This document shows, one piece after another, positions 1 to 64,000 of a stretch of 64,000 nt of DNA. Source of the stretch: a virus; IMG/VR virus record IMGVR_UViG_3300014885_000003, positions 4,737 through 68,736 of that record, one strand, 5' to 3'. Numbering within the stretch: the stretch's first letter is position 1; the number at the start of each line of letters is the position of its first letter. The notes under the pieces were generated by a model that worked only from the letters and a program-made list of their open reading frames with translations, did not search any database and was not told the origin of the DNA. The position numbers and the translations under genes are program-made.

Positions 1-653
1 TTCGATCGAACACAGCGCAGGCTGGCGGCGCGAACGACGAGATCATCCTCGACGCCGCCGCTTCGGCCGTCGACGGATTCTACAATGGGATGGTCGTTCG
101 CCTGACGGGCGGCACGGGTCAGTTCCAGATCCGTGAAGTCGTCGCATACACGGGTGCGACCAAGAAGGCTCGGGTCAACCGAATCTGGACTGCGAACCCC
201 GACGCCACCACGACATTCAAGATCTCGAAGGGCATCCTCTTCGAGAAGACTCCATTCGAGATCCTGGAGGTTCGCCGACCGTTCTACAACGCATCGGCCA
301 ATGCTCCGGGCGGGGGAGCAGTCGCGTACTACGAGAAGATCTTCTGCGCCAACACGCACGCGACACTGACGCTGACCGCGGCCAAGGTGATCGAGTCGTC
401 GGACCCCTCGACCAAGATCACGTTCGCCAAGGAGACGGTGAACGACGGCACCGGGACCAACGGAGTCGGCAACAATCGGAAGGTCGCGCCCTCGGCCGGC
501 GTGTCGGCGTTCGACAGCGCGGACAAGGACGTGAACGGGCTGCAGTTGGATGCTGCCGAGACCATGGGCGTCTGGCTCAAGCTGTCGCTGGACGACGGCG
601 ACTCGGCGCAGAAGACGACCTACACGCCGCGCCTCCGAGGTAACACGGTCTAG
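1..653 (+). CDS. Virion structural/tail-associated protein (5' partial)
   Basis: Frame open from the window edge to TAG at 653; Gly/Thr/Ala-rich beta-type composition; first gene of the tail block. Confidence 0.55.
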   Translation, partial: RSNTAQAGGANDEIILDAAASAVDGFYNGMVVRLTGGTGQFQIREVVAYTGATKKARVNRIWTANPDATTTFKISKGILFEKTPFEILEVRRPFYNASANAPGGGAVAYYEKIFCANTHATLTLTAAKVIESSDPSTKITFAKETVNDGTGTNGVGNNRKVAPSAGVSAFDSADKDVNGLQLDAAETMGVWLKLSLDDGDSAQKTTYTPRLRGNTV

Positions 654-682
654 GAGGTGTGATCAGAGCATAGGAGAACAGA

Positions 683-1981
683 ATGAAGCCGCTATTGTTC
701 CGCAGCACGCAATCGGGAGCGCCGGTGCTCTCAGGTGAAGTCGACAAGCTGATCGAGGTGCTCAGCGCGTCGCTCATCATCAACAAGGCGTTTGCTGCGG
801 TCAGTGGCGGCTCATTCCTGGATCGCACGACAGAGGCTCGTTTGGAAGGCGGCACAGCCTTCACGATGTTCCAGACGCCAGGCACGTCCGATGAGTTCTA
901 TATGGGCATGCCGAACGTATTCGATCGTGCCAAGTTTGATGTCGCGACCGCCGGCACGACCGATGGTACGTATGTCTGGGAGTACTGGAACGGTGCATCC
1001 TGGGCAACCCTTTCAGTCACGGACGGGACGACCGAGTTCTCGTTGGATGGTACGGTCACATGGACGATCCCAGGCAGCTGGGCGACCACCAGCGTCAACA
1101 GCGTGACCCAGTACTGGGTCCGAGTGCGGATGACAGGTGTTCCATCCACGAACCCAACCGTCAACTTCGTGACGATCACAGGGTGGACCGAGCAGTTCTC
1201 CAATGCCAGCAAGCGGGTGTATCGGCAGGGAGGAGGCAACGGGTTCGTCTTCCGTGTTCAGGATGACGGCGCTTCACCGCTGACTGATGCGAAGGAAGCG
1301 ACACTCAAGCCTGCCGAATCAGCATCGGATGTCGACACACTGTCCGCGCTCTTCCCCACCGTGGCCCAGGTGACCAACGGGCTCGTCCTACGCAAGTCCA
1401 CGACGGCGGATGCGACTGCACGAGCGTGGGTCGTGTTGGCCGACGAGAAGACCTGCTATCTGTTCATGGCATCCGGTGACACCGCGAACGCGTACATCGG
1501 AGCTCTCTTCGGGGACTTCTTTAGCTTCGTGACTGGTGACAGCTTCCGCACGGTCGGAATCGCTCGTACAGTTCTGAATAGCGGAGCTGCTGGAAACGAG
1601 CACGCTGACAAGCTGTCCGCCTTTGGCGCTGTGAACACTGGTCACTATGCGGCCCGCCCCTACACAGGTCTCGGCACTTCGAAACAAGTGGGCAAGCATG
1701 GGGACGGTGATACCGGGTCTCAGTCGATAATGCTCGGCACCATGACGTATCCCAACCCAGCAGACGGAGGTCTGTACCTCGCTCCCATCCACGTGCATGA
1801 GGGTGTGGATACCATTCTGCGCGGGAGACTCCGCGGCTTGTGGCACCAGCAGCATGCCATCGCGTCGTTCGCGGACGGAGACACATTCCAGATGGGCAGC
1901 AAGACGTTCCTGATCCTGAAGCAGACCCAGAACGCTGGAGCGTGGGTGCTGGAGACCAGCGACACGTGGGAAAGTAACTAG
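683..1981 (+). CDS. Tail fibre/virion structural protein
   Basis: 432 aa, GGAG SD, Trp/Thr-rich beta strands (YVWEYWNG, YWVRVR); tail context. Confidence 0.55.
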   Translation: MKPLLFRSTQSGAPVLSGEVDKLIEVLSASLIINKAFAAVSGGSFLDRTTEARLEGGTAFTMFQTPGTSDEFYMGMPNVFDRAKFDVATAGTTDGTYVWEYWNGASWATLSVTDGTTEFSLDGTVTWTIPGSWATTSVNSVTQYWVRVRMTGVPSTNPTVNFVTITGWTEQFSNASKRVYRQGGGNGFVFRVQDDGASPLTDAKEATLKPAESASDVDTLSALFPTVAQVTNGLVLRKSTTADATARAWVVLADEKTCYLFMASGDTANAYIGALFGDFFSFVTGDSFRTVGIARTVLNSGAAGNEHADKLSAFGAVNTGHYAARPYTGLGTSKQVGKHGDGDTGSQSIMLGTMTYPNPADGGLYLAPIHVHEGVDTILRGRLRGLWHQQHAIASFADGDTFQMGSKTFLILKQTQNAGAWVLETSDTWESN

Positions 1982-1984
1982 GTT

Positions 1985-2464
1985 GTGCCGGACCTGGGAG
2001 ACATCGGAAAGGCGAAGGAGCAAGCCGAAATCTGGGCTCAGTCTCAGGTTGGGTCTCAGTACTTCAAGGGTGTTCGTCTAAAGAAGGGTAGCCAAGGCCA
2101 GGAGTTTCTTCCTAGGAATACATCGCCCTCTTTGACAATCGGAAACCCAGTACCATCATTCCAGCAAGGTCCTGATTCTCGTGTTGGCCCTTTCTCATTA
2201 CCGTTGGAGGCTGGTACATACGGAGTGACGATTGATGTCCTCTTCGATCATGACGAGGCGCCGTATCCATTGGTCCGTATTCGAGGCCGCGCTGACTCTG
2301 GACTTGTGGCGGACGCTACGGCTTCAGCGATCTCGGGCACTGACTGGCAGATGATCACTGTATCGTTCACTCTACCTCGCGCTAGTGTGGTGGACATGTT
2401 CCTGGAGGTGCCATCGAAGAGAGAGGACATGCTGACGTGGTGGGACAACTTTAGCGTCTCGTAA
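1985..2464 (+). CDS. Hypothetical virion protein, possible carbohydrate-binding beta-sandwich
   Basis: WQMITVSF...WWDNFSV C-terminus resembles CBM-like domains. Confidence 0.4.
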   Translation: MPDLGDIGKAKEQAEIWAQSQVGSQYFKGVRLKKGSQGQEFLPRNTSPSLTIGNPVPSFQQGPDSRVGPFSLPLEAGTYGVTIDVLFDHDEAPYPLVRIRGRADSGLVADATASAISGTDWQMITVSFTLPRASVVDMFLEVPSKREDMLTWWDNFSVS

Positions 2465-2473
2465 TATATCTCA

Positions 2474-3406
2474 ATGAGCACCGGCGCATTCGAGTTCTTC
2501 CGCGATGGTGTGCCGGTACTACACACCACCGACACAGGAGCCTTTTCATTCTTTCGAGAAGGCTCCCCCATCCTGGAGTCTCAGGCCACTGTTGAAAATG
2601 AGCTGAATGGCGGGACTGGGATACCAGTTGAGTCGCAGGCCACACTTGAGGCCGGAACGTCAATCCCTGCCGAGAGTCTGGCCCTGGATCAGGATAATCG
2701 AGGCGCGCCGGTTGAGTTCCTGGCCAGTCCTGACGCTGGTAACGAAATCCCGATGGAGTGGGATGGAACTGAGCCGCTAGAGACCGGAGCGAGCGCTCCG
2801 GTTGAATGGCTTGCGGAACATTCGGCCGGCACGACTGTTCCAGTTGAATGGGGAATCGTTGACGTCACGGCTGGCAATCAAGTGCCAGTCGAAGTGCTGT
2901 CTAGTCTTCAAGCGTCTCCTTCTGCTCCAGTTGAGATCTCGGCAAGCGCTGATGCTGGTAATGAGATCCCTGTGGAGAGCGGCGGGACTGAGCTGCTTCT
3001 CGGCGGGACAGAGATCCCGGTTGAGTCACTCCAAACTCTCCAGACTGCCGGGTCAGCTCCAGTTGAAATCTCTGGCCGTACAGGTTTCGATCTGCTTCAC
3101 AGTTGGGACGTCATTCATGTTCTCGATACGCCTCTACTACACGAATGGAACATTGTTCGAGAGACCATCCAAGGCGCAGAGCTAGAGCACTCATGGGATG
3201 TTATCCAGGTCTTGCTAGCACTCGCGCACGAATGGCGTATTCTGAATGGAGACATCATCGACTTGTTCAATGCGAACACGGGGACCGGCGGATCATCTGG
3301 CGGAGCGCCAACGAACCCTGATAGCTCATGGGTCGACGGAGGCGCAGCGGTAAACATCGGAGATGACATCATGATGCCGGTAGGACGGGTGACCAAGAAT
3401 GCCTGA
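2474..3406 (+). CDS. Repeat-containing structural protein
   Basis: About 12 imperfect [IAV]P[VAM]E repeats, four LxHxW repeats, duplicated TGAFxFFRxG at the N-terminus. Confidence 0.55.
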   Translation: MSTGAFEFFRDGVPVLHTTDTGAFSFFREGSPILESQATVENELNGGTGIPVESQATLEAGTSIPAESLALDQDNRGAPVEFLASPDAGNEIPMEWDGTEPLETGASAPVEWLAEHSAGTTVPVEWGIVDVTAGNQVPVEVLSSLQASPSAPVEISASADAGNEIPVESGGTELLLGGTEIPVESLQTLQTAGSAPVEISGRTGFDLLHSWDVIHVLDTPLLHEWNIVRETIQGAELEHSWDVIQVLLALAHEWRILNGDIIDLFNANTGTGGSSGGAPTNPDSSWVDGGAAVNIGDDIMMPVGRVTKNA

Positions 3407-5186
3407 CCTGGATGCGAGTAGCTTTAGTATTCGCGCAAACCTCGGCGTTCCTGCTGATCAGTTTGACGCTGAGGTCGCGTCACCGGATGAGTGGGTCGAT
3501 GCAGATGATACCGACCGCATTTCGCTTCAGCTTGGTCTCATGAAGGCGGATGAGACAGAAGTTCTAATCTCTCACCTCGTCGACGGAGTTATTGACGAAT
3601 ATACCATTCGTGTTACTCCTGATGAGATCATCACGACCGTTCAGGGTCGTGATGGCATGGCGATCACACTGGATCGACAAGTCAATAAGACGTACCCTCG
3701 CGGCGCAGCGCAAGGCGGTACAGCTGATCGAGTCGACGCTGATGTATCGATCAAGGCCATTAAGCCGGAGATCGCGCCGACCGGCCGTTGGAGAGCGTCG
3801 GAAATTGCAGGGGACGTGATGGCTGAAGTCAGTATGCTTCAAGTCTCGTGGCAGGTTCGGGATTACGAACTGCGAGTGGACTTCAATGCGTCAGGGAGAC
3901 CGCTCGATATTCTTCGCCAACTCGCTGAACCTTGGGGTCAGGCCGAGTCCTCGCCGGTTGACATCTTCGTTGAAGGATCAGTCGTGATCGTTCGTAATCG
4001 CACACCTCAGCCAATCGAGGCATCGGCGTATCGATTCCATATCCGCGACGCTCGGATCAAGGACTTAACGATAACCAAGAGACCTCCGAAGCGTCTTGGC
4101 CGTGTGATCCTGGACGGCATGCTGATCCAGCCGAAGGACGATGTGGGAGTGGCGGCCTTCGAACTTAGTGATCCAACCCTTGACATCGAAGAGCGAAACA
4201 TCAAGGACGTGACGTCCAGCGAGGTCTCTGTCGTACGAGGCCCGGACGGACTGATCTTGGCTCAGACGTCTTCATCCATGAAGTATCGAATGCCTGATGG
4301 TGTCATGCTGGGACAAACCAAGACCACGCTGACTCAGCGTGGCAACGGTATGGAACTCACCCAGCGAGAGACGGTCGTCAATACCTGGGAGACAATTGAG
4401 TACGATCAAGGCGGGCGACCCCTGAAGCAACCGAACCAGTTGAGTGGAACGACAACGATAGAAGGCATTCATCCTGCGGACAAGAGCGGCACGTTCCAAG
4501 TGCTTCGGACAGAGGGATCTGGATTCGCGTATGACTCGGACAACTTCCTGACGATGACGACCACGGAGAAGCGGGAACTTAATCTGAGAAGTCGCGCTCT
4601 GGAAAAGCGGGAAATGGTCATTCGTCACTATCGAGACGTCGGACCGTTACTCTATGAGTTGACGACGACGACGTTTCAGTTCAACACTAAAGGAAACCGA
4701 TGGGACATTCTGAACCACGAAGTCACGCCAGGCGCTGGTCTACGACCTGGAGGACCTGGTCGATCGAAGACGTTCTTTATTCCAAAGGATGTTCTCAATC
4801 CAAGGAACCCAGGCGCTCCCGGTACCGGGATGCTGGTTCCGATCCAGTTGGACGAGACCATTTCGACGGACCCGCGAGCCGTTGACTTCACATACAGCAA
4901 TGAGAACTTGACGCTGGAGGATCTCCAGTACATCATGGCCCAACTTAGGGCTGGATCTGATCTATGGGAAGTTGAACTGACGTTCAATGCGATCACAATG
5001 CCGTGGCTGAAGAAGGGATCAGCGGTCTTCTTCTACGGACTGGAAAAGCCTGACGCGACGGCGATTGAGTTGAAGCCTGCGGTCGTGCTAGAAGTAAATA
5101 CGAGGTATGACGAGAGTTCGGAGGAGCCTTCCATGATTTCGAACGTGCGTTCCGTGTACTGGTTCGCTGTGCCGGTCATGGTCTGA
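3399..5186 (+). CDS. Putative baseplate hub/tail protein
   Basis: 595 aa; N-terminal GVIDE...VQGRD pattern typical of gpD/gp27-like hubs; tail context. Confidence 0.5.
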   Translation: MPDLDASSFSIRANLGVPADQFDAEVASPDEWVDADDTDRISLQLGLMKADETEVLISHLVDGVIDEYTIRVTPDEIITTVQGRDGMAITLDRQVNKTYPRGAAQGGTADRVDADVSIKAIKPEIAPTGRWRASEIAGDVMAEVSMLQVSWQVRDYELRVDFNASGRPLDILRQLAEPWGQAESSPVDIFVEGSVVIVRNRTPQPIEASAYRFHIRDARIKDLTITKRPPKRLGRVILDGMLIQPKDDVGVAAFELSDPTLDIEERNIKDVTSSEVSVVRGPDGLILAQTSSSMKYRMPDGVMLGQTKTTLTQRGNGMELTQRETVVNTWETIEYDQGGRPLKQPNQLSGTTTIEGIHPADKSGTFQVLRTEGSGFAYDSDNFLTMTTTEKRELNLRSRALEKREMVIRHYRDVGPLLYELTTTTFQFNTKGNRWDILNHEVTPGAGLRPGGPGRSKTFFIPKDVLNPRNPGAPGTGMLVPIQLDETISTDPRAVDFTYSNENLTLEDLQYIMAQLRAGSDLWEVELTFNAITMPWLKKGSAVFFYGLEKPDATAIELKPAVVLEVNTRYDESSEEPSMISNVRSVYWFAVPVMV

Positions 5187-5422
5187 TGCCAAATCCTACC
5201 TTCGCTCAAGCAGTGCGGTTGATCGCTGAGAAGACTGGAGGAGGTGTCAAGCGCGCTCGGATCGCCTCGACTGTCGGTGACAGCGCAGCAGTGCAGTTCA
5301 GTAGCTCGGTGACCGGAAGTGTCAGCACGACCGATGAACCTCTTTTCCCTGGTGATTCTGTATGGGTTCAGCCAATCGTAGGACGTGGAGGCACTATCGT
5401 CGCGATTCACGGCCGTGCCTGA
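5186..5422 (+). CDS. Small OB-fold-like baseplate protein
   Basis: TGATG coupling; PGDSVWV motif resembles the spike/gpV N-terminal OB fold. Confidence 0.45.
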   Translation: MPNPTFAQAVRLIAEKTGGGVKRARIASTVGDSAAVQFSSSVTGSVSTTDEPLFPGDSVWVQPIVGRGGTIVAIHGRA

Positions 5423-7721
5423 TCCAACGATTGGTCAGGCGTTCACAGAACTAATCAAGAAGACCCGAGGTCTGTCCCCGTCAGGAGCGCCGACCACCTT
5501 CGAACGTGTCGAAGCTACGTATGATGATGGTACTGCACAAGTTCTTGGGCAGCGCATTCCCATCTCCGGTATAGGGCCTGTTCAGGTGGGTGAGCGTGTC
5601 GTGGTCGCATGGAAGGACAAGCGGCCTCTGACGATCATTAAGCACTCCGCACGCCGTACTACAGTAGAGACTCCATCGCCTAGAGGAGGCAAGATCGTCG
5701 AGGAGCTATTCATTGCTACCAATAACGGAGTACTCGATATCTGGTTCAGGAACGCCAATCAGAACGTCCCTCTGGGTCTGTCATCGAACTGGGCCGGGTC
5801 TCCAGCCAACTTGAACACGCCGATCGAAGTGCGGTGGGGACAGGACAGGGCGCACTTCGTTGTGCGCACTGGCACTCCAACAGCAGGAGACATCACCAAC
5901 CAAGGCGCACACCCTTATGCATTCCTTCGCATAGTACAGGAGTTCTATGTTTTCGAGCTGACGAGGCAGAGCGAGACGACTCCAGTCGGTTCCTTTGCTG
6001 CCTCCGCGACACTGACCGGGAAGTTCCAGCCATACGGGGCGAACGGCACGTTCAATGTCTACAGCTTCGTCACACACTTCCATGCGGAAGCCGCGGTGTG
6101 GGGCCAGAAGTTCGATAAGACACAGACAGTCGGTGCAGCGTTCGTATCTATCGTGACTGATGACGACGTGGAGGCTGACACTGTTGATGATCGTACAGTC
6201 ACCCGGTCCTTGAAGTTGCAGGACATCTTGAATGGAGTCAATACTGAGTTCACGGACTCCATCAGTCTTGAGCTAGTGCGCCGTGTCTTCTACGGCACCA
6301 TCCAAGACTTCGGGACGAGCCGAGATGGCAAGTTGATGCTGGTGCTGTTGTTCAACTTGCACAACCTTGGCGATACGCTTTCAAGTGGAGGGACAGGAAG
6401 CATCACCGGAGACGCGCTCACAAGCTCTGGAGGAGTCGGCAACCCGACGCCGGAAGCCCCGGGAGATCCGGACTGCGCGGTCACTACAGTCTCCGCGGCG
6501 CGCAACCCTCAAGTCGTGCAGTCTCCCATTCGAGGGCACTTTGGAGGAGGGTCATTCGGCGAAGGCCACTTCATAGTTGTCAATATGCAGGACCAGACCG
6601 TGACGTGGATGTCGCTGAAGAACGCTGCCACGCTGGAGGGCATTTTCCGCACGACCATTCGGTATAACCCGATGTTGGTAAAGACTCTGTTCTCTGACTC
6701 GTCTCCTCCTGGTAGCGGGACCACGTGCTCGTTCAACTTGTTCTCGTTCAATTTGGCGGGCACTGGAGTGACGGAGCGTTTGTCTTTCACGGACCCGGAT
6801 GGGAGCGGGTGGATCACCAGGAAGATGCACTTGTGGGAGGAGACTAAGTTCCCGTTCATTGATGCAAGCGCGAACATGTTGGACGTGGACAGCACGTCGC
6901 TAGTTACTGAGTCAAATCTGTACACTCCATTCTCGTCAGGAACAGTCTCGGTGCCTCCAATTTCATCTCTCTCTGTGTTGAACATTGGTGTTCGATACAT
7001 CAAGAAATCGTTTGAGGAGCCTGGCAACTGGACCTATCGCATCAAGCAATCGATCCTGCTTGAGAGTGCAATCGAAGAACAGGGCGCCGAGCGTATACCA
7101 GCGGTCATTGCGGTTGTGGTTGACAGAGTTCGTCGACTCGTGCCGGTCGTCAGTCCATTCTTTGGAAAGGAGATCGGGGCGTTTGTCGTGACAGATACTG
7201 GCCAGCTCTTGGCGACGCTGTCTCCATTTACCACCACGAACGTAGCAACAGCCGCGACAAACGAAGATCGTTTTGCTTTGGGCAATGTGAAGGATGATGG
7301 CTCGAACATTATCCTCATGGCTGGGAACCGCTATCACGTGGTGTGGCGGAAGGAGAAGGACGCGGTCATTCAGGTTTTCCTGACACACGCTCAGAGCAAC
7401 ACAACGATTCAGATTGGAATAGACCTTGCAAAGTATCAGTCCCGAGGGCTCCTGGTGCTGAAGCGAGATTGGATGTACGACACCAAGGAGGACGAGGCTG
7501 GCCGGAAGTTTGTTGAGGCGTGGGACTTTGATACTGGGGCTCCGTCGCTCTCCATTGCAGCTCAGGACTTTCCTCCGGAGGATGTTGCGATGCAGCAAGT
7601 GAAGCAGCTGCTGGATTTAGAGGACGGGCAGGCCCCGCTCTTGGCGGCCACGTCCTATCAGGTGATCAACAGCCAGCAGATACTCAGCCCAGTCGGTCGG
7701 TTCAAGGAAGAAGGCACGTGA
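5415..7721 (+). CDS. Large tail spike/receptor-binding-like protein
   Basis: GTG start overlapping the previous stop; N-terminus paralogous to 5186-5422 (VGERVVV); beta-rich body. Confidence 0.5.
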   Translation: MPDPTIGQAFTELIKKTRGLSPSGAPTTFERVEATYDDGTAQVLGQRIPISGIGPVQVGERVVVAWKDKRPLTIIKHSARRTTVETPSPRGGKIVEELFIATNNGVLDIWFRNANQNVPLGLSSNWAGSPANLNTPIEVRWGQDRAHFVVRTGTPTAGDITNQGAHPYAFLRIVQEFYVFELTRQSETTPVGSFAASATLTGKFQPYGANGTFNVYSFVTHFHAEAAVWGQKFDKTQTVGAAFVSIVTDDDVEADTVDDRTVTRSLKLQDILNGVNTEFTDSISLELVRRVFYGTIQDFGTSRDGKLMLVLLFNLHNLGDTLSSGGTGSITGDALTSSGGVGNPTPEAPGDPDCAVTTVSAARNPQVVQSPIRGHFGGGSFGEGHFIVVNMQDQTVTWMSLKNAATLEGIFRTTIRYNPMLVKTLFSDSSPPGSGTTCSFNLFSFNLAGTGVTERLSFTDPDGSGWITRKMHLWEETKFPFIDASANMLDVDSTSLVTESNLYTPFSSGTVSVPPISSLSVLNIGVRYIKKSFEEPGNWTYRIKQSILLESAIEEQGAERIPAVIAVVVDRVRRLVPVVSPFFGKEIGAFVVTDTGQLLATLSPFTTTNVATAATNEDRFALGNVKDDGSNIILMAGNRYHVVWRKEKDAVIQVFLTHAQSNTTIQIGIDLAKYQSRGLLVLKRDWMYDTKEDEAGRKFVEAWDFDTGAPSLSIAAQDFPPEDVAMQQVKQLLDLEDGQAPLLAATSYQVINSQQILSPVGRFKEEGT

Positions 7722-7993
7722 AGCCAGCAGTCCTGATCGGATTGACTTGCTCCGTCATTGCTGTACAAAATGCAGTAGTGATTGATGTGCGGAGCCCCCA
7801 GAAGATTGAGCACGGCACTATCTATGAGCTGTGTGTCACGGACTCGACGCCGGTGCATATGCACATCTTGAAGCGTGAAGGTATCATTATTGATGGAACA
7901 CAAGTACCGAATCACCAGGGCAGTAGTGAAATCATTTGGAAGAGCTGGAGCGATGACCCGACGTACCCAACTCCAAAGGACCACGGCCCATGA
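7718..7993 (+). CDS. Hypothetical protein
   Basis: GTGA overlap with upstream stop; ATGA overlap downstream. Confidence 0.5.
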   Translation: MKPAVLIGLTCSVIAVQNAVVIDVRSPQKIEHGTIYELCVTDSTPVHMHILKREGIIIDGTQVPNHQGSSEIIWKSWSDDPTYPTPKDHGP

Positions 7994-8346
7994 CCAAACC
8001 GAAGAACGGTGGCAGAACGATGTGGCAGCAGTTCGCTGCCGCCATAGTTTTGACTGCTTTCGGTGCGATGTTAGGATTCACGGTCAATACGTTTGTCCGA
8101 GGCCAGGACCGAAGCCTAGCGGAAGTGACCCAGCGAGTCGATCGGGTTGAAGCGCTGGTGATCAAGATCAAGACAATACAGGAAGAGGCGCTGGTCAGCA
8201 GAGGCGAAAGATTCGCCCGGATCGAAACGAGCGTGACCGCACTACAGGGAGAAGGCGTACAGTTGAGATCGGCACTGTCCACGGAGATCCGAGACATCAA
8301 GGATGCGCTCCGACGACTGGAAGAGAAGATCGATAGGAGGAAATAA
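7990..8346 (+). CDS. Membrane protein with coiled coil (holin-like)
   Basis: One N-terminal hydrophobic helix plus heptads; immediately upstream of DUF5675. Confidence 0.5.
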   Translation: MTKPKNGGRTMWQQFAAAIVLTAFGAMLGFTVNTFVRGQDRSLAEVTQRVDRVEALVIKIKTIQEEALVSRGERFARIETSVTALQGEGVQLRSALSTEIRDIKDALRRLEEKIDRRK

Positions 8347-8781
8347 ATGGAGCTGACACTTCGACGAACGCGATTCACGTCTCACAGCACAACCGGCACG
8401 CTGGAGATCGATGGGGCCTTTGAATGCTACACGCTGGAAGACCATGTCCGTGACGACCCGGACCCAACGACCAGAGCGAACGAGGCAAAGATTGCCGGCC
8501 ATACGGCGATTCCTGCCGGGAGGTATCAGGTGCAGATGACTCACTCGCAGAGGTTCAAGACGATCCTACCGCTGCTGGTTGGCGTGCCGGGGTTCGAGGG
8601 AATCCGTATTCATGCCGGCAACACCGACAAGGACACCGAAGGGTGCATCCTGGTCGGCCAGACAGTGGGTGAGGATGCGATCGGACGCAGCCGACTCGCT
8701 CTGGAGGCCCTGCTGCTCAAGCTGAGCGGAGCTCCGACTTGGATCACTATCATTGATCAGCCTCCTGTGGAGCAAGGTTGA
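8347..8781 (+). CDS. DUF5675 family protein (putative L,D-transpeptidase-like endolysin)
   Basis: TLED...TAIPAGRY...IRIHAGNT.KDTEGCILVG motif; GGAGG SD. Confidence 0.85.
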   Translation: MELTLRRTRFTSHSTTGTLEIDGAFECYTLEDHVRDDPDPTTRANEAKIAGHTAIPAGRYQVQMTHSQRFKTILPLLVGVPGFEGIRIHAGNTDKDTEGCILVGQTVGEDAIGRSRLALEALLLKLSGAPTWITIIDQPPVEQG

Positions 8782-9146
8782 TGGCCAAGAAGATTGGTGC
8801 CGGTCCATTGAAGAAGCTGGTCACGACTACGAAAGGATGGGCCGCGGTCATTGGCTCGCTTGCGGTCATCGTTGGGATCGGGTGGGGAGCACTCGTCAAG
8901 ATGGACGACAAGTACCTCGTTCGTCGGGAAGCGGATGTGAAGTTCCACGCCCAGGATACTGCGATCATGACCGTCGCTGCTGATGCCAGCCAGGCGGTGC
9001 TGGAGATCAAGAAGGAAACGCTGGAGGACAAGATCTTCCAGCTCAGGAATGAAGGTCAGAAGCGAAGGCTATCGGACTTCGAGCGGAAGCAGTTGGAGCA
9101 GATGGAGCGGGAGCTCAATCGGGTTGAGCAGCGATTGAAGAAGTAG
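8778..9146 (+). CDS. Membrane-anchored coiled-coil protein (lysis cassette)
   Basis: TM segment WAAVIGSLAVIVGIGWGAL plus coiled coil. Confidence 0.55.
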   Translation: MMAKKIGAGPLKKLVTTTKGWAAVIGSLAVIVGIGWGALVKMDDKYLVRREADVKFHAQDTAIMTVAADASQAVLEIKKETLEDKIFQLRNEGQKRRLSDFERKQLEQMERELNRVEQRLKK

Positions 9147-9158
9147 AGGAGGAACCAA

Positions 9159-9260
9159 ATGGTGTGGGTCATCGCTGTCTTGGTCATCGCCTTGGTCGTC
9201 ACGAACCTGAAGACTGTGCGCGGCTGGATCGAAGCATTCGTCGCGTGGCGTCAACACTGA
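9159..9260 (+). CDS. 33-aa membrane peptide (not in ORF track)
   Basis: GAGGAGG SD, MVWVIAVLVIALVVTNL..., TGATG coupling to the next gene. Confidence 0.6.
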   Translation: MVWVIAVLVIALVVTNLKTVRGWIEAFVAWRQH

Positions 9261-9667
9261 TGGGATTCACCTCCAGCTGGAAGTTCTGGGCTGCCGTCGC
9301 TGTCGTCATTGTTGGATTGGTGATGTGGATGCAGCTAGGCAACGCGATCTGGAACTGGCGCTATCACCCAAGTCAGACGGTTGACGAAGGGCGCAAGACG
9401 ATAGATGATCTGGAACAAGTCAAGAAGGAACGAGCAGCGTCGCAAGCCGTTATCCGTGACATGACGAAGAGAATCAATGATCTGTCGGCTGATGCAGTGA
9501 GGCTTCGTTTCAAGGCTGATGAGGAAGCCAAATCTCGTCTGGCTTCTGATCGAACAATCTCGGACCTGCGGATCAAAATGATCGAGCTTGAACGGTCACG
9601 TCAGACTCAACCGAAGGCGACGACTGTGTCCGAGGCTGTGACAGCACTTCAAAGGCTTGGGTACTAA
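9260..9667 (+). CDS. Spanin-like inner-membrane coiled-coil protein
   Basis: N-terminal TM (FWAAVAVVIVGLVMW) plus long coiled coil in the lysis cassette. Confidence 0.5.
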   Translation: MGFTSSWKFWAAVAVVIVGLVMWMQLGNAIWNWRYHPSQTVDEGRKTIDDLEQVKKERAASQAVIRDMTKRINDLSADAVRLRFKADEEAKSRLASDRTISDLRIKMIELERSRQTQPKATTVSEAVTALQRLGY

Positions 9668-9859
9668 AATGGCAACGTTCATCTTCGCCTTCTTCGTGCT
9701 TTTTACCGACGGCTCCAGGATCGATGTGCGCTATGTCAGCTTCGTCAAACAGGACTGCGAAGCTGTAGGAGGGAATTTACACTTTCAATTCAGTCATAAC
9801 GTCAACGCTCAAATGACGAAGGGAATACGAATCACAAACAGATGCGAGGACGCTAGCTG

Positions 9860-10348
9860 ATGAAGACCTTCATTATCCTACTCGTTCTGGCCGTCGCGTC
9901 GCCAGCATTCGGTGAAGTGATTCGCTTGGCACCTGGAGACCCAGCGCCTCGTGAGGGAGCGTTCTTCGATGAACCGGCGGTCCTCAAGTTAACGGAGGAT
10001 CTGCTCGACGCTCGGACCAACTCGGCGAAGATAGAGACGCTGTCATCCGAGAACGCAGCGCTCGCGGAACAGATCTCCAGTCTCAAGCGCGAGCTGGAAC
10101 TTCGGGATCAGGAATCACGGAAGCGTGAGATGGCCATGGCCATCGCTGAAGACCGGGAGAAGCGCCGTCAGGACGACGATATGAGGGTTGACAAGGCGCT
10201 CGCGCGAGCCGAGGCGGCGCTCATGCGATATGATAAGCTGGTAGACGCACAGGCCAAGCGCATCGACTCACTGGAGTCACGCGCGATGTGGATGGGCTTC
10301 CTCGGGCCCATCGGACTGGTGATCGGTCTCTTCGCCGGCATGTTCTGA
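9860..10348 (+). CDS. Secreted coiled-coil protein with C-terminal membrane anchor
   Basis: Signal peptide MKTFIILLVLAVASPAFG, coiled coil, hydrophobic C-terminus. Confidence 0.55.
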   Translation: MKTFIILLVLAVASPAFGEVIRLAPGDPAPREGAFFDEPAVLKLTEDLLDARTNSAKIETLSSENAALAEQISSLKRELELRDQESRKREMAMAIAEDREKRRQDDDMRVDKALARAEAALMRYDKLVDAQAKRIDSLESRAMWMGFLGPIGLVIGLFAGMF

Positions 10349-10450
10349 ATGAAGGAGGAAGGCATGGAACGTTAGTCCGGCAGTGACATGAGCTGCTTCA
10401 TGAACATCGTTGATCCGATGTGCCGGGCCCTCCGGCCAATGTGTGAAACC

Positions 10451-10472
10451 GCCCCGGAGCCTTCTCCGGGGC
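10451..10472 (+). terminator. GC-rich hairpin, possible terminator after the lysis block
   Basis: GCCCCGGAG-CCTT-CTCCGGGGC; weak U tract. Confidence 0.35.
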
Positions 10473-10629
10473 GTTCTCGCCAAGACGCGCCTCGGAAAGG
10501 AGGAAGGCTTGAAACACACTGTCGTCAACTCGAAGTAAATTTTCGGCCCCGCGCCGGCTCCTCCTCCCCGGAGTTTCCCTCCGGGGAGGTTCAAGAGATA
10601 TAAAACCTCCCGAGGAGGAAGTTCCCCGA

Positions 10630-12120
10630 ATGATCACCATCACAGCTGGTGCTGTCTGGGCGTCTCTGTCCGGTCCGATCGAAGCGATTCGATGTGTACA
10701 ACAGGAACTGACAATCGAAGACCCAGCGGCTCGTTTCAAGTCTTCCTTCAAGTACGGGCACTGGGACCGCTTCATTCGGATGTACGATCAGGCCCGCGGT
10801 AGGTTCCTGTCCGGTCTGGTTTCCAGGATCGCGGATGTCCTCAGGACGGCCGGTCACCAGGTCAAAATCAATGCCGTAGACACGCCCTTTCGGCAGCCGT
10901 TCGTTCCCGCACTGAGTGGCGTACAGTTCCGGCCCTATCAGGAACAGGCCGTCAAGGCGGCGCTGGACGCGCGTAGGATCGCCCTACAGTCGCCGACGGG
11001 GTCGGGGAAGACCGAGATAGGAATGGACATCCTACGACGCGCTGGACTCCGCGCACTCTGGGTCGTCCACCGGGATGTCCTCCGAGATCAGACGATCAAG
11101 CGCATGAAGGACCGCATGCCCGGCGTAGCGATCGGGTCGATTGGAGACGGAACGTTCGAGGTCGGTGACATCACGGTCGCGATCGTCAACTCACTACAAC
11201 CGATGCTTCGCAATGAACGATTCTGGCAACAATTCGAAGCGATCGTCTTTGATGAAGCCCACCGCGCGTCCGCCGATATGTTCTACAAGGTTTCGCTGGC
11301 CTGCACGAAGGCTACCCTGCGCATCGCGCTTTCCGGCACACTGCTCGGGAAGGACAAGATTCGTAACATGAAACTGGAGGGCATGACCGGACCTCCCATG
11401 GTCGTCGCTGAGACCATGGAACTCGTCGAGATGAAGTTCCTGGCCAATCCTCGCATTGTGTTCCTTCATGTCCCGGCTGAGACGTACCCTCGCTACTCGA
11501 CTGTTCGGGAGAAGGTCTGTCCGACATGGAGAGACAATCCTCGACAGTTGATGAAGCTGGGTGCCAAACTCCACGAGACCGCGTATTCAATTGGCATTGC
11601 GAAGAACGAAGTTCGCAACAGCACCATCGTTCGAACGGCCTCCTGGTATGCGGCCAAACGTGGGGAGAAGGTGCTGGTCCTCACTTCGTTGCGCGCTCAC
11701 GGAAAGACGGTGTACGGTTCGATAGTCAGATCGCTAGATGATAACCCAGGCCTGCGATCAATCTTCCGCGCTTATATTGATGGAACGACGTCGGACACAG
11801 AACGCGATGACGTCCTTACTCAGTTTCGATCAGCGCCTACAGGCGCTGTCCTGGTCGCCACACCTTTCATGAGAGAGGGTGTCGACATCCCTGAAATCGA
11901 CGTCGCGATCCTGGCTGGTGGAGGGGCGTCGGAAACGGCGGTGATGCAGGCAGTTGGTCGTGCGTTGCGTCCCCGGCCTGACAAGCAGGAGGTTCTGATC
12001 TTTGACTTCTGGGATGGCATTGGCATCGATGACAAGGACTACCTGGCCAATCACAGAGCGGAGCGCCTTCGCGCATACCAAGATCGGAAATTCCTGATTC
12101 AGAAGCAACGCGCTACATGA
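10630..12120 (+). CDS. SF2 DEAH-box helicase (UvsW-like)
   Basis: RPYQ, SPTGSGKT, DEAH, SGT, EGVDIP, QAVGRALR motifs. Confidence 0.9.
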   Translation: MITITAGAVWASLSGPIEAIRCVQQELTIEDPAARFKSSFKYGHWDRFIRMYDQARGRFLSGLVSRIADVLRTAGHQVKINAVDTPFRQPFVPALSGVQFRPYQEQAVKAALDARRIALQSPTGSGKTEIGMDILRRAGLRALWVVHRDVLRDQTIKRMKDRMPGVAIGSIGDGTFEVGDITVAIVNSLQPMLRNERFWQQFEAIVFDEAHRASADMFYKVSLACTKATLRIALSGTLLGKDKIRNMKLEGMTGPPMVVAETMELVEMKFLANPRIVFLHVPAETYPRYSTVREKVCPTWRDNPRQLMKLGAKLHETAYSIGIAKNEVRNSTIVRTASWYAAKRGEKVLVLTSLRAHGKTVYGSIVRSLDDNPGLRSIFRAYIDGTTSDTERDDVLTQFRSAPTGAVLVATPFMREGVDIPEIDVAILAGGGASETAVMQAVGRALRPRPDKQEVLIFDFWDGIGIDDKDYLANHRAERLRAYQDRKFLIQKQRAT

Positions 12121-12944
12121 ACATCGAAACGCTTCGTCGTATGAGTGGATCTGCTATGAAGTGCTTGTACGCGCTTCGATTCATGCGAAGAGAAGGAGAT
12201 CGGATTGAAGGATCAACGCGAGCGCTGAGTGTCGCGACAGGTCTTGCACGAAGTTCTGTAATGATTGCTCGCAGAGAACTTGAGACCGCTGGTGTCATCA
12301 CCATCGTGGATGCTGCGCGAGGAATGCTGGTCATTCAGAGTAATGGAAGTGGACCGAAATCCGAGCCGCTTTCCCCAAATAGCGGCTTGATTTCCGAGCC
12401 ACCTGAAAAATCTATCCGCTGTTCTGTAAATGTACCCGCGCAAACGACAAAAGACCAAGTGGCTCGGAAATCGAGCCTGGACCGATTGTCCCTATATAGT
12501 TCTACTATACAAACTCAAGGAGGGGTTTCAAATAAGAAGAAAGGAGAAGGGTCTACCGCATCCAGACCACCCACAACTGTTCCGACTCCGATTGACAAGA
12601 TGCTTCTGCATAACGCGCTTCACCATTCCTTCCGCGCGCTCGGAGTATATGCGACGTCAGACAAGACGATCTGGATCAGCGCGGACAAGCAAGCACGTAA
12701 CCGATTACGTGAAGGCGCACAATACAATGAGCTGATGGAAGTCGCGAAGTGGGCAGCTAACGAACTGAAGAACAAGAAGTCGTTCAAACGTCTCCGACAT
12801 CTGCCGTACCTGTGGGGAACCGAGTTCGATACGTTCCTTGCGAATGCAAAGGACTCGATACAAAGTGTGCCGGCAGACTTTGAACAGCGGCAGCGGGATA
12901 TGCGGGAAGCAATGGAGGCCAGGATGAAGGAGCAGACACTATGA
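12117..12944 (+). CDS. Putative replication initiator with N-terminal HTH
   Basis: wHTH-like STRALSVATGLARSSV...LETAGVI; low-complexity linker; precedes a DnaC-like ATPase (lambda O/DnaC arrangement). Confidence 0.6.
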   Translation: MNIETLRRMSGSAMKCLYALRFMRREGDRIEGSTRALSVATGLARSSVMIARRELETAGVITIVDAARGMLVIQSNGSGPKSEPLSPNSGLISEPPEKSIRCSVNVPAQTTKDQVARKSSLDRLSLYSSTIQTQGGVSNKKKGEGSTASRPPTTVPTPIDKMLLHNALHHSFRALGVYATSDKTIWISADKQARNRLREGAQYNELMEVAKWAANELKNKKSFKRLRHLPYLWGTEFDTFLANAKDSIQSVPADFEQRQRDMREAMEARMKEQTL

Positions 12945-13594
12945 GAGACCCGTACGCGGAGTTTGCTGGAAAGAAGAAGACAAAAGAGAACACACTCGAT
13001 CGTCGGTGGAAGATGTGCAACATTCCTCCTATCAATCAACACGAGCCGCTGATGCATGCGTGGCTTCGTCACTGGATCAATGCTGATCCCCCCGACCCTC
13101 CAGGTGTCGTTCTCTGTGGGCCTCCTCGATCAGGCAAGACTGGCCAGGCAGTCGCGACGCTTCATGAAGCCGTTCGCCGATGTGTCGACATGGTCGGCTC
13201 CTGGAATCTGATCACGATCAGCGCAATGACTCGCGACGATGATGGGGAAGTGATCGTTGCTCCTGTCTGGTACGAGCGATGGGTCGACTTCGAAATCAGG
13301 ATGGGCAAAGCCTTGAAGGCATCGCGCCTGCGTCCGGAAGCTGATGGCCCTGATGATCTGGTCTACGCCCTGATCGAACGTGTCGCGGTCCTGGTCATCG
13401 ATGATGTCGAGGTCGGAGGGCGGTCGCCTCGGAAAGAGAAGGTCATGGCGCAACTGATCGGAGCCAGGAGCGACGACGGGAAGCGCACGATCTTCGTCAC
13501 TGCATCGAACCCACAAGACTTCATCGATGAGTTCGGCACGAACGTCGGAGGCAAGCTGCTCGGGAGAGGGTTCGCCGTCTGGCCGATGCCATGA
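12941..13594 (+). CDS. DnaC/IstB-like helicase loader ATPase
   Basis: Walker A GPPRSGKT, Walker B VLVIDD. Confidence 0.75.
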   Translation: MRDPYAEFAGKKKTKENTLDRRWKMCNIPPINQHEPLMHAWLRHWINADPPDPPGVVLCGPPRSGKTGQAVATLHEAVRRCVDMVGSWNLITISAMTRDDDGEVIVAPVWYERWVDFEIRMGKALKASRLRPEADGPDDLVYALIERVAVLVIDDVEVGGRSPRKEKVMAQLIGARSDDGKRTIFVTASNPQDFIDEFGTNVGGKLLGRGFAVWPMP

Positions 13595-14964
13595 GCGACG
13601 ATTCGGTCCCGTCATGGTCTGACGCACTACAGCGCCGTGTGATCATGCTGGCCGTCGCTGACGATCTGCCCAGACGTCTACCAGACGCGTTCAGCGCCAG
13701 ACTGTTCGGCCCCAGTGAGTCCCGGGCTGGCAGGCCGACGTCGCCTAGGGCCCGTATCGCAGGGCACGTTGAGGCGTACTGGAAGACGTACCTGGAAATG
13801 CCTGGTACTGGAATCATGAACGACATCATCACGGCGGATCTTCTGAAGGTGCAGGACGCGGAACGGCAAGCCGTCGTCGATGAGTGGGAAGCCATCAAGA
13901 GCGTCAGTGACGGCCTCGGTCGTGATTGGGTTCTCCGACAAGTTCAGGAATGGATCGAACGACGGCGGCTCGAACAGTCCTTGCTGGAAGCCGCGAATGC
14001 GCTAGCTCGTGGTTCGTACTCCGATGCAGTGACCGCGGTCCAACGCGGGTGCCTTCCGGTAACAGGGATCTCGACAGAAGGAACGTCACTGTTCGAACTC
14101 GCACGAGAAGACATCCAACGATTCTGGATCGACGAAGATGCTGGTATTCACGTCCCGACTGGATTCGCAGCGCTCGACTCACTGCTAGACGGGGGACCGA
14201 CGAAGGGAGAATTTCACGTGGTTCTAGCGCCTCCGAAAGGCGCGAAGACATCGTTCCTGGTAAACGTCGCGCTCGGGGCCGCGCGTCGTCGATGGGGCGT
14301 CTTCCTGGCCACGTTCGAGATGCGGTCACGACGGATGCGGATGCGCCTGCATCGCGGGATGGCTCGGGCGGGTCGGAGAGTACTTCGTGAAGACCCGTCG
14401 ATCATCCGCCGCGCGTTCCAGGGCATGCGCGCAGTGGGAGCCGGCGACATTCACGTGATCGAGGCGTCACCTCAACAGGCAAAGGCATGCGTGATCGTCG
14501 CTGATCAAGTCAGAGATCTTCGGCGCCGCGGAGCCAAGATCGATGTCGTCGTTTTGGACTATCTGAACATCATGGGCGCCAGTCAGCAGGAACGGGAGAA
14601 GCGGCATGAACTGGCGCGGATCGCTCGTGACATGTCGGCGCTGGCGAAGGACCTTGATGTCGTCGTCTGGTCAGCTGGACTGGTGAACCGACAGGCGATG
14701 GATACAAAGTATCCGAAGAAGTCCGACATCGCGGAATCGTACGAGGTCGTTGCGGTCGCGGACGGAGTGTATGCAATCTTCGCTGATAAGAGCATGCGAT
14801 CGAATCGGCAAAAGGGATTGCACGCGGTCGCACTGCGGGAAGCAGAAGACGAGCGCAGGATCAGCGTCTATCGAGTCGACCTGGATCGACTCGTCTTCGA
14901 AGAAGAACGAGACGACGAACCTGACCCTGAACCAGGAACCGACGAAGGGAGCGAAGTCCTATGA
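13591..14964 (+). CDS. dnaB: DnaB-like replicative helicase
   Basis: PTGFAALD.LL.GG, APPKGAKT, TFEM, VVVLDYL, SDIAES motifs. Confidence 0.85.
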   Translation: MSDDSVPSWSDALQRRVIMLAVADDLPRRLPDAFSARLFGPSESRAGRPTSPRARIAGHVEAYWKTYLEMPGTGIMNDIITADLLKVQDAERQAVVDEWEAIKSVSDGLGRDWVLRQVQEWIERRRLEQSLLEAANALARGSYSDAVTAVQRGCLPVTGISTEGTSLFELAREDIQRFWIDEDAGIHVPTGFAALDSLLDGGPTKGEFHVVLAPPKGAKTSFLVNVALGAARRRWGVFLATFEMRSRRMRMRLHRGMARAGRRVLREDPSIIRRAFQGMRAVGAGDIHVIEASPQQAKACVIVADQVRDLRRRGAKIDVVVLDYLNIMGASQQEREKRHELARIARDMSALAKDLDVVVWSAGLVNRQAMDTKYPKKSDIAESYEVVAVADGVYAIFADKSMRSNRQKGLHAVALREAEDERRISVYRVDLDRLVFEEERDDEPDPEPGTDEGSEVL

Positions 14965-15197
14965 CGACGATCACAGTGGCCTGGAGACGTGTCGTGCAAG
15001 TCAAGCCGTACGAAAGTCTGGAGTTCCAACTAGGCATGACGGACACGCTGGACCGCGATCCGATCATGCCCTCTGATACGACTCAGGCAGTCGCAGCACG
15101 AGGCGCTCAGGTCGCGAAGATCGAGGCGGATCTGTATCGACAACTCGCACATGTGGGCAACGCGCTGGTCGCCGAGCAACTGGCTAAGCTGAAGTGA
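14961..15197 (+). CDS. Hypothetical protein
   Basis: Coupled to both neighbours; QVKPYES motif. Confidence 0.55.
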   Translation: MTTITVAWRRVVQVKPYESLEFQLGMTDTLDRDPIMPSDTTQAVAARGAQVAKIEADLYRQLAHVGNALVAEQLAKLK

Positions 15198-16186
15198 ACC
15201 TCGACGCGTACATTCGTTCTCGCGTCGCCATTCGAAACGACGATGGTGGACGAGGGTACGACGAAGGTATTCGGACGTTCGACTGTCCGCACTGCCACGA
15301 CAGGAAGGGCCGTGGATGGATGAACATCTTGCGGTGGACGGCCGGCTGCTGGAACCTCGGCTGCCTGGCCGAACCTCGTGTTGATGGCGGAGCGCTAGAG
15401 TGGGCTCGCGTCCTGGAAGACCTGAACACACGAGGTCGAACGTGGCACTTCCTGAACACGGAGTTTCCTGGGGAGTCGTCGTTTCAGCCGACGCGGTTGC
15501 TCAAGATCACCGACTGGTGTGTCTTCCCGAAGACAGCTCACTGGTTCTCGGACGAAGAGACTAGACTGGAATATCCGTATCGGATCTTCATCAAAGCGCA
15601 GTGGGGCCTTTCCCGTCTCGACGCGATCAAGTGGGAACTCGGCTGGTCGTTCGCAGGGCGTTACCGGCTTCGTGTGATCATTCCAATCATCATGGATCAT
15701 CGGCCTGTCGCGTTCCAGGCTCGGACGATTCATCCGATGGGAGAACCGAAGTACCTGACATCGAAGCATGGTGAGTACGGAACGATCGACTCGGAGTGCG
15801 GACGTCCTGCCCGTGCGTTGCTATTCAATCTGGACGCTGCGCCTTCGCAATCAGAGCTGATGCTGGTCGAAGGTCCGGGTGACGTCATGCAATGGACGAA
15901 GCGTCGACAGGACACCATCCCTTTCGGTCTGCTAGGAACAGCATTGACTCCGGAGAAAATCGGTCTGATCGCGATCCGGCGACCACGTCGCGTGATCGTC
16001 GCGCTTGACGCGGAACCGGAGGCGCAACGCCGGGCGCTCGCCCACGTGGAAGACCTTGAGGCGTGGGGAATCCCCGCCGTCCTGGGCACGTGGTCAGGAG
16101 GCAAGGACGCTGGTAGCGGCGCCAGGCTAGATGTCAAAGAGGCACTAGGTCTCGCTGATCAGATCCGCGCCCGCCTTCGTTCTTAA
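15194..16186 (+). CDS. DNA primase (Zn finger plus TOPRIM)
   Basis: CPHC...CWNLGC; IIPI...FQAR; LVEGPGD; ALDAE; KDAG. Confidence 0.85.
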   Translation: MNLDAYIRSRVAIRNDDGGRGYDEGIRTFDCPHCHDRKGRGWMNILRWTAGCWNLGCLAEPRVDGGALEWARVLEDLNTRGRTWHFLNTEFPGESSFQPTRLLKITDWCVFPKTAHWFSDEETRLEYPYRIFIKAQWGLSRLDAIKWELGWSFAGRYRLRVIIPIIMDHRPVAFQARTIHPMGEPKYLTSKHGEYGTIDSECGRPARALLFNLDAAPSQSELMLVEGPGDVMQWTKRRQDTIPFGLLGTALTPEKIGLIAIRRPRRVIVALDAEPEAQRRALAHVEDLEAWGIPAVLGTWSGGKDAGSGARLDVKEALGLADQIRARLRS

Positions 16187-16278
16187 CTAGTTGATCTTCA
16201 TGGAGTAAACCCGCATCGTAACTACTCAATAAATATACGCTACTTTTTGGTCCTTCGTACGGCCGTAACTGTTTGATA
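16184..16278. promoter_or_regulatory. Two IHF-consensus sites in an AT-rich intergenic region
   Basis: TAACTGTTTGATA (16266-16278) matches YAANNNNTTGATW exactly; TAACTAGTTGATC (16184-16196) has one mismatch. Confidence 0.5.
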
Positions 16279-16355
16279 CTCCAGAGAAAGATTTTTCAAA
16301 GTGCCTACTGTTTCCCCGGGGAATGACGATAACCTATGTGTAGGGACGAAGTAAA

Positions 16356-16546
16356 ACCGACCTAGACCCGGACGGTCGGTGGCCGAAAGGCCGCAGGTGC
16401 GGGGGCGAAGGTGGCAGGCCACGGACAAGCCACCGCAAGATACCGGGAGGGATTGACGTCCCTTCGGTCAGGACCAGCGGCACTGAAAAGTGCCTTGCAC
16501 TGGATCACCGGCACCGGGATCGAATCGCAACCCTGACGAACTCAGG
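16356..16546 (+). ncRNA. Highly structured leader RNA
   Basis: About seven consecutive hairpins, two with GAAA tetraloops; multibranch closed by GUGCGG/UUGCAC; no credible ORF. Confidence 0.55.
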
Positions 16547-16553
16547 AGCGTAA

Positions 16554-16646
16554 GCAGAGGGACAGGAACAGCCATGCGGAAGTAAGGTCCTAGTAGAGGC
16601 CATGAGCTGGTCCTGGTAATGCAGATGTCCGGTCCCAACTCCGGAC
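16554..16646 (+). ncRNA. Permuted twister-like ribozyme copy 1 (extended P1)
   Basis: GCAGAGGGAC-[long P1]-GGUAAUGC-AG-AU-GUCCGG-UCCCAACU-CCGGAC. Confidence 0.8.
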
Positions 16647-16661
16647 AGAAAGGGAATAACG

Positions 16662-16901
16662 ATGACGGCGAGAAACTGGATCGCTGAAGGTCGGTCGGTC
16701 GGAGTCCAGCCGGATGGAACGATTCATTACTACGCGGTAGCAGAACGGCCGAACGGAACGCTGACGCTGATGTACGTGACCAACTTCAAACAGCGGACCG
16801 TGAATCGGGAATGGCTGTCGACGACGTACGCGCCCGGCCGCAAGGGCGCAAAGGCAGCGGTGGATCATCTGAACGTTCTGAATTTTCCGCCGTCCGCGTA
16901 A
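16662..16901 (+). CDS. Small hypothetical protein (early-type cluster)
   Basis: AAGGG SD directly after ribozyme 1. Confidence 0.7.
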   Translation: MTARNWIAEGRSVGVQPDGTIHYYAVAERPNGTLTLMYVTNFKQRTVNREWLSTTYAPGRKGAKAAVDHLNVLNFPPSA

Positions 16902-16925
16902 GCAGAACGAAAAAGGAGAAACACA

Positions 16926-17102
16926 ATGATCAAGTCAGGCGACACGATTTTCGTGGTGGAAGTGATCGCGGACGACAGCGGAAAGTGGTGCGGCAACGGT
17001 CTGGAGTTCGCCTCGCGCGAAGCCGCTGAACAGTACGCGGCCGATCTATTCTCGCGGTGGTCGGCCGTACGCGAAACACGCGTGGTTCGCGGAACGAAGT
17101 AA
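16926..17102 (+). CDS. 58-aa hypothetical protein (not in ORF track)
   Basis: AAGGAG SD; MIKSGDTIFVVEVIADDSGKWCGNGLEFASREAAE...; stop abuts ribozyme 2. Confidence 0.7.
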   Translation: MIKSGDTIFVVEVIADDSGKWCGNGLEFASREAAEQYAADLFSRWSAVRETRVVRGTK

Positions 17103-17104
17103 AA

Positions 17105-17165
17105 GCAGAGGGACAGGAAGGCAACGCCCTTCCTGGTAATGCGCAGTCCGGTCCCAAGCCCGGAC
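17105..17165 (+). ncRNA. Permuted twister-like ribozyme copy 2
   Basis: GCAGAGGGAC-AGGAAGG..CCUUCCU-GGUAAUGC-GC-A-GUCCGG-UCCCAAGC-CCGGAC. Confidence 0.85.
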
Positions 17166-17182
17166 GAAAGGGAGAAACAACG

Positions 17183-17422
17183 ATGACGAAGAAGGATTAC
17201 GTGCTGATCGCGAACGCTATCCGCGCCGCTCACGGCGAGACCGGCAGTCATGTGGTCATCCGGACCGCCGAGCACATCGCGGAAGCGCTCCGTGGTTCGA
17301 ATCCGCTGTTCGATACCAGCAAGTTCATGGCAGCCGTTCGTGATCCGAAGGTGCCAGCGTTTTATCCCGTGACCGATCAGAACGGCAAGCGAATCCTCGT
17401 GACGATCCCGGAGACGAAGTGA
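17183..17422 (+). CDS. Small hypothetical protein (MTKKDYVLIA family)
   Basis: GGGAG SD after ribozyme 2; KDY.LIA...NP.FD..KF pattern common in phage proteins. Confidence 0.7.
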   Translation: MTKKDYVLIANAIRAAHGETGSHVVIRTAEHIAEALRGSNPLFDTSKFMAAVRDPKVPAFYPVTDQNGKRILVTIPETK

Positions 17423-17661
17423 TGGTCCGCGCGATCCTGCACTACTCGGTTCGGATTCCGCACTACTGGGTGTCGATCGGCGATCAGAACACGTCATTCA
17501 ATCGGAAGCCGCAAGCGCTAGCATTCCTCCGGAAGCACAACCGGCAGGTCGACGCGGAGAACGGAGCGGCGGTCCAGGCAGCGATTCGCCGATCAAAGGC
17601 GTTCCTAGCCGACGATTGCAGCGCGTGCTCGATCGGCCGCTGCCAGTATCACGGCGCATAG
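17419..17661 (+). CDS. Small hypothetical protein
   Basis: GTGA coupling; TAG overlaps the first G of ribozyme 3. Confidence 0.6.
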   Translation: MMVRAILHYSVRIPHYWVSIGDQNTSFNRKPQALAFLRKHNRQVDAENGAAVQAAIRRSKAFLADDCSACSIGRCQYHGA

Positions 17662-17719
17662 CAGAGGGACGGAGGCCTCCAGCCTCCGGTAATGCAGAAG
17701 TCCGGTCCCAACTCCGGAC
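17661..17719 (+). ncRNA. Permuted twister-like ribozyme copy 3
   Basis: P1 CGGAGGC/GCCUCCG; UAAUGC-AG pairs with loop CU. Confidence 0.85.
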
Positions 17720-17735
17720 AGGAAAGGGTCAAACG

Positions 17736-17936
17736 ATGAAGACGATCATGCTGTATCGAGGTATCAACGGATTTTGGTCGGCTGATGATGGATCGGCAAC
17801 GTACGAGACGGCCTATCACAGCACCGCGGATGCGATGGTTGTGCTATCTGGTGTGCGCGCGATTGTTCGCAGCCTTGATCCCGGTACGGAAGTGATCATC
17901 AAGTCAGGTCATGAAGCACAACCGGAGGTGATGTAA
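17736..17936 (+). CDS. Small hypothetical protein
   Basis: AAAGGG SD after ribozyme 3; TAATG coupling downstream. Confidence 0.65.
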   Translation: MKTIMLYRGINGFWSADDGSATYETAYHSTADAMVVLSGVRAIVRSLDPGTEVIIKSGHEAQPEVM

Positions 17937-18310
17937 TGAAGCTGTTCACGGCACGATACGCGGGGTTTTGCACGGGATGTTCTGCGGCAATCGAGCCGGG
18001 CGACCGGGTGCTGTTCGCGGGACAGAAGCGGATTTACTGCTCGGTGGAGTGTGAACGCGTGAACCACCGGATGACGGACGAAGAGATCAAGGCCGACAAC
18101 CGAGCAGCGTTCTTCGCCAGCATGCCGAAGAATCCTGGTGACGAGCGCTGCGACGATTGCAGCGGGACCGGAACGCGGATCTGGGGCGCGATCGTGAACG
18201 GTGTTCCGACGCATTCCGGAGTGTGCTTCCGGTGTCAGGGGAAGGGCAAGCAGAGCCTGGCTGATCGTCGCCGGAACTTCACGTACGACTGCCACCGTCA
18301 GGCGGTCTAG
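17936..18310 (+). CDS. Zinc-finger protein (DnaJ-like CxxCxGxG repeats)
   Basis: CTGC, CSVEC, CDDCSGTG, CFRCQGKG. Confidence 0.7.
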   Translation: MKLFTARYAGFCTGCSAAIEPGDRVLFAGQKRIYCSVECERVNHRMTDEEIKADNRAAFFASMPKNPGDERCDDCSGTGTRIWGAIVNGVPTHSGVCFRCQGKGKQSLADRRRNFTYDCHRQAV

Positions 18311-18371
18311 CAGAGGGACAGGAAGGCAACGCCTTCCTGGTAATGCGCAGTCCTGGCCCCAAGCCCAGGAC
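18310..18371 (+). ncRNA. Permuted twister-like ribozyme copy 4
   Basis: P4 variant GUCCUGG/CCAGGAC with a compensatory extra pair; loop CCCCAAGC. Confidence 0.85.
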
Positions 18372-18387
18372 AAAAGGAGGGAAGACG

Positions 18388-18648
18388 ATGACGAAGAAGA
18401 CCAGAGAGGCAGCAAATCTCAGCGCGGCCGACGCGCGAGTTACCCGAGTCGTCAAGCTGGGCACTCCTCAAGCTGTCATCATCGAACAGGCCAGCGCTAT
18501 CCTGACGCAACTTGATCGGGTCCGCGCGAACGTGGAAGCGCGACGCAACGAAGCCGAAACGACCTTCTTCATCAACTGGGCTCACGTCGGCGATCTTCGC
18601 CATGTGCGAGATCTGCTCGACGAAATCACGACATTCCTGAGAGCGTGA
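18388..18648 (+). CDS. Small hypothetical protein (INWAHVGDL motif)
   Basis: AGGAGG SD after ribozyme 4. Confidence 0.7.
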   Translation: MTKKTREAANLSAADARVTRVVKLGTPQAVIIEQASAILTQLDRVRANVEARRNEAETTFFINWAHVGDLRHVRDLLDEITTFLRA

Positions 18649-18651
18649 AAA

Positions 18652-18858
18652 ATGACCAGGTTTTCTCGGAGGCATTACCGGCTCCTGTCGAATGGAGGCC
18701 TGGACACGGCAGAACAGATTGCCGATCGGCTTCGCTACAGCGCCGCTGCTGAACGGGCGATTCGAGATCGTGAGGAACTGTTTCCGGTGCTGACGGCCGA
18801 TAATGCGGCCGAAGCGATCGCATGGCAAGAACGTCGAATCAGGGAGCTGACGTCATGA
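18652..18858 (+). CDS. Small hypothetical protein
   Basis: Tightly packed ORF. Confidence 0.55.
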   Translation: MTRFSRRHYRLLSNGGLDTAEQIADRLRYSAAAERAIRDREELFPVLTADNAAEAIAWQERRIRELTS

Positions 18859-19076
18859 AGGCAGGCGACATCCTGATGTACCGCACGACGCGGGTTCGGT
18901 TCGTGGAAATGACGACGGACGGTCTGGCCAGGATCGACCGGAACGGCGAGTCCTGGCAGGTGCTGGCCAGCGAGCTGAAGCCGGTGCCGAAGCGCCGGAA
19001 CGTTCGCGACCAGGTCTACCGTGATCTCGGGATGGTCAAGGTTCGAGGCGCCCTCGGAGGCGTGTATCACGAGTAA
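18855..19076 (+). CDS. Small hypothetical protein
   Basis: ATGA coupling; C-terminal LGMVKVRGALGGVYHE; stop abuts ribozyme 5. Confidence 0.6.
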   Translation: MKAGDILMYRTTRVRFVEMTTDGLARIDRNGESWQVLASELKPVPKRRNVRDQVYRDLGMVKVRGALGGVYHE

Positions 19077-19077
19077 T

Positions 19078-19137
19078 CGCAGAGTGACGGGCGCCCGCGG
19101 CCCGGGAATGCGGCAGGCCGGGTCACAAGCCCCGGCC
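19078..19137 (+). ncRNA. Permuted twister-like ribozyme copy 5 (divergent)
   Basis: GAGUG/UCAC replaces GAGGG/UCCC (compensatory); P4 GGCCGGG/CCCGGCC; G rather than U before the cleavage-site A. Confidence 0.8.
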
Positions 19138-19153
19138 GGAAAGGCGACAAACG

Positions 19154-19474
19154 ATGACGACTCATCGATACTTCGAAGACGCGTTTACGAGTGTGGCGGA
19201 GGTTCTGAACGGCGGGTTCGAGCAGCTCTTCGGAAACTACGGCGACGACTTCGGCACGATGGTCCGACGGACGGTGACCTTCTTCCGCGACAACGGCCGG
19301 GCTGATGTCGCATCGACGTTTCAGGCATCGCTTGGTCTGGTCAACCTCACCGCAGGTCGGACCGGCAAGGTGGATCGTGAGGACTTCGATGCCGACGCGC
19401 TGGACGCGCTCGACACGGTGTTCTACGGTCAGTCGGATTCGGTCAAGCACCTGTTCCCTGAGGAGGCCGCATAA
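19154..19474 (+). CDS. Hypothetical protein
   Basis: SD after ribozyme 5; TAATG coupling downstream. Confidence 0.65.
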   Translation: MTTHRYFEDAFTSVAEVLNGGFEQLFGNYGDDFGTMVRRTVTFFRDNGRADVASTFQASLGLVNLTAGRTGKVDREDFDADALDALDTVFYGQSDSVKHLFPEEAA

Positions 19475-19740
19475 TGGCGAAGGCGAAGAAGACGGTCCAG
19501 GTGGAAGCGATCAGGGAGCGCGTGAACAACCTCTTGACGATCGACAACGAACACGTGACAGCCGACTTCAGGAAGGGCGCCGCGTCGGTCCTGGAAACGG
19601 TCCTACATGCCGCGAACGCGTACCGCGGGTTCCAGTACAACGCCTGGTCGGAAGGCGGGTACACGCGCTGGCAAGCGGACGGTGAGCCGAAGGATAAGAC
19701 ACCGTACCTCGGCGATCAGACCAAGCGGTACTACTACTAG
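19474..19740 (+). CDS. Hypothetical protein
   Basis: LETVLH...YRGFQY...RYYY pattern; TAG overlaps ribozyme 6. Confidence 0.7.
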   Translation: MAKAKKTVQVEAIRERVNNLLTIDNEHVTADFRKGAASVLETVLHAANAYRGFQYNAWSEGGYTRWQADGEPKDKTPYLGDQTKRYYY

Positions 19741-19801
19741 CAGAGGGACGCGATGTCTTCGGGCGTCGCGGTAATGCAGAGGTCCGGTCCCAACTCCGGA
19801 C
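19740..19801 (+). ncRNA. Permuted twister-like ribozyme copy 6
   Basis: P1 CGCGAUGUC-UUCG-GGCGUCGCG, unrelated in sequence to the other P1 stems; core conserved. Confidence 0.85.
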
Positions 19802-19817
19802 AGGAAAGGGTCAAACG

Positions 19818-19901
19818 ATGAATCCGTCCTTGCTGAATCGTCCGTTCGGATGGGCGCTGATGATCGCGGCGTCGCAGTGCATCGCGTGGGTGTTCGCATG
19901 A
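19818..19901 (+). CDS. 27-aa hydrophobic peptide (not in ORF track)
   Basis: Same GGAAAGGGTCAAACGATG initiation region as the gene after ribozyme 3. Confidence 0.5.
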   Translation: MNPSLLNRPFGWALMIAASQCIAWVFA

Positions 19902-19923
19902 CCAGACAGGAGAAAGGCTAAAA

Positions 19924-20145
19924 ATGCTCTGGAAAGTCCGGCTCACCGCCCGCTGGATCAGCGCCAGCCGCGGCCATAATCAGCGCGGTGTCGTTCGCGT
20001 CCTGGCCGTCGTCGCGGATGATCCCGCGCTCGCCCAGAACATGGCGATCACTCGCGTCGCGACTCCGACGAAGCATGGCGCGTACACCAACGTCAGCGTC
20101 GTCAGGATCGACGCGGTTCAGGATGGCATCATCAGCGTTCGATAG
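19924..20145 (+). CDS. Small hypothetical protein
   Basis: AGGAG SD. Confidence 0.6.
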   Translation: MLWKVRLTARWISASRGHNQRGVVRVLAVVADDPALAQNMAITRVATPTKHGAYTNVSVVRIDAVQDGIISVR

Positions 20146-20163
20146 GAAAAGGGGGAAGGACCG

Positions 20164-20415
20164 ATGAGACTCTACGTCGTCACCATCCGTATTCACGTGA
20201 CCGCGAAGATGGATCGAGTCATCAAGTACATCGTCATGGCGAACGGCGCGCCAGCTGCCACGAAGAAAATTGCCGCGGTCTATCCTGACGCGACGATCGA
20301 TGTTCAGCAGTGGAACGCCGACGCTATGCTGTTCGCGCAGTACAACGAAGGCGTCAAGCCGAACCGTTTCACCAGGGCCGAGGTCGCATCGATCTCAAAA
20401 GGCCTGAACTCCTAG
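20164..20415 (+). CDS. Small hypothetical protein
   Basis: Purine-rich SD; TAG overlaps ribozyme 7. Confidence 0.65.
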   Translation: MRLYVVTIRIHVTAKMDRVIKYIVMANGAPAATKKIAAVYPDATIDVQQWNADAMLFAQYNEGVKPNRFTRAEVASISKGLNS

Positions 20416-20474
20416 CAGAGGGACAGGAAGGCAACGCCTTCCTGGTAATGCGCAGTCCGGTCCCAAGCCCGGAC
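20415..20474 (+). ncRNA. Permuted twister-like ribozyme copy 7
   Basis: Near-identical to copy 2. Confidence 0.85.
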
Positions 20475-20487
20475 GGAAAGGTCAATC

Positions 20488-20943
20488 ATGTCGGACTACT
20501 CTACGATCGACACGAAGTACGGAATGATTCGGATCAGTATCACGGACGGCGATCACATCTTCATCAGCGCCGCGGACGCTGTGACGTTCTGGGGCGTTCG
20601 CTATAGCCTCAGTGTTCACCTTGTCCGATACGAGGACGGCTGGGCGATCCAGCGTGATGGCCACGGACGGACGCGGTGGGACTGCCTGAGCGGCACGCGG
20701 CAGCGCTGGACGAATTACAATCAGGCGGGGCTGTCGGCCGGTGCCAGGAAGCGCGTGGCCGAGGAGATCGTTCCTGTCGTCGCGAAGTGGGCGAGCGAGA
20801 ACTCGGATCTGATCGACGTCGCCCAGCACAAGCACATCGAAGCGGAAATCGCTCGGCGGGAGGAGAAGATCGCGGAGCATCAGAACGCAATCACCGAGCT
20901 GGTAACGGAAATCATCGCGCTGAGAGAAGGGGTGGCAAGGTGA
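20488..20943 (+). CDS. Hypothetical protein with C-terminal coiled coil
   Basis: GAAAGG SD after ribozyme 7. Confidence 0.65.
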   Translation: MSDYSTIDTKYGMIRISITDGDHIFISAADAVTFWGVRYSLSVHLVRYEDGWAIQRDGHGRTRWDCLSGTRQRWTNYNQAGLSAGARKRVAEEIVPVVAKWASENSDLIDVAQHKHIEAEIARREEKIAEHQNAITELVTEIIALREGVAR

Positions 20944-21784
20944 CGCCGGGAGTCGAGCGCGCTCTCCGACTTCAGCACGAACGTGTCAAGGCTGAACGCG
21001 TGGTACTTCAGACGAAGATCAAACGGCTCGAAAGGAGGGACCGTGATCATTGACAACGGATTCGAGCCAGGGCAGACCGTCGAGGTTCTGCCTCCTGGTG
21101 GCCGGAAGTTCCGAGGCGTCATCGAACAAATCGACGAAGACAACTTCGGTCCGCTGATCTATGTCATCCACTTCGTCGGAGGCCGGGAGCTGACGACGTC
21201 GTACAGGGCGGCTGATGTCCGGGCCCTCCCCCGCGACTTCTGTATGCTCTGCGGCGAACGCATGGAAGGTCAACGAAACTCCTCCTGCCGTAGCTCGCAC
21301 GGTGCCGCATGACCACCACGTGCACTCACCGGAAAATCGTGAGGGAGTCGGGTGTGTTCGCACGATGCGCGGGATGTCAGACGCCGATGCTCCTCCGTGA
21401 GATCGACGGCATCGAAGTGTATGACGTGATCCCACGCGCCGAGTCGTGGGGTCAGGGGCTCAGCACGGGCATTCGCGACTGCCTCCGCGGTATCGATCTG
21501 CGACGGAGCCCGGAAGCGTCCTGGTCATCGAAGTTCGTCGACGGCTACTCCTCCGGGTGGCACCTCGCTGAGACGGAGGCGAAGTGAAAATGGAATACGA
21601 AGATCACGAGGCCAGAGAACGCGCCGGACTGGTCGCGTGTGACGATGCCGCATGTACCGCGGTGGTCAATCCCGTGACGATCGAAGAGCTTCAAGTAGCG
21701 CTTGCCCACTGGCGAGGTCATCGTTACTTGTACGGGTGTTCTCATGGCGGTCGGTGATATAAAAAGGTGACACGGGAGGGAACG

Positions 21785-22333
21785 ATGGCCGATGACGTTC
21801 TGATCAAGTGGAAGCAGCAACAGCAGGCGACAACGCCAGGCGGGTTCACGGCGACCCTTTTGGTCGGGAAGGTTGGCGGACGTCCTGCCTATCACGTCAC
21901 CCACGGGCCGAACAAGGCCGGGCACTCGCACCTCCGCTACACCGATAGCAAGGACAAGGCCTCCGCGGCGTTTGAGCTGTATTCGAAGGACGACGGCCTG
22001 CCGTCGGCCTGGCAGAAGCAGCTTGGTCTGATCCAGGACGTTACGCCGATCCAGGCCGACGAACCCGAAGCTGCTGTTGATCCTGAGGCGCCGATAGTAG
22101 CGAAGACCAGGAAGGGCCGTCGGAAGTTCGAGATGCCTACCAGGGCCGACCTGGAGAAGAAGGTCAAGGCTATCCGAACCGACAAGGGCCCTATGCGCGC
22201 AATCGTCAAGATCCTCCGACAGACCGGAGCTGTCACCGTTCGTGTCGAACTGGAGTGTGGTCACGAGGTCTCCGCGTTCGCCAAAGGCAAGCAGGCCCGA
22301 TGCAGGAAGTGTCTCAAGGCGGGCGCGGTATGA
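21785..22333 (+). CDS. Hypothetical protein with C-terminal Zn ribbon
   Basis: GGGAGG SD; LECGH...RCRKC. Confidence 0.6.
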   Translation: MADDVLIKWKQQQQATTPGGFTATLLVGKVGGRPAYHVTHGPNKAGHSHLRYTDSKDKASAAFELYSKDDGLPSAWQKQLGLIQDVTPIQADEPEAAVDPEAPIVAKTRKGRRKFEMPTRADLEKKVKAIRTDKGPMRAIVKILRQTGAVTVRVELECGHEVSAFAKGKQARCRKCLKAGAV

Positions 22334-22444
22334 TCTGCCCTCGCTGTGGTCGACCGATGGTCGGATGGCTGGTGGTACGGCCGGACCGTTGTAGTCCGAA
22401 GTACTGGGTCAACTGTATTCGCAACCCGAAGTGAAAGGGACACC

Positions 22445-24049
22445 ATGAAGCTGATCGACTCACTCAAGGCGATCCGTCGCACGTCAACTCCCCTGGTCGG
22501 TATCGAGTCGCCCGATCCCGGAGCGACGATCCAGGTCATTCGCGCAGCGTTCGAGGAAGGCACGACACCGCTACCGCTCTTCCGGTGGGACATCAGCAAC
22601 GGCCTGTCGCCGATGAACAAGTCCGGTCTGGAGATCATGCGGAAGCTGTTGAGCGGCACGGAGCCGAACGAGTGGCCCGGTATGACGTCGAACCCGGGAC
22701 AGTGCCTGGTGCTTCTTCAGAACCTTCCCGGTGAGGACAACGAAGGCGACAAGGTGACTTGCCGGGCTCCCATGGTGTTCTTCCTCAATCCGCAACTGTT
22801 CGTCAGCGGCGACAAGCCGGACGAGCCGACGATCCAAGGCATCTGGAACCTGCGCGACCTGTTCAAGCAGGACCGCCGGACGCTGATCATGCTCGGGACG
22901 TCTCTCCGGATGCCTCCGGAGTTGTCGCAGGACGTGATCATTCTGAAAGAACCGCTGCCGGCAGACGATCAGCTCGGTGAGATCATCGCGGCTCAGATGG
23001 AGGGCTTCGGCCTGAAGCTGACCGATAACGTCAAGGCGCAGGCGATCGACGCAACCCGAGGTCTGTCCGCCTTCGTGGCAGAGCAGGCGACGGCCATGTC
23101 GATCGGCGACGAAGGGATCATCCTCGGCGACCTCTGGGAACGCAAGCGGACCGCGATCGAGCAGACCCGCGGTCTATCGGTCGATCGTGGGTCGGAAGAC
23201 TTCGCCTCGATCGGTGGTCAGAGTCAGATTAAGAAGTTCGGGACGCTGCTCCTGAAGTCGCCTCGGCGCCCTCGGTTGTTCGTCCGGATCGATGAGCTGG
23301 AGAAGATGCTCGGCGGAGCCGGCACCCGAGGAGCAGGCGACAATACGGGCGTGTCGCAGGATAGGCTCGGAACGATCCTTCGGGAGATGGAAGACAACGA
23401 TTGGACCGGGCTCCTGGCCGTCGGCCCTGCCGGTTCCGGAAAGTCGCTCCTCAGCAAGGCCCTCGGCAACTCCTCCGATCCGCAGGTCATGAGTATCGCG
23501 ATGGACCTTGGCGCCATGAGTTCCGGTCGGGTCGGCGCGTCTGAGACCTTGATTCGTGATGCGATGCGGACGATCAAGGGCGTTGCCGGTCCTGGAGGCG
23601 CGTTCTTTATCGCGACTGTCAACAAGCTGGACGTCCTACCGCCGGAGCTGCGACGCAGGTTCCGAATGGGCATCTGGTTCTTCGATCTTCCTGACGCTGA
23701 TGAGCTTGCGAGTATCTGGGAGATTAACCTGGCCAAGTACAGCTTGGCGAAGTCGACCCGCGGAAAGGACATGATCGACGATACGAACCTGACCGGCGCC
23801 GACATCCGGAACCTGTGCGACATTGCGTCGCGCCTCGGGTGTTCGCTGAAGGAGGCGTTCCAGTACATCACACCCATCGCGGTGTCCGATCCTGACTCGA
23901 TCGATAACCTTCGTCGGACCGCTGACGGTCGGTTCCTGTCGGCGTCGAAGCCAGGCCCGTACCGGATGGGTGATCCGCTGGTGAAGGTCACGACGAACAT
24001 CTCAGCGACGGCAGCTCCACGCCGAGCGCGATTCGGAGAGGAGCGATGA
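22445..24049 (+). CDS. Ycf46-like AAA+ ATPase with rearranged ATPase core
   Basis: Degenerate N-terminal AAA domain (WDISNGL, PPEL, PLP), IGG motif, RIDELEK, GPAGSGKS, ATVNKLDVLPPELRRRF, FFDLP, TGADI. Confidence 0.85.
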   Translation: MKLIDSLKAIRRTSTPLVGIESPDPGATIQVIRAAFEEGTTPLPLFRWDISNGLSPMNKSGLEIMRKLLSGTEPNEWPGMTSNPGQCLVLLQNLPGEDNEGDKVTCRAPMVFFLNPQLFVSGDKPDEPTIQGIWNLRDLFKQDRRTLIMLGTSLRMPPELSQDVIILKEPLPADDQLGEIIAAQMEGFGLKLTDNVKAQAIDATRGLSAFVAEQATAMSIGDEGIILGDLWERKRTAIEQTRGLSVDRGSEDFASIGGQSQIKKFGTLLLKSPRRPRLFVRIDELEKMLGGAGTRGAGDNTGVSQDRLGTILREMEDNDWTGLLAVGPAGSGKSLLSKALGNSSDPQVMSIAMDLGAMSSGRVGASETLIRDAMRTIKGVAGPGGAFFIATVNKLDVLPPELRRRFRMGIWFFDLPDADELASIWEINLAKYSLAKSTRGKDMIDDTNLTGADIRNLCDIASRLGCSLKEAFQYITPIAVSDPDSIDNLRRTADGRFLSASKPGPYRMGDPLVKVTTNISATAAPRRARFGEER

Positions 24050-24154
24050 ACCGACGACTCTGGATCGTCGCGCGGCTTTGCTGTGTAGCAGTGGGGTTTT
24101 TCGTAGCTGGGTTTTCGTTCTGTCGCATCCTACACTGATGAAGGAGAATCAGGA

Positions 24155-24478
24155 ATGCCTTGCTGGACGGTCGTCACTAACACGGTCGATCTGGAGAAGG
24201 TAAAGGATCTGGCCCTGCTCGGCCAGGTCCTTGCCAAGCACTTCAACGCGCAGGCAATAGGGTCGTTCCGAGACCGATGGCGCTTCCTGGACTCCGGCCA
24301 GTGGATCGAGGTCAAGGACGGCAAGGTGACGTCGCAGATGGACGCGAACAGCCTGGCTGCCGTCGTGAAGAAGATCAACGTCGCGTACTCAGGTGCTGTC
24401 GTGAAGGCTGCTGCGCAGCGATTCGGATGGCGGACAACTCAGAAGGATGCGACACACTTCGTCGTAGCGAAAGGATGA
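24155..24478 (+). CDS. DUF1257/Ycf35-like protein
   Basis: KDLALL...INVAYS.AVVKAAAQRFGW; typical neighbour of Ycf46. Confidence 0.55.
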   Translation: MPCWTVVTNTVDLEKVKDLALLGQVLAKHFNAQAIGSFRDRWRFLDSGQWIEVKDGKVTSQMDANSLAAVVKKINVAYSGAVVKAAAQRFGWRTTQKDATHFVVAKG

Positions 24479-24900
24479 TCATGAGGGAACACAAGTTCGT
24501 CTGTGAACGGTGCGGGGAAACGAAGACGTGTCGGATCATCGGCTGCCAGGGCGACTGCGCGACGATCTGCGGCCTCTGCGCGCGAGCGCCGAAGAAGCGC
24601 GCCGCACTGGGTCTGATCCTGATCCCGTTGCTGGGTCTCCTGGCCGGGTGTTCGTCGCAGTGGGAGCTGCGAATCGTCGAACGCGTGCGGATGTCGGGTG
24701 TGACGGTTTCAATGAGTGCTGGTCGGGTGTTGACGCGGCGCTTGAATCTGGCGCAGTGTGAGGCGATCAAGGGGGAGATGATCGTCAGGTTCGGACCGAA
24801 GACGATCACAGCAGATCCTTTGCTAGTGGCGAACAAGGTCTTTGAACATACGTTCGAGTGTCTGAAGTTCGGAACGCTACCTGGATCGGAGCCGGTCTGA
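24475..24900 (+). CDS. Cys-rich protein with TM/lipobox-like segment
   Basis: CERC, CGLC, then LILIPLLGLLAGC. Confidence 0.45.
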   Translation: MIMREHKFVCERCGETKTCRIIGCQGDCATICGLCARAPKKRAALGLILIPLLGLLAGCSSQWELRIVERVRMSGVTVSMSAGRVLTRRLNLAQCEAIKGEMIVRFGPKTITADPLLVANKVFEHTFECLKFGTLPGSEPV

Positions 24901-25106
24901 TGGACAAGCTGGAAATCGAAATCCTGGAAGACGGTACGATCAAGACATCGACCGGAGCAGTCGGATCGGTGAACCACCAGAACGCGGAGGCGTTCATGGC
25001 CTTCCTCGCGAAGATGACGGGAGGCGCATCGAAGCGTACGGCCCGAGGTGCTCACGCGCATCTGCTTCACGACCACTCGCACGAACAGGATCACGATCAC
25101 AACTAG
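24900..25106 (+). CDS. DUF2997-like protein with His-rich tail
   Basis: LEIEILEDGTIK.STG...FLAKMTGG; HAHLLHDHSHEQDHDH. Confidence 0.55.
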   Translation: MDKLEIEILEDGTIKTSTGAVGSVNHQNAEAFMAFLAKMTGGASKRTARGAHAHLLHDHSHEQDHDHN

Positions 25107-25215
25107 GCCTTGACTACTACCGCCTCTCCAGGCATGATGATTGTCCTGGGTTGTGCGGAGCGCTTCTCCCATGATGAAGCGCTCCGCACGTGCGGCGCGA
25201 AAGGAGCAACTGACA

Positions 25216-26124
25216 ATGACGGACGCACCCAACACCACTGCCAGCGATATCCTCTCCAAGTCGGTCTGCCTGTCCCTGTCGACGTCCCGATTCTCGGTTC
25301 GACGTCGAATGGGCAAGGAGCACATCGAAACCAAGGCCGACAAGGCCATGATCCACGTCGGCAAGGACATCCTCGACTCCTCGGAGCTGCGAGCGATCCT
25401 GTACTGTGACAACGACACTCGGTTCTACCTGGATCGCGTCTGTCTGCCGGCGCCGATGTTCAAGTCCGGTGTGTACCTCCTGCCGATCGAACTCATGGAA
25501 GAGACGTTCAAGCGACTGGACGAGTTCCAGGCGCGCCGTGTCGAGCTGATCGCGAAGTTCCGGGAGGCGTATCCGACTCGGAAGACCCAGGCCAGGAAGC
25601 GCCTGGGTCCGGCGTTCGATCCGACGGACTACCCTCCGATCGAGGAACTCGAAAAGGCCTTCTCGTTCGAGTACAACATCTTCACCTTCGACACGCCGAA
25701 GACCGGCATCTCGAAAGCGCTGTTCAACAAGCAGCGCGAGAAGCTGGAACGTGTCTGGTCTGAGGCCGCGGGAGAGATCAGGGATTCGCTACGTGTCGCC
25801 ATGGGCGAGGTCGTCGCGGAGATGACGGAACGCATGACCGGTCAGGCGGACGGCAAGAAGCGCCGGTTCAAGGACGCATACATCGCGAACGTCACCACGT
25901 TCCTGGATACGGTCCAGGCGCGCAATCTGACCAACGACACGGACCTGACCGCGCTGGTGGAGAAGGCTCGGAAGATCATGAAGGGCATCAGCGCAGACGA
26001 CATCCGGGATGACGACAAGCTGCGCGCTGACATCGGCACGAAGTTCGGCGAGATCAAGGACTCGCTCGGGAAGATGATGGAGGTTCGGCCCGCTCGGAAA
26101 GTCACGCTCAAGGACGAGATCTAG
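25216..26124 (+). CDS. DUF3150-like protein
   Basis: AAGGAG SD; KDILD..EL.AI, CLP..GVYLLP, DYPPIEEL..AFSF. Confidence 0.6.
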   Translation: MTDAPNTTASDILSKSVCLSLSTSRFSVRRRMGKEHIETKADKAMIHVGKDILDSSELRAILYCDNDTRFYLDRVCLPAPMFKSGVYLLPIELMEETFKRLDEFQARRVELIAKFREAYPTRKTQARKRLGPAFDPTDYPPIEELEKAFSFEYNIFTFDTPKTGISKALFNKQREKLERVWSEAAGEIRDSLRVAMGEVVAEMTERMTGQADGKKRRFKDAYIANVTTFLDTVQARNLTNDTDLTALVEKARKIMKGISADDIRDDDKLRADIGTKFGEIKDSLGKMMEVRPARKVTLKDEI

Positions 26125-26180
26125 ACGTCTCCAGCGCCCGGGGAGAACATCCTCCCCGGGCAAAACCCCCGAGGTGACAG

Positions 26181-27134
26181 ATGGCGCGAGCGTTGTCGTT
26201 TGATGAGTACAGGAACCGGATGATGCCGTGGGCGAATCGCATGGCCAACTATCGACAGCACCCGGGGAACCCGCTGCTCGGGAAAGACGACTTGATCCAG
26301 GAAGGCCTAATCGCGCTCTGGAGTGTGTGGAAGCGGCTCAGGAGGAAGAAGACAGAGAACGAGCTGTGCCGGATCGGAACAACGGCTATGCGATGGAGGA
26401 TGATCACCGCATACCAACGGGCATGCGGAGGCAAGCGCGCTGGTGTGATCCTGGTGTCGCTCGACGCGGAAATCCCGAACACTGATAGGAGGTTCATCGA
26501 CGATCTGACCGACGATGCCGGAACCGTCGGCGGACAGCTTCACAGCTCCGGCGAGGACGATCTTTGGTTTCGCTTGCTGCTTTCGGAGCACTTGCGATAT
26601 AATCCTTCACAGATGGACGAAACCTCAAACACAGCAGGAGGACGAGACATGTTTCTTCAGAACGACGACGAGCGCAACGCACCGGATTCCCCGATCGACG
26701 ACACGGACGTCAGTGACACCGCGACTGCGGTAGCCGAGGAGCCCAAGGCCAAGACGCCCAAGGCCAAGGCCGAGAAGAAGGTCAAGGCGCCCAAGAAGGT
26801 CAAGGCGCCCAAGGTCAAGGCCGAGAAGAAGGCCAAGACGCCCAAGGCCAAGGCCGAGAAGAAGGTCAAGGCGCCCAAGGCCGCCAAGCCGAAGAAGGCT
26901 GGACGCGTGTCGGCTGGCATGCCGGACAAGGACAAGATCGTCAAGGTCGGCAGCAAGGCGAAGTACCTCGGCGGCGCCAGCACCACGGTCCTGAAGAAGG
27001 GCGACGTCGTGACGGTCCGGTGGCACTTCAAGGGCGAGGGGTCGCTCCGCTACTCGGTCCGCTACGGCCACGGCAAGGACGCCAGCTCGACCACGATCGC
27101 CGCGAGGTTCTTCGAACCGGCGAAGGGGGAGTAG
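26181..27134 (+). CDS. Sigma-70 region-2-like domain fused in frame to a Lys/Ala/Pro-rich histone-like protein
   Basis: DDLIQEGLIALW (sigma 2.2-like), VSLDAEI; KAPK/KAEKK repeats; internal AGGAGG SD plus ATG at 26649. Confidence 0.6.
   Translation: MARALSFDEYRNRMMPWANRMANYRQHPGNPLLGKDDLIQEGLIALWSVWKRLRRKKTENELCRIGTTAMRWRMITAYQRACGGKRAGVILVSLDAEIPNTDRRFIDDLTDDAGTVGGQLHSSGEDDLWFRLLLSEHLRYNPSQMDETSNTAGGRDMFLQNDDERNAPDSPIDDTDVSDTATAVAEEPKAKTPKAKAEKKVKAPKKVKAPKVKAEKKAKTPKAKAEKKVKAPKAAKPKKAGRVSAGMPDKDKIVKVGSKAKYLGGASTTVLKKGDVVTVRWHFKGEGSLRYSVRYGHGKDASSTTIAARFFEPAKGE
26574..26603 (+). promoter_or_regulatory. Sigma70-like promoter inside the sigma-like gene
   Basis: TTGCTG-N18-TATAAT upstream of the internal start at 26649. 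Confidence 0.55.
26742..26897 (+). repeat. Tandem coding repeats (KAKTPKAKAEKKVKAPK)
   Basis: Direct DNA repeats aaggccaagacgcccaaggccaaggccgagaagaaggtcaaggcgcccaag. Confidence 0.8.
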
Positions 27135-27161
27135 TAGCCACACGAACGATCCGTCCAAAAC

Positions 27162-27200
27162 TGCGGGAGTCCTCGAAAGGGGCTCCCGCATTTTTTGTTT
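27162..27200 (+). terminator. Rho-independent terminator
   Basis: TGCGGGAGTCCT-CGAA-AGGGGCTCCCGCA followed by TTTTTTGTTT. Confidence 0.85.
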
Positions 27201-27289
27201 GTCGTGATATAAACATTTGGACCAATGAAACGACCACCTGGCTGTCGCCTGTCCAAATCAAGAATACCCGGTTGGAGGTCGCTCGCCAA

Positions 27290-28390
27290 ATGAAACTGCC
27301 GATCAAGGACGTTCTGCCGATCGTGACCTTGATGCACGGATTCACGGCGGACCGAGATACGATTCCAGCACTGAAGCACATCTTCTTCTCTAACGATACC
27401 ATCCGCGCGTTCTCCGGTATGGCCGGCGCCGTCTGGAAGTCGGGATCAGCGTGGTTCAATGAAGACGAGCTGGCGATCCAGTCTGAGACCTTGCAAAAGG
27501 TACTTCAGTCCTTGTATGACCAAGGTGTCGAGGACGTCGAAATGAAGCCGACGCCGACACAGGTCACCATCCGAGGTGCATCGTTCAAGGGGTCTCTTGG
27601 CAGGCTTGCGTTGGACAGCGCTCCGACGATGTTCATGTTTCGTGAACCTCCGACCGATGCGGATCGGTTCGTTCTTGATGACACGTTCTGGAGTGACTTC
27701 GATAGGATCACGTTCGCGGTCTGCAAGGACGAGAACAGAGCGCCTCTGCGAGGCATGTTCTGGGCGCCTTCTGGCCGGTTCTACGCGACGGACGGATTCC
27801 GAATCGCGACTGTCGTACCTTCATCGAAGGATCGAAAGCCTCCGGTCGAGGGCGGGCTGCTAATTCCAGATCACATCATGTTGCGCTTGGCTGATCGACG
27901 GATCAGTGTCAAGCAGATCGCAGTCGACGAAAGCGTGATCTGGTGCTTCCTGGAAGAGGGCGCGGTCTACGGATCACTGATCGAAGACAAGTTCCCGATC
28001 GACGGCGCGAATGGAGTTCTGAAGAAGGCTCAGTCTGCAATCAAGAATGACCAAGGTGCGTGGGTTCAGTTACCAGAAGGCCCAGCGATGGACCTGATCA
28101 TGGCTAGGTTACTCCTATTCGCGGAGGCTCCGACGTTCCGGATGCGGTGCTCGATCGAAAAGGATACGCTGCGAATCGCAACGGTTGATCCTGCCGGATC
28201 AGTCTCAGCGGAGGAAGCGATCCCGGTGAAGGTGACCGGCAAGTCCGGCGGATCGTTCGCGGTGAATGGCCGCCACTTCCGCGAGATGATCAAAGAAGTC
28301 GGGTTGACGTTTTGGTACGGTCCGGAATGCCCTCTGTATTTCCGAAGCAAGGACAAGAAGATTGATGCGGTTTTGATTCTGTTCGGATGA
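27290..28390 (+). CDS. DNA polymerase III beta/sliding clamp-like protein
   Basis: 366 aa; IPALKHI, R.PLRGM...ATDGFRIA, LIEDKFP, FAVN. Confidence 0.75.
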   Translation: MKLPIKDVLPIVTLMHGFTADRDTIPALKHIFFSNDTIRAFSGMAGAVWKSGSAWFNEDELAIQSETLQKVLQSLYDQGVEDVEMKPTPTQVTIRGASFKGSLGRLALDSAPTMFMFREPPTDADRFVLDDTFWSDFDRITFAVCKDENRAPLRGMFWAPSGRFYATDGFRIATVVPSSKDRKPPVEGGLLIPDHIMLRLADRRISVKQIAVDESVIWCFLEEGAVYGSLIEDKFPIDGANGVLKKAQSAIKNDQGAWVQLPEGPAMDLIMARLLLFAEAPTFRMRCSIEKDTLRIATVDPAGSVSAEEAIPVKVTGKSGGSFAVNGRHFREMIKEVGLTFWYGPECPLYFRSKDKKIDAVLILFG

Positions 28391-29694
28391 AGGACTTCAC
28401 TCCAGCGTCTCCGTCATTCTTTCCAGCAGCGGCATCGGCTCCGCGGCGTCGGACCGTCAAGGCGTCTGTTCAGACCGGGAATCCGTGTGAGGGGTGCCCT
28501 CGGGAACAGGCGATCAAGGTCAAGCCGACGGTCAGCCTCCGGGCACGACTCCAGGCCGTCGGGATGGCGCCAGGATCGGAGGAAGAGCGCAAAGGTGTAC
28601 CCTTCGTCGGCCCGTCCGGGGAGCTGCTTAGGATGGCACTGAGGGCCTCTGGGTTGAATCCCGACCTGGACGTCAACTATGCCAATCTGGCACGATGCCG
28701 GCCGGAGAACGACGACTTCGATACCAAGGATTGGGCGGACGCGGAGAAACGCTGCTGGCGCCATCTGACCTCAGACCTCGCGCCGATCAATCTGCCGCTG
28801 TTACTTCTCGGGACACGGCCTGTTCAGAAGTTCATGGCGGACAAGAAAGCGAAGGTGTCGATCCATCGCGGTCTATGGATCGCGGCGCATGATGGACGAG
28901 ATGCCTTCGTAGTGCGGCATCCGTCCGCGATCCTCAGGACACGCAATCCGAACGACCGAGCGTTCCTGAAGGAACAGTTCATGAGCGACATCGCGCGCAT
29001 GGCGAGCCGAGTCATGAAGACCGAACTGCCTGATGATGTGAGCGTGAAGATCTATCCGACGCTAGCGTCAGCTCGTGACTTTCTCACGCGCCTCAGTCAG
29101 CGCTGTGGTCCGTGGGCCTTTGACATCGAAACATATGATGCCGGGGAGTTCCCTTCTCGTAAGGCTGTCGCAACAGATTGCTGTCACCCGGACTTCCGAG
29201 TTCGCGGTATCGCCATTGCGTGGTCAGCGACGCATGGTGCATGGCTGGAACTGAAGGGCCCTCACGAAGTCGATCATGAACCATCTGTCATCCGGGCAGC
29301 GCTCGATCCGGCCTTCGGGTCCGATGCTGAGAAGTGGGCGTTCATGGGCGACTTCGATGAGAACGGACTCGTCTATCCCGGTCTGGTCTCTCGGGTGAAT
29401 CGTCGATCCGGAGACGGCATGCTCGCGATGGTCGCGCTGGGAGACGCACGTCATGAGTCCTTGCGGCTGGAGAAGGCCGTCATAGACATCCTGAAGAAGC
29501 GCCAGTCATGGAACGGGACGGATAAGAACAAGATCGAGCAGACTCCGATTGAGGAACTCGCCAGAGGTTCTGTCGGTGATGCGGTCAGAACGTTTGAGCT
29601 GTGCCAGGAACTTCATGCTCGTTTGGAACGTGGAGAGTACACAGAGACCGGGGGGATCTCTGGCGGGAACGGAATGATAAGGAGAGGCATGTGA
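28387..29694 (+). CDS. Family-4 uracil-DNA glycosylase-like domain plus 3'-5' exonuclease (N-terminal part of PolA)
   Basis: CEGC, GMAPGSEE, PFVGPSG, NLARCRP, LLGT, HPSAILR; ExoI AFDIET, ExoII FD, ExoIII GDA. Confidence 0.8.
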   Translation: MKDFTPASPSFFPAAASAPRRRTVKASVQTGNPCEGCPREQAIKVKPTVSLRARLQAVGMAPGSEEERKGVPFVGPSGELLRMALRASGLNPDLDVNYANLARCRPENDDFDTKDWADAEKRCWRHLTSDLAPINLPLLLLGTRPVQKFMADKKAKVSIHRGLWIAAHDGRDAFVVRHPSAILRTRNPNDRAFLKEQFMSDIARMASRVMKTELPDDVSVKIYPTLASARDFLTRLSQRCGPWAFDIETYDAGEFPSRKAVATDCCHPDFRVRGIAIAWSATHGAWLELKGPHEVDHEPSVIRAALDPAFGSDAEKWAFMGDFDENGLVYPGLVSRVNRRSGDGMLAMVALGDARHESLRLEKAVIDILKKRQSWNGTDKNKIEQTPIEELARGSVGDAVRTFELCQELHARLERGEYTETGGISGGNGMIRRGM

Positions 29695-30482
29695 GACAGA
29701 CAACGCCGACGGTGTACATGATCGCGGAGACCATGATCAGATGGCAGGATCTCCGGGCATACCTGCAAGATATCGAAGCTGGGGATTTCAAGGCTTCTGC
29801 GGAGACTGAAAAGCTGGAGCCCTGGGGAGATGCTCTGACTGAGATCGCAGGCCGGCTGTGCTATCGATCATGGCGCCCAGGCATGAACGCGAACGTGACC
29901 AAGGTTCGTCAGGGTTCGAGAGAGTACATTGGCAACGTCCTGAAGCAGAGGCACGGATCTGTCTTCGAACACGCATCAGTCTCGTTCATCTTCCACAACG
30001 TCTCTCGGGTGTTCACGCATGAACTCGTGAGGCATCGCGCCGGCTGTGCGATCTCTCAAGAGTCTCTTCGGTATGTCCGATTGACCGACATAGGATTCAG
30101 GATGCCTCCGTGCTTCCAGTCTGATCCGGAATTGATGGACCGCGCGACGTCACTGGTCGGTGCCATGGAAGCCTTTCAGCTGTGGATGGCCAATCGATTC
30201 GATCTGGACGGATCGAAGGACTTCCCGTTCAAGAAGGCGATCACGTCGGCTATGCGCCGGCTGGCTCCGCTCGGTCTGTCGACCGGGATCATGTGGACGG
30301 CGAATCATCGGACACTGCGCCATGTGATCGTTCAGCGAACGGCCGAGGGCGCCGAGGAAGAGATCCGTCTGGTGTTCGATCAGGTCGCGCAACTCATGAA
30401 GGAACGCTTCCCGTCGATCTATCAGGACTTCACTCGGAAGGACAACAACGGTACATGGTTCGCTGAGAACGAGAAGGTGTGA
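29691..30482 (+). CDS. thyX: FAD-dependent thymidylate synthase
   Basis: AGRLCY, HGSVFEH, SRVFTHELVRHR...SQESLRY, AEEEIR. Confidence 0.95.
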   Translation: MRQTTPTVYMIAETMIRWQDLRAYLQDIEAGDFKASAETEKLEPWGDALTEIAGRLCYRSWRPGMNANVTKVRQGSREYIGNVLKQRHGSVFEHASVSFIFHNVSRVFTHELVRHRAGCAISQESLRYVRLTDIGFRMPPCFQSDPELMDRATSLVGAMEAFQLWMANRFDLDGSKDFPFKKAITSAMRRLAPLGLSTGIMWTANHRTLRHVIVQRTAEGAEEEIRLVFDQVAQLMKERFPSIYQDFTRKDNNGTWFAENEKV

Positions 30483-30886
30483 TGAGCGATCGAGTTGATC
30501 ACCCGACGCATTACAATACCGGCAGGATCGAAATCATCGACTTCCTGGAGGATCAGAAGCTACCGCCTAACCTCTGGAACGCGGTCAAGTACATCGCACG
30601 CGCCGGCAAGCACCCGGACGAGCCTGCGCTTCGGACGTTGCAGAAGGCGGAATGGTATGTGCATCGGGAGATTCAGACGGCGCTGTGGCCAGAGCTGACA
30701 TCGAAGCAAGCGCAGGCGAAAGAGCGTGAACTGGCCACTGAGTCAGCCTCGGTTCAGGGAATGATCAACGCGCTGAAGTCAGTTCAGTTTCATTATCGAG
30801 GCGCACATGAGTGCGCTAACCCAACTCCGTTCACGTGTGTTCTCTGTCAGGTTGACGAGATCATCAAGAAGTACGGATCAGAGTAG
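30479..30886 (+). CDS. DUF3310 (SaV-like) domain protein
   Basis: VDHPTHY..G.IE.ID...NAVKYIARAGK...LQKAEWY. Confidence 0.85.
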   Translation: MMSDRVDHPTHYNTGRIEIIDFLEDQKLPPNLWNAVKYIARAGKHPDEPALRTLQKAEWYVHREIQTALWPELTSKQAQAKERELATESASVQGMINALKSVQFHYRGAHECANPTPFTCVLCQVDEIIKKYGSE

Positions 30887-30890
30887 TCAA

Positions 30891-32507
30891 ATGCAGATCG
30901 GCCAGTACTACCGTGACATCCTTGTTCCTGCCAACGTCGCTGTTGCGGCGATCCGCCGCGCTGGTCTGGTGGTCGATCGGAAGCGACTCAAGGAGACGTG
31001 CGACGCGTGGGAAGCGAGGCTGATTGATCTCAAGGCCTTCGTTGAAGGTGAGGCTGCACAGCGCGGGATCGCCCTGAAGTACAGTGCGGCTCACGGTGTC
31101 GGAACGGAGAAGCTGGGCAACTTCCTGTTCTCGGCTCAAGGGCTCGGTCTGGAATCGAAGGGTCAGACTGATGGCGGGAAGCCATCGACCGACGACGATA
31201 GTCTGCAATGGTACGCCAGCCTCAAGGTGCCTCGTGATGATGACCACCCAACGGTCAAGGCCGTCCTCAAGATTCGTTCCTTGGCGAAAGGTATCTGCAC
31301 GTACGGACGCGCGTTTGATCGGTCAGTCATGGCGGACGGCGCGTGTCATCCTCATTTCAAGTGGAACCTGCGCACACCACGACTCGCCGCAGAGAATCCG
31401 CCGGTCCATCAGATTCCGGAGCGGGCGGACCGGGAAGTCGCGGACGCTATCAAGTCGTGGTTCGTGCCTCGTGTGAACCCACCTCCGACTCCGGAGGACT
31501 GGGACCCGCGGAAGCACGGATCAACGTTCCGGTGGGACATCAGTGGTGCTGAGGCCGCGATCCGCGTCGCGATGCTGACGGCTCGATTCTGTACGCGTCC
31601 GGACCCGGTGGGCTGGGAGTACATCCGGCTCGGGAAGGACATTCATAGCAAGACGGCCTCGCTGATTTACAAGGTGCCTGAAGGTACGTACGTGAAGGGA
31701 TCGTACGAGCGGGATCAGGTCGCCAAGAACACATTCTTCGCCAAGCAGTACGGCGCTGAATGGCCAACTGTAAAAAGTACGATGTGGGCAAAGGGCCGCA
31801 TCTGGCTACCGGACGAAGATGCAAAAATGATCTCTACGAACTTTGACGACGGCTATCCTGGTCTGGTCGAACTGTATGAGATCGACAAGGACGGCTTCGG
31901 AAAGACAGGCTACTGTTATGACGGGTATGGTCGACGTCGCTGGGTCGGTCTTCCTGATGATGTTCTCTACCTCGGAATGCAGAACGGAAAGACGAAGTGG
32001 GAAATCAAGGGCGTTCCGATGGATGAAGTGGAACGCCATGACAAGTTCAGGAAGCTGATCATTTCGAAGCTTAAGCACCAGTGGCATGTAGCTGCCAATA
32101 CGCCAACGCAGGGCATGAGCGCTACCGATAACCTTTGGATGATAGCGTTGCTGTATCACGGGGAGTACGTCGATCTGAAGCTGCCTCCAATGTGGGAGTC
32201 GAAGGGTATCGACTACCCCGAGGCGAAGTCGTGGAGGATGCACGAGGGGCCGGGGCCAGGCGGGAAACCGTTCAAGGCGTGGCATTCGAACACGGTGCAT
32301 GATAGTGCGTGGGGAGATTGTGCTCCTGGCTATCTGGAACCATTGGCCAAGCTGGTATGGCGTCGCTGTCGTGCGGTGCCATTCGACTGGCGCATTGAAG
32401 CGGATGTTCCGTACCGGGTCGAACTGTCCGTGGGCCCGGACATCGGGCATCTAATCAATTACAACAAGGCAGCGAAGCAGTTCGGACTGGAACCACTGCC
32501 TGACTGA
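30891..32507 (+). CDS. Family A DNA polymerase, polymerase domain
   Basis: TPRLAAENPPVHQIP, motif A DISGAE, DIHS, motif B KNTFFAKQYG, GRRR, NTPTQG, motif C VHDS. Confidence 0.9.
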   Translation: MQIGQYYRDILVPANVAVAAIRRAGLVVDRKRLKETCDAWEARLIDLKAFVEGEAAQRGIALKYSAAHGVGTEKLGNFLFSAQGLGLESKGQTDGGKPSTDDDSLQWYASLKVPRDDDHPTVKAVLKIRSLAKGICTYGRAFDRSVMADGACHPHFKWNLRTPRLAAENPPVHQIPERADREVADAIKSWFVPRVNPPPTPEDWDPRKHGSTFRWDISGAEAAIRVAMLTARFCTRPDPVGWEYIRLGKDIHSKTASLIYKVPEGTYVKGSYERDQVAKNTFFAKQYGAEWPTVKSTMWAKGRIWLPDEDAKMISTNFDDGYPGLVELYEIDKDGFGKTGYCYDGYGRRRWVGLPDDVLYLGMQNGKTKWEIKGVPMDEVERHDKFRKLIISKLKHQWHVAANTPTQGMSATDNLWMIALLYHGEYVDLKLPPMWESKGIDYPEAKSWRMHEGPGPGGKPFKAWHSNTVHDSAWGDCAPGYLEPLAKLVWRRCRAVPFDWRIEADVPYRVELSVGPDIGHLINYNKAAKQFGLEPLPD

Positions 32508-32517
32508 TATAACCATC

Positions 32518-33075
32518 ATGCCGACTAAACCAATGCCAACTGATCCTCGTGCTTCAATCATGAAAGTGACTGTCGAGATCGACGGCAATCGATTCACCGA
32601 GGATCTCGGACTCCAGGTGACGTTGCAGTCGGACATCGATGGACTGAACATCGCGCTCTCGGAACAACCGGGACGGTTCGCGTGGTGGGCCATGCTGGAA
32701 GTCAAGTCCCGTTCGATTCACGACGATCTGGAAGCGCAGTCGAAGCTGCTAGAGGCAGAGCTGTTCACGAAGTATCAGACATCACTGATGGGAGGGGTGG
32801 TCAAGTCAACAGGCGAACTGAAGGCGCCGACACTGGACTCGATCAGGTCAGCTATCGCGATGGACGAAAGGATGCAGGCAGTGCAAGCGCGTCTTCGTAA
32901 AGCGAAGTTGGATTGCGACCAGCTCCGAGTCGGCCGTCAAACCATGGAACAGCGCAGGGACGCACTGCTCGCGATAGCGTCGAACTGTCGGGCAGAGATG
33001 GAATACCGGCTGGTCGTCGGCAAACGAGCGATGCCGGGCGCGAGGTCTGACGCCCGACCACCCGCAACATTCTGA
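32518..33075 (+). CDS. UvsY-like recombination mediator (coiled coil)
   Basis: Helical protein directly upstream of the gp32-like SSB. Confidence 0.45.
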   Translation: MPTKPMPTDPRASIMKVTVEIDGNRFTEDLGLQVTLQSDIDGLNIALSEQPGRFAWWAMLEVKSRSIHDDLEAQSKLLEAELFTKYQTSLMGGVVKSTGELKAPTLDSIRSAIAMDERMQAVQARLRKAKLDCDQLRVGRQTMEQRRDALLAIASNCRAEMEYRLVVGKRAMPGARSDARPPATF

Positions 33076-33082
33076 GAGGAGA

Positions 33083-34102
33083 ATGATGGGAGCACTCAGT
33101 CCAGCAGTTCAGGAACAGATGCGGAAGAAGGCCGAGGCCCTCAAGAAGCAGATGTCAGGCTCCGGTGGGTTCATCAAGCGGTGGGATCTGGTCGGGAAGA
33201 ACGCGATCGTTCAGCCGGGATCGAGCGCCATCGCGCGCCTGCTGCCTCGGTGGGATCGTTACACCCGAGGCGCTGACGGCAAGCTGGCGGAGAACCCAGC
33301 CGCGGTCGATCAGCCGATCTTCTTCGACGCGTTCGAGCACTGGTGGGACGCGCCCGACGGGAAGAAGACTCGGGAGTGGTGCCCGAAGACGTTCGGACCC
33401 GAGGCGCCCTGTCCGATCTGCGAAGCTGCCGAGGAGCTAGCGTCCGCCGGTGACAAGGAGAGCAAGGAGTCCGCGAACCGGATCAAGCGCAAGGAGGCCT
33501 TCCTCTTCAACGCCATGATCGGCGCGACTGGATCGAGGAAGTTCACCGAGGACGGCAAGCCGGACATCCGGTACATGGCGGCACCGAACACGGTGTTCGT
33601 CGGGATCTCCGATGTCATGACCGGAGGCACGGAGCCGCAGTTCGGACGAGGCGACATCTCCGATCCTCGGGACGGGTTCGATCTGAAGTTGGCCAGGCCA
33701 GCGAGCGGCGGCAACGATCGGTGGAAGGTCGACGCCGCGGTGGCGTCGCCGCTGATGCTGGAGGCCGAGAAGGCGCAGTACCGTGGCTGGTCTCAGATGC
33801 TCGTCGACCTGCCGAAGATGGTGGAGTCCGAGTCGAAGACGTATGACGAGCTGTACAAGCTGTTTCACGGTGTCTCGGCTCCCGGTGAGCGTGAGCCCGG
33901 CGACGAGGCCGCCAGCGGTGTCGAGGATGACGATATCCCACCAGCAACGTCGACTCCAGGTGTCGCTGTCGGAGGTGCCGCAGAGGACCCTCTGGACGGC
34001 CTGGACGACGTTGACGCCGGCATCGACCTGCCGCCAGCTGCTCCGCCCAAGCCGGCGGCAAAGGCTGCCGCGAAGCCTCAGGCAGCAGGTCGCCGGAAGT
34101 GA
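33083..34102 (+). CDS. gp32-like single-stranded DNA-binding protein
   Basis: RLLP, H..., CPKTFG...CPICE, DISDPRDGFD, acidic C-terminal region. Confidence 0.8.
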   Translation: MMGALSPAVQEQMRKKAEALKKQMSGSGGFIKRWDLVGKNAIVQPGSSAIARLLPRWDRYTRGADGKLAENPAAVDQPIFFDAFEHWWDAPDGKKTREWCPKTFGPEAPCPICEAAEELASAGDKESKESANRIKRKEAFLFNAMIGATGSRKFTEDGKPDIRYMAAPNTVFVGISDVMTGGTEPQFGRGDISDPRDGFDLKLARPASGGNDRWKVDAAVASPLMLEAEKAQYRGWSQMLVDLPKMVESESKTYDELYKLFHGVSAPGEREPGDEAASGVEDDDIPPATSTPGVAVGGAAEDPLDGLDDVDAGIDLPPAAPPKPAAKAAAKPQAAGRRK

Positions 34103-34199
34103 TCTCAGTTCCTGGCCTCGCTGCGACAGCGCAATCGGTTGTCGTCGTTTCCGGGATGGCGGCAAGGATCGGAGAACCGATCCGGCGAGGTCAGGATTC

Positions 34200-34637
34200 A
34201 TGATCGAGGTGCAAGGCAATCTCTGGAACTACTGGAAGGCTGGTGCGTGGCTGGTCGTCACGACGAACGGGTCTGTTCGGAAGGATGGCGATGCTGTCAT
34301 GGGCCGAGGCATTGCAAAGCAGGCCGCTGATTACTTCCCGACTTTAGCGCCGGATCTAGGGCAGAAGATTCGGCATGTTGGTAATCATGTCTTCGTGTTC
34401 TTCGATCTTCGTGTTCTCACGATGCCCGTGAAGTACCATTGGAAGCAGCCGGCATCGTGGGGATTGATCCGACAGAGTATCGAGCAGCTTGTAGTGGTCG
34501 TGAACTCGCTCGGGATCAACTCTGTCGCGATGCCTCGGCCAGGATGCGGGAATGGAGGTCTCCAGTGGCGTGACGTCAGGCCTCTTCTGGCGACGCTCAA
34601 TGATCGGTTCAGAGTGGTGGAGATCAAGGACTCATGA
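34200..34637 (+). CDS. Macro domain (ADP-ribose binding/hydrolase) protein
   Basis: TTNG...AVMGRGIAKQ, PVKYHW, PRPGCGNGGL.W. Confidence 0.85.
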   Translation: MIEVQGNLWNYWKAGAWLVVTTNGSVRKDGDAVMGRGIAKQAADYFPTLAPDLGQKIRHVGNHVFVFFDLRVLTMPVKYHWKQPASWGLIRQSIEQLVVVVNSLGINSVAMPRPGCGNGGLQWRDVRPLLATLNDRFRVVEIKDS

Positions 34638-36811
34638 TTCACGTCGGCCACGCGCTGGAAGTCCTGAAAACACTTCCTGAGAACTCGATTCAGATGATCG
34701 TGACTTCTCCGCCATACTGGGGCCTTCGTGACTACGGCATGCCACCTCTGGTCTGGGACGGCGAACCGGATCACGAACACGTCTGGACTGAATCGGTGAA
34801 TCAGACGCTCTCAGGTGGAGGCTACTCCGACAAGAGCACTCTGCAAGGCTATACTTCCGAGAACACCAAGGGCCGACAGATGCAAAAGGAACGTGATGGC
34901 AAGCGGGAAATCACGATGACTTCGGTTTTCTGTGATTGCGGCGCATGGCGAGGGTGCCTCGGACTCGAGCCAACGCCGGATCTGTTCATCGAACATCTGC
35001 GCCAGATCTTCAGCGAAGGACGTCGTGTCCTGAAGCCAGACGGCACGCTCTGGCTCAACCTCGGAGACTCCTATGCGAACACAGGTGTAACCGACGTCAG
35101 TAAGGTCGGAGGCTTTACCGGAAAAGCGATCAGGAAAACTATTGCGGCCGGAGGAGAGAAACAAGGCGGATGGCAGGACAGTCGGCCACGGAAGATCCCA
35201 GAGGGCGTCAAGCCGAAAGATCTGATCGGTATCCCGTGGATGGCGGCGTTCGCTCTCCGCGCTGACGGGTGGTTCCTGCGATCGGATATCATTTGGAGTA
35301 AATGCCTCAGCGGCGGCGCGTGGGTCTATGCGCGCACCCAGAAGGGCGAGATGCCGGTGATGGTCAAGGATCTTGGTCGCCTCGCCCCGTCGACAGTTCA
35401 GCTTTGGAACGGGGGGGCGTGGACCTCGGTCTCAGAGATGCGACGCACACATGATCGTGATGGAGCGCTGGAAATTGAACTCCGGAACGGCGAGCGTATC
35501 GGCTGCACTCCGGAGCACCGATGGCCAACCGCACGTGGGCTCGTTGAGGCGCGGCACCTCGTTGTAGGTGACGTGGTCGACGCGACGATCTTGCCTGAGC
35601 CGATAGATCCTAGGCGCCCCTCCGGCCTCGATGATGATCTCGTGGGATGGTTCGTAGGGACGTACCTTGCGGACGGTTCTATGAGCGGGGAGACGATCCA
35701 GATTGCCAGCGGTGACCATGAGACGGAGCGACTGAAGAGGTTGCGCGAGATGGCAGTAGCGTTTGATGGCTCGTGTCATGTCCACCGCACGAGCGCCCGA
35801 GGCATGACAATCAATCTGGAAGGGCGCGTTCTTGTCGGGATTCTTGGCGCATATGTGGGTGGTCGAACGGCACCTGACAAGCACCTAGCGACACGCTGTT
35901 GGATGCGATCTAACGTTTTTCTTCGTGCCGTGCTCGACGGCTACCTCCAGGGCGATGGGCACAACGTCGGCGGACGCGGACGGTGGGTCCTAGGCTTCTG
36001 CGCAAATGACGCTCTCGCGCGAGATCTTCGTGTCGTGGCGGCTCGGCTCGACGTCTCGCTCCGTCTTCGTCGGACTATGCACACACTGCGCGGACGGAGC
36101 TTCCCCGGATGGCGCGGGAGTCTCTACATTGACGCGGGACGTCGCCACCGCCCAGATACCGAGATCGTCGCTATCCGTAGGAGCCGCGCGAGGCGCTTCT
36201 GGGAGATCACAGTCGCGGACGAGCCGCGCGTCTTCGCGCTTGGCTGCGGAGTCCTGACCCATAATAGCAACCCGATGCCGGAGAGCATCACGGATCGTCC
36301 AACGAAGTCTCACGAGTACATCTTCCTGATGGCGAAGTCTTCGACCTACTACTACGACGACGCTGCTATTCGTGAAGACAGTGTCGGCAAGTGGAACTCA
36401 AAGGAAAGCCTGTCTGGTTTCGATCCAGATTCGAAGAACGCGCTGATGATTGATCAGGGGATCAGAACACGAGGCGGAAATACATTCCATCGGGACGAAG
36501 ACCGGACCGGCCGAAATCGTCGATCAGTCTGGACGATCGCGAACGAGTCGTATTCGGGGTCTCACTTCGCAACGTTTTCGATCTCGCTGCCGCTGCTGTG
36601 TATCCAGGCTGGATCGAAGATAGGCGATACCGTCATGGACCCGTTCACGGGATCGGGAACTGTGGGTCTGGCAGCAAAGCACCTCGGTCGTGAGTTCGTA
36701 GGGATCGAACTGAACCCAGAGTACGCTGAGTTGGCGGAGAAGCGAATCAAGCGAATGACGCTGAAGTCGACGAAGAAGTCTTCCTCGATCGGCCCAACCT
36801 TCTTCGATTAG
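34634..36811 (+). CDS. N6-A/N4-C DNA methyltransferase (beta class) containing an intein
   Basis: TSPPY, WLNLGDSY, SDIIWSK|NPMPES, HFATF, DPFTGSGT. Confidence 0.92.
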   Translation: MIHVGHALEVLKTLPENSIQMIVTSPPYWGLRDYGMPPLVWDGEPDHEHVWTESVNQTLSGGGYSDKSTLQGYTSENTKGRQMQKERDGKREITMTSVFCDCGAWRGCLGLEPTPDLFIEHLRQIFSEGRRVLKPDGTLWLNLGDSYANTGVTDVSKVGGFTGKAIRKTIAAGGEKQGGWQDSRPRKIPEGVKPKDLIGIPWMAAFALRADGWFLRSDIIWSKCLSGGAWVYARTQKGEMPVMVKDLGRLAPSTVQLWNGGAWTSVSEMRRTHDRDGALEIELRNGERIGCTPEHRWPTARGLVEARHLVVGDVVDATILPEPIDPRRPSGLDDDLVGWFVGTYLADGSMSGETIQIASGDHETERLKRLREMAVAFDGSCHVHRTSARGMTINLEGRVLVGILGAYVGGRTAPDKHLATRCWMRSNVFLRAVLDGYLQGDGHNVGGRGRWVLGFCANDALARDLRVVAARLDVSLRLRRTMHTLRGRSFPGWRGSLYIDAGRRHRPDTEIVAIRRSRARRFWEITVADEPRVFALGCGVLTHNSNPMPESITDRPTKSHEYIFLMAKSSTYYYDDAAIREDSVGKWNSKESLSGFDPDSKNALMIDQGIRTRGGNTFHRDEDRTGRNRRSVWTIANESYSGSHFATFSISLPLLCIQAGSKIGDTVMDPFTGSGTVGLAAKHLGREFVGIELNPEYAELAEKRIKRMTLKSTKKSSSIGPTFFD
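35303..36265 (+). mobile_element. Intein with LAGLIDADG homing endonuclease (321 aa)
   Basis: Starts C(LSGG), block B CTPEHRW, GTYLADGS and DGYLQGDG, ends VLTHN followed by Ser. Confidence 0.92.
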
Positions 36812-36825
36812 GAGCGTATCAAAAA

Positions 36826-37920
36826 ATGGCGAAGCGGTCTCAAGACGAACTGATTGCACAGGCATCCGCGGCTGTCACGAAGCGCTACAAGAGTAGCCTA
36901 TCCGATCGAGGCGACAGAGCGCTGGAGCTGCCGTCGGTCTTCCTGTCGACCGGATCGCTGAGCCTTGATCGTGTGTGCGCTGGTCGGAATCCAGGAGGCA
37001 TCCCGATCGGGCCATCGCAGGGTCGAGTGATCCATATCCCCGGCGAGTGGTCGACCGGAAAGAGTCTCCTGCTCGATCACATCTTCCTATCGTGTCAACA
37101 GGCTGGTGGGATCAACCTGGTGTCCGAGACCGAGGGCACACGTGATCCTCACTTCGCGGAGGCGATCGGTCTGAACCTGAAGCGTCTGGAAGTCCAGCGC
37201 CCGGACACCATCGAAGAGATGATCGACATGGGCGTCGAGTGGCACAACTCCATCCGGAAGTCGGACGCTACGATTCCGTTGTGCTGGGGAATCGATTCCC
37301 TTGACTCGACGGAGGCCGAGAAGTCTGCGGCGAAGGGAATGTCCGAAGGTGGAGGGTGGCACTACGGAGGCGGGCGTGCGGAGGCGCTCGGTGCTGGGCT
37401 GCGGAAGATCGTCAAGCTGACAGCACGGTTCCCAACGTCGGTAATCCTGCTGAATCAGACCAGAGACAACGTGGGCGTCATGTTCGGTCCGAAGAAGCGT
37501 ACTCCCGGAGGCAACCCGCCTCACTTCTACTCGTCTCTGGAGCTAATGTTGACGAATAGCCCACTCGGTGTCGCACGAACTGAATCGAAGATGCCTCCGC
37601 TGAGCAAGCAACAGCAGAAGCGGTTCGGGATATACGAGGACAAGGGATTCGTCATCGGTCGATGGGTCCGCGCGAAAGTGACTAAGACTAAGATCGCACC
37701 GACGCTACAACAGGAAGCAGACTTCTACATCGACTTCCGGAAGGGTGTTCACCAGTGGGGAGGTCTTCTCCAATCGTTCCTGCGCGAGGGCAAGATCGAG
37801 TTGGCGCCGGACGGAAAGGGAGTGCGATACAAGGATCAGAACTTCTCGTCGCCTGGCGCGTGGTACGCCTGGCTGACCAAGAATCCTGATGCGCTGGCGG
37901 AGACGTGCTATGGCGAGTAA
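36826..37920 (+). CDS. recA: RecA/UvsX-like recombinase
   Basis: STGSLSLD, GGIP, GEWSTGKS, IDSLD, LNQTR, TPGG, KTKIAP. Confidence 0.9.
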   Translation: MAKRSQDELIAQASAAVTKRYKSSLSDRGDRALELPSVFLSTGSLSLDRVCAGRNPGGIPIGPSQGRVIHIPGEWSTGKSLLLDHIFLSCQQAGGINLVSETEGTRDPHFAEAIGLNLKRLEVQRPDTIEEMIDMGVEWHNSIRKSDATIPLCWGIDSLDSTEAEKSAAKGMSEGGGWHYGGGRAEALGAGLRKIVKLTARFPTSVILLNQTRDNVGVMFGPKKRTPGGNPPHFYSSLELMLTNSPLGVARTESKMPPLSKQQQKRFGIYEDKGFVIGRWVRAKVTKTKIAPTLQQEADFYIDFRKGVHQWGGLLQSFLREGKIELAPDGKGVRYKDQNFSSPGAWYAWLTKNPDALAETCYGE

Positions 37921-38417
37921 GAAGAAGACGGTGATGTTGAACTGTACGCATACGTGCGGGTGGGGACTGGAACTGAACTCTCCTGATGTACTTCATGATT
38001 TCATGCGGCATCTGGAGGCGTGTCGGTATGTTCTGCCGTCGATCACCGCATGGGCGACTCGAATGGTCGACCGTCCCGATCTTGTCAAGGCGCTAGGCTT
38101 CTGATGAAGAACCTGGCTCCAGTCGTTCGTCGTGCTCTGGTCGATATGCACGGCGCAGCGATCCTGGCGGTCGACATGTTCAGCGACTCGCCGGCTGTGC
38201 TGTCAACGCTAATGAACTTCGCGACTGTGCCAATTGCGGATGTCGAGGACTTCGAAGCCAACGGCACGCACAATATTCTGATTGATGGCAGGTTCGGCAG
38301 GTTCTGGCTGGTGCCTGGGTACTCTCGGAAGCCATTGATGCCTCCGGCACCGCAGATCACGATGCGGGGACTGCGCGCTTTGGGTCTTGGTCTGATTGAT
38401 CGCTTTGCCGTTGCTGC

Positions 38418-38933
38418 ATGAAGAACATTATCGTAACGGCGGACATGGCATTGAAGTTCTGGCGGAAGGTGAATAAGACATCGACATGCTGGTTATGGAT
38501 GGGAGGCAGAACACCGAAAGGGTACGGAGCTTTCTATCTGGGAAGACGGAACGGCCGTAAGGTCTATCAGCCAGCGCATCAGGTCGCGATTGAACTGACA
38601 GAAGGACAGCCTTTGAAGAAAGGCATATGCGGTCTGCACAAGTGTGACAACCCTCCGTGTGTTCGACCTCACTCTGATCACGTCTTCAAGGGAACCAAGA
38701 TAGATAATGCTGCTGATCGGGATTCAAAAGGGCGCCAATCCCGAGGCGAAAAAGTCAATACCGCGAAGCTAACTGAACTACAAGTTCGGGAGATTCGCCG
38801 ACGTTACGGACCAGCTGTTGGGAAAGGCTATAGCGGTCAGGAACGGCAAGCTGATCTCGCTAGGGAATTCTGTATCAGACAAGACACTCTCAGTGCGATC
38901 GTCCGCCGAAAGACATGGAAGCATTTACCGTGA
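38418..38933 (+). CDS. Free-standing HNH homing endonuclease
   Basis: CWLWMG..GYG, AHQVA, HKCDNPPCVRP..H..GT..DN..D, KLTELQVREIR HTH. Confidence 0.9.
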   Translation: MKNIIVTADMALKFWRKVNKTSTCWLWMGGRTPKGYGAFYLGRRNGRKVYQPAHQVAIELTEGQPLKKGICGLHKCDNPPCVRPHSDHVFKGTKIDNAADRDSKGRQSRGEKVNTAKLTELQVREIRRRYGPAVGKGYSGQERQADLAREFCIRQDTLSAIVRRKTWKHLP

Positions 38934-40012
38934 AGAACATAGTCGTCACGGCTGATTTACACCTTCACAATTACAGGCAGTGTTCGAAGAACAACGGCAT
39001 GGACCGATTGCAGGACGGACTGAGTGCGATGCGTCAGACGCTTGATCACGCACGCTCGAACAAGGCATTCTGGATCTTCTGCGGCGATATGAAGATGCCC
39101 AAGACCTTCTGGCCTCAGGAAGCGCTGACCGGCGCCATCGCTGTCTTTCAGGAATACGCAGATGTCCTAAAGATCTTATTCCGTGGCAATCACGACGGTC
39201 TCGGGAAGTATGGCTCCGGGCTCGCGCCATTCGCATCGCTGCCGAATACGACTGTCATCGAAGACGCGTTTGTTGACATCAAGGATGGATTGGCATTCTG
39301 GCCGTTCGGCGCGACGTCAAGCCGTGAGCAGTTCCTGGGTCATGCGAAGATCAATAATGTGAAGACGCTGTTCTCGCATGGGTTCATGGCCGGCGTCTTC
39401 CTGGGTCCGGATGAAGTCCGGTTGCCTGGTAAGGGCATGACACTGGACGAGTGGGGAATCGGTGATGTGTTCAAGGCGGTATTCCTCGGCGACGTTCATA
39501 AGGGTCAATGGCTGACTCGGCCAAACAAGATGCCTCCGAAGTGGGTTCACTATTCCACTCTGGCTGGAGTATGGAACCCGAAGGATGTGATCCGTCAACC
39601 TGGCCCGTGGCGAGGTGAAGTCTTCTATCCAGGTTCGCCCTATCAGCAGTCGTGGGGCGAGGCGAACGATCCGACGAAGGGGTGCTTGCTGGTGGATCTG
39701 GACTCGGGAACAGTTCGACTGCTCCCGGTTCATTCACCTCGGTTCGTGACTGTTTCATCCATCGCGATCGATCGGAAGATGACGGAAGGAAACTTCGTTC
39801 GAATCATCGGCAATCCGACGCAATCAATCGAGTCTCTGAATGCACGATGGGCGTATGTGCTACCGAGACCGAAGACAGAGTCTGTGCAGCGAACTGATCT
39901 GAATGCTGGCATGTCGAACGGTGAGCTGATCGAGAAGTACGTCACAGCGAGGCCGGTTGATGGTGTCTCCAATGCAACGCTGGTCGCAGCGGGAAAGCGG
40001 CTGTTGCCATGA
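38930..40012 (+). CDS. Mre11/SbcD-like nuclease
   Basis: ADLH, CGD, GNHD, FSH, GDVH, YPGSP...GE; GTG start overlapping the HNH stop. Confidence 0.9.
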   Translation: MKNIVVTADLHLHNYRQCSKNNGMDRLQDGLSAMRQTLDHARSNKAFWIFCGDMKMPKTFWPQEALTGAIAVFQEYADVLKILFRGNHDGLGKYGSGLAPFASLPNTTVIEDAFVDIKDGLAFWPFGATSSREQFLGHAKINNVKTLFSHGFMAGVFLGPDEVRLPGKGMTLDEWGIGDVFKAVFLGDVHKGQWLTRPNKMPPKWVHYSTLAGVWNPKDVIRQPGPWRGEVFYPGSPYQQSWGEANDPTKGCLLVDLDSGTVRLLPVHSPRFVTVSSIAIDRKMTEGNFVRIIGNPTQSIESLNARWAYVLPRPKTESVQRTDLNAGMSNGELIEKYVTARPVDGVSNATLVAAGKRLLP

Positions 40013-40286
40013 GTTCACTGGCGGCTGCGAACCTCCGGTGCTTCCGAGATCCGGAGTGCCGTACGCATCCATATCACGGCGGGCACATTCAGTTCCTGGG
40101 TACTGTTGACCCTAGAAAGGCATTCAAGACCAAACAGCGCTGGAAGCGTGCCGGTCGACGCGCAGCGCTCCTCGTTCGCAAGTGGGAGGAGACAGGTCCG
40201 TGGAGGATCGCGCTGAAGTTGACGCCGCTCCAGCGCCGTCACATGATCGGAGAACTTAAGATTGCGCTGGAGGAAGGACTTCCCCG

Positions 40287-42140
40287 ATGATCTTCCGACG
40301 GCTGGAGTTCTCCGGGTTCCTTCCGTTCCGGCAGCATCAAGTCTTGCCATTGGCTGATCTCGGGTTCGTGATCGTACAAGGCCGAAACGAAGTGTCGTCG
40401 GCTGCCGACTCCAATGGCGTCGGCAAGACATCGCTCTGGCATGCGCTGTCCTACGCGCCATTCGGTCAGACGTTGGATGATCGCAAGGGCGATGATGTCG
40501 CCTGTCGGTTCACGAAAGACCAGTGTCTGACCAAGCTGGTACTGGAGGACGATCGAGGCGAGTGGTCGATCGAACGCGGGAGACGTCCGAAGGTCCTTCG
40601 ACTGACTGGATTCGACGGGCTGCGAGGTGACGAAGAAGATAAGGAGTTGCAACGGCTGATTGATGATCGGCTTGGCTTTGGGTTTCTGACATTCCGGAAT
40701 GCTGTCGTCTTTGCACAAGGCCGATTCGAACGGTTCGCGCAGGCGGACCAGTCGACTCAGATGGAGATGCTGGACGAGATTCAGGGTCTGGACTTGTCCA
40801 TCGCATTGGATCGAGCGAAGGCATGGCGAGACTCGATCGCGACGTCTGTTGACAAGGACACGCGAGCGCTCAATCTGCTGGAGTCACTACAACTGGAACG
40901 TCGGCAGCAACTGGAAAGTCTTCAGTCTGCCGAACGGTCCTTTGTCAAGGAACGAGCTGACCGGATTGCCCAGTGTGAGAAGGAAGAATCGACGGCCAAG
41001 ACCAACTTCGATGAAGCGATCAAGCAATGGTCGAAGTATAAGAAAGTCGAACGAGACCTGGAAGACGCAAAGCTGGTGTTGGCAGATGTTTCTCGCGCAG
41101 TAGCGACTATTCGGCAACTTGAAAGTGACCTGGTGTCTTTGGGCACAGACGGCCAGTTCCAATACAGGATCGATAGCGAGCAGGAAAGTCTGTCCGACTT
41201 GCTTAGAAATAAGACGTGCCCGACCTGCTACTCAACCCTGGACGCCAAATGGCGAACCCGCGCGAAAGGTATCGTTGACGGACGGATCAAGGCTATCCAG
41301 GCAGATGCCGCACAGGTCATCAAGAAACGCGCGCCTCTTGTCGTCCAGATCACTAAGTTGCAGGAGTTGATCAACGCCCCGGATGATCCAGGCGGGAAGG
41401 TGAACCGGCTGGAGACAGAACTCCGTGTCGGCCGAACGGCTGCACAACGGGATATGACTGCCAAGGAGCAGACGTTCGAGAATGCGGTCAAAGCATTGCA
41501 GGGCGCGAAGTCGGTCGTCTGGTCATCCGCCGCAGCGATGAAGACAATTGAGGAGTCGATACAGTCTGGTGATCAGGAAGCGAAGAGGCTAGCATCAAGC
41601 ATCGCTCGATCAGATCGTACGCTGATTGTCGCCCAGTACTGGGTAGAAGCCTTCGGAGATCGAGGTATCCGGTCGTTGCTGGTCGACTCTGTAGCGGGCT
41701 ACCTCGGCGAACGGATGATATACCATCTAGAACAGCTCGCGGCCGGTGAGGCATCAATGCAACTATCCGCTCTAAAGCAGCTTAAGAGCGGAGGGACGCG
41801 AGAGCGTCTGACGATCACGACGGCGTGGGCGTGGGGCGGACTGAACACTGGATCGAATGGGCAAGACCGCCGAGTTGATCTGGCGCTGTTCGCAGCGTTG
41901 CAAGACTTGGCAGAGGCGCAGAGTGCTCGCGCCTTTCCTATTCGAGTCTGGGACGAGCCAGGCGACGCGCTGGATACGCGAGGCCGCGAGCTGTTTCTGG
42001 AGTGGGTATCGAAGGAGGCGCGTCGCCGTGGATCGGGATTTCTAACCACACATGCGAGTGACCTGGTAGCGATGGCGGCTCCGGATGGTATCTGGACAGT
42101 GGTCATGGATAGCTCCGGAGCACGCATCGAAATCGAGTGA
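40287..42140 (+). CDS. Rad50/SbcC-like SMC ATPase
   Basis: NGVGKT, FAQG Q-loop, CPTC zinc hook, GSNGQ signature, WDEP...LD, TTH. Confidence 0.9.
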   Translation: MIFRRLEFSGFLPFRQHQVLPLADLGFVIVQGRNEVSSAADSNGVGKTSLWHALSYAPFGQTLDDRKGDDVACRFTKDQCLTKLVLEDDRGEWSIERGRRPKVLRLTGFDGLRGDEEDKELQRLIDDRLGFGFLTFRNAVVFAQGRFERFAQADQSTQMEMLDEIQGLDLSIALDRAKAWRDSIATSVDKDTRALNLLESLQLERRQQLESLQSAERSFVKERADRIAQCEKEESTAKTNFDEAIKQWSKYKKVERDLEDAKLVLADVSRAVATIRQLESDLVSLGTDGQFQYRIDSEQESLSDLLRNKTCPTCYSTLDAKWRTRAKGIVDGRIKAIQADAAQVIKKRAPLVVQITKLQELINAPDDPGGKVNRLETELRVGRTAAQRDMTAKEQTFENAVKALQGAKSVVWSSAAAMKTIEESIQSGDQEAKRLASSIARSDRTLIVAQYWVEAFGDRGIRSLLVDSVAGYLGERMIYHLEQLAAGEASMQLSALKQLKSGGTRERLTITTAWAWGGLNTGSNGQDRRVDLALFAALQDLAEAQSARAFPIRVWDEPGDALDTRGRELFLEWVSKEARRRGSGFLTTHASDLVAMAAPDGIWTVVMDSSGARIEIE

Positions 42141-42339
42141 AAGGAGCTACAAAAATGCCGACACAGGTGCAATTGCTGGAAGAGCTGTTGAAGATCACGG
42201 ACCGTCAGCTTCATGATCTCAACCGACGACGCATGATCCTAACGGAGGAGCTGACGCGCGCTCGAACCGGTACGGACCCTCTGGTGATCAGAGCGCGTCT
42301 GATGGTTCACGGTATCACCGAAGTCGCGGTGCCGGTCTG

Positions 42340-42810
42340 ATGTCACGTACCGGATGGAAACAAGCCGAGCGCGTAGCCGCAGCGCTGATCGGAGGCAAGC
42401 GGTTCCCCGCGAACATGGGCGCTCGACTCGACATTAACTCAGATGACTTCGTAGCGCAGGTCAAGAACGTCAAGCAGCTTCCTCTGCGCGAGCTGGTCAA
42501 CCTCGTGGAGGAGATGCATGTCGAGGGCATCGAAACCGGGAAGCTGCCGATCGTTCTCGTCAAGCCGTCCTTCGGGGCTGGACGTCCTACTCCGTTCCTG
42601 GTCGTCATGCCGGCCGCTGGGTGGTCGATCATCTGGGACTTGTTCCTGGAGACTGACCTGATGGAAGTACTCGCGGCCCGAGGCAAGGACTACATGCCTA
42701 CGCACGTCAGGAAGGAACTGAAGTCCGAGGCTGATCCAGGACTCGCGAAGCGTGTCGCCGCGTACAAGAAGAAGGTGCAACGTGTTCAAAGACGATCAGG
42801 AAATCGATGA
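42340..42810 (+). CDS. PD-(D/E)XK nuclease, Holliday junction resolvase-like
   Basis: WKQAER.AA...LDI...AQVK; follows the recombination genes. Confidence 0.55.
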   Translation: MSRTGWKQAERVAAALIGGKRFPANMGARLDINSDDFVAQVKNVKQLPLRELVNLVEEMHVEGIETGKLPIVLVKPSFGAGRPTPFLVVMPAAGWSIIWDLFLETDLMEVLAARGKDYMPTHVRKELKSEADPGLAKRVAAYKKKVQRVQRRSGNR

Positions 42811-42989
42811 TGTCCTGGAAGCGATTTCAGCGCACTTCATGGACCGGCTAGCGCCGCGAGAGCATGACTTCATTGTCGACATCACGGATCAGTGGAGTCG
42901 TATGCGTTCGATGACGGAGCCGCAAAAGGCGTGGATCGAACGGATCTGGGACCGAATGAGCGCGTGATATAAACACGTGAGGGGAACGA

Positions 42990-43589
42990 ATGATCCTGAG
43001 TGATCGATCGCTGAAGGCGCTGTGCAATCCAGGATGGATGGATCTTCGGGACGGCAGCATCAAGAATCTGCTGGGTCCGTACGATCCTGACCTGCTGAAC
43101 CCAGCGAGCATCGACATCCGAATCGGTTCCAAGCTGCTGGTCGAGTCAGCGCGGACCTACTTGTCGACATGCGGGAAGTGCGGCAACCCACAGGGGATTG
43201 CTGGCATTACGCCTCGCGATGCCGGCTGGCTGGCGTACGATCTGAGCCGGACCAACGGAGACCGACCGTACATGCTTCGACCGGGTGAGTTCGTCCTGGC
43301 CGAGACGCTGGAGACGATCCAAGTGCCGCTGGACTGCGCGCTGGAATGCAAGCTGAAGTCGTCCCGTGCGCGTGAGGGATTCAATCATAGTCTGGCCTTC
43401 TGGTTCGATCCAGGATGGTCCGGCGTCGGAACGTTGGAGCTGTGCAACGTCAGTCAGTACCGGACTCTGCCGTTGTACTTCGGGATGCGGATCTGTCAGG
43501 TGATCGTTCATAAACTTGACCGACCTCCGGAGATCCCGTACTCGGGGCGGTATCAGCATGCGACAGGAGTCGAAGGACCCAAGCCGTGA
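42990..43589 (+). CDS. dcd: dCTP deaminase
   Basis: NPASIDIRIG, KSSRAREG, DPGWSG..TLEL, RICQ, YSGRYQ. Confidence 0.92.
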   Translation: MILSDRSLKALCNPGWMDLRDGSIKNLLGPYDPDLLNPASIDIRIGSKLLVESARTYLSTCGKCGNPQGIAGITPRDAGWLAYDLSRTNGDRPYMLRPGEFVLAETLETIQVPLDCALECKLKSSRAREGFNHSLAFWFDPGWSGVGTLELCNVSQYRTLPLYFGMRICQVIVHKLDRPPEIPYSGRYQHATGVEGPKP

Positions 43590-43767
43590 CTACGGCTGAT
43601 CGGGACAGGATCGCGACGCTCACCAAGAGAGCGTTGCACCTGGAGAACAGGATTCTTCGGTCTCCGAAGAATCTAACTTACGACAAGGAGGAAATGGACG
43701 CATTGAAGTGGGCGATCAAGATTCTCACATCTGTACAACCACTGGTCGTCGGGGGAGAGAAAGAGAC

Positions 43768-44334
43768 ATGAAGGGATTCATCATCGTCGCTGCACTGATC
43801 GCCACGGTTGTCGTGGCTCCGGTCGTCGTCAATGCTGGCAATGACAACGAGAACGGCAACGGCTACGGCCACAGTGTGAAGACCAGCTCCACGTACGAGA
43901 AGAAGGTCGTCGACACCAGCAGCCTGTGGGCGAACGGGACGTCCGCCGTCTTCGAGCAGGGCCAGAGCCAGGGCACGCTCGCCGGCATGTCGCAGGAGGG
44001 CACGCGCCATTCGGGCCCACAGTTCCAGGTGCTGTCCGGTGGCAACTCGCAGACCCAGGGTGGCATCATCGGCGCCGTGATCTTCGACAAGCATCGCTGT
44101 GGCTGTGTGTCTGTCGAGGGCGCCATCGCGGGCGGACTGAATACCCAGTCCGAGCACTTCAAGCTGATCGGTTTCCAGAACGGCAACGGCAAGCAGGAGC
44201 AGTTCGCTGGCCAGTACCAGGATCAGGGCCAGAGCGGATCGGCGTCGGCCTACAACGGCCTGACCATCAAGACCGTCGATACCCACTCGGTCTACGTTCG
44301 TGTGACGACGACACGTCCGGCGCCGCGGCACTAG
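43768..44334 (+). CDS. Secreted Gly/Gln/Asn-rich protein
   Basis: Signal peptide MKGFIIVAALIATVVVAPVVVNA; Q/G/S-rich repeats. Confidence 0.65.
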   Translation: MKGFIIVAALIATVVVAPVVVNAGNDNENGNGYGHSVKTSSTYEKKVVDTSSLWANGTSAVFEQGQSQGTLAGMSQEGTRHSGPQFQVLSGGNSQTQGGIIGAVIFDKHRCGCVSVEGAIAGGLNTQSEHFKLIGFQNGNGKQEQFAGQYQDQGQSGSASAYNGLTIKTVDTHSVYVRVTTTRPAPRH

Positions 44335-44347
44335 GACGCACATGAGG

Positions 44348-44383
44348 GGACCGGCCCTTCTGGTGGGGCCGGTCCTATCTTTT
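44348..44383 (+). terminator. Rho-independent terminator
   Basis: GGACCGGCCC-N8-GGGCCGGTCC followed by TATCTTTT. Confidence 0.7.
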
Positions 44384-44408
44384 CCACCCAAGAATAGAAG
44401 GAGGCATC

Positions 44409-45299
44409 ATGATCGCGAGAAGAATCACGGTCTTCGTCATCCTGCTCATGCTCGCAGGTTCGACCTCCGTCTACGCGGAGTGGTACCCCGAACCGCGAGA
44501 TGCCGCCGCGACTGCGCGTCAGAGACAGGACCAGAAGCAAGGTCAGGGTCAGGAACAGGGGCAGATCCAGGACGCGACCAACGCCGGCAATACCCAGACG
44601 ATCAACAGCGGGTCGAATCTGATCCAGCTTCCCGGCGTCATCAGTGCCTATCCTAACTTCACACAGCCGTACAAGCCGGACGTGTACATCAACGGTGCCG
44701 GTGCCATTCGGCCATCGCGCATGACGTATGAGCAGGCGGACAGATGCGCGAAGGGCCTCGGCTTCTGGGGCGTCAATGATGACTACATCGGGACTGCCCG
44801 AGAAGGCGTCAAGGAGATCTCGCTGAGCTATCCTGCCTGGGATCATCTTCTTCCCACAGCGGACATGACAGGATTCGTCGGTGTGTCGTTGATCAGGACG
44901 AAGGACAAGCCGTGGCTGTCGACGCTCTGCGCTGCCGCGAAGACAGCCATGGACAAGGGGTCGAACACCGGCATCGTGGAGTTCGTGATCCGGCCGGTGA
45001 ACAAGACGAATGGCGCCATGGTCGGCGCTGCTGTCGGTGGATCGGGACTGTCAGGCGGTGCGACTCCGTACGCGCTGGCTGGGACGGTGAGTGCTGGGGT
45101 CGGTACGGCATCGACCTTCGTTCAGGGAGAGCTGATGCTCCAGATCACTGGGATGAAGGACGACAGTCTGAAGAAGAAGGCAGACTCCGGCGGACTCCAG
45201 ATGGTCTCATATCCTCCGCGCATGGTCGTGACGCCGGACGGCCAGATCATCAAGCCTCCGGTCCGTCCGGCCATCCCAGGATTCGTGTCGCAACCGTAA
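44409..45299 (+). CDS. Secreted protein with QxQxQ repeat
   Basis: AAGGAGG SD, signal peptide, QRQDQKQGQGQEQGQIQ, Gly-rich hydrophobic segment. Confidence 0.7.
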   Translation: MIARRITVFVILLMLAGSTSVYAEWYPEPRDAAATARQRQDQKQGQGQEQGQIQDATNAGNTQTINSGSNLIQLPGVISAYPNFTQPYKPDVYINGAGAIRPSRMTYEQADRCAKGLGFWGVNDDYIGTAREGVKEISLSYPAWDHLLPTADMTGFVGVSLIRTKDKPWLSTLCAAAKTAMDKGSNTGIVEFVIRPVNKTNGAMVGAAVGGSGLSGGATPYALAGTVSAGVGTASTFVQGELMLQITGMKDDSLKKKADSGGLQMVSYPPRMVVTPDGQIIKPPVRPAIPGFVSQP

Positions 45300-45470
45300 C
45301 AGGATCGTAGGCGAGGACGGGTCACGGGTGTTGAGGCGTCGTCCTGGTACCCAAGGCCGCCGCGCTATCCTCGCCGCTTCGGGCCACCAGCTCGGAGTTC
45401 GCTTGGTGCGGCGCCAAACGTCTCTCCCTCCCCGGAGGAGATTACGCTCCTCCGGGGAATCGGAGGCGCT

Positions 45471-45821
45471 ATGCTGGTGATTGTCACAGGGTCTCGCCAT
45501 TGGACGAACGTGGAATCAATTCGACGCCGTTTGTCTGCTTTGCCTTCTGGCACCACGATTATTCACGGCGCGTGCCGCGGAGCTGACTCGATCGCTGGTC
45601 ACGTGGCGATCGGGCTCGGCTTCGAGGTCGATCCACATCCCGCAGACTGGTCAAAGTACGGGAATGGCGCTGGCATCATTCGGAACCTGGAGATGCTGCT
45701 GTTGAATCCCGATCTGGTCATAGCGTTTCATCCCGACATTTCCAAGAAGTCCCGAGGTACGAAGCACTGTGTCCAGACTGCACGAATGTACGGTATTCCT
45801 ACTGAAGTCATCACCGAATAA
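45471..45821 (+). CDS. DUF2493/YspA SLOG family protein
   Basis: VTGSR.W, IIHGACRGAD, ADW..YG..AG..RN..M, IAF...SRGT. Confidence 0.85.
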   Translation: MLVIVTGSRHWTNVESIRRRLSALPSGTTIIHGACRGADSIAGHVAIGLGFEVDPHPADWSKYGNGAGIIRNLEMLLLNPDLVIAFHPDISKKSRGTKHCVQTARMYGIPTEVITE

Positions 45822-45835
45822 AAGGAGAACTATCC

Positions 45836-46084
45836 ATGGCGCTCAAGTCGACCGATACCTGCCTCGCAAAGGTGAAGGCAGACGAACCGATCTTTACGCT
45901 CCGAGCGCAGGACGTAACCGCACCTGCTTGCGTCGAGGACTGGGCATCCAGCGTGATTATGGAGTACCATCACGCGCGGAAAGTGATGCCGGACTCCGCG
46001 CGCCAGAAGGTGCAGGGCGCGATCGAAACCGCGCATCAGATGAGGGCGTGGCAGAAGGCGAACGGATCGAAGCTGCCGGACTGA
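45836..46084 (+). CDS. Conserved phage hypothetical protein
   Basis: AAGGAG SD; DEPIFTLRAQD..AP...KLPD. Confidence 0.7.
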   Translation: MALKSTDTCLAKVKADEPIFTLRAQDVTAPACVEDWASSVIMEYHHARKVMPDSARQKVQGAIETAHQMRAWQKANGSKLPD

Positions 46085-46825
46085 TGCTGTACACCCTTCG
46101 TGACCTCGCGGATACGATCGGACGGAACCGCGTCAAGATCGGCAAGAACTGGCTCCCGGCGCGGCCAATGGTCAAAGGCGAATCGTGGACGAAGCGAATC
46201 AAGGCAGCATGGCTGGTTCTGATCGGCAAGGCCGACGCTGTGCGCTGGCCAGGAGGACAGTAATGGTCCACACAACTGCTGCGGAGTTGAACGATTATCT
46301 CCGGACGGTTCTGGAAGTCCCGGAGCACGAGTCGCTGATCGGCGCCATCAACAACCTTCGGCAAGTCGCACTATCAGGAGTGGAGTTGGCCCGAGAACAC
46401 CGGGAGCAGATTCGGACTCTGACGGAGCAGCGGCGGGCCGCGATTGACTCGGAGCACGCGATAGCGATCGATCTGTGTCGTATGACCAAGGAACGGACTG
46501 ATCTGGCCAAGCAGCTCGCGAAGACCCAGCAGAAGTCCCAGAACCGGCAGTTCGCGATCACCATGCTGTCGCAAGCGTACGAGACGACCAAGCGGAAGCT
46601 ACGACGGAAGAACGAGGATTGCGAAGACCTCAAGGTCAGGATGGGCGCAGCGGAGACTGCACACTGGCGCGCGATACGGAGACGGCAAGACGCAATCGAA
46701 GACCTGTTCGCTCGATCGATTCCGATGGTGGAAGCGCTCGGCGCGATCCCAATGGAGGTTCCTGGCCTCCGAGCGCTGGGATGGAGCACGAAGGAGTGGT
46801 CTGAAGAAGCACGTCAGATCATTCT

Positions 46826-47200
46826 ATGAACCTGTTCAATATTGGTCGTGTCTTCATGTTGCATTCCGGTCAGCGGTCGAAGTATAAGATTGACTGTGAT
46901 GCACTGACATCTGAGGACTGGAGTGCGCTAGCAAATATCGTTGCTGCTCGGTTCGGCTTCTCCGCTGTCGAAGGCGTACCGAAAGGGGGCCTAGCGTTTG
47001 CCGGTGCGCTCAGGCCCCTGGAGAGGGCGACTCCAGTTGGCTACCCGTTGCTGATTGTCGATGACGTCCTGACCACGGGACGATCGATGGAGGAACAGCG
47101 AAACGGCCGGACTGCGATCGGTATCGTTCTGTTCTCTCGCACGATGGACTTTCCTCGGTGGATACATCCAATCTTCACGATGAGCGGATTCTTCGCCTGA
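46826..47200 (+). CDS. Phosphoribosyltransferase-like protein
   Basis: LHSG, GVPKGG, PRPP-binding IVDDVLTTGRS. Confidence 0.8.
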   Translation: MNLFNIGRVFMLHSGQRSKYKIDCDALTSEDWSALANIVAARFGFSAVEGVPKGGLAFAGALRPLERATPVGYPLLIVDDVLTTGRSMEEQRNGRTAIGIVLFSRTMDFPRWIHPIFTMSGFFA

Positions 47201-47520
47201 AGTAAAAGGATCGTCCGGAAGCCGCGATATAATCCTCATGGGCAGCCAATGGAGGATGACGGCCTCATGTGAGAACTGCCCGTTCAGTACGAGCGGGTCT
47301 GGTCTTGCACTTAGGAAGTCGCTCTATCCAGGTCGGTGGAAGGAGATCACCAGCACGCTGAAGTCCGGTGGTCACTTCATGTGTCACAAGACGACTGTCG
47401 ATGAAGATGACGACGACACGTCTCGCCGGCCACTGTACTGCGCAGGCGCGTTGGCATACCAGGACAAGCGAGGCATCTCGTCCCAGTACCAACGCATCTG
47501 TGAACGACTGGAGGCAATGA

Positions 47521-48159
47521 GTGCTGAACGTGAAAAAGCTGATCTTGCCAATCGCGCTAGTGATCGCGCTGTCGCTGGGAGCCGGAGTCCTGGTCGGCCT
47601 GGGCATGGGCGTCAAGCAGGGCGTCAAGGAGCAGGACGTCGTGCATCATCAGATTCAGACGATCGAAGACAAGATCCTCGCGGTGGTCGTCGAGCGTAAT
47701 CCACAGGCGACGATCAGGGAGTTCCTGGACTTCCCGCGAGTGCTGTTGGAGGAGGCTCGGACGGCAGGGATCGACTTTGCTATCATCCTCGCGATGATTG
47801 ACAAGGAGTCTGGGTTCAAGCCTGACGCGATCGGCAAGGCTGGAGAGATCGGTCTGATGCAGATCCTTCCGTCGACAGCGAAGCTAGTCGCTGATGCAAA
47901 GAAGATCGACTATCAACCTCCGGTCGCATCGCGGGACGGTCGGTACACAGCGCTCGGATCACTGGCCGACCCGAAGCTGAACGTCAAGCTGGGGATCGCG
48001 TATCTGGTCGATCTCAAGAAGAAGTACGGTGAGATGTCGGCCACGACGCTCCGGGCGTACAATCGGAATCCGGACAAGGCGCGTGAACATCGTCCGGAGG
48101 ACCGTTATGCGGAAGACGTCGGCCTTCGACTAGTGACGATGATTGGCAAGCTACGATGA
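47521..48159 (+). CDS. Membrane-anchored lytic transglycosylase (SLT)
   Basis: N-terminal TM; KESGF, GEIGLMQI, NVKLGIAYL, AYN. Confidence 0.9.
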   Translation: MLNVKKLILPIALVIALSLGAGVLVGLGMGVKQGVKEQDVVHHQIQTIEDKILAVVVERNPQATIREFLDFPRVLLEEARTAGIDFAIILAMIDKESGFKPDAIGKAGEIGLMQILPSTAKLVADAKKIDYQPPVASRDGRYTALGSLADPKLNVKLGIAYLVDLKKKYGEMSATTLRAYNRNPDKAREHRPEDRYAEDVGLRLVTMIGKLR

Positions 48160-48328
48160 TGAAAGAGTGCCCTGAGTGCGGAAGCGCGTTCCTGCCCAAG
48201 TCCAATCATCAGAAGTATTGTGACCCTGAATGCGCGAAAGAAGGCATGCATCGCATGAGCCGACAGAAGCGAAGGACAGTCGATCATGTCCCGTGGCAAG
48301 TTCGCGCGAGATGGGGAAAGGAAGCGGT

Positions 48329-48601
48329 GTGACTCCGATCCAACTGGCCAAGTACATGGCCATGCCGTTCGGGAAGCACGCCGGGAAGAAGATCCGAGAC
48401 CTCCCGACGAGCTATCTCCAGTGGCTCCTGTTCGATTGGGGAGGTCTCTCGGATGGATCGCTGGCCAAGTGTGTCCGTGCCCAGTGGGAGATCAATACGG
48501 GCCAGACTCTCCCCGCTGGGTCGATCCGGGATATTCGGATCAAGGATCAGGTGATCGCTACGCCAGGGCGCCGAAAGGTGACGTTGAGGGACGAAATATG
48601 A
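48329..48601 (+). CDS. DUF3820-like small protein
   Basis: MPFGKHAGKKI.DLP.SYLQW; GTGA coupling to a small Zn-finger ORF at 48156-48332. Confidence 0.7.
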   Translation: MTPIQLAKYMAMPFGKHAGKKIRDLPTSYLQWLLFDWGGLSDGSLAKCVRAQWEINTGQTLPAGSIRDIRIKDQVIATPGRRKVTLRDEI

Positions 48602-49122
48602 GGAACACCAGGATGCACGGAAACGGGTTCATTCAGGTGGACATCGCGCCGGACGTCCGGATGCATGTCTGGGACGTCTGGCCGGACTTCCCTGCGCAGA
48701 AGGTCCGTACGCCAATCCACAATCACACCTTCAGCTTCACCAGTCGGGTGATCAAGGGGTGTCTTCACAATCGTATATTCCGTCTGGTTCGAGGGAAGGA
48801 GTATCGGTTCTACCAGACGATCCGAGGCCAACTGCAACAGACGGAACTGAGCCCGGTCGACTTCACGACGAGCATTGAGGTGATCAGAGAGCAAATTATT
48901 GACTCAGGATCGACGTATCAGTTTCCCGCTGGGATGTTCCATGAGAGCATCCCACTGGATTCCCCAACGATCACGGTCATGACGATCACGGAACAAGGTG
49001 CGGCTGGACCGGGCCCATTCGTCCTGGTGCCGCCGAACATCGAACCGGATAATGACTTCAATCGCTACCAGTACTCAGAGGATGAACTCGACGCACTGGT
49101 ACTCAAGGCGCTGAAGGCATGA
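48598..49122 (+). CDS. Cupin-fold metal-binding protein
   Basis: HGNGFIQ, MHVW, IHNH.FSFTS.V..G, FHES. Confidence 0.6.
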   Translation: MRNTRMHGNGFIQVDIAPDVRMHVWDVWPDFPAQKVRTPIHNHTFSFTSRVIKGCLHNRIFRLVRGKEYRFYQTIRGQLQQTELSPVDFTTSIEVIREQIIDSGSTYQFPAGMFHESIPLDSPTITVMTITEQGAAGPGPFVLVPPNIEPDNDFNRYQYSEDELDALVLKALKA

Positions 49123-50470
49123 GCGCTATCGGAAGAGGTCGATGTGATCTTTGTGGAACTTTCGGGGAATTGTACGTGTGGCAGCGAACATGTTTGATGT
49201 GCAGCGAACTGCGCGCAGGCACACTGAAGGGAATGCGTGACGCCGCAAAGCCAAACGTCCGCAAACGCCCTGTTATCCTGATCAAAGCGGAAGACATCGT
49301 TCAGACAATCAATAGAAGATTCAAGCGAAGCGCTGGGGACATCGAACGATCCGAAGGGCAGAAGAGAAAAGAAGAACCAGACTTCCCACTATCACCAGCG
49401 GTCGCCCGACGAGCGCCAATCAGGGAGGATCTATGATCGCCTTCGTGTTCGTCGTCGCCATGGTCATACCCACGTTCGGTGGCCCGGTTCTCGTGTCCTT
49501 CCAGACGACTGACCTGGAGTCGTGCCTCAAGTTCCGCAAGGTGGTGGAGAAGGAGATGACAGGCATGTCGATGAAGTTCACCATGACACAGTGTGAGGCG
49601 AAGCCATGAAGAGGGTGATGCGTGCAGTGCAAGACAGCCAGCCGGGTGTGTTGGGTTCCATCACCGCGTTCGGCTCGTGGGAATGGCAGTGCTTCTGTTC
49701 CAGTCTATGCCATGAGGGCGATTGGAGAGCGTGAGAACGGGGACAGGCTGTCCGTGAGCCGAGTCCTGTCAGCTGAGGACTGGGAGCTAGCGCAGTTTGA
49801 CATCGTCGGTGTCACCGCCCGCGGCATGCTTGACAAGTTGAAGGACGCGCTCTCCTCTCGCTGATGTCCAAGGGGAGTGGCGTCAAGTGGAGTGGCTTGC
49901 CGTGGCGTGTCGAGGACCGGGACGAAGCCTGTGAACGCTGGCAAGTGCATCAGTATTTCAGCTGGGCGTTTCCTCGCGTCGCCTCCTGGGCCCGCGGGAT
50001 CTGGGCACCAGGCTTCGATCCACACTGGATTGAGAACCCGGCGCTGACTGGGGGATATGATCTGGGGGCGATCGATCGTCGTGAGTTGTGGGAGGCACGC
50101 AATGCCGAGCTGGACCGCCGACGAGCTGACCATAGTGGAGCAATACGTCAGGTGGTTGAGGATTGGAGGCATCACTTACTACACCGCGACGAGAGAAGTG
50201 TGGAGCAGGGTGAGTAGGCGACACACGTCCGAAGCTGTCCGAGCGAAGCTGAAAAGACTGGCCCACGAGCGGTGGCGGACGGAGGCTCGCAAGTGAACAC
50301 CGAGCCGACTTGCTCTCCAGTCGAGATGCATGAGTACGTCCACGGCCAGTGCCCGCCTTGGTGCCAGTTCCGTTGTCTGCTCTTCTTCACGCCCAACGAT
50401 GTGCCTTATCAATGCACGCTGAGCCAGTACCACAGCGGTGAGTGCTCAGTTCAATTAAGGGATTCGGCCT

Positions 50471-51014
50471 GATGATCACGCCGTTCCGAGAAGACGTTTG
50501 CAGGACGATCAATCGCTTCGATCTATTCGGCGCGCCTGATCATGCGGGAGCGATCTATGGCCGACCGGAGGCAACATACCGTTACGCGCTCTGGCGGACC
50601 TGGGGCATACGAGGAAGAGGGCATATCGTCTTCCTGATGTTGAACCCGTCGACAGCGACAGAGCGCGAGCTGGACCCGACTCTCCGACGTTGCATGGGGT
50701 TCGCGAAGCGGTGGAATTACGACGGTATGATCATCGTTAATGTCTTTGCTCTGCGATCGACGAACCCGAAGGCGCTAGCCAGACATCCGAACCCGATCGG
50801 CACGCATAATTACGAGTACATTCTTCAGGTGGTTCGATCTCGGCCAGTGATCGTCGCCTGGGGATCGAATGCGTCGGGAGTCGGCGACAGAATCAGGCCG
50901 CTGCTGACGATGGCGTTGCGTGCTGGCTGTCTCGGACTGACGGAGAAAGGGGAGCCTAGACACCCGCTCTACGTACCATACACACAAGGAGTCAAGCCAT
51001 GGCGCAGTCACTGA
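50471..51014 (+). CDS. DUF1643 family protein
   Basis: YRY.L.R.W, MLNPSTA...DPT.RRC, NVFALRSTNP, AWG, PRHPLY. Confidence 0.9.
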
Positions 51015-51322
51015 AGTTCGAGGACATCAGTCCGTGGATCGGAGTCGATCTCGACGGCACGCTCGCACAGTACGGCGAGTGGGAAGGCCCGACCAAGATC
51101 GGACCTCCGATTCCTGCGATGGTCGAACGTGTCAAGGCCTGGCTGGCCAACGGAGACGCCGTGAAGATCTTCACCGCCCGGGTGAACCCGTCGAGTCCTG
51201 GCGCCGCGACATCTCTGGTGCGAAGACGTCTAGAGACCACGTATATGAAAGACATGGGCATGACCGAGCTGTGGGACGATCGGGCGCATCACGTCACGCC
51301 CAACACCGGGGAGGAAGCATGA
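50999..51322 (+). CDS. HAD-like phosphatase (short)
   Basis: IGVDLDGTLA, IFTAR, LWDDRA. Confidence 0.7.
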   Translation: MAQSLKFEDISPWIGVDLDGTLAQYGEWEGPTKIGPPIPAMVERVKAWLANGDAVKIFTARVNPSSPGAATSLVRRRLETTYMKDMGMTELWDDRAHHVTPNTGEEA

Positions 51323-51916
51323 TAGAACAGGTCCGAGCGCTGATCTCGCGGCATGTAGCGAGTCACGGAGCCTATCCGACGAAGCTGCTGATGGACCCGG
51401 CGACGTCGATCGTTTTCCGTGACTACCTGGTTGAACGGATACCGATGCAGTACCGGCCGGAGATGGGAGCGCCTATCACGAAGTTCCTGGGCCTGACAGT
51501 CGAGATCGTCAACGACCCTGAGCAACTGAAGGTGGCGTGATGAAGATACTCCCAGGATCGATCACGTGTCTTGCAGGTGAGGGTCGACTGACGATCCAGG
51601 TACCAACGATCAGTATCGGCACGGACGATCGTGCGTTGGAAGATGCTCCGGATGACTGGTTCGTTTTGACTGGGTACGGGACGAAGCCAGCGATCGGTCG
51701 AGAGCGATCAAGCGCCTTCGTGTATCTGTCCAGAAAGGGGTACGAAGCCAACAAGTCGGCCCTCCGCGCAGCGTTCAATCAATCGACCTCTCGCCGCGGG
51801 ACATGGCAACAGTTCGAAGCGGCAGCGGAGGCGTTCTTTGCTGATCTGGAAAAGAACCGACAGAAGCGAATCGCGAGGCTCACGCAACAGATCAAGGACC
51901 TGGAGGCATACCAGGT

Positions 51917-52219
51917 ATGAGCGACTATCCGACCGAGGAGCAGCTCGCGAAGATCCGGACCTGGCCATCGAACGATCCGAAGGGATGGTTCGCGTTCATC
52001 AAGGCGGTCTGGTGGTCGCCTGACTGGGGATGGACCGAACAGGCCCTTCCCAAGGGAGCGCCACTTCTGAACCGCGGCACGTTGTATGCGGTATCGACCG
52101 GCGGGTGGTCGGGGAACGAAGAGATCATCGCAGCGATGCAGAAACACGAGTCGTTGTGGCTTACGACGTGGGAATCGAGCCGGCGCGGCGGGCATTACGA
52201 GTTCGAGGTCACGCCATGA
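51917..52219 (+). CDS. Conserved phage hypothetical protein
   Basis: YPTEEQL...STGGWSGNEEII...RRGGHY. Confidence 0.65.
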   Translation: MSDYPTEEQLAKIRTWPSNDPKGWFAFIKAVWWSPDWGWTEQALPKGAPLLNRGTLYAVSTGGWSGNEEIIAAMQKHESLWLTTWESSRRGGHYEFEVTP

Positions 52220-52484
52220 TCGACATCGGTCCGAACCTCATGGTTGTGCTCGGTCTTGCTGCTATTGCCTTCATTGTCTGGGTCATGATGCGATGAGACC
52301 CGAGCGGCAGGATCGATGTCCGACACGATTCGAGCGTCGATCAAAAGGACTTCGCTATGTCAATCGGCGTTGGCAGTGTCCTCGGAAGAAGCTGAAAGGC
52401 CTTCCCTACTGTTCGTATTGTGAGCCTTTGTCGATGAAGCGAGACAGACTTGCCTCTTGATACAATGACAAGGAGGTAACCACT

Positions 52485-52910
52485 TTGGCATCTCCACCGA
52501 ACGGACGGCCAATCAGTCGATTCAAGAAGGGGGAACCTCGTCCGCCTGGCGCTGGAAGAAAGAAGGGCGTACTCAATCGGACGACCGTACGGATACGGGA
52601 TATCGCGCGGGGGATTCTGGAGGACCCGGACGTTCAGAAGAAGCAGCTCGCGCGGATCAAGGACGGAACGGAGCACCCAGCGATCGTGACGCTCCTGTAT
52701 CACTACGCGTACGGGAAGCCGCCGGAGAAGCTGATCATTGAGGATCAGAACGGTGGGACGTCAGCGATTCCGATCGCGATGCTGGCGAAGATGCTGACGG
52801 GCGATCAGATAGCGATGCTGATCGAGGTCAACCGGACCGTCAAGGCGTTACAGGCCAGAGTCGTAGCGGAGATGCCGGACGGAACTGAGATCCTGGATAG
52901 CAAGGGATGA
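52485..52910 (+). CDS. Terminase small subunit (putative)
   Basis: AAGGAGG SD; FKKG....GAGRKKG..N, YAYGKP pattern typical of TerS. Confidence 0.7.
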   Translation: MASPPNGRPISRFKKGEPRPPGAGRKKGVLNRTTVRIRDIARGILEDPDVQKKQLARIKDGTEHPAIVTLLYHYAYGKPPEKLIIEDQNGGTSAIPIAMLAKMLTGDQIAMLIEVNRTVKALQARVVAEMPDGTEILDSKG

Positions 52911-53180
52911 TCAGACAGGCCGTGGTCGCGGTGATCATTCAGAACCACAAGGGCGAGTTCTACGTGCAGCAACGTCCGGCCCACAAGCTGATGCCCGGCA
53001 TGTGGGAGTTCCCGGGCGGCAAGGTCGAACCGAACGGTCGACAGCGCGCAGACGATTGCGTGGGTCACATACGAGGCCCTGCGCGATCCGCGATACAAGT
53101 TCATGACGCGCGATGCTGGCCTGCTGGAAAAGATCAAAGGAGGATGCTTTGACTATCTGCTCTCGGCTGGCGGACTGTGA
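52907..53180 (+). pseudogene. Disrupted MutT/Nudix hydrolase
   Basis: QR...PGMWEFPGGKVE, then the REUxEE part of the Nudix box is missing; a plausible C-terminus (IAWVTYEAL...) continues in another frame. Confidence 0.55.
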
Positions 53181-53949
53181 TTGGAAGGAGTTCCGACGAT
53201 GACGACTCTGACACATACCGAACTGGACTATCTGCTCTCGGCTGTTCAGGAACGCATTAGAATCGATCGAGCCGATAACGCTCACCCCTCAGCGGCTTCG
53301 TCGTTCTTCCTGCGACGTCTCCAGTACAAGCTGATCACGGTTCGCTTTCCGGACCTCGCGGACTTCCTGAAGTGGCCGGAGGGTGATCCGCTACCGCTGA
53401 TCATCCCGCATTCGGAGGACCGGATTCGAAGCCATTACTCGCGGGCCTGAACGATGGACGAAACGTACGAAGACTACCAGCTCTCGTCCTTGATGGATCG
53501 AGTCGAGGAGCTGACCTCCGATCTCTCGCGGGTTCAGCGCCGGCTGGTCGAGTCCGAACGCCAGCGCGACATCCTGACGGAGCAGATCGTATCTGCCACT
53601 CCTCTTGGAGAAGGCTTCTGGGGCCGCGCCGTCGGGCGATTGATGAATCAACTGGCCATGGTCCGGCTCGAACGAGACGGGTTGGTTGCTGAGATCAGAC
53701 GAAGGAGCGAAGACGCTACGTTCGAGGATCTTGTCCCATGAAACGTATCGAACGTATTCGGTCCGGGATGCGGTCGATCAGGATGAGTCAGGAGTTCAAG
53801 AAGAACCCGATCCTTCAAGACTTCGCCTGGCTCCTGGATCGCTTCGACGTACTGTCGATCAGTGCTGGATGCGTGGTAGCAAACCAAAAGGACGAACTGG
53901 CCATGAAGACACTGTTCAAAGCGCTTGGGTGTCTGGACGAACCAGCGCC

Positions 53950-54321
53950 ATGAGTGACGTTGTGGTGACCGTGCCAGTGAAGCAGTGGTCTCGGTGGTTA
54001 GAAGAAGGTGACTTGCCGGGTGACCGACCGACAGGTCGTCAGTACTCGTTCTCCGTGCCGACTGCGCCTCGTGATCTGTTTCGAGGTGATCGGGTGTACA
54101 TCGTCTGTAATGGGAAGCTGCGCGGCTATGCCCCTTTGGTCTCTATCGTTCAAGGCACGATCGTCCCTCGTGGGATTCGGATGACTGGGTGGCTCCTGAT
54201 CCGTGAGGGAAGCGCCGTCGCGGTAACGATTCCTCGGGTCTTTGTCCCGCGCCGCGGATTCGTCTATCGCTGGTGGCCCCGCGATATGGAGACGCCCTTT
54301 CCCGACTGGAAGACGTTATGA
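53950..54321 (+). CDS. Hypothetical protein, possible ASCH/EVE-like fold
   Basis: GDRVYIV..G.LRGYA...RGF.YRWW. Confidence 0.5.
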   Translation: MSDVVVTVPVKQWSRWLEEGDLPGDRPTGRQYSFSVPTAPRDLFRGDRVYIVCNGKLRGYAPLVSIVQGTIVPRGIRMTGWLLIREGSAVAVTIPRVFVPRRGFVYRWWPRDMETPFPDWKTL

Positions 54322-56729
54322 CTCTCTACGTCGTCCTGCTCAACGGGGATTTCATCGGCGTTCGGCGTACGCATGACGAGGCCCTCGGGATCGCCCTTCG
54401 TCGACAGCACGGAGGCGGATGGCTTCAGCTTCCCATTGCTGATCAGTGGCAGCGAGGCGATGATACGATGATCATTCAGACGATCCCGTCTATTCCGGAG
54501 ATGCGAACGATCGGAGACAAAAGGGGCTGGTGATGAGCCTCTGGTGCCTGATCGCACATCGGTACGCATGGATTGCGTCTTTGGTGTTTCCTCCTGAGCG
54601 TGGGGTCGTCTATTGTGTGATCTGCCATCGGCACTGGCGGTACCCGATGAGAGGCCCGAAGTGATCGGTGGTACATGGACGACGATCTATCAGAGCGACA
54701 TGGCGATTGTGCGATACAAGGTGCATGAGGGGAGCATCTGTCTCCAGACGGTCCCGATCGGTCAGCCGATTGCGACGATGCAGGTCATGCTGGGCAAGGA
54801 CGAACTGGATATGATGCAAGCGTCGCTGGCCAAGGAGGAATCAGGATGACGGCGGAGGAGCTGGCCAAGAAGATCGTCGATGCTGCGAAGCAGTACGCAG
54901 CGAACCCAGACAAAGGCTTACCGATCTGGGCAGCATGGGAGTTCGCCATCGCTGAAGGCATCAAGAACGTTGTTCAAGCTCGTGCAGACCTGATCTGGAA
55001 AGAAGTTGTCGAGGTCACAGCTCGTGAAGGGAACACCAAACTCAGCTCGTTCTTCGCAGCTCGGTCAACAGAGCTATGACTCCGCATGATGCGCGGCTTC
55101 TGGCTAAGGCTGAACAACTCGCTCAGGACTTCCCCGGATGCAGCTTCGCACGCGCTCACCGAGGCCGACGGAATCACGTCTCTCCTCTGCTTCCGGTATA
55201 CCCAGCGTTCGAGAAGCGCATGGCACGATGCGGCAAGGTGATCATGTCGAACTGGTCGCGGCTCCCGAGGTTCGGCGAGAACGGCCCATGGCGGATCTGT
55301 TCTGGCTGCAAGGAGAAGTCATGAAGCCGTTACAGACCGAGCACCGGATAGGACAGACGGAACTGCCGCCGAAACAGATCGAGCTGTGCCCTCGCTGTCG
55401 AGGAGGCTTGGTCTATCGGCCTCAGCCGGACGTGGTGTACTGCTATCGATGTGGAGGCATCGAACCAGGTGACGTCGGGATCATCTATCTTCCTTCTTGT
55501 ATCGCTCCTCGGAAGTTCGGACATCGGGTCTTGACGGTCTGGACATGTCCTGCTGGACATGAGTTCCTGGGGCCTGCACTAGCGCCAAGGAAGAGGCTGA
55601 ACTGTACGGCCTACGTGCCTGAAACCGACAGCCTGTGTGAGATTCCTTGCCCTGGCAAGTCACCTCGAAAGACGTTCGTGGAGGTCTTAGATGACGACAG
55701 AGATCGGACACGGATGCCGAAAGGAAGGACCTCACGGGCCGTGCGGGCCGATTCACGATCCGGTAAGCGGCGAAGCCCTCGACGTCGGTGAATGCGCGTG
55801 TGGATGTTCAGCGTTCGAGGACTACTGTCAGGTCTACCTGGACTGGTACGCCAGACAGATACACGTGCTACATGCTGGATCGTATGAGGCATGTACGATC
55901 AGTCCGTGCCGTGAGACGCGAAGCGTAGAGACGGAGATCGATCAGAACATGCGCCGGTCGATGGAGGGCTAATGCAATGTCCAAAGTGCGGAAGCCAAGT
56001 CGTCCTGGACGTGGAGTACGACGAGGACCACGACCTCCTGCAAGACGTGACCGTCCAGTGCCTGACGGAGGGGTGTGGGGCGGTGCTTTCCCTGGACGAA
56101 CGTTGTCTTCAGAGCAACGACGAGTCGCCAATGTAGAGCGGTGGCTCGATCAGAACAGCGCCTTCAGGATGGAAAGCGATCGGCGATATAACGAGATGGG
56201 CCGAGGCGGGGGCGGAGTACCAGGAGGAGGCCGACAGTTCTCAGGCTTCAATTCCGACACAGAATGATCACGCGCATCTTCGTCTTGCCGGGGAATCTCA
56301 AGGCGAACCGGAAGCCTGGAAAGAAGCCGTACCCACAGCTCCCGGTCTTTGAAGTTGAACCTGACGGAGGCCAAGCGGTTCCCGCGCATGGCGTCGTCAT
56401 TCACGGACCGTCAAGGATGATCTATGATCCTGCCAAGCCCCGATACTCTGCCTGGGTCGAAACCGAGGCCATCGTTGAACTCATACATCACGCTGACGAC
56501 AGAACGCGACAAGATCAGAGCAGCGCTGACCAGCGCGGATCAGACGGCCGATCAGATCAGCAAGGCGGTAAATGTTCCGAAGGCACGAGTGAGTCGGCTG
56601 CTGAGGGATCTTCAGTGCCGTGACGAGGCGGACTTTACGCCACCTCTACGCCGGGACTATCCCGGCACTTGGCGCTCGCGTCGACCGAAAGGCTAGCGTA
56701 GGATAGTCGTCAGATGGAGGCTGACGACG

Positions 56730-58292
56730 ATGGCTCGCACGCGAGCGCTGAATGAGATCTCAAACTTGCTGGGGGATATCGACCTCGACACACTGCTAGC
56801 CTCATGCTCGCTCAGACAGTACTCCGCGCTAGCATGGAAGATCGTCGAACCCGAGACACTCTTCGTTCCCAACTGGCACATCGATGCCATCTCCGATCAT
56901 CTGGAAGCCGTGACCAGAGGACAGATCCGTGACCTGATCATCACCATCGCGCCTCGTCATGCGAAGTCGCTGACGGTCTCGGTCTTCTGGCCGACCTGGG
57001 GATGGATCGGCAAGCCTTCTATCAAGTGGCTATACGCCGCATACGCCCAGACGCTCTCAACGCGTGACTCAGTGAAGTCTCGTCACTTGATCCAGTCGCC
57101 GTGGTACCAGGTCAGATGGGGCGACGTCTTCGAAATGGTCGGCGACCAGAACGAGAAGACCAGGTACGAGAACGATAAGACCGGCTATCGCCTCGCGACG
57201 TCAGTTGGCGGGTCGAACACAGGCGAAGGCGGCGACGTCATTGTTGTTGACGATCCGATTAACCTCCAGGAAGCGCACTCGGAGAATGCACGCAAGGAAG
57301 TCTGTCGGTGGTGGGATGAGGTCATGTCCTCTCGGCGGAACGATCCGAAGAAGTCAGCGCGTGTGATCATCATGCAACGATGTCACGAGGCGGATCTTGT
57401 TGGCCACCTGGAAGCGAAGAATGCGGGGTATGAACGTCTCAATCTGCCGACCGAGTACAAGCCTTCCCGCATTGTGCTACCTTCGAAGATCGGATGGGTT
57501 GATCCACGGAAGCTGGACGGTGAGCTGCTCTGGCCCGCACGATTCGGACCGACTGAAATCGCTCAGGCCAAGGTCGACCTGGGGAGCTACGCGTTTGCCA
57601 GTCAGCATCAGCAAGACCCAGCTCCGGACGAAGGCGGAATCCTGAAGCGGATGTGGTGGCGCTACTACAAGGCGCTGCCGGACCTGTCGACGGCGAACGA
57701 GATCATCTTCTCTCTGGACTGCGCGTTCAAGGATCTGAGTGACTCTGATTACGTAGCCGGAGGCGTTTGGGCTCGGTGGGGCGCTTCGTGCTATCTGGTC
57801 GATCAGGTTCGGGATCGCATGAACTTCCCGACGACGCTGATGGCCGTGCGCGGGATCGTCGCGAAGTGGCCTATGATCCGGGAGAAGCTGGTCGAGGACA
57901 AGGCCAACGGGTCCGCGGTTGTTGCGACATTGGAGCATGAGATCCCCGGTATGATTCCGGTCAATCCCGAAGGCGGGAAAATCGCGCGAGCCTACGCTGT
58001 GTCCTTCATGGTTGAAGCCGGCAACGTCTACTTGCCAGATCCGACGATCGCGCCGTGGATAGAAGACTTCGTGCGTGAGTGCGCGGTCTTTCCGGCTGGC
58101 GCGAATGACGATCAGGTGGACCAATGTACTCAGGCCCTCCGTCGCTTCCATGAGTCGCTGTCGAAGCCTCCGAGCGGAGGCGGAGTCCTGTCCGCAGTCC
58201 AGCGAACAGAACGGGTGAAACTGTCGACATCGAACACGATGCGACGCGACCCGCGATATGACCACGCGGGAAGTGGAGGACGCTATGACTGA
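56730..58292 (+). CDS. terL: Terminase large subunit
   Basis: NWHID, IAPRHAKS, GEGGD.IVVDDP, IMQR.HE.D, QQDP, SLDCAFK..SDY, EDKANG, DDQVD. Confidence 0.95.
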   Translation: MARTRALNEISNLLGDIDLDTLLASCSLRQYSALAWKIVEPETLFVPNWHIDAISDHLEAVTRGQIRDLIITIAPRHAKSLTVSVFWPTWGWIGKPSIKWLYAAYAQTLSTRDSVKSRHLIQSPWYQVRWGDVFEMVGDQNEKTRYENDKTGYRLATSVGGSNTGEGGDVIVVDDPINLQEAHSENARKEVCRWWDEVMSSRRNDPKKSARVIIMQRCHEADLVGHLEAKNAGYERLNLPTEYKPSRIVLPSKIGWVDPRKLDGELLWPARFGPTEIAQAKVDLGSYAFASQHQQDPAPDEGGILKRMWWRYYKALPDLSTANEIIFSLDCAFKDLSDSDYVAGGVWARWGASCYLVDQVRDRMNFPTTLMAVRGIVAKWPMIREKLVEDKANGSAVVATLEHEIPGMIPVNPEGGKIARAYAVSFMVEAGNVYLPDPTIAPWIEDFVRECAVFPAGANDDQVDQCTQALRRFHESLSKPPSGGGVLSAVQRTERVKLSTSNTMRRDPRYDHAGSGGRYD

Positions 58293-59308
58293 TACGACGA
58301 CGTACGAGATCCAAGCCGGATGCTGGTCGAAGTCAGGACCGGTGGAACGTGAAAGGAAGACAAGACGTGCGCCTCACCGCCGATGAAGCTGAGGAGATCC
58401 TGGTAGCGCTGGCCCATCGAAGCAAGCAGATCGGGATGGGGGATGGCCAGGCAATCAAGATCATTGACCTGGGACAGCGACTGTCCAGGAAGTTCGAAGA
58501 CGAGTACAGATGGCAGACTGGCGTCTTCGAACGGCATTACGAGCAGCCAATCCGAATCCGGACAGTGAGACAATGACGAGACTCGAACTCATTCGAATCC
58601 GGACCCAACGAGGTGGTCCTGTCTCTGGGTCATTCTTGCTGGAAGTCATCGACGCGCTGGCATCCGCACTCAAGGGAGTCGCACTGAACGGCAGCGACGA
58701 GATGCCGCTGTGGTCCTGGTGTGACGAAGGCTGGACGTGCGAACACCCGGAGTGCATTGCTGGCCGCGCGGCGATTCAGAAGTTGGAGATCAGGGAGGAG
58801 CTGAGCATCGATGTCATCCCTTCTTGATCTCGCACGATCAGACGGCGAACGCGCTGAACGTCAGTACAAGAGCGGCAGCGGCACGGACCAGGCCGAAGCA
58901 GAGTACTACCGACTGCGACGTCTGTTCTGGATCGCGCTACACGAAGGCCAGACGTTCGACGCCGCATTCAAGGCGTTGGATGACGCCTGGCGTTCGTACA
59001 CTGCCAGGAACAATGACCGTGTGAACGTCGCGCCGAAGATCAAGCGAGGTCCTTGTGCCGGTCAGAGCGTGATTGCTCATCGATATGTGTCGCCTGACAA
59101 GGCAAAGTCGAATGTCCCATACCTCCGTGCGATGACGTCGTGATTGTGCTTGCCATCTGGCTGTTGATCGCGCCCGGTTCCGGATGGTCCTGGATCATCA
59201 TCGACTTCGCCGAGTCGAAGGCGCATTGTGAAACGAAACGATCCGAACGACTGGACAGAGGCAATCTGCTATGTGTGAAGAGCGATCGATCCTGAGCGAT
59301 AATGTCCC

Positions 59309-59705
59309 TATGGGACCGTCACAGACTCTCGCGCTCCTGTACCGGCGCCGCGTCGTCGTCAGACGTTATGGCCAGTCGCTTCGGGTCAGGAACTGGAACG
59401 GGCGCTCGCTGTCCAAGCAGACCCTCGAACTTGTCCGCGCCAACAAGCCGGAGATACTTCGTTTGCTAGTGTTCGTGGCAGCCTATCGAGGGCATCTGCA
59501 AAGGATGTTCAGGAGAGCCGTTCGCGGGTGCGATCAATCCGAAGTCCAAACGTTCCTGGACAGGCAGGCGCTTCTGGTGGACAACCTCGGTCCGGAGCTA
59601 GCACGCCAGGTCTTCCTTGACGCTGGCCGTGCGTATCGCGTGCGGACGGCCATATGCCCGTGGTGTACGGAGGATGGAGGAACATGCCTCGAACCAAAAG
59701 AGTGA
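59309..59705 (+). CDS. Protein with TubC-N docking-like domain
   Basis: G.SLRV...L...LE.VRANKPEILRLL. Confidence 0.45.
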
Positions 59706-59929
59706 TCTTTCGTGTGGCTCGGTATCACGCCTCGACATGGCCGAGACTGATGTGGCAGCTTCGCTGGCCAGGTAGGAGCGAGCTGTTCGAGACGAAGTAC
59801 CGCGCGGTTAAGGCGGGCCGTATGGAAGCATGGCTCAATAAGCCTTCGCAGCTGGTCGTTCACGGTAAGGATGGCCGGATTCAGTTCGAACACACATACG
59901 GCGCTGATCCTCGGAGAACCAAGGGATGA
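59683..59929 (+). CDS. DUF2188 family protein
   Basis: QLVVHGKDGRIQ..HTYG.DP...KG. Confidence 0.75.
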
Positions 59930-60407
59930 AGTTCCAGTCGGTCGACATCTTCGAACTGGTGACGGACGATGACTACGCGATCGTCGCCCAACTCAAGGAT
60001 ATGAGAGTCATGTGTGTCAGCGGAAACGCGGACGCCCACGATCGTGACGGGAAAGTCGTCGCTCGTATCGAAGGATCATGGGAGGAGGCCGAAGCAGTAA
60101 CGATCGGTGACGACCACATCAAGATTCAAGGGCACCTGGTGACACATCGCCTAACCAAGAACGGATTCGGCTACTGGGTTTGTCGGCCATGACTGGCACC
60201 GAAGCGCTCGCACGACTGATTCAGATCGCACAGCAGAACTCCCGTGACCCGGAAGACATCGAAGCCATTCAGATCATGCAGGAGTTCGTCGATGCGGAGG
60301 ACGAGATCTTAGATGAATACGAAGCCTGAGGAGCCGAAGATCGGATGGGCGCTGGTCATCGCGTTGGTGGCGATAGCAGTGAGTCTGATCGCCTTCTTCG
60401 CTGGCCG

Positions 60408-60641
60408 ATGAAGCTGTGTAGCCGATGTGGCGTGGAGTTCTCCTACGCGTCGAGTGATCATCTTTGTCTCTGCTGTGAGTCCAAGGCATTACCGGATCGT
60501 TCGTGGTCAGACGAGAACCGGATTATGTGTGACTTCTTCCATCGTCGGAAGCCTCTGCCTCGATTCAAAGATGATGACGGTCCTACTCCTCCTGATTATC
60601 AACGACGACTGAACGCCGTCCCAAGATCCCGCGTGATATAA
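60408..60641 (+). CDS. Small Cys/His protein (paralog A)
   Basis: CSRC..CLCC..WSDENRIMCDFFHR. Confidence 0.6.
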   Translation: MKLCSRCGVEFSYASSDHLCLCCESKALPDRSWSDENRIMCDFFHRRKPLPRFKDDDGPTPPDYQRRLNAVPRSRVI

Positions 60642-60682
60642 CAGATCATCAGGTGCCGATCTAGCGGCCTGATGTGGTGCCG

Positions 60683-60749
60683 GAGCCGGCGCCGCGGAGT
60701 ACGGCGGTGGCCACCTGTCAGACTGGGCCTCTGAACCCAGTCTGACAGG
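60683..60749 (+). ncRNA. Unnamed two-hairpin motif, copy 1
   Basis: 33 nt identical to 62825-62857, followed by a 14-bp stem with an 8-nt loop. Confidence 0.55.
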
Positions 60750-61150
60750 AAAATACCAAACTGCATCCCACAACGGATCACGGGGAAGTAGACGTTGAGA
60801 AAGGACCTGTGGATGTTGCGCTGCAATCGATATCATCAGCTCACGAAGGGAACGACCGCGTATGACAGCGCGTGCGAGTGCGCGGGCTTAATCGAACGTG
60901 TCTATCGGGAAGTCTTCGTTCCTGGTCAGATCATCGACATCAAGGCATGATCCAGCGCCTATGGTGGGCGTTGGTCATTCGGCCGATAAAGCGCCGGCGC
61001 TGGCGGAAGGTCATGAAACGTCTCGACTGGTCGGTTGAAGCGGTGGTCAAGGATCAGCTTGACGCGGCGAAGGGTGTGATCCGGAGCGTTGCGCTCGGCG
61101 TTCTGGTGTGGGCGATCATCATCGCGGCAATCATCTTCGGGTGACGACAT

Positions 61151-61225
61151 CGGGGCGTGGGCCAACGGCTGGCCACCTGGTTTGGGACCAGGGTTACGCG
61201 GGTTCAACTCCTGCCGCCCCGACCA
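61151..61225 (+). tRNA. tRNA-Pro(UGG)
   Basis: Acceptor CGGGGCG/CGCCCCG-A-CCA, anticodon arm CCTGG-TT-TGG-GA-CCAGG, GGTTCAAC T-loop. Confidence 0.92.
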
Positions 61226-62667
61226 TTTCTTTCAACGAAAGGCGGGTCTTTTTTGATGGCTAGAGACGTTCTGTTCTTCACGAAGCATGGGCCAGGTATG
61301 AAGACCATAGGCGGACCGCTGCCTTCTGTATTCATGATCGAAGTTCTGGAACGTTCGTTTCCTGCTGTCAGATTGGAGCGGTATACCCATCCAAGCGTGA
61401 GAACGTTCAGGAAGTTTCGACTAACGACGTACAAGTGGATTGGAGAAGCCTTTGATACACCGGAGCTGATGCAGAAGTTCGGATCGACCGTGGACGCTCC
61501 GATGCCTCATGGAGTGGTGATGTTGGTTGCTCCGGTTTACGTGGAGGACGAGCCGGCATGTCGTACGCTGATATAAAGATCGAGATCGATGAAGACAGAC
61601 TTCGGGAACTGGTCGTCGAGTACCTGTCAGGCATTCTGAACGTCGACCTCAAGCCGGAGGACGTCGTGATCGAAGTCAAATCTGTCAGGGACCGAGGAGA
61701 CGGAACATCATCGATCTGGCAGACGGCCAACTTCCGCGCTCGCGTCGCACGTAGGATCGACTGATGAACATAGAACTGCCGACCGTTGCTAGGATCGAAG
61801 ACGCGCTGATGACGTATCAGATTGACCAGGAACTTCGCGCAGCGCTGACACGATTGGTCGTCAAGATCGTGGCCGAAGAGACCGAGTCGTTTCGATACTT
61901 CATGGGAGCGGCGATCATCTCGAACGGAGGTAAGATAGTCATTCATGACCACGCGCTGGTGGATGTTCAGCGCGATGATGTGATCATCGAAGATGTCGAT
62001 CATGAGCTCCGGCGCCGAGTGTACAGAATGAAGCCTCATGCTTCCTCCCCTCTGTGACCGATGTGGCGCTCCAATGGAGGACCGGCAGTGTAAGCTGGTA
62101 TGTCGGCGCTGTGGATTCCGGCGGGACTGAACTGACCCATAGGTCCGTCCAGGAGGGCGGCATTGCCACGACGAACAGGAAAGCGTGATGCGCGGAAGGC
62201 TCGGTTACAAGAGAAGACAGCTCATCTCAGACCTACGAAGCCGAAACAAATCTGCTTCAAGTGTGAGAGGAAGTGCAGCGGATCATCGTTCTGTTACGGA
62301 TGCAAGTCATACATCTGTGACGACTGTGATAAGAACATGTGCCTGATGGGCGATCACAACCGAACCGATCATCTGATCAACCCGGAGGAAGACGAGTCAT
62401 AAACATCCTGAAGACGTTCGAACCCGAACCGAAACCACGCTACCCAAGGAGACGAACCATGAAGATCCTGAGCACGCTCGCTGCGATGTTCGGTATCAGT
62501 CGTGCGGAGGAGCGGAAGACGGTCACGTTGGCGTTCGCTGAGAAGCTGAGGCGTGAGCCGGTCAAGCCGCGCAACGTGACTGCCAAGGGCAATGGCCGGA
62601 GCGCTCTTCGACGCAGGAAGACCAGGATCGCCATGGCCAAGGCGAGCCGGGTCAGGAACCGCGCCGC

Positions 62668-62826
62668 GTGATCGAAACGGCTCGGTTCGCTCCCGGCATT
62701 CGTTTCCGGTGTCTCGGATGTCACGAGACGATCTTCGGTAACGTCTACGTGGACCTGGCCGGCCCGGCGTTCCGCGCCTACTATCACTTGGACTGCATCC
62801 TGCCTGAACACGATCGGCCGACATGA
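62668..62826 (+). CDS. 52-aa Zn-binding peptide (not in ORF track)
   Basis: GTGA coupling; CLGC...HLDC; stop overlaps motif copy 2. Confidence 0.5.
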   Translation: MIETARFAPGIRFRCLGCHETIFGNVYVDLAGPAFRAYYHLDCILPEHDRPT

Positions 62827-62898
62827 GCCGGCGCCGCGGAGTACGGCGGTGGCCACCCTGGTGGTTCCCAAAGGACCGGGGGCCATCAGGGCCTTTTT
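62825..62898 (+). ncRNA. Unnamed two-hairpin motif, copy 2 (terminator-like end)
   Basis: Same 33 nt, 14-bp stem of different sequence with an 8-nt loop, then CCTTTTT. Confidence 0.55.
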
Positions 62899-62901
62899 AG
62901 C

Positions 62902-63111
62902 GTGAGCCTCTGTACTGCCTGTGGAATCGAGCGGGACGACGGCGCACAGCTCTGCCCGCAGCACGAGCGAGAGGCACTTGACAAGTGGTCAGATGGCAAT
63001 CGGATTCTCTGCAACTGGCTACATAGAGGCAAGTTGCCAGACCCAAATTACCCAGTTCCTACTGACGACTGGAAGCCGGAAGTCTTGCAACCTACGGAGG
63101 ACGCGACATGA
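62902..63111 (+). CDS. Small Cys/His protein (paralog B)
   Basis: CTAC..CPQH..WSDGNRILCNWLHR, similar to 60408-60641. Confidence 0.6.
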   Translation: MSLCTACGIERDDGAQLCPQHEREALDKWSDGNRILCNWLHRGKLPDPNYPVPTDDWKPEVLQPTEDAT

Positions 63112-63259
63112 AGGCCCGAGAACAGTTCTTGATCCGACGGCCTCTCAATCTGACACGTGATCATCCTGATCATCAAAGCGTCTTCGGTGTCATGTACTGT
63201 CCGATCTGCTGGCCGAAGTTCCTGGAACATACCCGGCGACTGGAGAAAAGAGGCAATCC

Positions 63260-63646
63260 ATGAAGGTCTACATCGCTGGCCCGTACACCATCGGCGACGT
63301 CGCGCAGAACGTCCGGAACGCGGTTGAAGCCGGAGATCAAGTGCTGAAGCTGGGGCACACTCCGTTCATTCCGCACATGACGCACTTCTGGCACTTGCTG
63401 TTTCCAGGACCGTACGAGCAGTGGATGCAGTGGGGTCTATCCTGGCTGGAGGCCTGTGACGCGCTGATCCGGTTGCCTGGTCAGTCGTCCGGTGCTGATC
63501 GAGAAGTCGCTGCCGCGAAGACGATCGGCATGGCAGTCTTCGATGGTGTGAAGGACTTCGCAGACTTCTCTCTCCGCTATGATCCAGCCCGCGGGATCGC
63601 CAGGTCTCGCGCCAAGATCATTGGTTGCATACACTACGATCACTGA
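63260..63646 (+). CDS. DUF4406/nucleoside 2-deoxyribosyltransferase-like protein
   Basis: KVYIAGPY, GHTPFIPH, CDALIRLPG.SSGA.RE. Confidence 0.8.
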   Translation: MKVYIAGPYTIGDVAQNVRNAVEAGDQVLKLGHTPFIPHMTHFWHLLFPGPYEQWMQWGLSWLEACDALIRLPGQSSGADREVAAAKTIGMAVFDGVKDFADFSLRYDPARGIARSRAKIIGCIHYDH

Positions 63647-64000
63647 TTCTGTTACCATGAGGCCATGGTCGCCGACGAGTGCGGGGAGGAAATTCTAGCC
63701 GCGAGTGGGATGTCGGGATCGATCCGGATCTGGGTCGATGGCGCCCGTTGGCGCGCGTCTGTTCTCTTCAAGTCATCGGACTCGGATCAAACCTTCGCCC
63801 TTCATGGCAACGACTCCAGCGAGGATGTACTGACGGCCATTACCAACGCTCTTCGATCCGCCAATGCCAAGTTACGACGCGTTCGTGAATCCGAACAGCG
63901 CCGACTCGCGAGATCAGTTCTGTCGAAAGACAGTGTGCAAGGTCTTCAGGAGACTCCAGTCTCGACGTTGCAGAGCGGTCAGGATCAGGTAGTGTGATCG

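Follow-up and report, generated by a model that had tools for sequence, protein, structure and literature searches.

Seven type-P5 twister elements, probably self-cleaving, separate small accessory genes in a likely phage replication module

The window analysed here, a stretch of 64,000 nucleotides from a virus record of 68.7 kb, contains seven elements which on sequence grounds belong to the type-P5 twister family catalogued as RF02684 and which are probably functional self-cleaving ribozymes, encoded on the + strand among small accessory genes. It is similarly probable that the array is part of the replication module of a tailed, uncultivated phage, lying between the genes for a primase-like protein and an AAA ATPase. 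This explanation is based on family membership, covariation of the fold, the geometry of the elements relative to the genes and the presence of a conserved array in a relative. The arrangement suggests that cleavage takes place in vivo and that it may stabilise or insulate the resulting messages. The array is a clean case of a phage arrangement proposed since 2011 and no new kind of element; what is noteworthy are the gene cassettes swapped between relatives and the end hairpins that are built into the ribozyme itself.

In an Rfam cmscan search at the gathering threshold (37.6 bits), all seven sites matched Twister-P5 with 44.3–58.3 bits, i.e. 7–21 bits above the curated value, and each match covered model positions 1–58 of 58. 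The excerpted text of PMC5408937 and PMC10085705 credits the class to Roth et al. 2014. The Twister-P5 search found exactly seven copies in the whole record and no decayed copies in the window, where the next best match reached 10.2 bits. A loose core pattern matched six times in the window compared to 0.02 expected matches, and none of 100 shuffles reached six; copy 1 was missed by this pattern because its P1 is long. An earlier note on this DNA had described the seven copies as twister-like, with the elements found here, and had proposed similarity to the Rfam twister models as a check; its description of the copies is borne out, and their identity can now be stated by family. Its start positions also hold except for copy 5, where GCA begins at 19079, the C at 19078 belonging to a fourth P2 pair. 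The Twister-P5 ribozymes are listed below with their Rfam scores; T1 denotes the pairing of the two nucleotides after P2 with the last two of L4, and T2 that of GGG(A) with (U)CCC of L4.

16553..16647, + strand: ribozyme 1, 44.3 bits (16553-16644), own model R1 55.0 bits; predicted cut U16617^A16618; T1 AG:CU
17104..17166, + strand: ribozyme 2, 58.1 bits (17104-17163), R1 69.3 bits; predicted cut U17137^A17138
17660..17720, + strand: ribozyme 3, 56.0 bits (17660-17717); predicted cut U17690^A17691; T1 AG:CU
18309..18371, + strand: ribozyme 4, 49.9 bits (18309-18368); 7-bp P4, L4 opening with C instead of U; predicted cut U18341^A18342
19078..19137, + strand: ribozyme 5, 50.3 bits (19078-19134); 4-bp P2; T2 GUG:CAC; predicted cut G19106^A19107
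19739..19802, + strand: ribozyme 6, 52.6 bits (19739-19799); UUCG on P1; predicted cut U19772^A19773; T1 AG:CU
20414..20475, + strand: ribozyme 7, 58.3 bits (20414-20472); predicted cut U20446^A20447; followed by a 151-aa gene at 20488

GCAGAG, AAUGC and, within L4, CAA do not vary among the seven copies, and neither does the A 3' of the scissile bond. The nucleotide preceding the predicted cut is U in six copies and G in copy 5; this U has been described as non-conserved (PMC5408937). P1, P2 and P4 pair in every copy, T2 is GGG:CCC in six copies and GUG:CAC in the remaining one, and T1 is GC:GC in copies 2, 4, 5 and 7 and AG:CU in the other three. The P1 loop of copy 6 is UUCG and the three P4 variants GUCCGG/CCGGAC, GUCCUGG/CCAGGAC and GGCCGGG/CCCGGCC are all present, so that the helices and both pseudoknots are as the earlier note had read them. 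Compared to the Rfam type-P5 twister, with which they share strand order, conserved core, T1/T2 and the N^A cut site, the window copies show two peculiarities, the G at N-1 in copy 5 and an insertion of about 40 nt in the P1 loop of copy 1, the lowest-scoring copy, whose extended P1 has a predicted folding energy of -18.4 kcal/mol (z -1.7). Either of these two copies might be slow.

For an analysis of the fold, 54 distinct type-P5 sequences from the window and from IMG/VR loci were used. In this set 93.3% of the cells were paired, compared to 72.7% in shuffles (none of 500 as high), and pairing dropped to 31.7–41.5% once the partners were slid. Changes on both sides were found at 16 of 20 pairs, including 13 of the 16 nested pairs, the helices being 84–99% paired; T2 was 97.2% paired with compensatory changes at three of its four pairs. 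T1 occurred as GC:GC (36 sequences), GG:CC (5), AC:GU (4), AG:CU (3) and GA:UC (1), and was unpaired in five of the 54 rows under a rigid parsing rule, at least two of these being parse errors. The alignment indicates that the helices and both pseudoknots are maintained by compensatory changes. It is very improbable that the elements are non-cleaving structured spacers, such as hairpin insulators or protein-binding sites which merely resemble twister. Some computationally predicted ribozymes indeed do not cleave, according to the excerpted text of PMC8782182, but here all seven copies retain every core position, both pseudoknots and the A at the cleavage site, the scores are well above the curated threshold, and simple hairpins would need no covariation of T1 and T2.

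All copies begin with the 3' strand of P2 and end after P4, which is the P5 permutation; the elements follow one another as P2 3' strand, T2, P1, cut site, P2 5' strand, T1 and P4/L4, the order known for type P5. A P5 helix is absent, as the flanks of the 13 copies from the window and a related contig (L127/L129) paired no better than shuffles; P5 has been described as an optional stem in the excerpted text of PMC5408937 and is not part of the model RF02684.

The genes of the region and their relation to the ribozymes are as follows.

15194..16186, + strand: Toprim (primase-like) gene, conserved left flank; weak Pfam Toprim match
16187..16552, + strand: non-coding leader from the Toprim gene to ribozyme 1; no credible ORF
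16662..17102, + strand: cassette 1, two small genes of 79 and 58 aa; ORFs with SD
17183..17661, + strand: cassette 2, two overlapping small genes of 79 and 79 aa
17736..18310, + strand: cassette 3, genes of 66 and 124 aa
18388..19076, + strand: cassette 4, three small genes of 86, 68 and 73 aa
19154..19740, + strand: cassette 5, a DMP19-like protein of 106 aa and a protein of 88 aa
19818..20415, + strand: cassette 6, three small genes of 27, 73 and 83 aa
22346..24049, + strand: AAA ATPase gene, conserved right flank; Pfam AAA

The seven copies thus bound six blocks of two or three genes, all on the + strand and surrounded by phage genes. In GC content by codon position the + strand ORFs match the long genes and the antisense ORFs do not. 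The genes of cassettes 1 and 2 gave no Pfam or PHROG family, and the 73- and 83-aa proteins of cassette 6 no Pfam family. The 124-aa protein of cassette 3 is Cys-rich, with a weak match to the DnaJ CXXCXGXG domain (PF00684, E 4.6e-4) that lies below the curated cut-off. The DMP19-like protein matched PF14300 (E 1.1e-7, 32.8 bits compared to a cut-off of 25) and had no sequence match in PDB. DMP19 and ArdA are both DNA mimics.

The register between ribozymes and genes is strict. Six copies come after a gene, and in each of them the distance from the end of the stop codon to GCA is -1 to +2 nt: ribozymes 3, 4, 6 and 7 use the G of TAG as their own first base, and ribozymes 2 and 5 start 2 nt past a TAA. 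Ribozyme 1 follows no credible ORF. Downstream, an SD-bearing ATG start lies 12–16 nt past P4 in 7/7 copies. The eight gene junctions that are free of a ribozyme measure -4 to +24 nt. As each ribozyme's start underlies a terminating ribosome, translation could compete with folding. The predicted cut sites delimit units of 520, 553, 651, 765, 666 and 674 nt; both these sites and the unit sizes, as well as the abutting stop codons and SDs, agree with what the earlier note had derived. The region is presumably one transcript and may constitute an early operon, as had been proposed; neither a sigma-70-like promoter nor a terminator was detected on the + strand between 12 and 25 kb, phage promoters possibly being different.

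In the mechanism which we propose, each ribozyme would fold (P2, P1, P4, T1 and T2) during synthesis of the long transcript and would cut it at the foot of P1, between N and AA. Given the P5-type order of strands and the lack of a P5 helix, the cleavage products would be joined only by 3–4 bp of P2 and 3–4 bp of T2, and with so few base pairs they should separate. The upstream mRNA would retain its stop codon and end in a stable P1 hairpin with a 2',3'-cyclic phosphate, and the downstream mRNA would begin with a 5'-OH, 8–9 free nucleotides and the P4 hairpin, followed by an unpaired SD and the ATG. Folding predictions are in line with this, in that P1 and P4 are predicted to be stable and the SD to be unpaired in the two 3' products folded. 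The output would be a leader RNA and six messages of 520–765 nt, each with two or three translationally coupled genes. Such message ends may be attacked only poorly by host exonucleases and by 5'-end-dependent decay, and the expression of each cassette could become independent of its neighbours. These suggestions on stability and insulation draw on what is generally known about RNA decay in bacteria and on analogy to an engineered system, pRAP, in which, as excerpted from PMC9872166, twister ribozymes cut a polycistronic RNA into cistrons in E. coli. There, too, a twister placed between the cistrons and upstream of each RBS yields separately translated mRNAs, and the released cistrons were expressed only with a stem-loop immediately 5' of the cut. 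The pRAP twister cuts at its own 5' end and had to be supplied with an added stem-loop, whereas in the natural P5-type element its own P1 would serve as this hairpin and P4 would in addition cap the next message.

Since each unit has half a ribozyme at either end, and the cleavage chemistry leaves ligatable ends (PMC8782182, as excerpted), the 5'-OH and 2',3'-cyclic phosphate of a unit could also be joined by RtcB or by reversal of the ribozyme to give circular or re-ligated RNAs. We regard this as highly unlikely: the record, at 71% completeness, yielded no RtcB, RNA ligase or AAA_33 kinase domain, no P5 helix is present to keep the ends together, and for tandem hammerheads the excerpted text of Perreault et al. 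2011 (PMC3088659) reports that spliced or circular products were sought and none was found.

The related phage contig L127/L129, whose primase and AAA ATPase are 60% and 67% identical to those of the window, contains six type-P5 copies in the same slot and with the same stop and SD geometry. Across the replication module the window runs collinear with L129, 12 long window ORFs matching at 30–72%, and conservation of the leader extends as far as ribozyme 1. For the 14 genes that lie from ribozyme 1 to ribozyme 7 in the window, in contrast, tblastn gave no match in L129. In addition, long identical runs exist within the genome: 47 nt between ribozymes 4 and 7, 39 nt between ribozymes 2 and 7, and 41 nt between ribozymes 3 and 6 (17700–17740), the last running through the SD and ATG. 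This raises the tentative possibility that the ribozyme-plus-SD unit is kept mainly as a DNA-level repeat of 40–60 nt for the gain, loss or swap of cassettes, a ribozyme counterpart of the promoter-stem-loop (PeSL) repeats of T4-type phages; such a role would be compatible with cleavage. Perreault et al. 2011 (PMC3088659, as excerpted) likewise describe the genes bracketed by hammerhead clusters as "not constant", and in one X4 contig 17699 is linked directly to 19782, precisely at the repeat shared by ribozymes 3 and 6. This joint, however, is a single contig with a depth of about 3 over a 41-nt exact repeat, the part skipped by it is present in X4 at similar depth, and it is most simply explained as an assembly chimera. 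Moreover, homology to L129 resumes on the right side about 1.3 kb past ribozyme 7 and not at a ribozyme, the covariation of helices and pseudoknots indicates selection on an RNA fold which a DNA site would not need, and the comparison comprises two related genomes only.

An AAA ATPase 25–53% identical to that of the window was found in 13 further loci. Such arrays are absent from these 13 more distant relatives, and the array is therefore not essential to the phage group; type-P5 arrays of two to six copies do occur in unrelated IMG/VR contigs. This narrow distribution, the presence in unrelated contigs and the near-identity of copies within a genome are what one would expect of a selfish repeat that spreads within and between phage genomes, with cleavage being neutral or mildly costly. 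We consider such an origin of the array unlikely, as in the two relatives 13/13 copies are undamaged and strictly intergenic, lie on one strand and keep their register with stop codon and SD, the fold is held by compensatory changes, decayed copies are lacking in the window, and no transposase or reverse transcriptase was noticed adjoining the array.

Read as a set of functional ribozymes, the array has its closest natural parallel in prophages. The excerpted text of Perreault et al. 2011 (PMC3088659) describes tandem hammerheads of prophage RNAs that undergo cleavage both in vitro and in E. coli, and hammerhead arrays have been proposed to process long phage transcripts to gene- or operon-length mRNAs; a clustering of ribozymes near phage genes was already known as well (PMC10085705). 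In both cases same-strand ribozymes bracket genes or short blocks of varying identity, and the anti-restriction gene ardA directly follows one prophage ribozyme just as the DMP19-like gene directly follows ribozyme 5. The differences are that the prophage arrays described there consist of two or three hammerheads, for which cleavage has been shown, and the one in the window of seven type-P5 twisters known from sequence, situated in a replication module with a T4-style set of replication genes. The PeSLs of the hyperplastic regions of T4-type phages (PMC2839356, PMC4122927, both as excerpted) are likewise short conserved regulatory repeats between small variable genes, which are not the same in close relatives; the PeSLs, however, are promoter/terminator motifs that act on transcription, whereas the window elements are predicted catalytic RNAs that would act post-transcriptionally.

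The leader preceding ribozyme 1 gave no Rfam match at E<=1 and its fold as a whole is not exceptional (z -1.04). Its 3' part of about 210 nt is conserved in L129 with 72% identity over 218 nt (blastn), and in this comparison of only two sequences 8 of 49 predicted pairs are compensatory.

All seven elements that the earlier note had read as twister-like ribozymes from their conserved core were recovered in an Rfam scan (release 15) as full-length plus-strand matches to Twister-P5 (RF02684), with 44.3–58.3 bits where the gathering score is 37.6. The whole 68,736-nt record contained the same seven Twister-P5 elements and no more, and the same search of 14 control genomes gave zero. At the gathering threshold a tRNA gene was the sole non-twister match in the window, and no other ribozyme class was matched there at E<=1, the extra match being a chance sub-threshold M23 over ribozyme 5. 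In addition, a loose core pattern matched six times in the window as compared to 0.02 expected matches, and R1, a covariance model made in this analysis, scored the seven copies at 55–70.6 bits when run unfiltered over 12–27 kb, with the next best match at <=10.2 bits and no decayed copies in this interval. The finer points of the earlier description were confirmed as well: the P1 helix is variable and has a UUCG loop in one copy, P4 occurs in three variants, the pseudoknot T2 changes from GGG:CCC to GUG:CAC in copy 5, and the pseudoknot T1 is either GC:GC or AG:CU.

Support for the fold was obtained from 58 hits (54 distinct) of the window and of IMG/VR loci. This alignment was fitted to the model, in which T1 and T2 are absent, and is thereby biased towards the nested helices; pairing was found in 93.3% of the cells (T2 included) versus 72.7% after shuffling (0/500 shuffles were as high) and 31.7–41.5% with partners slid. 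Changes on both sides were seen in 16 of 20 pairs, and T2 was paired to 97.2%. In a separate parse the T2 triplets were GUG:CAC (29), GGG:CCC (15), GCG:CGC (3), GCA:UGC (2) and, once each, GAG:CUC, GGA:UCC and CGG:CCG, with two imperfect ones, and T1 was GC:GC (36), GG:CC (5), AC:GU (4), AG:CU (3) and GA:UC (1); five rows were left unpaired at T1 under the rigid parsing rule, at least two of which are parse errors. A P5 helix, an optional stem of twister (PMC5408937), is absent, as flank duplexes were no better than shuffles in 13/13 copies of the window and of a related phage contig. The Rfam Twister-P5 model likewise has no P5 helix.

The virus record is linear, has an estimated completeness of 71% and contributes bases 4737–68736 to the window, in which all long genes lie on the plus strand. 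These include genes for a UvsW-like helicase, a DnaB-like helicase, a primase-like Toprim protein, an AAA ATPase and a clamp-like protein; a split DNA polymerase, an SSB, a DNA methyltransferase, a UvsX-like recombinase, SbcCD-like nucleases and a large terminase are also encoded. Judged from these replication and recombination genes together with the terminase, the source belongs to the tailed phages and has a T4-style gene set. Twelve sequencing runs contain the region, none of them recorded as RNA; the DNA runs are freshwater-sediment metagenomes, and a blastn search of window positions 16000–21000 against the INPHARED phages gave no match. The seven ribozymes lie inside a run of small genes which spans the interval from the Toprim gene to the AAA gene:

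15194–16186, plus strand: Toprim gene
about 16553–20475, plus strand: the seven Twister-P5 ribozymes
21588–21766: 179-nt gap between plus-strand ORFs downstream of the array, with no ribozyme in the R1 scan; the start of the following ORF (GTG 21767) is uncertain
22346–24049, plus strand: AAA gene
61151–61222: tRNA gene carried by the phage (54.5 bits, Rfam tRNA)

The small plus-strand ORFs have the same pattern of GC by codon position as the long genes (GC3 0.57–0.87), and the antisense ORFs which overlap them show the mirror pattern. Six copies start -1 to +2 nt from the preceding stop codon, and four of them do indeed share the G of TAG, as had been proposed; copy 1 is preceded by a non-coding leader of 366 nt. 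An ATG with a purine-rich Shine-Dalgarno-type site (SD) follows 12–16 nt past P4 in 7/7 copies. At the eight gene junctions that are free of ribozymes the distances are -4 to +24 nt, a spacing which suggests translational coupling among the genes of one unit. Neither a sigma-70-like promoter nor an intrinsic terminator was found on the plus strand between 12 and 25 kb, which is weak evidence for a single transcript through the array.

Nearly all of the small proteins were orphans in family searches of the cassette genes. The gene directly 3' of ribozyme 5 (19154–19474) matched Pfam DMP19, a DNA mimic, above the cut-off (E 1.1e-7), and a PDB sequence search with the encoded protein gave no match. 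Among the clustered phage hammerheads described in Perreault 2011 (PMC3088659), the anti-restriction gene ardA comes directly after a ribozyme, a position taken here by the DMP19-like gene.

In twister (PMC5408937) the scissile N-A step lies at the base of P1. The coordinates given earlier for the predicted cut sites (16617/8, 17137/8, 17690/1, 18341/2, 19106/7, 19772/3 and 20446/7) agree with the sequence, as do the unit sizes of 520–765 nt that would result. Given the P5-type order, the last elements of the 5' product would be its stop codon, then GCAGAGGGA, then the P1 hairpin and G-U>p, and the 3' product would start with HO-AAUGC and continue through the P4 hairpin and the SD to the AUG. 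Without P5 the two products would be joined only by P2 and T2 with 3–4 bp each, and folding prediction gave stable P1 and P4 hairpins and, in both 3' products that were folded, an unpaired SD. In the engineered pRAP system (PMC9872166), a twister ahead of each RBS leads to a polycistronic RNA being cut into translated cistrons in E. coli, and the released cistrons were expressed only when a hairpin stood immediately 5' to the cut; in the array this hairpin would be the ribozyme's own P1. From the predicted stability of P1 and P4, the absence of P5 and the pRAP precedent we propose that the array would yield six end-capped, mutually insulated messages, a mechanism that is plausible. Pairing of the SD with the P4 loop after cleavage, suggested by the likeness of an SD GGGA to the T2 strand, was considered and rejected, as copy 5 and the copies of the viral contig L075, all with T2 GUG:CAC, show no matching SD change. 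No RtcB, RNA ligase or AAA_33 kinase for healing or sealing of ends was found in the record.

One collinear relative was identified. Four IMG/VR stretches (L127, L129, L144 and L095, the last of which had been counted as a locus) turned out to be one contig of 18,515 nt that is collinear with the window and shares 55% identity in the DnaB-like helicase, 60% in the primase, 67% in the AAA protein and 55% in the polymerase. Six Twister-P5 elements (49.5–64 bits) occupy the corresponding interval of this contig, flanked by the primase and AAA genes; they keep the stop/ribozyme/SD register of the window and in three cases bound single genes. A tblastn search of the contig with the 14 genes that ribozymes 1 and 7 enclose in the window matched 0/14; the ribozymes have been retained and the cassettes are different. 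A primase profile search for more relatives returned only the same contig, and 13 further loci with an AAA homologue (25–53% identity) had no array, with a lone weak match of 24.7 bits in one of them (L135) and zero ribozymes by Rfam in the seven of these 13 that were scanned. Presence in the window and its relative and absence from the 13 loci argue that the array is a feature of a narrow clade.

The relative also retains part of the leader before ribozyme 1. A non-coding stretch of about 210 nt (window 16340–16552) is conserved in L129 (3905–4125) with 72% identity over 218 nt and a near-identical block of about 50 nt inside, beside proteins which are 55–67% identical between the two phages. 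The stretch has no Rfam match, 8 of 49 predicted pairs are compensatory between the two sequences, and the fold of the whole 366-nt leader is no better than shuffles. A 20-nt core word retrieved the same relative and eight chance matches from metagenome contigs, and viral and metagenome collections gave no further real match beyond the two related phages. Cleavage by ribozyme 1 would free the leader as a separate RNA whose 3' terminus is precisely set.

Within the window, ribozymes 4 and 7 share 47 identical nt, ribozymes 2 and 7 share 39 nt, and ribozymes 3 and 6 share 41 identical nt which extend through SD and ATG. These long identical runs point to duplication or gene conversion among the copies. 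The DNA contigs of four sequencing runs (X1–X4), which we take to be built from 31-mers, are 99+% identical with no variants save one: a low-depth DNA contig of X4 joins 17699 to 19782, passing from ribozyme 3 to ribozyme 6 across the 41-nt repeat and skipping 2,082 nt or three cassettes. Such a joint is the product expected from recombination between ribozyme copies, but its probable origin is chimeric assembly at the repeat.

A tentative reading, which we consider rather unlikely, is that a type-P5 twister plus SD forms a portable expression joint, being both an RNA cut with end caps and a DNA site of cassette exchange. At the RNA level the P1 hairpin would cap the 3' end of the upstream mRNA and the P4 hairpin the 5' end of the downstream one, so that through the P5 permutation a newly acquired gene would be expressed and protected whatever its neighbours; at the DNA level the repeats of 40–60 nt would be exchange points of accessory or anti-defence cassettes between phages. 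If true, this would account for self-cleaving ribozymes clustering together and with variable phage genes. According to PMC10085705 and PMC6765202, there is an enrichment of twister and hammerhead ribozymes close to phage genes and to one another, a clustering which is called unexplained there, and what self-cleaving ribozymes of bacteria and phages do biologically is described as largely unknown (PMC6765202 section 13; PMC10085705 introduction). Perreault et al. 2011 (PMC3088659) report multiple hammerheads flanking prophage genes or short blocks of variable gene content, propose the processing of long phage transcripts and show that the ribozymes cleave in vitro and in E. coli. The literature searched gave no description of twister arrays punctuating a phage operon; such arrays may have been shown in Roth 2014, Weinberg 2015 or their supplements.

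The array reveals neither a new ribozyme class nor a new principle and, its source being an uncultivated phage, is of limited value. It is a compact test case, with seven intact copies in exact stop/ribozyme/SD register and a syntenic relative in which the same ribozymes accompany other genes, and a natural counterpart to engineered ribozyme insulators. Three ideas can be addressed with it: processing of phage messages by such ribozymes, a preference for the P5 permutation owing to the hairpins it leaves at the two new ends, and repeat-mediated cassette exchange. What seems worth keeping is the conserved array with swapped cassettes, together with the proposal of a P5 permutation favoured for capping both new RNA ends.

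Further arrays were seen in other viral contigs. At least 119 IMG/VR stretches, a non-random sample from the beginning of the scan, carry the loose pattern; R1 matched (E<=0.01) in 34 of the 119 listed, with two or more matches in five of the 34, and some loci have identical ribozyme sequences (L021/L101 and L030/L080). Five contigs with several copies are unrelated to the window by protein, bar one helicase match of 26%.

Contigs with several ribozymes (Rfam)
L075, 5.5-kb contig: six Twister-P5
L105: four Twister-P5
L100: three Twister-P5
L023: two Twister-P5
L050: two Twister-P5 and a Pistol ribozyme

The Pistol ribozyme of L050 (4030–4087, minus strand; 42.4 bits versus a gathering score of 34.5) lies amid twister copies on the same strand, which indicates that ribozyme classes are mixed in one array. 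In L075 three of the six copies are followed by a second repeat (2754–2798, 3328–3372 and 4988–5030), a CCCGG...CCGGG hairpin and then a GAGGAG SD. The spacers of L100 and L023 contain a repeated CCGCAGAGGAGC motif resembling the ribozyme's own 5' end. In L105 the copy at 1778–1839 (minus strand), at one of the five positions of that array, has a non-consensus core, GCAGGCGGG ... UCCGUAGC; it was found by R1 only (34.1 bits), being below the Rfam listing at the gathering score, and is possibly a decaying copy.

Follow-up and report, generated by a model that had tools for sequence, protein, structure and literature searches.

Type-P5 twister ribozymes without a P5 helix, an ordinary form of their family, in a seven-copy array between small phage genes

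Introduction

The twister class of self-cleaving ribozymes was reportedly described by Roth et al. in 2014. Twister types are named by the stem that holds the termini of the molecule, those of type P5 lying 'within stem P5'; the helices P1, P2 and P4 are essential and P0, P3 and P5 optional (PMC5408937). Because type P5 is defined in this manner, a reader of reviews would expect to find a P5 stem, and the naming is probably the source of the premise of a closing P5 stem in a preliminary description of the locus reported here. PMC11662667 treats P5/L5 hairpins for non-permuted twisters only. In the literature consulted, we found no text on P5-less members of type P5.

Regarding arrays, a close described system is that of the hammerhead ribozymes clustered in prophages. 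According to the portion of Perreault et al. (2011, PMC3088659) available to us, these hammerheads flank prophage genes, implying the processing of long phage transcripts, for which gene-length mRNAs are the proposed outcome. Such processing is suggested for twister as well in the available extract of PMC6765202, which calls the biological reason for these ribozymes undetermined.

The window analysed here is a whole stretch of 64,000 nucleotides of viral DNA (positions 4,737 to 68,736 of the IMG/VR record IMGVR_UViG_3300014885_000003). An element starting at position 17105 of this window had been described as a twister permutation opened at the P5 position and apparently devoid of a P5 helix. 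This element, the second of seven copies, is an ordinary instance of a known ribozyme family and no new ribozyme architecture.

Materials and methods

Ribozymes were searched with Rfam cmscan, the gathering score of the Twister-P5 model (RF02684) being 37.6 bits, and secondary structures were predicted with RNAfold. In a MAFFT alignment of the seven window copies, P1 was misplaced in copy 3, as were the 3' strands of P4 in copies 4 and 5; the pair counts were therefore obtained by parsing each sequence directly.

For comparison, viral contigs were scanned with a core sequence pattern, which returned at least 118 loci. Among the matches listed, 137 elements had enough flank and gave 134 non-redundant ones, including the seven window copies; they are called the listed elements below. 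Direct parsing covered 133 of the 134, one row from L035 being left out. The Rfam check covered 18 of the at least 118 loci, namely the multi-copy loci and a few others. The flank-length test was carried out on 117 of the 134 elements, leaving out 17 with a P4 counted at less than 3 bp.

Results and discussion

A standard member of the type-P5 twister family

With Rfam cmscan, copy 2 was recognized as Twister-P5 (RF02684) at 17104-17163 on the + strand, with 58.1 bits and an E-value of 1.8e-09. The match covers the model from position 1 to 58 of 58 and is not truncated, every upper-case consensus position is matched in the alignment, and Twister-P5 was retained as the best model after clan competition (CL00120). 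As the preliminary description had it, cmscan and the direct parse agree on an element running in permuted order from the GCA strand of P2 to P4. This order fits a circular permutation that places the termini at the P5 position, with P4 at one end and the far P2 strand at the other, and the essential helices P1, P2 and P4 are all present, P1 having 8 pairs and an A.G cap. In twisters, the scissile bond links a U next to P1, which is less conserved, to an A that is highly conserved (PMC5408937); the predicted cut was therefore placed between U17137 and A17138, which directly follow the 3' strand of P1. The parts of copy 2 and its immediate flanks are as follows.

17100..17102, + strand: TAA ending the upstream ORF of 58 aa (16926-17102); the ribozyme follows after 2 nt
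17105..17165, + strand: core of copy 2 (Rfam 58.1 bits; direct parse; MFE fold)
17105-17107 (GCA) with 17140-17142 (UGC), + strand: P2, 3 bp by direct parse
17108-17112, + strand: L1 strand GAGGG, by direct parse
17113-17121 with 17128-17136, + strand: P1, 9 positions including the A.G cap, loop at 17122-17127
Between U17137 and A17138, + strand: predicted cleavage site, followed by AA (parse and position given in PMC5408937)
17143-17144, + strand: linker GC, by direct parse
17146-17150 with 17161-17165, + strand: P4, 5 bp, with a 10-nt L4 at 17151-17160
17166..17185, + strand: purine-rich SD-like stretch and ATG at 17183 (79-aa ORF 17183-17422), unpaired in the predicted fold

Taken alone, the 61-nt core has an RNAfold MFE structure consisting of exactly P2, P1 and P4 (-25.6 kcal/mol, z -2.34), and its energy was equalled by 4 of 200 shuffles. 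The element has two pseudoknots in addition, pairing GGG of L1 with CCC of L4 (T1) and the linker GC with GC of L4 (T2). When the flanks are included (17085-17200), the SD is unpaired, the RNAfold structure is no better than those of shuffles (z -0.32), and no closing helix around copy 2 appears in it. In copy 3, a pairing of a short segment immediately upstream of the element with part of the downstream coding region, seen in the MFE structure with flanks, was rejected (z -0.94, with a differing centroid).

The segment 17105-17165 is thus very probably a standard member of the known type-P5 twister family RF02684, in its normal P5-less form. Copy 2 is probably active as a self-cleaving ribozyme.

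An array of seven copies

The window holds seven full-length RF02684 matches by Rfam cmscan, all on the + strand, from 16553 to 20472 and with 44.3-58.3 bits. An Rfam search of the whole 68.7-kb IMG/VR record returned the same seven Twister-P5 matches and none besides. The six copies that accompany copy 2 are:

16553..~16647, + strand: copy 1, 44.3 bits; predicted cleavage after 16617; start codon 16662
17660..17719, + strand: copy 3, 56.0 bits; predicted cleavage after 17690; start codon 17736
18309..18371, + strand: copy 4, 49.9 bits, 6-bp P4; predicted cleavage after 18341; start codon 18388
19078..19137, + strand: copy 5, 50.3 bits; predicted cleavage after 19106; start codon 19154
19739..19801, + strand: copy 6, 52.6 bits; predicted cleavage after 19772; start codon 19818
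20414..20474, + strand: copy 7, 58.3 bits; predicted cleavage after 20446; start codon 20488 (151-aa ORF)

All seven copies retain every conserved core nucleotide and all pairings. Compared with RF02684, nothing of substance differs: the order of the parts (P2 strand, L1, P1, U-A, P2 strand, linker, P4/L4), the conserved nucleotides, the two pseudoknots and the lack of P5 are the same. The variations consist of a P2 of 3 rather than 4 bp in six of the seven copies, a 40-nt insertion within the P1 loop of copy 1, and a G in place of the U 5' of the scissile bond in copy 5, which is also the sole window copy with a 4-bp P2 (C19078 pairing with a G). Copy 5 might be slower-cleaving given this G at -1, a nucleotide found there in 3 of the 133 parsed elements among the matches listed. 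P4 measures 5-6 bp in the window and is most often of 5 bp among the matches listed. One P1 sequence is shared by copies 2, 4 and 7, and copy 1 has the same P1 base. The seven copies are not independent, some of them being recent duplicates, and they amount to about four distinct P1 sequences, all of which pair.

Both pseudoknots show compensatory variation. Within the window, the G of L1 and the C of L4 that the other copies share are replaced in copy 5 by U and A; a linker AG goes with CU in L4 in copies 1, 3 and 6, and GC with GC in copies 2, 4, 5 and 7. Among the matches listed, 129 of the 133 parsed elements have a Watson-Crick pair at the L1-L4 position (U-A 85, G-C 35, A-U 6, C-G 3). 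The linker-L4 dinucleotide pairs in 112/133 of the same listed elements when its register is set by the fourth P2 pair, whereas 1000 shuffles averaged 61.6 and never exceeded 74. This P2-dependent register replaced a fixed one, in which just 62/133 of the listed elements were paired; allowing either register gave 133/133 among them and was discarded as too permissive to serve as evidence.

The P5-less form is the normal form of the family

On the observations themselves, the preliminary description was accurate. No copy in the window has complementary flanks: depending on the copy, 124-492 of 500 shuffles do as well as or better than the duplex energy of its 20-nt flanks. By direct parse, 7/7 copies have the A.G juxtaposition at the P1 base. 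It went on to claim an unusual minimal form, which is not borne out. The structure line of RF02684 comprises P2 (4 pairs), P1 (8) and P4 (3), with no enclosing helix. Among the matches listed, the flanks of 134 elements have a mean duplex energy of -5.36 kcal/mol versus -5.30 for partner-swapped controls, and junction-anchored helices of at least 4 bp occur in 15/134 (11.2%) of these elements versus 11.6% of controls. Varying the flank length (10, 15, 20, 30 and 40 nt) for 117 elements among the matches listed gave one-sided p values of 0.42-0.86 against partner-swapped controls, and the same pairing test applied to P1 strands as a positive control gave p 2e-55. An anchored helix of 5 bp was seen in 3/134 elements among the matches listed, versus about 4% of controls at 5 bp or more; considered as candidate P5 stems, the three were taken as chance.

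A reading of the copies as a twister architecture that is both new and minimal, with type P5 in an open form deprived of the closing stem of known permutations and structurally interesting on that account, would agree with the definition of three types by the stem of their termini (PMC5408937), and with window copies that truly lack P5 and mostly have a P2 of only 3 bp. Yet the curated Rfam model, which the seven copies match end to end, is itself without P5, and no flank test on the 134 listed elements exceeds its controls. The remaining traits are also widespread in the set: among the matches listed, a 3-bp P2 is found in 44 of 133 elements, the other 89 having the fourth pair, and A.G at the P1 base is the commonest combination with 71 of 133, ahead of G.U (30), C-G (10) and G-C (8). 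The claim of novelty falls because the model has no P5, the flanks of natural viral elements stay at control level, and P5 is optional in PMC5408937; we leave a new architecture scarcely any chance. The architecture is that of the Twister-P5 model, and by the preliminary description's own criterion, whether twister-P5 members commonly share it, both the Rfam model structure and the 134-element comparison go against novelty. Jointly with the identity of the element, we therefore hold with high confidence that type-P5 twisters are normally open and P5-less, the set being one of viral contigs chosen by the core pattern.

Placement between genes

The seven copies are laid out in the same way, each with a stop codon before it and, after it, an SD-like, purine-rich stretch leading to a start codon. 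In 7/7 copies, 0-2 nt separate the upstream TAA or TAG from the initial G of the element or the two overlap, the overlap being illustrated by the TAG of copy 3, and the predicted cut lies 41-47 nt from the start codon in 7/7. A comparable placement is found among the matches listed, where 101/134 elements have a stop that overlaps the first G or ends at most 9 nt before it, and 71/134 have one ending between 2 nt upstream of that G and the G itself. An SD-like motif and a start codon follow within 45 nt of P4 in 109/134 elements among the matches listed.

The array occupies one block of small genes on the + strand of an uncultured phage, and genes for a DnaB-like helicase and a Toprim/primase-like protein lie directly upstream of it. 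In a Pfam search of ten proteins encoded at 13591-18855, the ORFs at 18822-20943 being left out, only the helicase and the primase-like protein could be named and the eight small ORFs stayed below threshold. No promoter-like or terminator-like site was found on the + strand inside the array by scans that were at chance level.

Several features of the neighbouring ORFs can be mentioned. The 124-aa ORF between copies 3 and 4 (17936-18310) is Cys-rich and resembles the DnaJ CXXCXGXG zinc finger at a sub-threshold 20.8 bits (cut-off 32.7). The start codon after copy 6 opens an ORF of 27 codons only (19818-19901), encoding a hydrophobic peptide; other frames hold the longer ORFs that come next (19924-20145 and 20164-20415). 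Copy 1 is preceded by about 250 nt without a credible ORF (16300-16550) and may release a non-coding leader.

A proposed role in transcript processing

We propose that the array cuts a long phage transcript into shorter messages. The RNA would cleave itself between U17137 and A17138. The upstream message would keep its stop codon and, because the cut falls 3' of that codon, stay translatable to its end, with the P1 hairpin and a 2',3'-cyclic phosphate at its 3' terminus. A 5'-OH would open the downstream message, whose leader of about 45 nt would comprise the P4 hairpin and a free ribosome site. The geometry of the predicted products is the one claimed beforehand, the 5' product ending with the P1 hairpin plus one U and the 3' product starting with AAUGC, followed by P4 and then the SD. 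The element had also been said to be held together by two pseudoknots in addition to P2. Its two halves are joined only by P2 and by the pseudoknot of L1 with L4; that of the linker with L4 lies wholly inside the 3' half. With only a 3-bp P2 and the 3-bp L1-L4 pseudoknot between them, the two products should part quickly. Over the seven repeats, a long transcript would yield messages of one to three genes each, and their leaders would be uniform. For this processing role, the balance of probability is somewhat favourable; blended into one judgement with the type-P5 twister identity and the normal P5-less form, it belongs to an overall explanation that we regard as quite likely.

In synthetic biology, RiboJ insulators use a self-cleaving ribozyme and a small hairpin to remove the upstream RNA context and leave a defined leader before the ribosome site. 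Such RiboJ-type parts are engineered, hammerhead-based and not natural twisters, and their likeness to the array is one of function only. A natural counterpart is offered by the clustered prophage hammerheads, likewise self-cleaving ribozymes lying close together and flanking single genes or short blocks of phage genes in the available portion of PMC3088659. They differ in belonging to another ribozyme class and in that transcripts of about 2 kb from three tandem arrangements were cleaved in vitro, according to that same portion, whereas the window array is known from sequence. The regular placement of the ribozymes in the 134 listed elements bears on the role of bacterial and phage self-cleaving ribozymes, which the extract of PMC6765202 presents as undetermined.

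Alternative roles

The position of the stop codons could also reflect a gating of cleavage by translation, where a ribosome terminating on the upstream cistron blocks the folding of the ribozyme and the fate of the downstream message depends on upstream translation. The stops do cluster at the 5' edge of the element, within 2 nt in 71/134 and within 9 nt in 101/134 of the elements among the matches listed, as well as directly before or over the first G in all seven window copies; however, intergenic compaction in phages accounts for this adjacency equally well. Folding and cleavage of twisters are moreover fast in vitro (about 2.4 per min; Table 1, PMC5408937), making it plausible that the cut occurs during transcription, ahead of the ribosome, and we consider such gating unlikely. 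It is equally doubtful that the open P5-less form was selected for an interplay of translation and processing, in which the terminating ribosome would keep the ribozyme unfolded and the cut would free the uniform leader of about 45 nt, tuned for stability and re-initiation. If this were true, phage early genes would have in the array a natural insulator system that responds to translation.

The repeats might instead act mainly as DNA, by providing homologous boundaries for the exchange, gain and loss of gene cassettes, with a ribozyme activity that is secondary or decaying. Copies 2, 4 and 7 are indeed nearly identical, and copies 3 and 6 have common 3' halves that include the SD and the ATG. 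At 16899-16928, inspection by eye reveals the TAA of a 79-aa ORF, GCAGA (the first 5 nt of the element), a post-P4 tail like that of copy 2, an SD and the ATG at 16926, which together look like a ribozyme copy lost by deletion. But the core and the pairings are kept in all seven copies, the pseudoknot changes are compensatory, and about four P1 sequences differ and yet pair, which indicates selection on the RNA; a mainly DNA-level function is very unlikely on these grounds, bearing in mind that DNA and RNA roles are not mutually exclusive. The 5'-OH and 2',3'-cyclic phosphate ends left by self-cleaving ribozymes are substrates of RtcB-type ligases, and the fragments lying between the ribozymes could accordingly be ligated into circular RNAs. 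Such ends fit the ligase chemistry (PMC8782182, available part), and the option was raised for clustered hammerheads in the available portion of PMC3088659, where neither spliced nor circular products were detected for them. The non-complementary flanks of the elements would not bring the ends together either, and no ligase was seen among the ten proteins scanned at 13591-18855, leaving circularization highly improbable.

Related arrays and a cultured phage

In the 18 loci checked by Rfam, 52 full-length Twister-P5 matches and one pistol ribozyme were obtained, and Twister-P5 arrays are common in viral contigs. The viral contig L026 carries seven copies in about 4 kb (435-4262) and L034 six copies in 2.7 kb (2681-5405). 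The pistol ribozyme (RF02679, 53.8 bits) occupies 7070-7143 of the viral contig L100, and a Twister-P5 lies on the same stretch at 3054-3118, so that self-cleaving ribozymes of two classes are found here in a shared context.

A cultured representative, a soil phage, was identified as well. The genome of Tunturiibacter phage Tunturi_4 (PP885687.1) has four full-length Twister-P5 matches with 48-62 bits, all on the minus strand:

58349-58409, minus strand: Twister-P5 (Rfam)
59934-59991, minus strand: Twister-P5 (Rfam)
62165-62226, minus strand: Twister-P5 (Rfam)
63092-63149, minus strand: Twister-P5 (Rfam)

These copies occupy the gaps between the CDS gp88/gp87, gp87/gp86, gp81/gp80 and gp79/gp78, and are unannotated, no annotated RNA feature overlapping them in the stretch of the record that was retrieved. 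Tunturi_4 and the other phage contigs share with the window the succession of stop codon, ribozyme, SD and start codon; the genes flanking the other Twister-P5 arrays differ from those of the window, to which they are unrelated. Grown on T. empetritectus M8UP27, Tunturi_4 forms a cultured phage-host pair and a bench system for the processing hypothesis, and the regular placement of the ribozymes together with this system makes the question of their function testable.

The DNA of the window array had no blastn match among 50,697 phage records. RF02684 gave no match in Tunturiibacter phage Tunturi_3 either, in a search where the control genomes were also without a match and which leaves the absence unproven. 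This phage is the nearest isolate by AAA ATPase, the window protein (22346-24046) being 34% identical to its counterpart, which hints, weakly, at an acidobacterial host for the window phage. Further along the window, a tRNA gene is located at 61151-61222 on the + strand (RF00005, 54.5 bits).

What the first reader, a model, noticed from the sequence alone, without database searches (positions are those of the whole stretch)
23180..23700. AAA+ ATPase with Walker B placed before Walker A (internal block swap)
Seen order: IGG helix, then LFVRIDELEKML..GDNTGVSQDRLGTIL (Walker B plus following helix, from 23276), then GLLAVGPAGSGKS..MDLGAMSSGRVGASE..IRDAM (Walker A, strand 2, pore-loop helix, from about 23408), then FFIATVN (sensor 1), LPPELRRRF and FFDLP. 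Established: in Ycf46 and classic AAA proteins the order is Walker A, pore loop, Walker B (WIDEIDK..GDSG), sensor 1. Both blocks are intact but exchanged, which is a non-circular permutation of the P-loop core. Catalytic residues look retained. The pore-loop aromatic is replaced by R, and the usual RxGRFD is RRRF.
Basis: partly seen in the sequence, partly recalled or inferred. Interest (0 to 1): 0.8.

Follow-up and report, generated by a model that had tools for sequence, protein, structure and literature searches.

The report
Phage AAA+ ATPase with swapped core
An uncultivated phage encodes a protein-remodelling ATPase in which the piece carrying the Walker B motif is encoded ahead of the piece carrying Walker A; hundreds of relatives share this order and keep every catalytic residue, so a textbook enzyme fold appears to have been rewired in nature without losing its working parts.

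Summary
The gene (window 22445-24049, +, 534 aa) encodes a two-domain Ycf46-like AAA+ ATPase. Its core order is Walker B block, then Walker A block, then sensor 1.

- **Non-colinear homology.** Block profiles cut from the family alignment hit 116 of 116 normal-order relatives (Corndog gp96 type). The Walker B block lands downstream of Walker A there (median 48 bits; best decoy 3.2).
- **Family-wide.** The swapped order is present in 334 of 334 distinct family sequences, 80 of 80 IMG/VR loci, 23 GTDB loci and the cultured Tunturiibacter phage Tunturi_3. This excludes an assembly artefact.
- **Catalytic residues.** K333, E284, N393 and R405 are invariant (334/334).
- **Structure.** AlphaFold gives a confident model (pLDDT 93.3) with five core strands. 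The ATPase module overlays p97 D2 (Z 16.1, 2.5 Å, 200 residues). Covariation pairs the relocated strand with the sensor-1 strand.
- **Origin.** The permuted proteins form one clade (65/65 bootstraps). Its sister is a normal-order group that shares the same DUF3150 neighbour gene.

My six literature searches found no description. This scan had already met the same kind of protein on other DNA (e1-6016509). ATPase activity, sheet order and substrate remain untested.

The parts
22445..24049 (+). Whole gene: 534-aa Ycf46-like AAA+ ATPase with permuted core (P0002). The ORF is open from GTG 22346, but database homologues start at ATG 22445.
   Evidence: P0002, 100% identity, 534 aa; AlphaFold pLDDT 93.3, pTM 0.88.
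22445..23218 (+). Block N (res 1-258): N-terminal degenerate AAA-like domain with no P-loop, ending in the IGG motif. It is D1-like in overlays on p97/Cdc48.
   Evidence: Block N profile hits 116/116 normal-order relatives, median 32.8 bits. The whole model overlays p97 D1-D2 with Z 18.7 and 403 residues aligned. Residues 20-29 show no GK[ST].
23219..23266 (+). Helix alpha0 and linker (res 259-274) leading into the relocated block.
   Evidence: DSSP helix 260-271. Covariation with alpha1 and beta1: 266-340 and 266-323.
23267..23401 (+). Block B (res 275-319): Walker B strand (E278-282, D283 E284), pore-loop-2-like Gly/Asp loop and helix alpha3 (303-317), encoded BEFORE Walker A.
   Evidence: Block B profile hits 116/116 normal-order proteins, median 48.4 bits, best decoy 3.2, located after their Walker A. 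D283 is D in 312 and E in 22; E284 is kept in 334/334.
23402..23596 (+). Block A (res 320-384): strand beta1 (321-326), Walker A GPAGSGKS (327-334, nt 23423-23446), alpha1, beta2 (349-353), pore loop 1 (G361 R362 V363 G364) and alpha2 (365-381).
   Evidence: Pfam AAA matches only profile positions 2-54 here. Block A profile scores a median 71.8 bits in 116/116. K333 and G330 are kept in 334/334.
23597..24046 (+). Block C (res 385-534): sensor-1 strand (386-392, N393 at 23621-23623), Arg fingers R404/R405 (23654-23659), beta5, lid domain, and a C-terminal tail ending in acidic residues.
   Evidence: matches to p97 D2 sensor-1, SRH and lid. N393 and R405 are kept in 334/334, R404 in 312/334.
25216..26124 (+). 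Conserved neighbour gene: DUF3150-family protein (302 aa).
   Evidence: Present next to 98 of 104 permuted ATPase loci and 12 of 53 normal-order loci. Pfam DUF3150 matches 29 of 81 members, best E 9.6e-25; the window's own copy scores 23.9 bits, below the 24.9 cut-off.
24155..24478 (+). Small 107-aa gene between the ATPase and the DUF3150 gene; a recurrent neighbour.
   Evidence: BLASTP cluster present in 39 of 104 permuted loci and 0 of 53 normal-order loci. No Pfam family.

Best explanation
This is a real, inherited rearrangement of the AAA+ nucleotide-binding core in a phage Ycf46-like ATPase. Normal-order relatives run alpha0, then A (beta1, P-loop, alpha1, beta2, pore loop 1, alpha2), then B (beta3 with Walker B, pore-loop-2 loop, alpha3), then C (beta4 with sensor 1, Arg fingers, beta5, lid). 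Here and in its whole clade the order is alpha0, B, A, C. The three breakpoints lie in loops at the same edge of the sheet. I infer that the relocated strand still sits between the sensor-1 strand and beta2. On that inference the usual 5-1-4-3-2 sheet, the helix faces and the right-handed crossovers are kept, and only three loop connections are re-routed by one or two strand positions. ATP would then be bound by K333/S334, Mg and the attacking water handled by D283/E284 from the earlier chain segment, N393 would act as sensor 1, and R404/R405 would reach into the neighbouring subunit of a ring. The degenerate N-domain would form a second, inactive tier as in p97-type double-ring enzymes. What is shown: the swap, its family-wide conservation, its single origin, conservation of the catalytic residues, and a confident predicted fold. 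What is inferred: the exact sheet order, ATPase activity and ring assembly. Its role is most likely protein or complex remodelling together with the co-inherited DUF3150 protein, inside the phage's replication-gene block. The substrate is unknown. The simplest origin is an in-frame tandem duplication of A-B followed by loss of the first A and the last B. No intermediate was found.
For: 1. Block profiles from the 120-sequence family alignment, tested against 116 normal-order proteins (5 of 121 dropped for length). B hits 116/116, median 48.4 bits, at +53..+92 from Walker A. A hits 116/116, 71.8 bits, at -6..+52. C lies at +96..+227. N hits 116/116, 32.8 bits. The best score among 232 reversed or shuffled decoys is 1.0-4.3 bits.
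2. Non-colinear domains against p97 D2.
3. Pfam AAA covers positions 2-130 of 131 in one stretch in Corndog gp96 (85.6 bits), but only positions 2-54 here (33.2 bits).
4. Order N-B-A-C is seen in 80/80 IMG/VR loci, 334/334 distinct sequences and 23 complete GTDB loci, against 52 N-A-B-C loci. Tunturiibacter phage Tunturi_3 gp103 has it too. The best 150 cluster representatives all score 585 bits or more; 147 match the whole profile in one stretch, and the other 3 are interrupted by inteins.
5. Residue census over 334 sequences: E284, K333, G330, N393 and R405 are invariant. D283 is D in 312 and E in 22. R404 is R in 312.
6. Inteins sit in or next to the P-loop and near sensor 1 in three members. 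From recall, inteins typically insert at essential sites of active enzymes.
7. AlphaFold2 on 120 sequences: pLDDT 93.3, pTM 0.88. Strands at 278-282, 321-326, 349-353, 386-392 and 410-412.
8. VIA-align: model 245-506 against p97 D2 (6g2x) gives Z 16.1, rmsd 2.5 Å, 200 residues aligned, 25% identity. About 200 is what blocks alpha0+A+C add up to.
9. Covariation (334 sequences, Meff 265): 7 relocated-strand/sensor-1-strand pairs fall in the top 100 of 14,725, in parallel register (283-391 rank 21, 280-388 rank 35). beta1-beta5 pair 325-413 is rank 13. There are many alpha2-alpha3 pairs. L278-A381 is rank 3. The best relocated-strand/beta1 pair ranks only 449.
10. Tree from block-wise alignments: the permuted clade is monophyletic (SH 0.713 with 137 sequences; 65 of 65 FastTree bootstraps with 60 sequences). 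The sister clade is seven normal-order proteins, L109-L112 and L114-L116 (parent support 1.0; 60 of 65 bootstraps).
11. All seven sisters have the same DUF3150 neighbour.
12. The ESM Atlas structural neighbours include a cyanobacterial Ycf46 cluster (TM 0.72/0.76, 439 residues aligned).
Against: - No coordinates of the model could be inspected. The position of the relocated strand in the sheet is therefore inferred from covariation and from what is left unaligned, not seen directly.
- AlphaFold may lean toward the common AAA+ arrangement.
- Covariation support is uneven. Relocated strand/beta2 is weak (best rank 123) and beta1/beta4 is weak (best rank 128). One strong pair, F387-M408 (rank 19), joins strands that are not neighbours in the 5-1-4-3-2 order.
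- The Walker B block match to p97 alone is only 5.7 bits, i-Evalue 48.
- SH support for the permuted clade in the larger tree is modest (0.713). The tree rests on block-wise alignments that I re-ordered in a script and on midpoint rooting.
- Walker A position 6 is Ala in 86, Ser in 18, and Thr or Cys in 3 each of 334 sequences. This departs from GxxxxGK[ST].
- There are no biochemical, expression or structural data for any member, and the substrate is unknown.
- No duplication intermediate was found in 530 proteins, so the proposed origin is conjecture.
Confidence: 0.85

Rival explanations
1. Assembly or chimera artefact: the two blocks were exchanged when the contig was assembled.
For: The window is an uncultivated-virus record, linear, with a CheckV completeness estimate of 71%. 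I did not lay reads on the junctions.
Against: The same order with the same boundaries is seen in 334 of 334 distinct sequences from many independent assemblies, in 80 of 80 IMG/VR loci, in 23 GTDB loci, and in the complete genome of a cultured phage, Tunturi_3.
Confidence: 0.01
2. Misreading: the upstream IDELEK is a chance acidic motif in a linker, and the true Walker B lies after Walker A (for example around D354).
For: D354 is conserved (D in 318 of 334). phmmer could align residues 383-420 to the post-Walker-B helix of p97.
Against: The 45-residue upstream block matches the Walker B block of 116/116 normal-order relatives at a median 48.4 bits, against 3.2 bits for the best decoy. D354 corresponds to the Asp at the end of beta2 that the normal-order relatives also have, in front of their own Walker B. 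No protein has two B-like blocks (0 of 529).
Confidence: 0.02
3. The swap is real, but the protein no longer works as a standard AAA+ motor: the sheet is re-arranged, or the site is a nucleotide-binding switch rather than a hydrolysing motor.
For: Pore loop 1 lacks an aromatic residue in most members (L 224, I 40 of 334). Walker A position 6 is often Ala (86 of 334). Sheet order was not seen directly. One strong covariation pair (387-408) does not fit the standard order.
Against: The glutamate E284, the sensor-1 Asn and the Arg R405 matter mainly for hydrolysis (from recall), and all three are invariant in 334 of 334. Normal-order sisters and other Ycf46-like proteins also read LVG at the pore loop. 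The ATPase module overlays p97 D2 at 2.5 Å over 200 residues. Seven relocated-strand/sensor-1-strand pairs fall in the top 100 couplings.
Confidence: 0.1

Closest known systems
Normal-order Ycf46-like AAA ATPases with a DUF3150 neighbour, in MAG loci L109-L112 and L114-L116 (record titles: Isosphaeraceae, Gimesia, Pirellulaceae, Pirellula, Planctomycetales, Flavobacteriales)
   Same: Sister clade in the tree. They have the same N-domain, the same four blocks with high block-C scores (111-130 bits), the same LVG pore loop and the same DUF3150 neighbour in 7 of 7.
   Different: Block order is N-A-B-C, the standard order. The Arg-finger segment is the longer R..ERFDG form.
Mycobacterium phage Corndog gp96 'AAA-ATPase' (NP_817947.1) and its relatives P0124-P0243
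   Same: Phage-borne, about 530-590 aa, with a homologous N-domain and all four blocks.
   Different: Standard order. Pfam AAA matches in one full-length stretch. The pore loop reads YVG. About 23% identity to the window's protein.
Cyanobacterial and plastid Ycf46
   Same: Nearest cellular structural neighbours in the ESM Atlas (TM 0.72/0.76, 439 residues aligned). A Cyanobacteria MAG locus (L164) carries all four blocks. One paper (passages read) describes Ycf46 as a KaiC-interacting AAA ATPase affecting circadian timing and carbon concentration (PMC13683863).
   Different: Standard order. It is cellular, not phage-borne. Its biochemical mechanism is also unknown.
p97/VCP, Cdc48, VAT, Rix7, NVL, AFG2 (type II classic-clade AAA+ unfoldases)
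   Same: Best solved-structure matches. Foldseek E is about 1e-13. VIA gives Z 18.7 over both tiers and Z 16.1 at 2.5 Å for D2 alone. Walker A, Walker B, sensor 1 and the double Arg finger are shared.
   Different: Standard order and an active or semi-active D1. The N-tier here has no P-loop. The Walker B block of p97 matches only weakly (5.7 bits).
Circularly permuted GTPases (YjeQ/RsgA, YlqF type; recalled, not tested here)
   Same: A precedent for a P-loop NTPase lineage whose nucleotide-binding motifs occur in a changed order along the chain while the fold is kept.
   Different: Those are TRAFAC GTPases with a true circular permutation of the whole domain. Here an ASCE/AAA+ core has two internal blocks exchanged between fixed flanks.

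Membership tests
AAA+ classic clade (Pfam PF00004 AAA) | Walker A P-loop GxxxxGK[ST] | tested here: met
   GPAGSGKS at 327-334. K333 and G330 are kept in 334/334. Position 334 is S in 287 and T in 47. Position 6 is G in 223, A in 86 and S in 18.
AAA+ classic clade (Pfam PF00004 AAA) | Walker B hhhhDE | tested here: met
   LFVRIDE at 278-284. E284 is kept in 334/334. D283 is D in 312 and E in 22. The block is homologous to the Walker B block of 116/116 normal-order relatives.
AAA+ classic clade (Pfam PF00004 AAA) | Colinear order Walker A, pore loop 1, Walker B, sensor 1 (one full-length match to the family profile) | tested here: not met
   PF00004 matches only profile positions 2-54 of 131 at residues 357-411 of the 567-aa ORF. 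Corndog gp96 matches 2-130 in one stretch. Block order is N-B-A-C.
AAA+ classic clade (Pfam PF00004 AAA) | Sensor-1 Asn and second-region-of-homology Arg fingers | tested here: met
   N393 is kept in 334/334, R405 in 334/334 and R404 in 312/334. These residues align to the p97 D2 sensor-1 and SRH segment.
AAA+ classic clade (Pfam PF00004 AAA) | Five-stranded parallel sheet in order 5-1-4-3-2 (ASCE; strand order as given in PMC7758060, passages read) | tested here: inconclusive
   The model has five strands. It overlays p97 D2 with 200 residues at 2.5 Å. Covariation supports relocated strand/beta4 (7 pairs in the top 100) and beta1/beta5 (rank 13), is weak for the other two adjacencies, and includes one off-pattern pair.
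AAA+ classic clade (Pfam PF00004 AAA) | Helical lid domain (PF17862 AAA_lid_3) | tested here: inconclusive
   PF17862 gives E 0.13 and 12.3 bits, below its cut-off. Profile and structure matches to p97 D2 run through residues 497-506.
Ycf46-like two-tier AAA ATPases | Homologous degenerate N-terminal AAA-like domain ahead of the active module | tested here: met
   Block N profile hits 116/116 Corndog-type proteins (median 32.8 bits) and 52 normal-order GTDB loci. The Atlas Ycf46 cluster gives TM 0.72/0.76.
Ycf46-like two-tier AAA ATPases | Neighbourhood with DUF3150, DUF1257 and DUF2997 genes (a lead from earlier notes e1-6138784 and e1-6016509) | tested here: inconclusive
   The DUF3150 neighbour is present in 98/104 permuted and 12/53 normal-order loci, and Pfam DUF3150 matches 29/81 members. 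The two small neighbour proteins of the window gave no DUF1257 or DUF2997 match even at E up to 10. That was a single-sequence scan only.
Ycf46-like two-tier AAA ATPases | Standard block order in the active module | tested here: not met
   The order is N-B-A-C against N-A-B-C in 116/116 Corndog-type proteins and 52 GTDB relatives.

The most novel reading that the evidence does not exclude
This clade is a natural, active AAA+ motor whose core has been covalently rewired. Pore loop 1 and alpha2 now feed directly into the sensor-1 strand instead of the Walker B strand. The inter-subunit-signalling helix alpha3 now feeds into the P-loop strand instead of sensor 1. If it still hydrolyses ATP and threads substrate in a ring, backbone continuity between these elements is dispensable for AAA+ mechanochemistry. 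It would also be the first documented non-circular permutation of an ASCE P-loop core that has been kept across a large, diversified lineage.
Probability: 0.6. Interest if true: 0.8.

Novelty: new variant of a known kind. Interest (0 to 1): 0.7.

Why it matters
The order Walker A, then Walker B, then sensor 1 along the chain is treated as a constant of P-loop ASCE ATPases. The review-type analysis I read in passages (PMC7758060) places Walker B on beta3 or beta4, after the P-loop strand.

Here a large phage lineage breaks that rule while keeping every catalytic residue. It comprises at least 150 clusters at 50% identity, found in soil and freshwater-type metagenomes, in MAGs titled Acidobacteriota, Nitrospirales and Armatimonadota-related, and in one cultured phage.

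This matters in three ways:

1. **Annotation.** Profile methods see only the first 54 positions of the AAA model. These proteins will therefore be under-called or taken for fragments.
2. **Fold evolution.** This is a clean natural case with an identified normal-order sister group that carries the same partner gene. Origin and fitness neutrality can be studied in matched pairs.
3. **Mechanism.** Models of AAA+ allostery pass signals from pore loops to the nucleotide site through elements that are covalently re-connected here. Comparing the natural permuted and normal-order sisters would test how much chain connectivity matters.

Tried and rejected
**Checks that gave nothing useful**

- Pairwise BLASTP of P0002 against Corndog gp96 gave one forced colinear HSP (145-503 against 157-549, 80 gap columns) that mis-pairs the blocks. 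It did not yield separate non-colinear HSPs, so I switched to block profiles.
- PHROGs: phrog_8638 matched at 3.6e-35 in 4 stretches, but only the best stretch is shown, so it could not be used for the order test.
- NCBIfam gave only weak partial hits to CDC48, PAN and FtsH models.
- Pfam on the two small neighbour proteins found no DUF1257 or DUF2997.
- Search for duplication intermediates: 0 of 530 (block A) and 0 of 529 (block B) proteins carry a second copy. Only fetched sequences could be searched. The 29,075 representative hits beyond the best 150 were not visible.
- DUF3150 neighbour: the AlphaFold model is confident (pLDDT 93.3). Foldseek against PDB gave nothing at E <= 0.001. The wide VIA search gave only generic helical-bundle rows (best Z 9.5 over 118 residues). 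No functional clue came from it.
- Complex prediction of the ATPase with the DUF3150 protein: verdict 'no answer' (score 0.00, mark 0.32). This is neither for nor against binding.
- IQ-TREE with ultrafast bootstrap timed out at 270 s. I replaced it with 65 FastTree bootstrap replicates.

**Literature**

- Six searches found no paper describing an AAA+ or P-loop ATPase with Walker B ahead of Walker A.
- The phrases 'permuted AAA', 'permuted ATPase', 'permuted P-loop' and 'Walker B precedes/preceding' occur in 0 papers of the library.
- In PMC7824862 and 10.64898/2026.10.19.760177 I read the matching passages only; 'permuted' there refers to methylases and FHA domains.
- I read passages only of PMC7758060 and PMC13683863.
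- The library lacks most subscription journals. I opened no supplements and did not look for the paper describing phage Tunturi_3. A description there or in supplements cannot be excluded.
Full report
**What is there**

The finding lies in one ORF, window 22346-24049 on the + strand. A database protein identical to it (P0002, 534 aa) starts at the ATG at 22445, and I number residues from there.
- IGG at 256-258;
- LFVRIDELEK from L278 (nt 23276);
- GLLAVGPAGSGKS from G322 (nt 23408);
- FFIATVN with N393;
- LPPELRRRF, then FFDLP.

The window is most of an IMG/VR virus record of 68,736 bases (linear; CheckV estimate 71% complete). Nearly all long ORFs are on the + strand. PHROG matches place the gene inside a replication block. 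Upstream are a helicase, a DnaB-like helicase and a primase. Downstream are a clamp-like processivity factor, a split family-A polymerase, a thymidylate synthase, an SSB, a methyltransferase, a UvsX-like recombinase and an SbcC-like protein.

**Is the order real and inherited?**

A word-indexed search returned 673 relatives at E <= 0.001 among 8,000 candidates scored. The best 120 are 42-67% identical and about 480-615 aa long. In the 24 that I printed, every row has the order IDE(I/L)EK, then Gly/Asp loop, then helix, then GxxGxGKS, then DLGA..VG.SE, then ATCN, then PPELRRRF, then FFDLP.

An exhaustive profile search of 1.84 billion cluster representatives gave 29,075 hits at E <= 0.001 and 3,417 at E <= 1e-30. 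The best 150 all score 585 bits or more. Of these, 147 match the whole profile in one stretch. The other three are 861-896 aa long and carry inteins.

I cut the family alignment into blocks: N (1-258), B (275-319, Walker B), A (320-384, Walker A and pore loop 1) and C (385-510).
- The block order is N-B-A-C in 80 of 80 IMG/VR loci.
- It is N-B-A-C in 334 of 334 distinct family sequences. Twelve of 346 were dropped as duplicates or as 700 aa or longer.
- A cultured phage, Tunturiibacter phage Tunturi_3 (gp103, annotated 'ATPase'), has it too.

An assembly artefact is therefore excluded without looking at reads.

**Is it a swap relative to normal AAA+ proteins?**

Three tests say yes.

1. *Pfam coverage.* Pfam AAA matches only profile positions 2-54 of 131 here (33.2 bits). 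It matches 2-130 in one stretch (85.6 bits) in Mycobacterium phage Corndog gp96. Corndog gp96 is a phage relative that tblastn found, and its sequence shows the standard order.
2. *Family profile against PDB sequences.* It gives non-colinear pieces on p97 D2:
   - profile 303-354 on chain 313-364 (29.1 bits);
   - profile 256-298 on chain 368-410 (5.7 bits, weak);
   - profile 344-442 on chain 396-500 (25.3 bits).
   
   The pieces tile the chain in the order A, B, C, while the profile order is B, A, C.
3. *Block profiles against 116 Corndog-type proteins* (5 of 121 dropped for length; results):

| Block | Hits | Median bits | Position relative to first Walker A Gly |
|---|---|---|---|
| B | 116/116 | 48.4 | +53 to +92 |
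| A | 116/116 | 71.8 | -6 to +52 |
| C | 116/116 | 46.4 | +96 onward |
| N | 116/116 | 32.8 | upstream |

The best of 232 reversed or shuffled decoys scored 1.0-4.3 bits. This is the decisive result: both blocks are intact homologues of the normal ones, and they are exchanged.

Reading the boundaries in ten proteins puts the three breakpoints in loops:
- between alpha0 and the first strand;
- at the conserved Pro between alpha2 and the Walker B strand;
- between alpha3 and the sensor-1 strand.

No protein among 530 has a second A or B block.

**Catalytic residues** (334 sequences)

| Residue | Role | Conservation |
|---|---|---|
| E284 | Walker B Glu | 334/334 |
| D283 | Walker B Asp | D 312, E 22 |
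| K333 | Walker A Lys | 334/334 |
| G330 | Walker A Gly | 334/334 |
| 334 | Walker A Ser/Thr | S 287, T 47 |
| N393 | sensor 1 | 334/334 |
| R405 | Arg finger | 334/334 |
| R404 | Arg finger | 312/334 |

Walker A position 6 is Gly in 223, Ala in 86 and Ser in 18.

The pore-loop-1 position is Leu in 224, Ile in 40, Tyr in 20, Phe in 14 and His in 13. The window's Arg is unusual within the family. Normal-order sisters also read LVG, so loss of the aromatic is not linked to the swap.

Inteins with LAGLIDADG endonucleases interrupt the P-loop region in P0282 and P0373 and the region before sensor 1 in P0262. From general knowledge, inteins favour essential sites of active enzymes.

**Fold**

AlphaFold2 on the 120-sequence alignment gives pLDDT 93.3 and pTM 0.88. 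In the core the elements run:
- helix 260-271;
- strand 278-282;
- helix 303-317;
- strand 321-326;
- helix 333-342;
- strand 349-353;
- helix 365-381;
- strand 386-392;
- helix 400-405;
- strand 410-412.

Foldseek finds p97, Cdc48, Rix7 and NVL at E about 1e-13. VIA-align overlays both tiers on p97 (Z 18.7, 403 residues, 4.9 Å). The ATPase module alone (245-506) overlays p97 D2 (6g2x) with Z 16.1, 2.5 Å and 200 residues aligned. The figure of 200 fits alpha0 + A + C, with block B left out by a sequential aligner.

I could not read coordinates, so I tested strand neighbours by mean-field covariation on residues 250-430 (334 sequences, Meff 265). Among 14,725 pairs:
- Seven relocated-strand/sensor-1-strand pairs are in the top 100, in parallel register (283-391 rank 21; 280-388 rank 35; 282-388 rank 42).
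- beta1-beta5 (325-413) is rank 13.
- alpha2 and alpha3 are linked by many pairs.
- L278-A381 (rank 3) joins the start of the relocated strand to the end of alpha2. These two points are covalently adjacent in normal proteins.
- The relocated strand does not couple to beta1 (best rank 449).

Points against this reading: relocated strand/beta2 (best rank 123) and beta1/beta4 (best rank 128) are weak, and 387-408 (rank 19) does not fit the standard order.

From the established 5-1-4-3-2 (equivalently 2-3-4-1-5) ASCE topology (PMC7758060, passages read), I infer that the swap keeps each helix on its own face and keeps all crossovers right-handed. The new connections (alpha0 to beta3, alpha3 to beta1, alpha2 to beta4) each move by only one or two strand positions at the same sheet edge.

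**Origin and relatives**

A scan of one genome per GTDB species gave 80 loci:
- 23 are complete N-B-A-C. Their record titles name MAGs of Acidobacteriota (Bryobacterales, Terriglobia, Solibacter), Nitrospirales, Chthonomonadales and Syntrophomonadaceae.
- 52 are N-A-B-C.
- 5 are partial.

Seven normal-order loci (L109-L112, L114-L116; Planctomycetota-type and one Flavobacteriales MAG) stand out by high block-C scores (111-130 bits, against 32-69 for the other complete normal-order loci).

In a tree from block-wise alignments (137 sequences, 453 columns), the 72 permuted proteins form one clade (SH 0.713, stem length 0.73). These seven are its sister (parent support 1.0). In 65 FastTree bootstraps on 60 sequences, the permuted split appears 65 times and the permuted-plus-sister split 60 times. 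The swap therefore happened once, inside the Ycf46-like radiation.

The ESM Atlas lists a cyanobacterial Ycf46 cluster among the structural neighbours (TM 0.72/0.76).

**Context and function**

A DUF3150-family gene follows the ATPase in 98 of 104 permuted loci and in 12 of 53 normal-order loci, including all seven sisters. Of the six permuted loci without it, three end within about 1.5 kb after the ATPase (L077, L096, L097), one holds only a partial ATPase ORF (L106), and two have full flanks (L056, L073). The ATPase-DUF3150 pair is therefore older than the swap.

A 107-aa gene recurs in 39 of 104 permuted loci. The DUF3150 model is confident but matches nothing solved.

The most likely function is ATP-driven remodelling of a protein or complex together with the DUF3150 partner during phage replication. 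This is inference from family and context only.

**Novelty**

My searches found no description of an AAA+ or other ASCE ATPase with Walker B ahead of Walker A. This scan had already reported the same kind of protein on another genome (e1-6016509). My tests were made independently of that report and agree with it.

I class it as a new variant of a known kind. The protein meets the catalytic-motif features of the AAA+ classic clade and fails its colinearity.

Noticed in passing
Family members P0262, P0282, P0373 (not in the window): Three permuted ATPases of 861-896 aa carry inteins with LAGLIDADG homing endonucleases. In P0282 and P0373 the intein is at or next to the P-loop. In P0262 it is shortly before the sensor-1 strand. 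Corndog-type normal-order relatives P0140 and P0142 also list HNH and intein Pfam domains.
   Followed up: partly
window 25216-26124 (+): The DUF3150-family neighbour gives a very confident AlphaFold model (pLDDT 93.3): a small sheet plus long helical hairpins. It has no solved-structure match beyond generic helical bundles. It is co-inherited with the ATPase in 98 of 104 permuted loci.
   Followed up: partly
window 24011-24046 and 26083-26121; loci L005-L164: Both the ATPase and the DUF3150 protein tend to end in an Arg followed, a few residues later, by an acidic C-terminus. A crude pattern matches 84 of 334 ATPases, 48 of 81 DUF3150 proteins and 72 of 2,078 other ORFs. R526 of the ATPase is invariant in the 120-sequence alignment.
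   Followed up: partly
Walker A, window 23423-23446, and family: The sixth Walker A position is Ala in 86, Ser in 18, and Thr or Cys in 3 each of 334 family members, instead of the usual Gly. The window's own protein has Gly.
   Followed up: no
locus L062 5456-6343 and 6505-7407: One IMG/VR phage carries two DUF3150-like ORFs close to its permuted ATPase: one overlapping the ATPase match (5001-6431) and one just downstream of it.
   Followed up: no
window 24155-24478 and 24858-25106 (+): Two small genes lie between the ATPase and the DUF3150 gene. BLASTP finds them in 21 and 31 of 80 IMG/VR loci. Neither has a Pfam match. The 82-aa one ends in a His-rich tail.
   Followed up: partly
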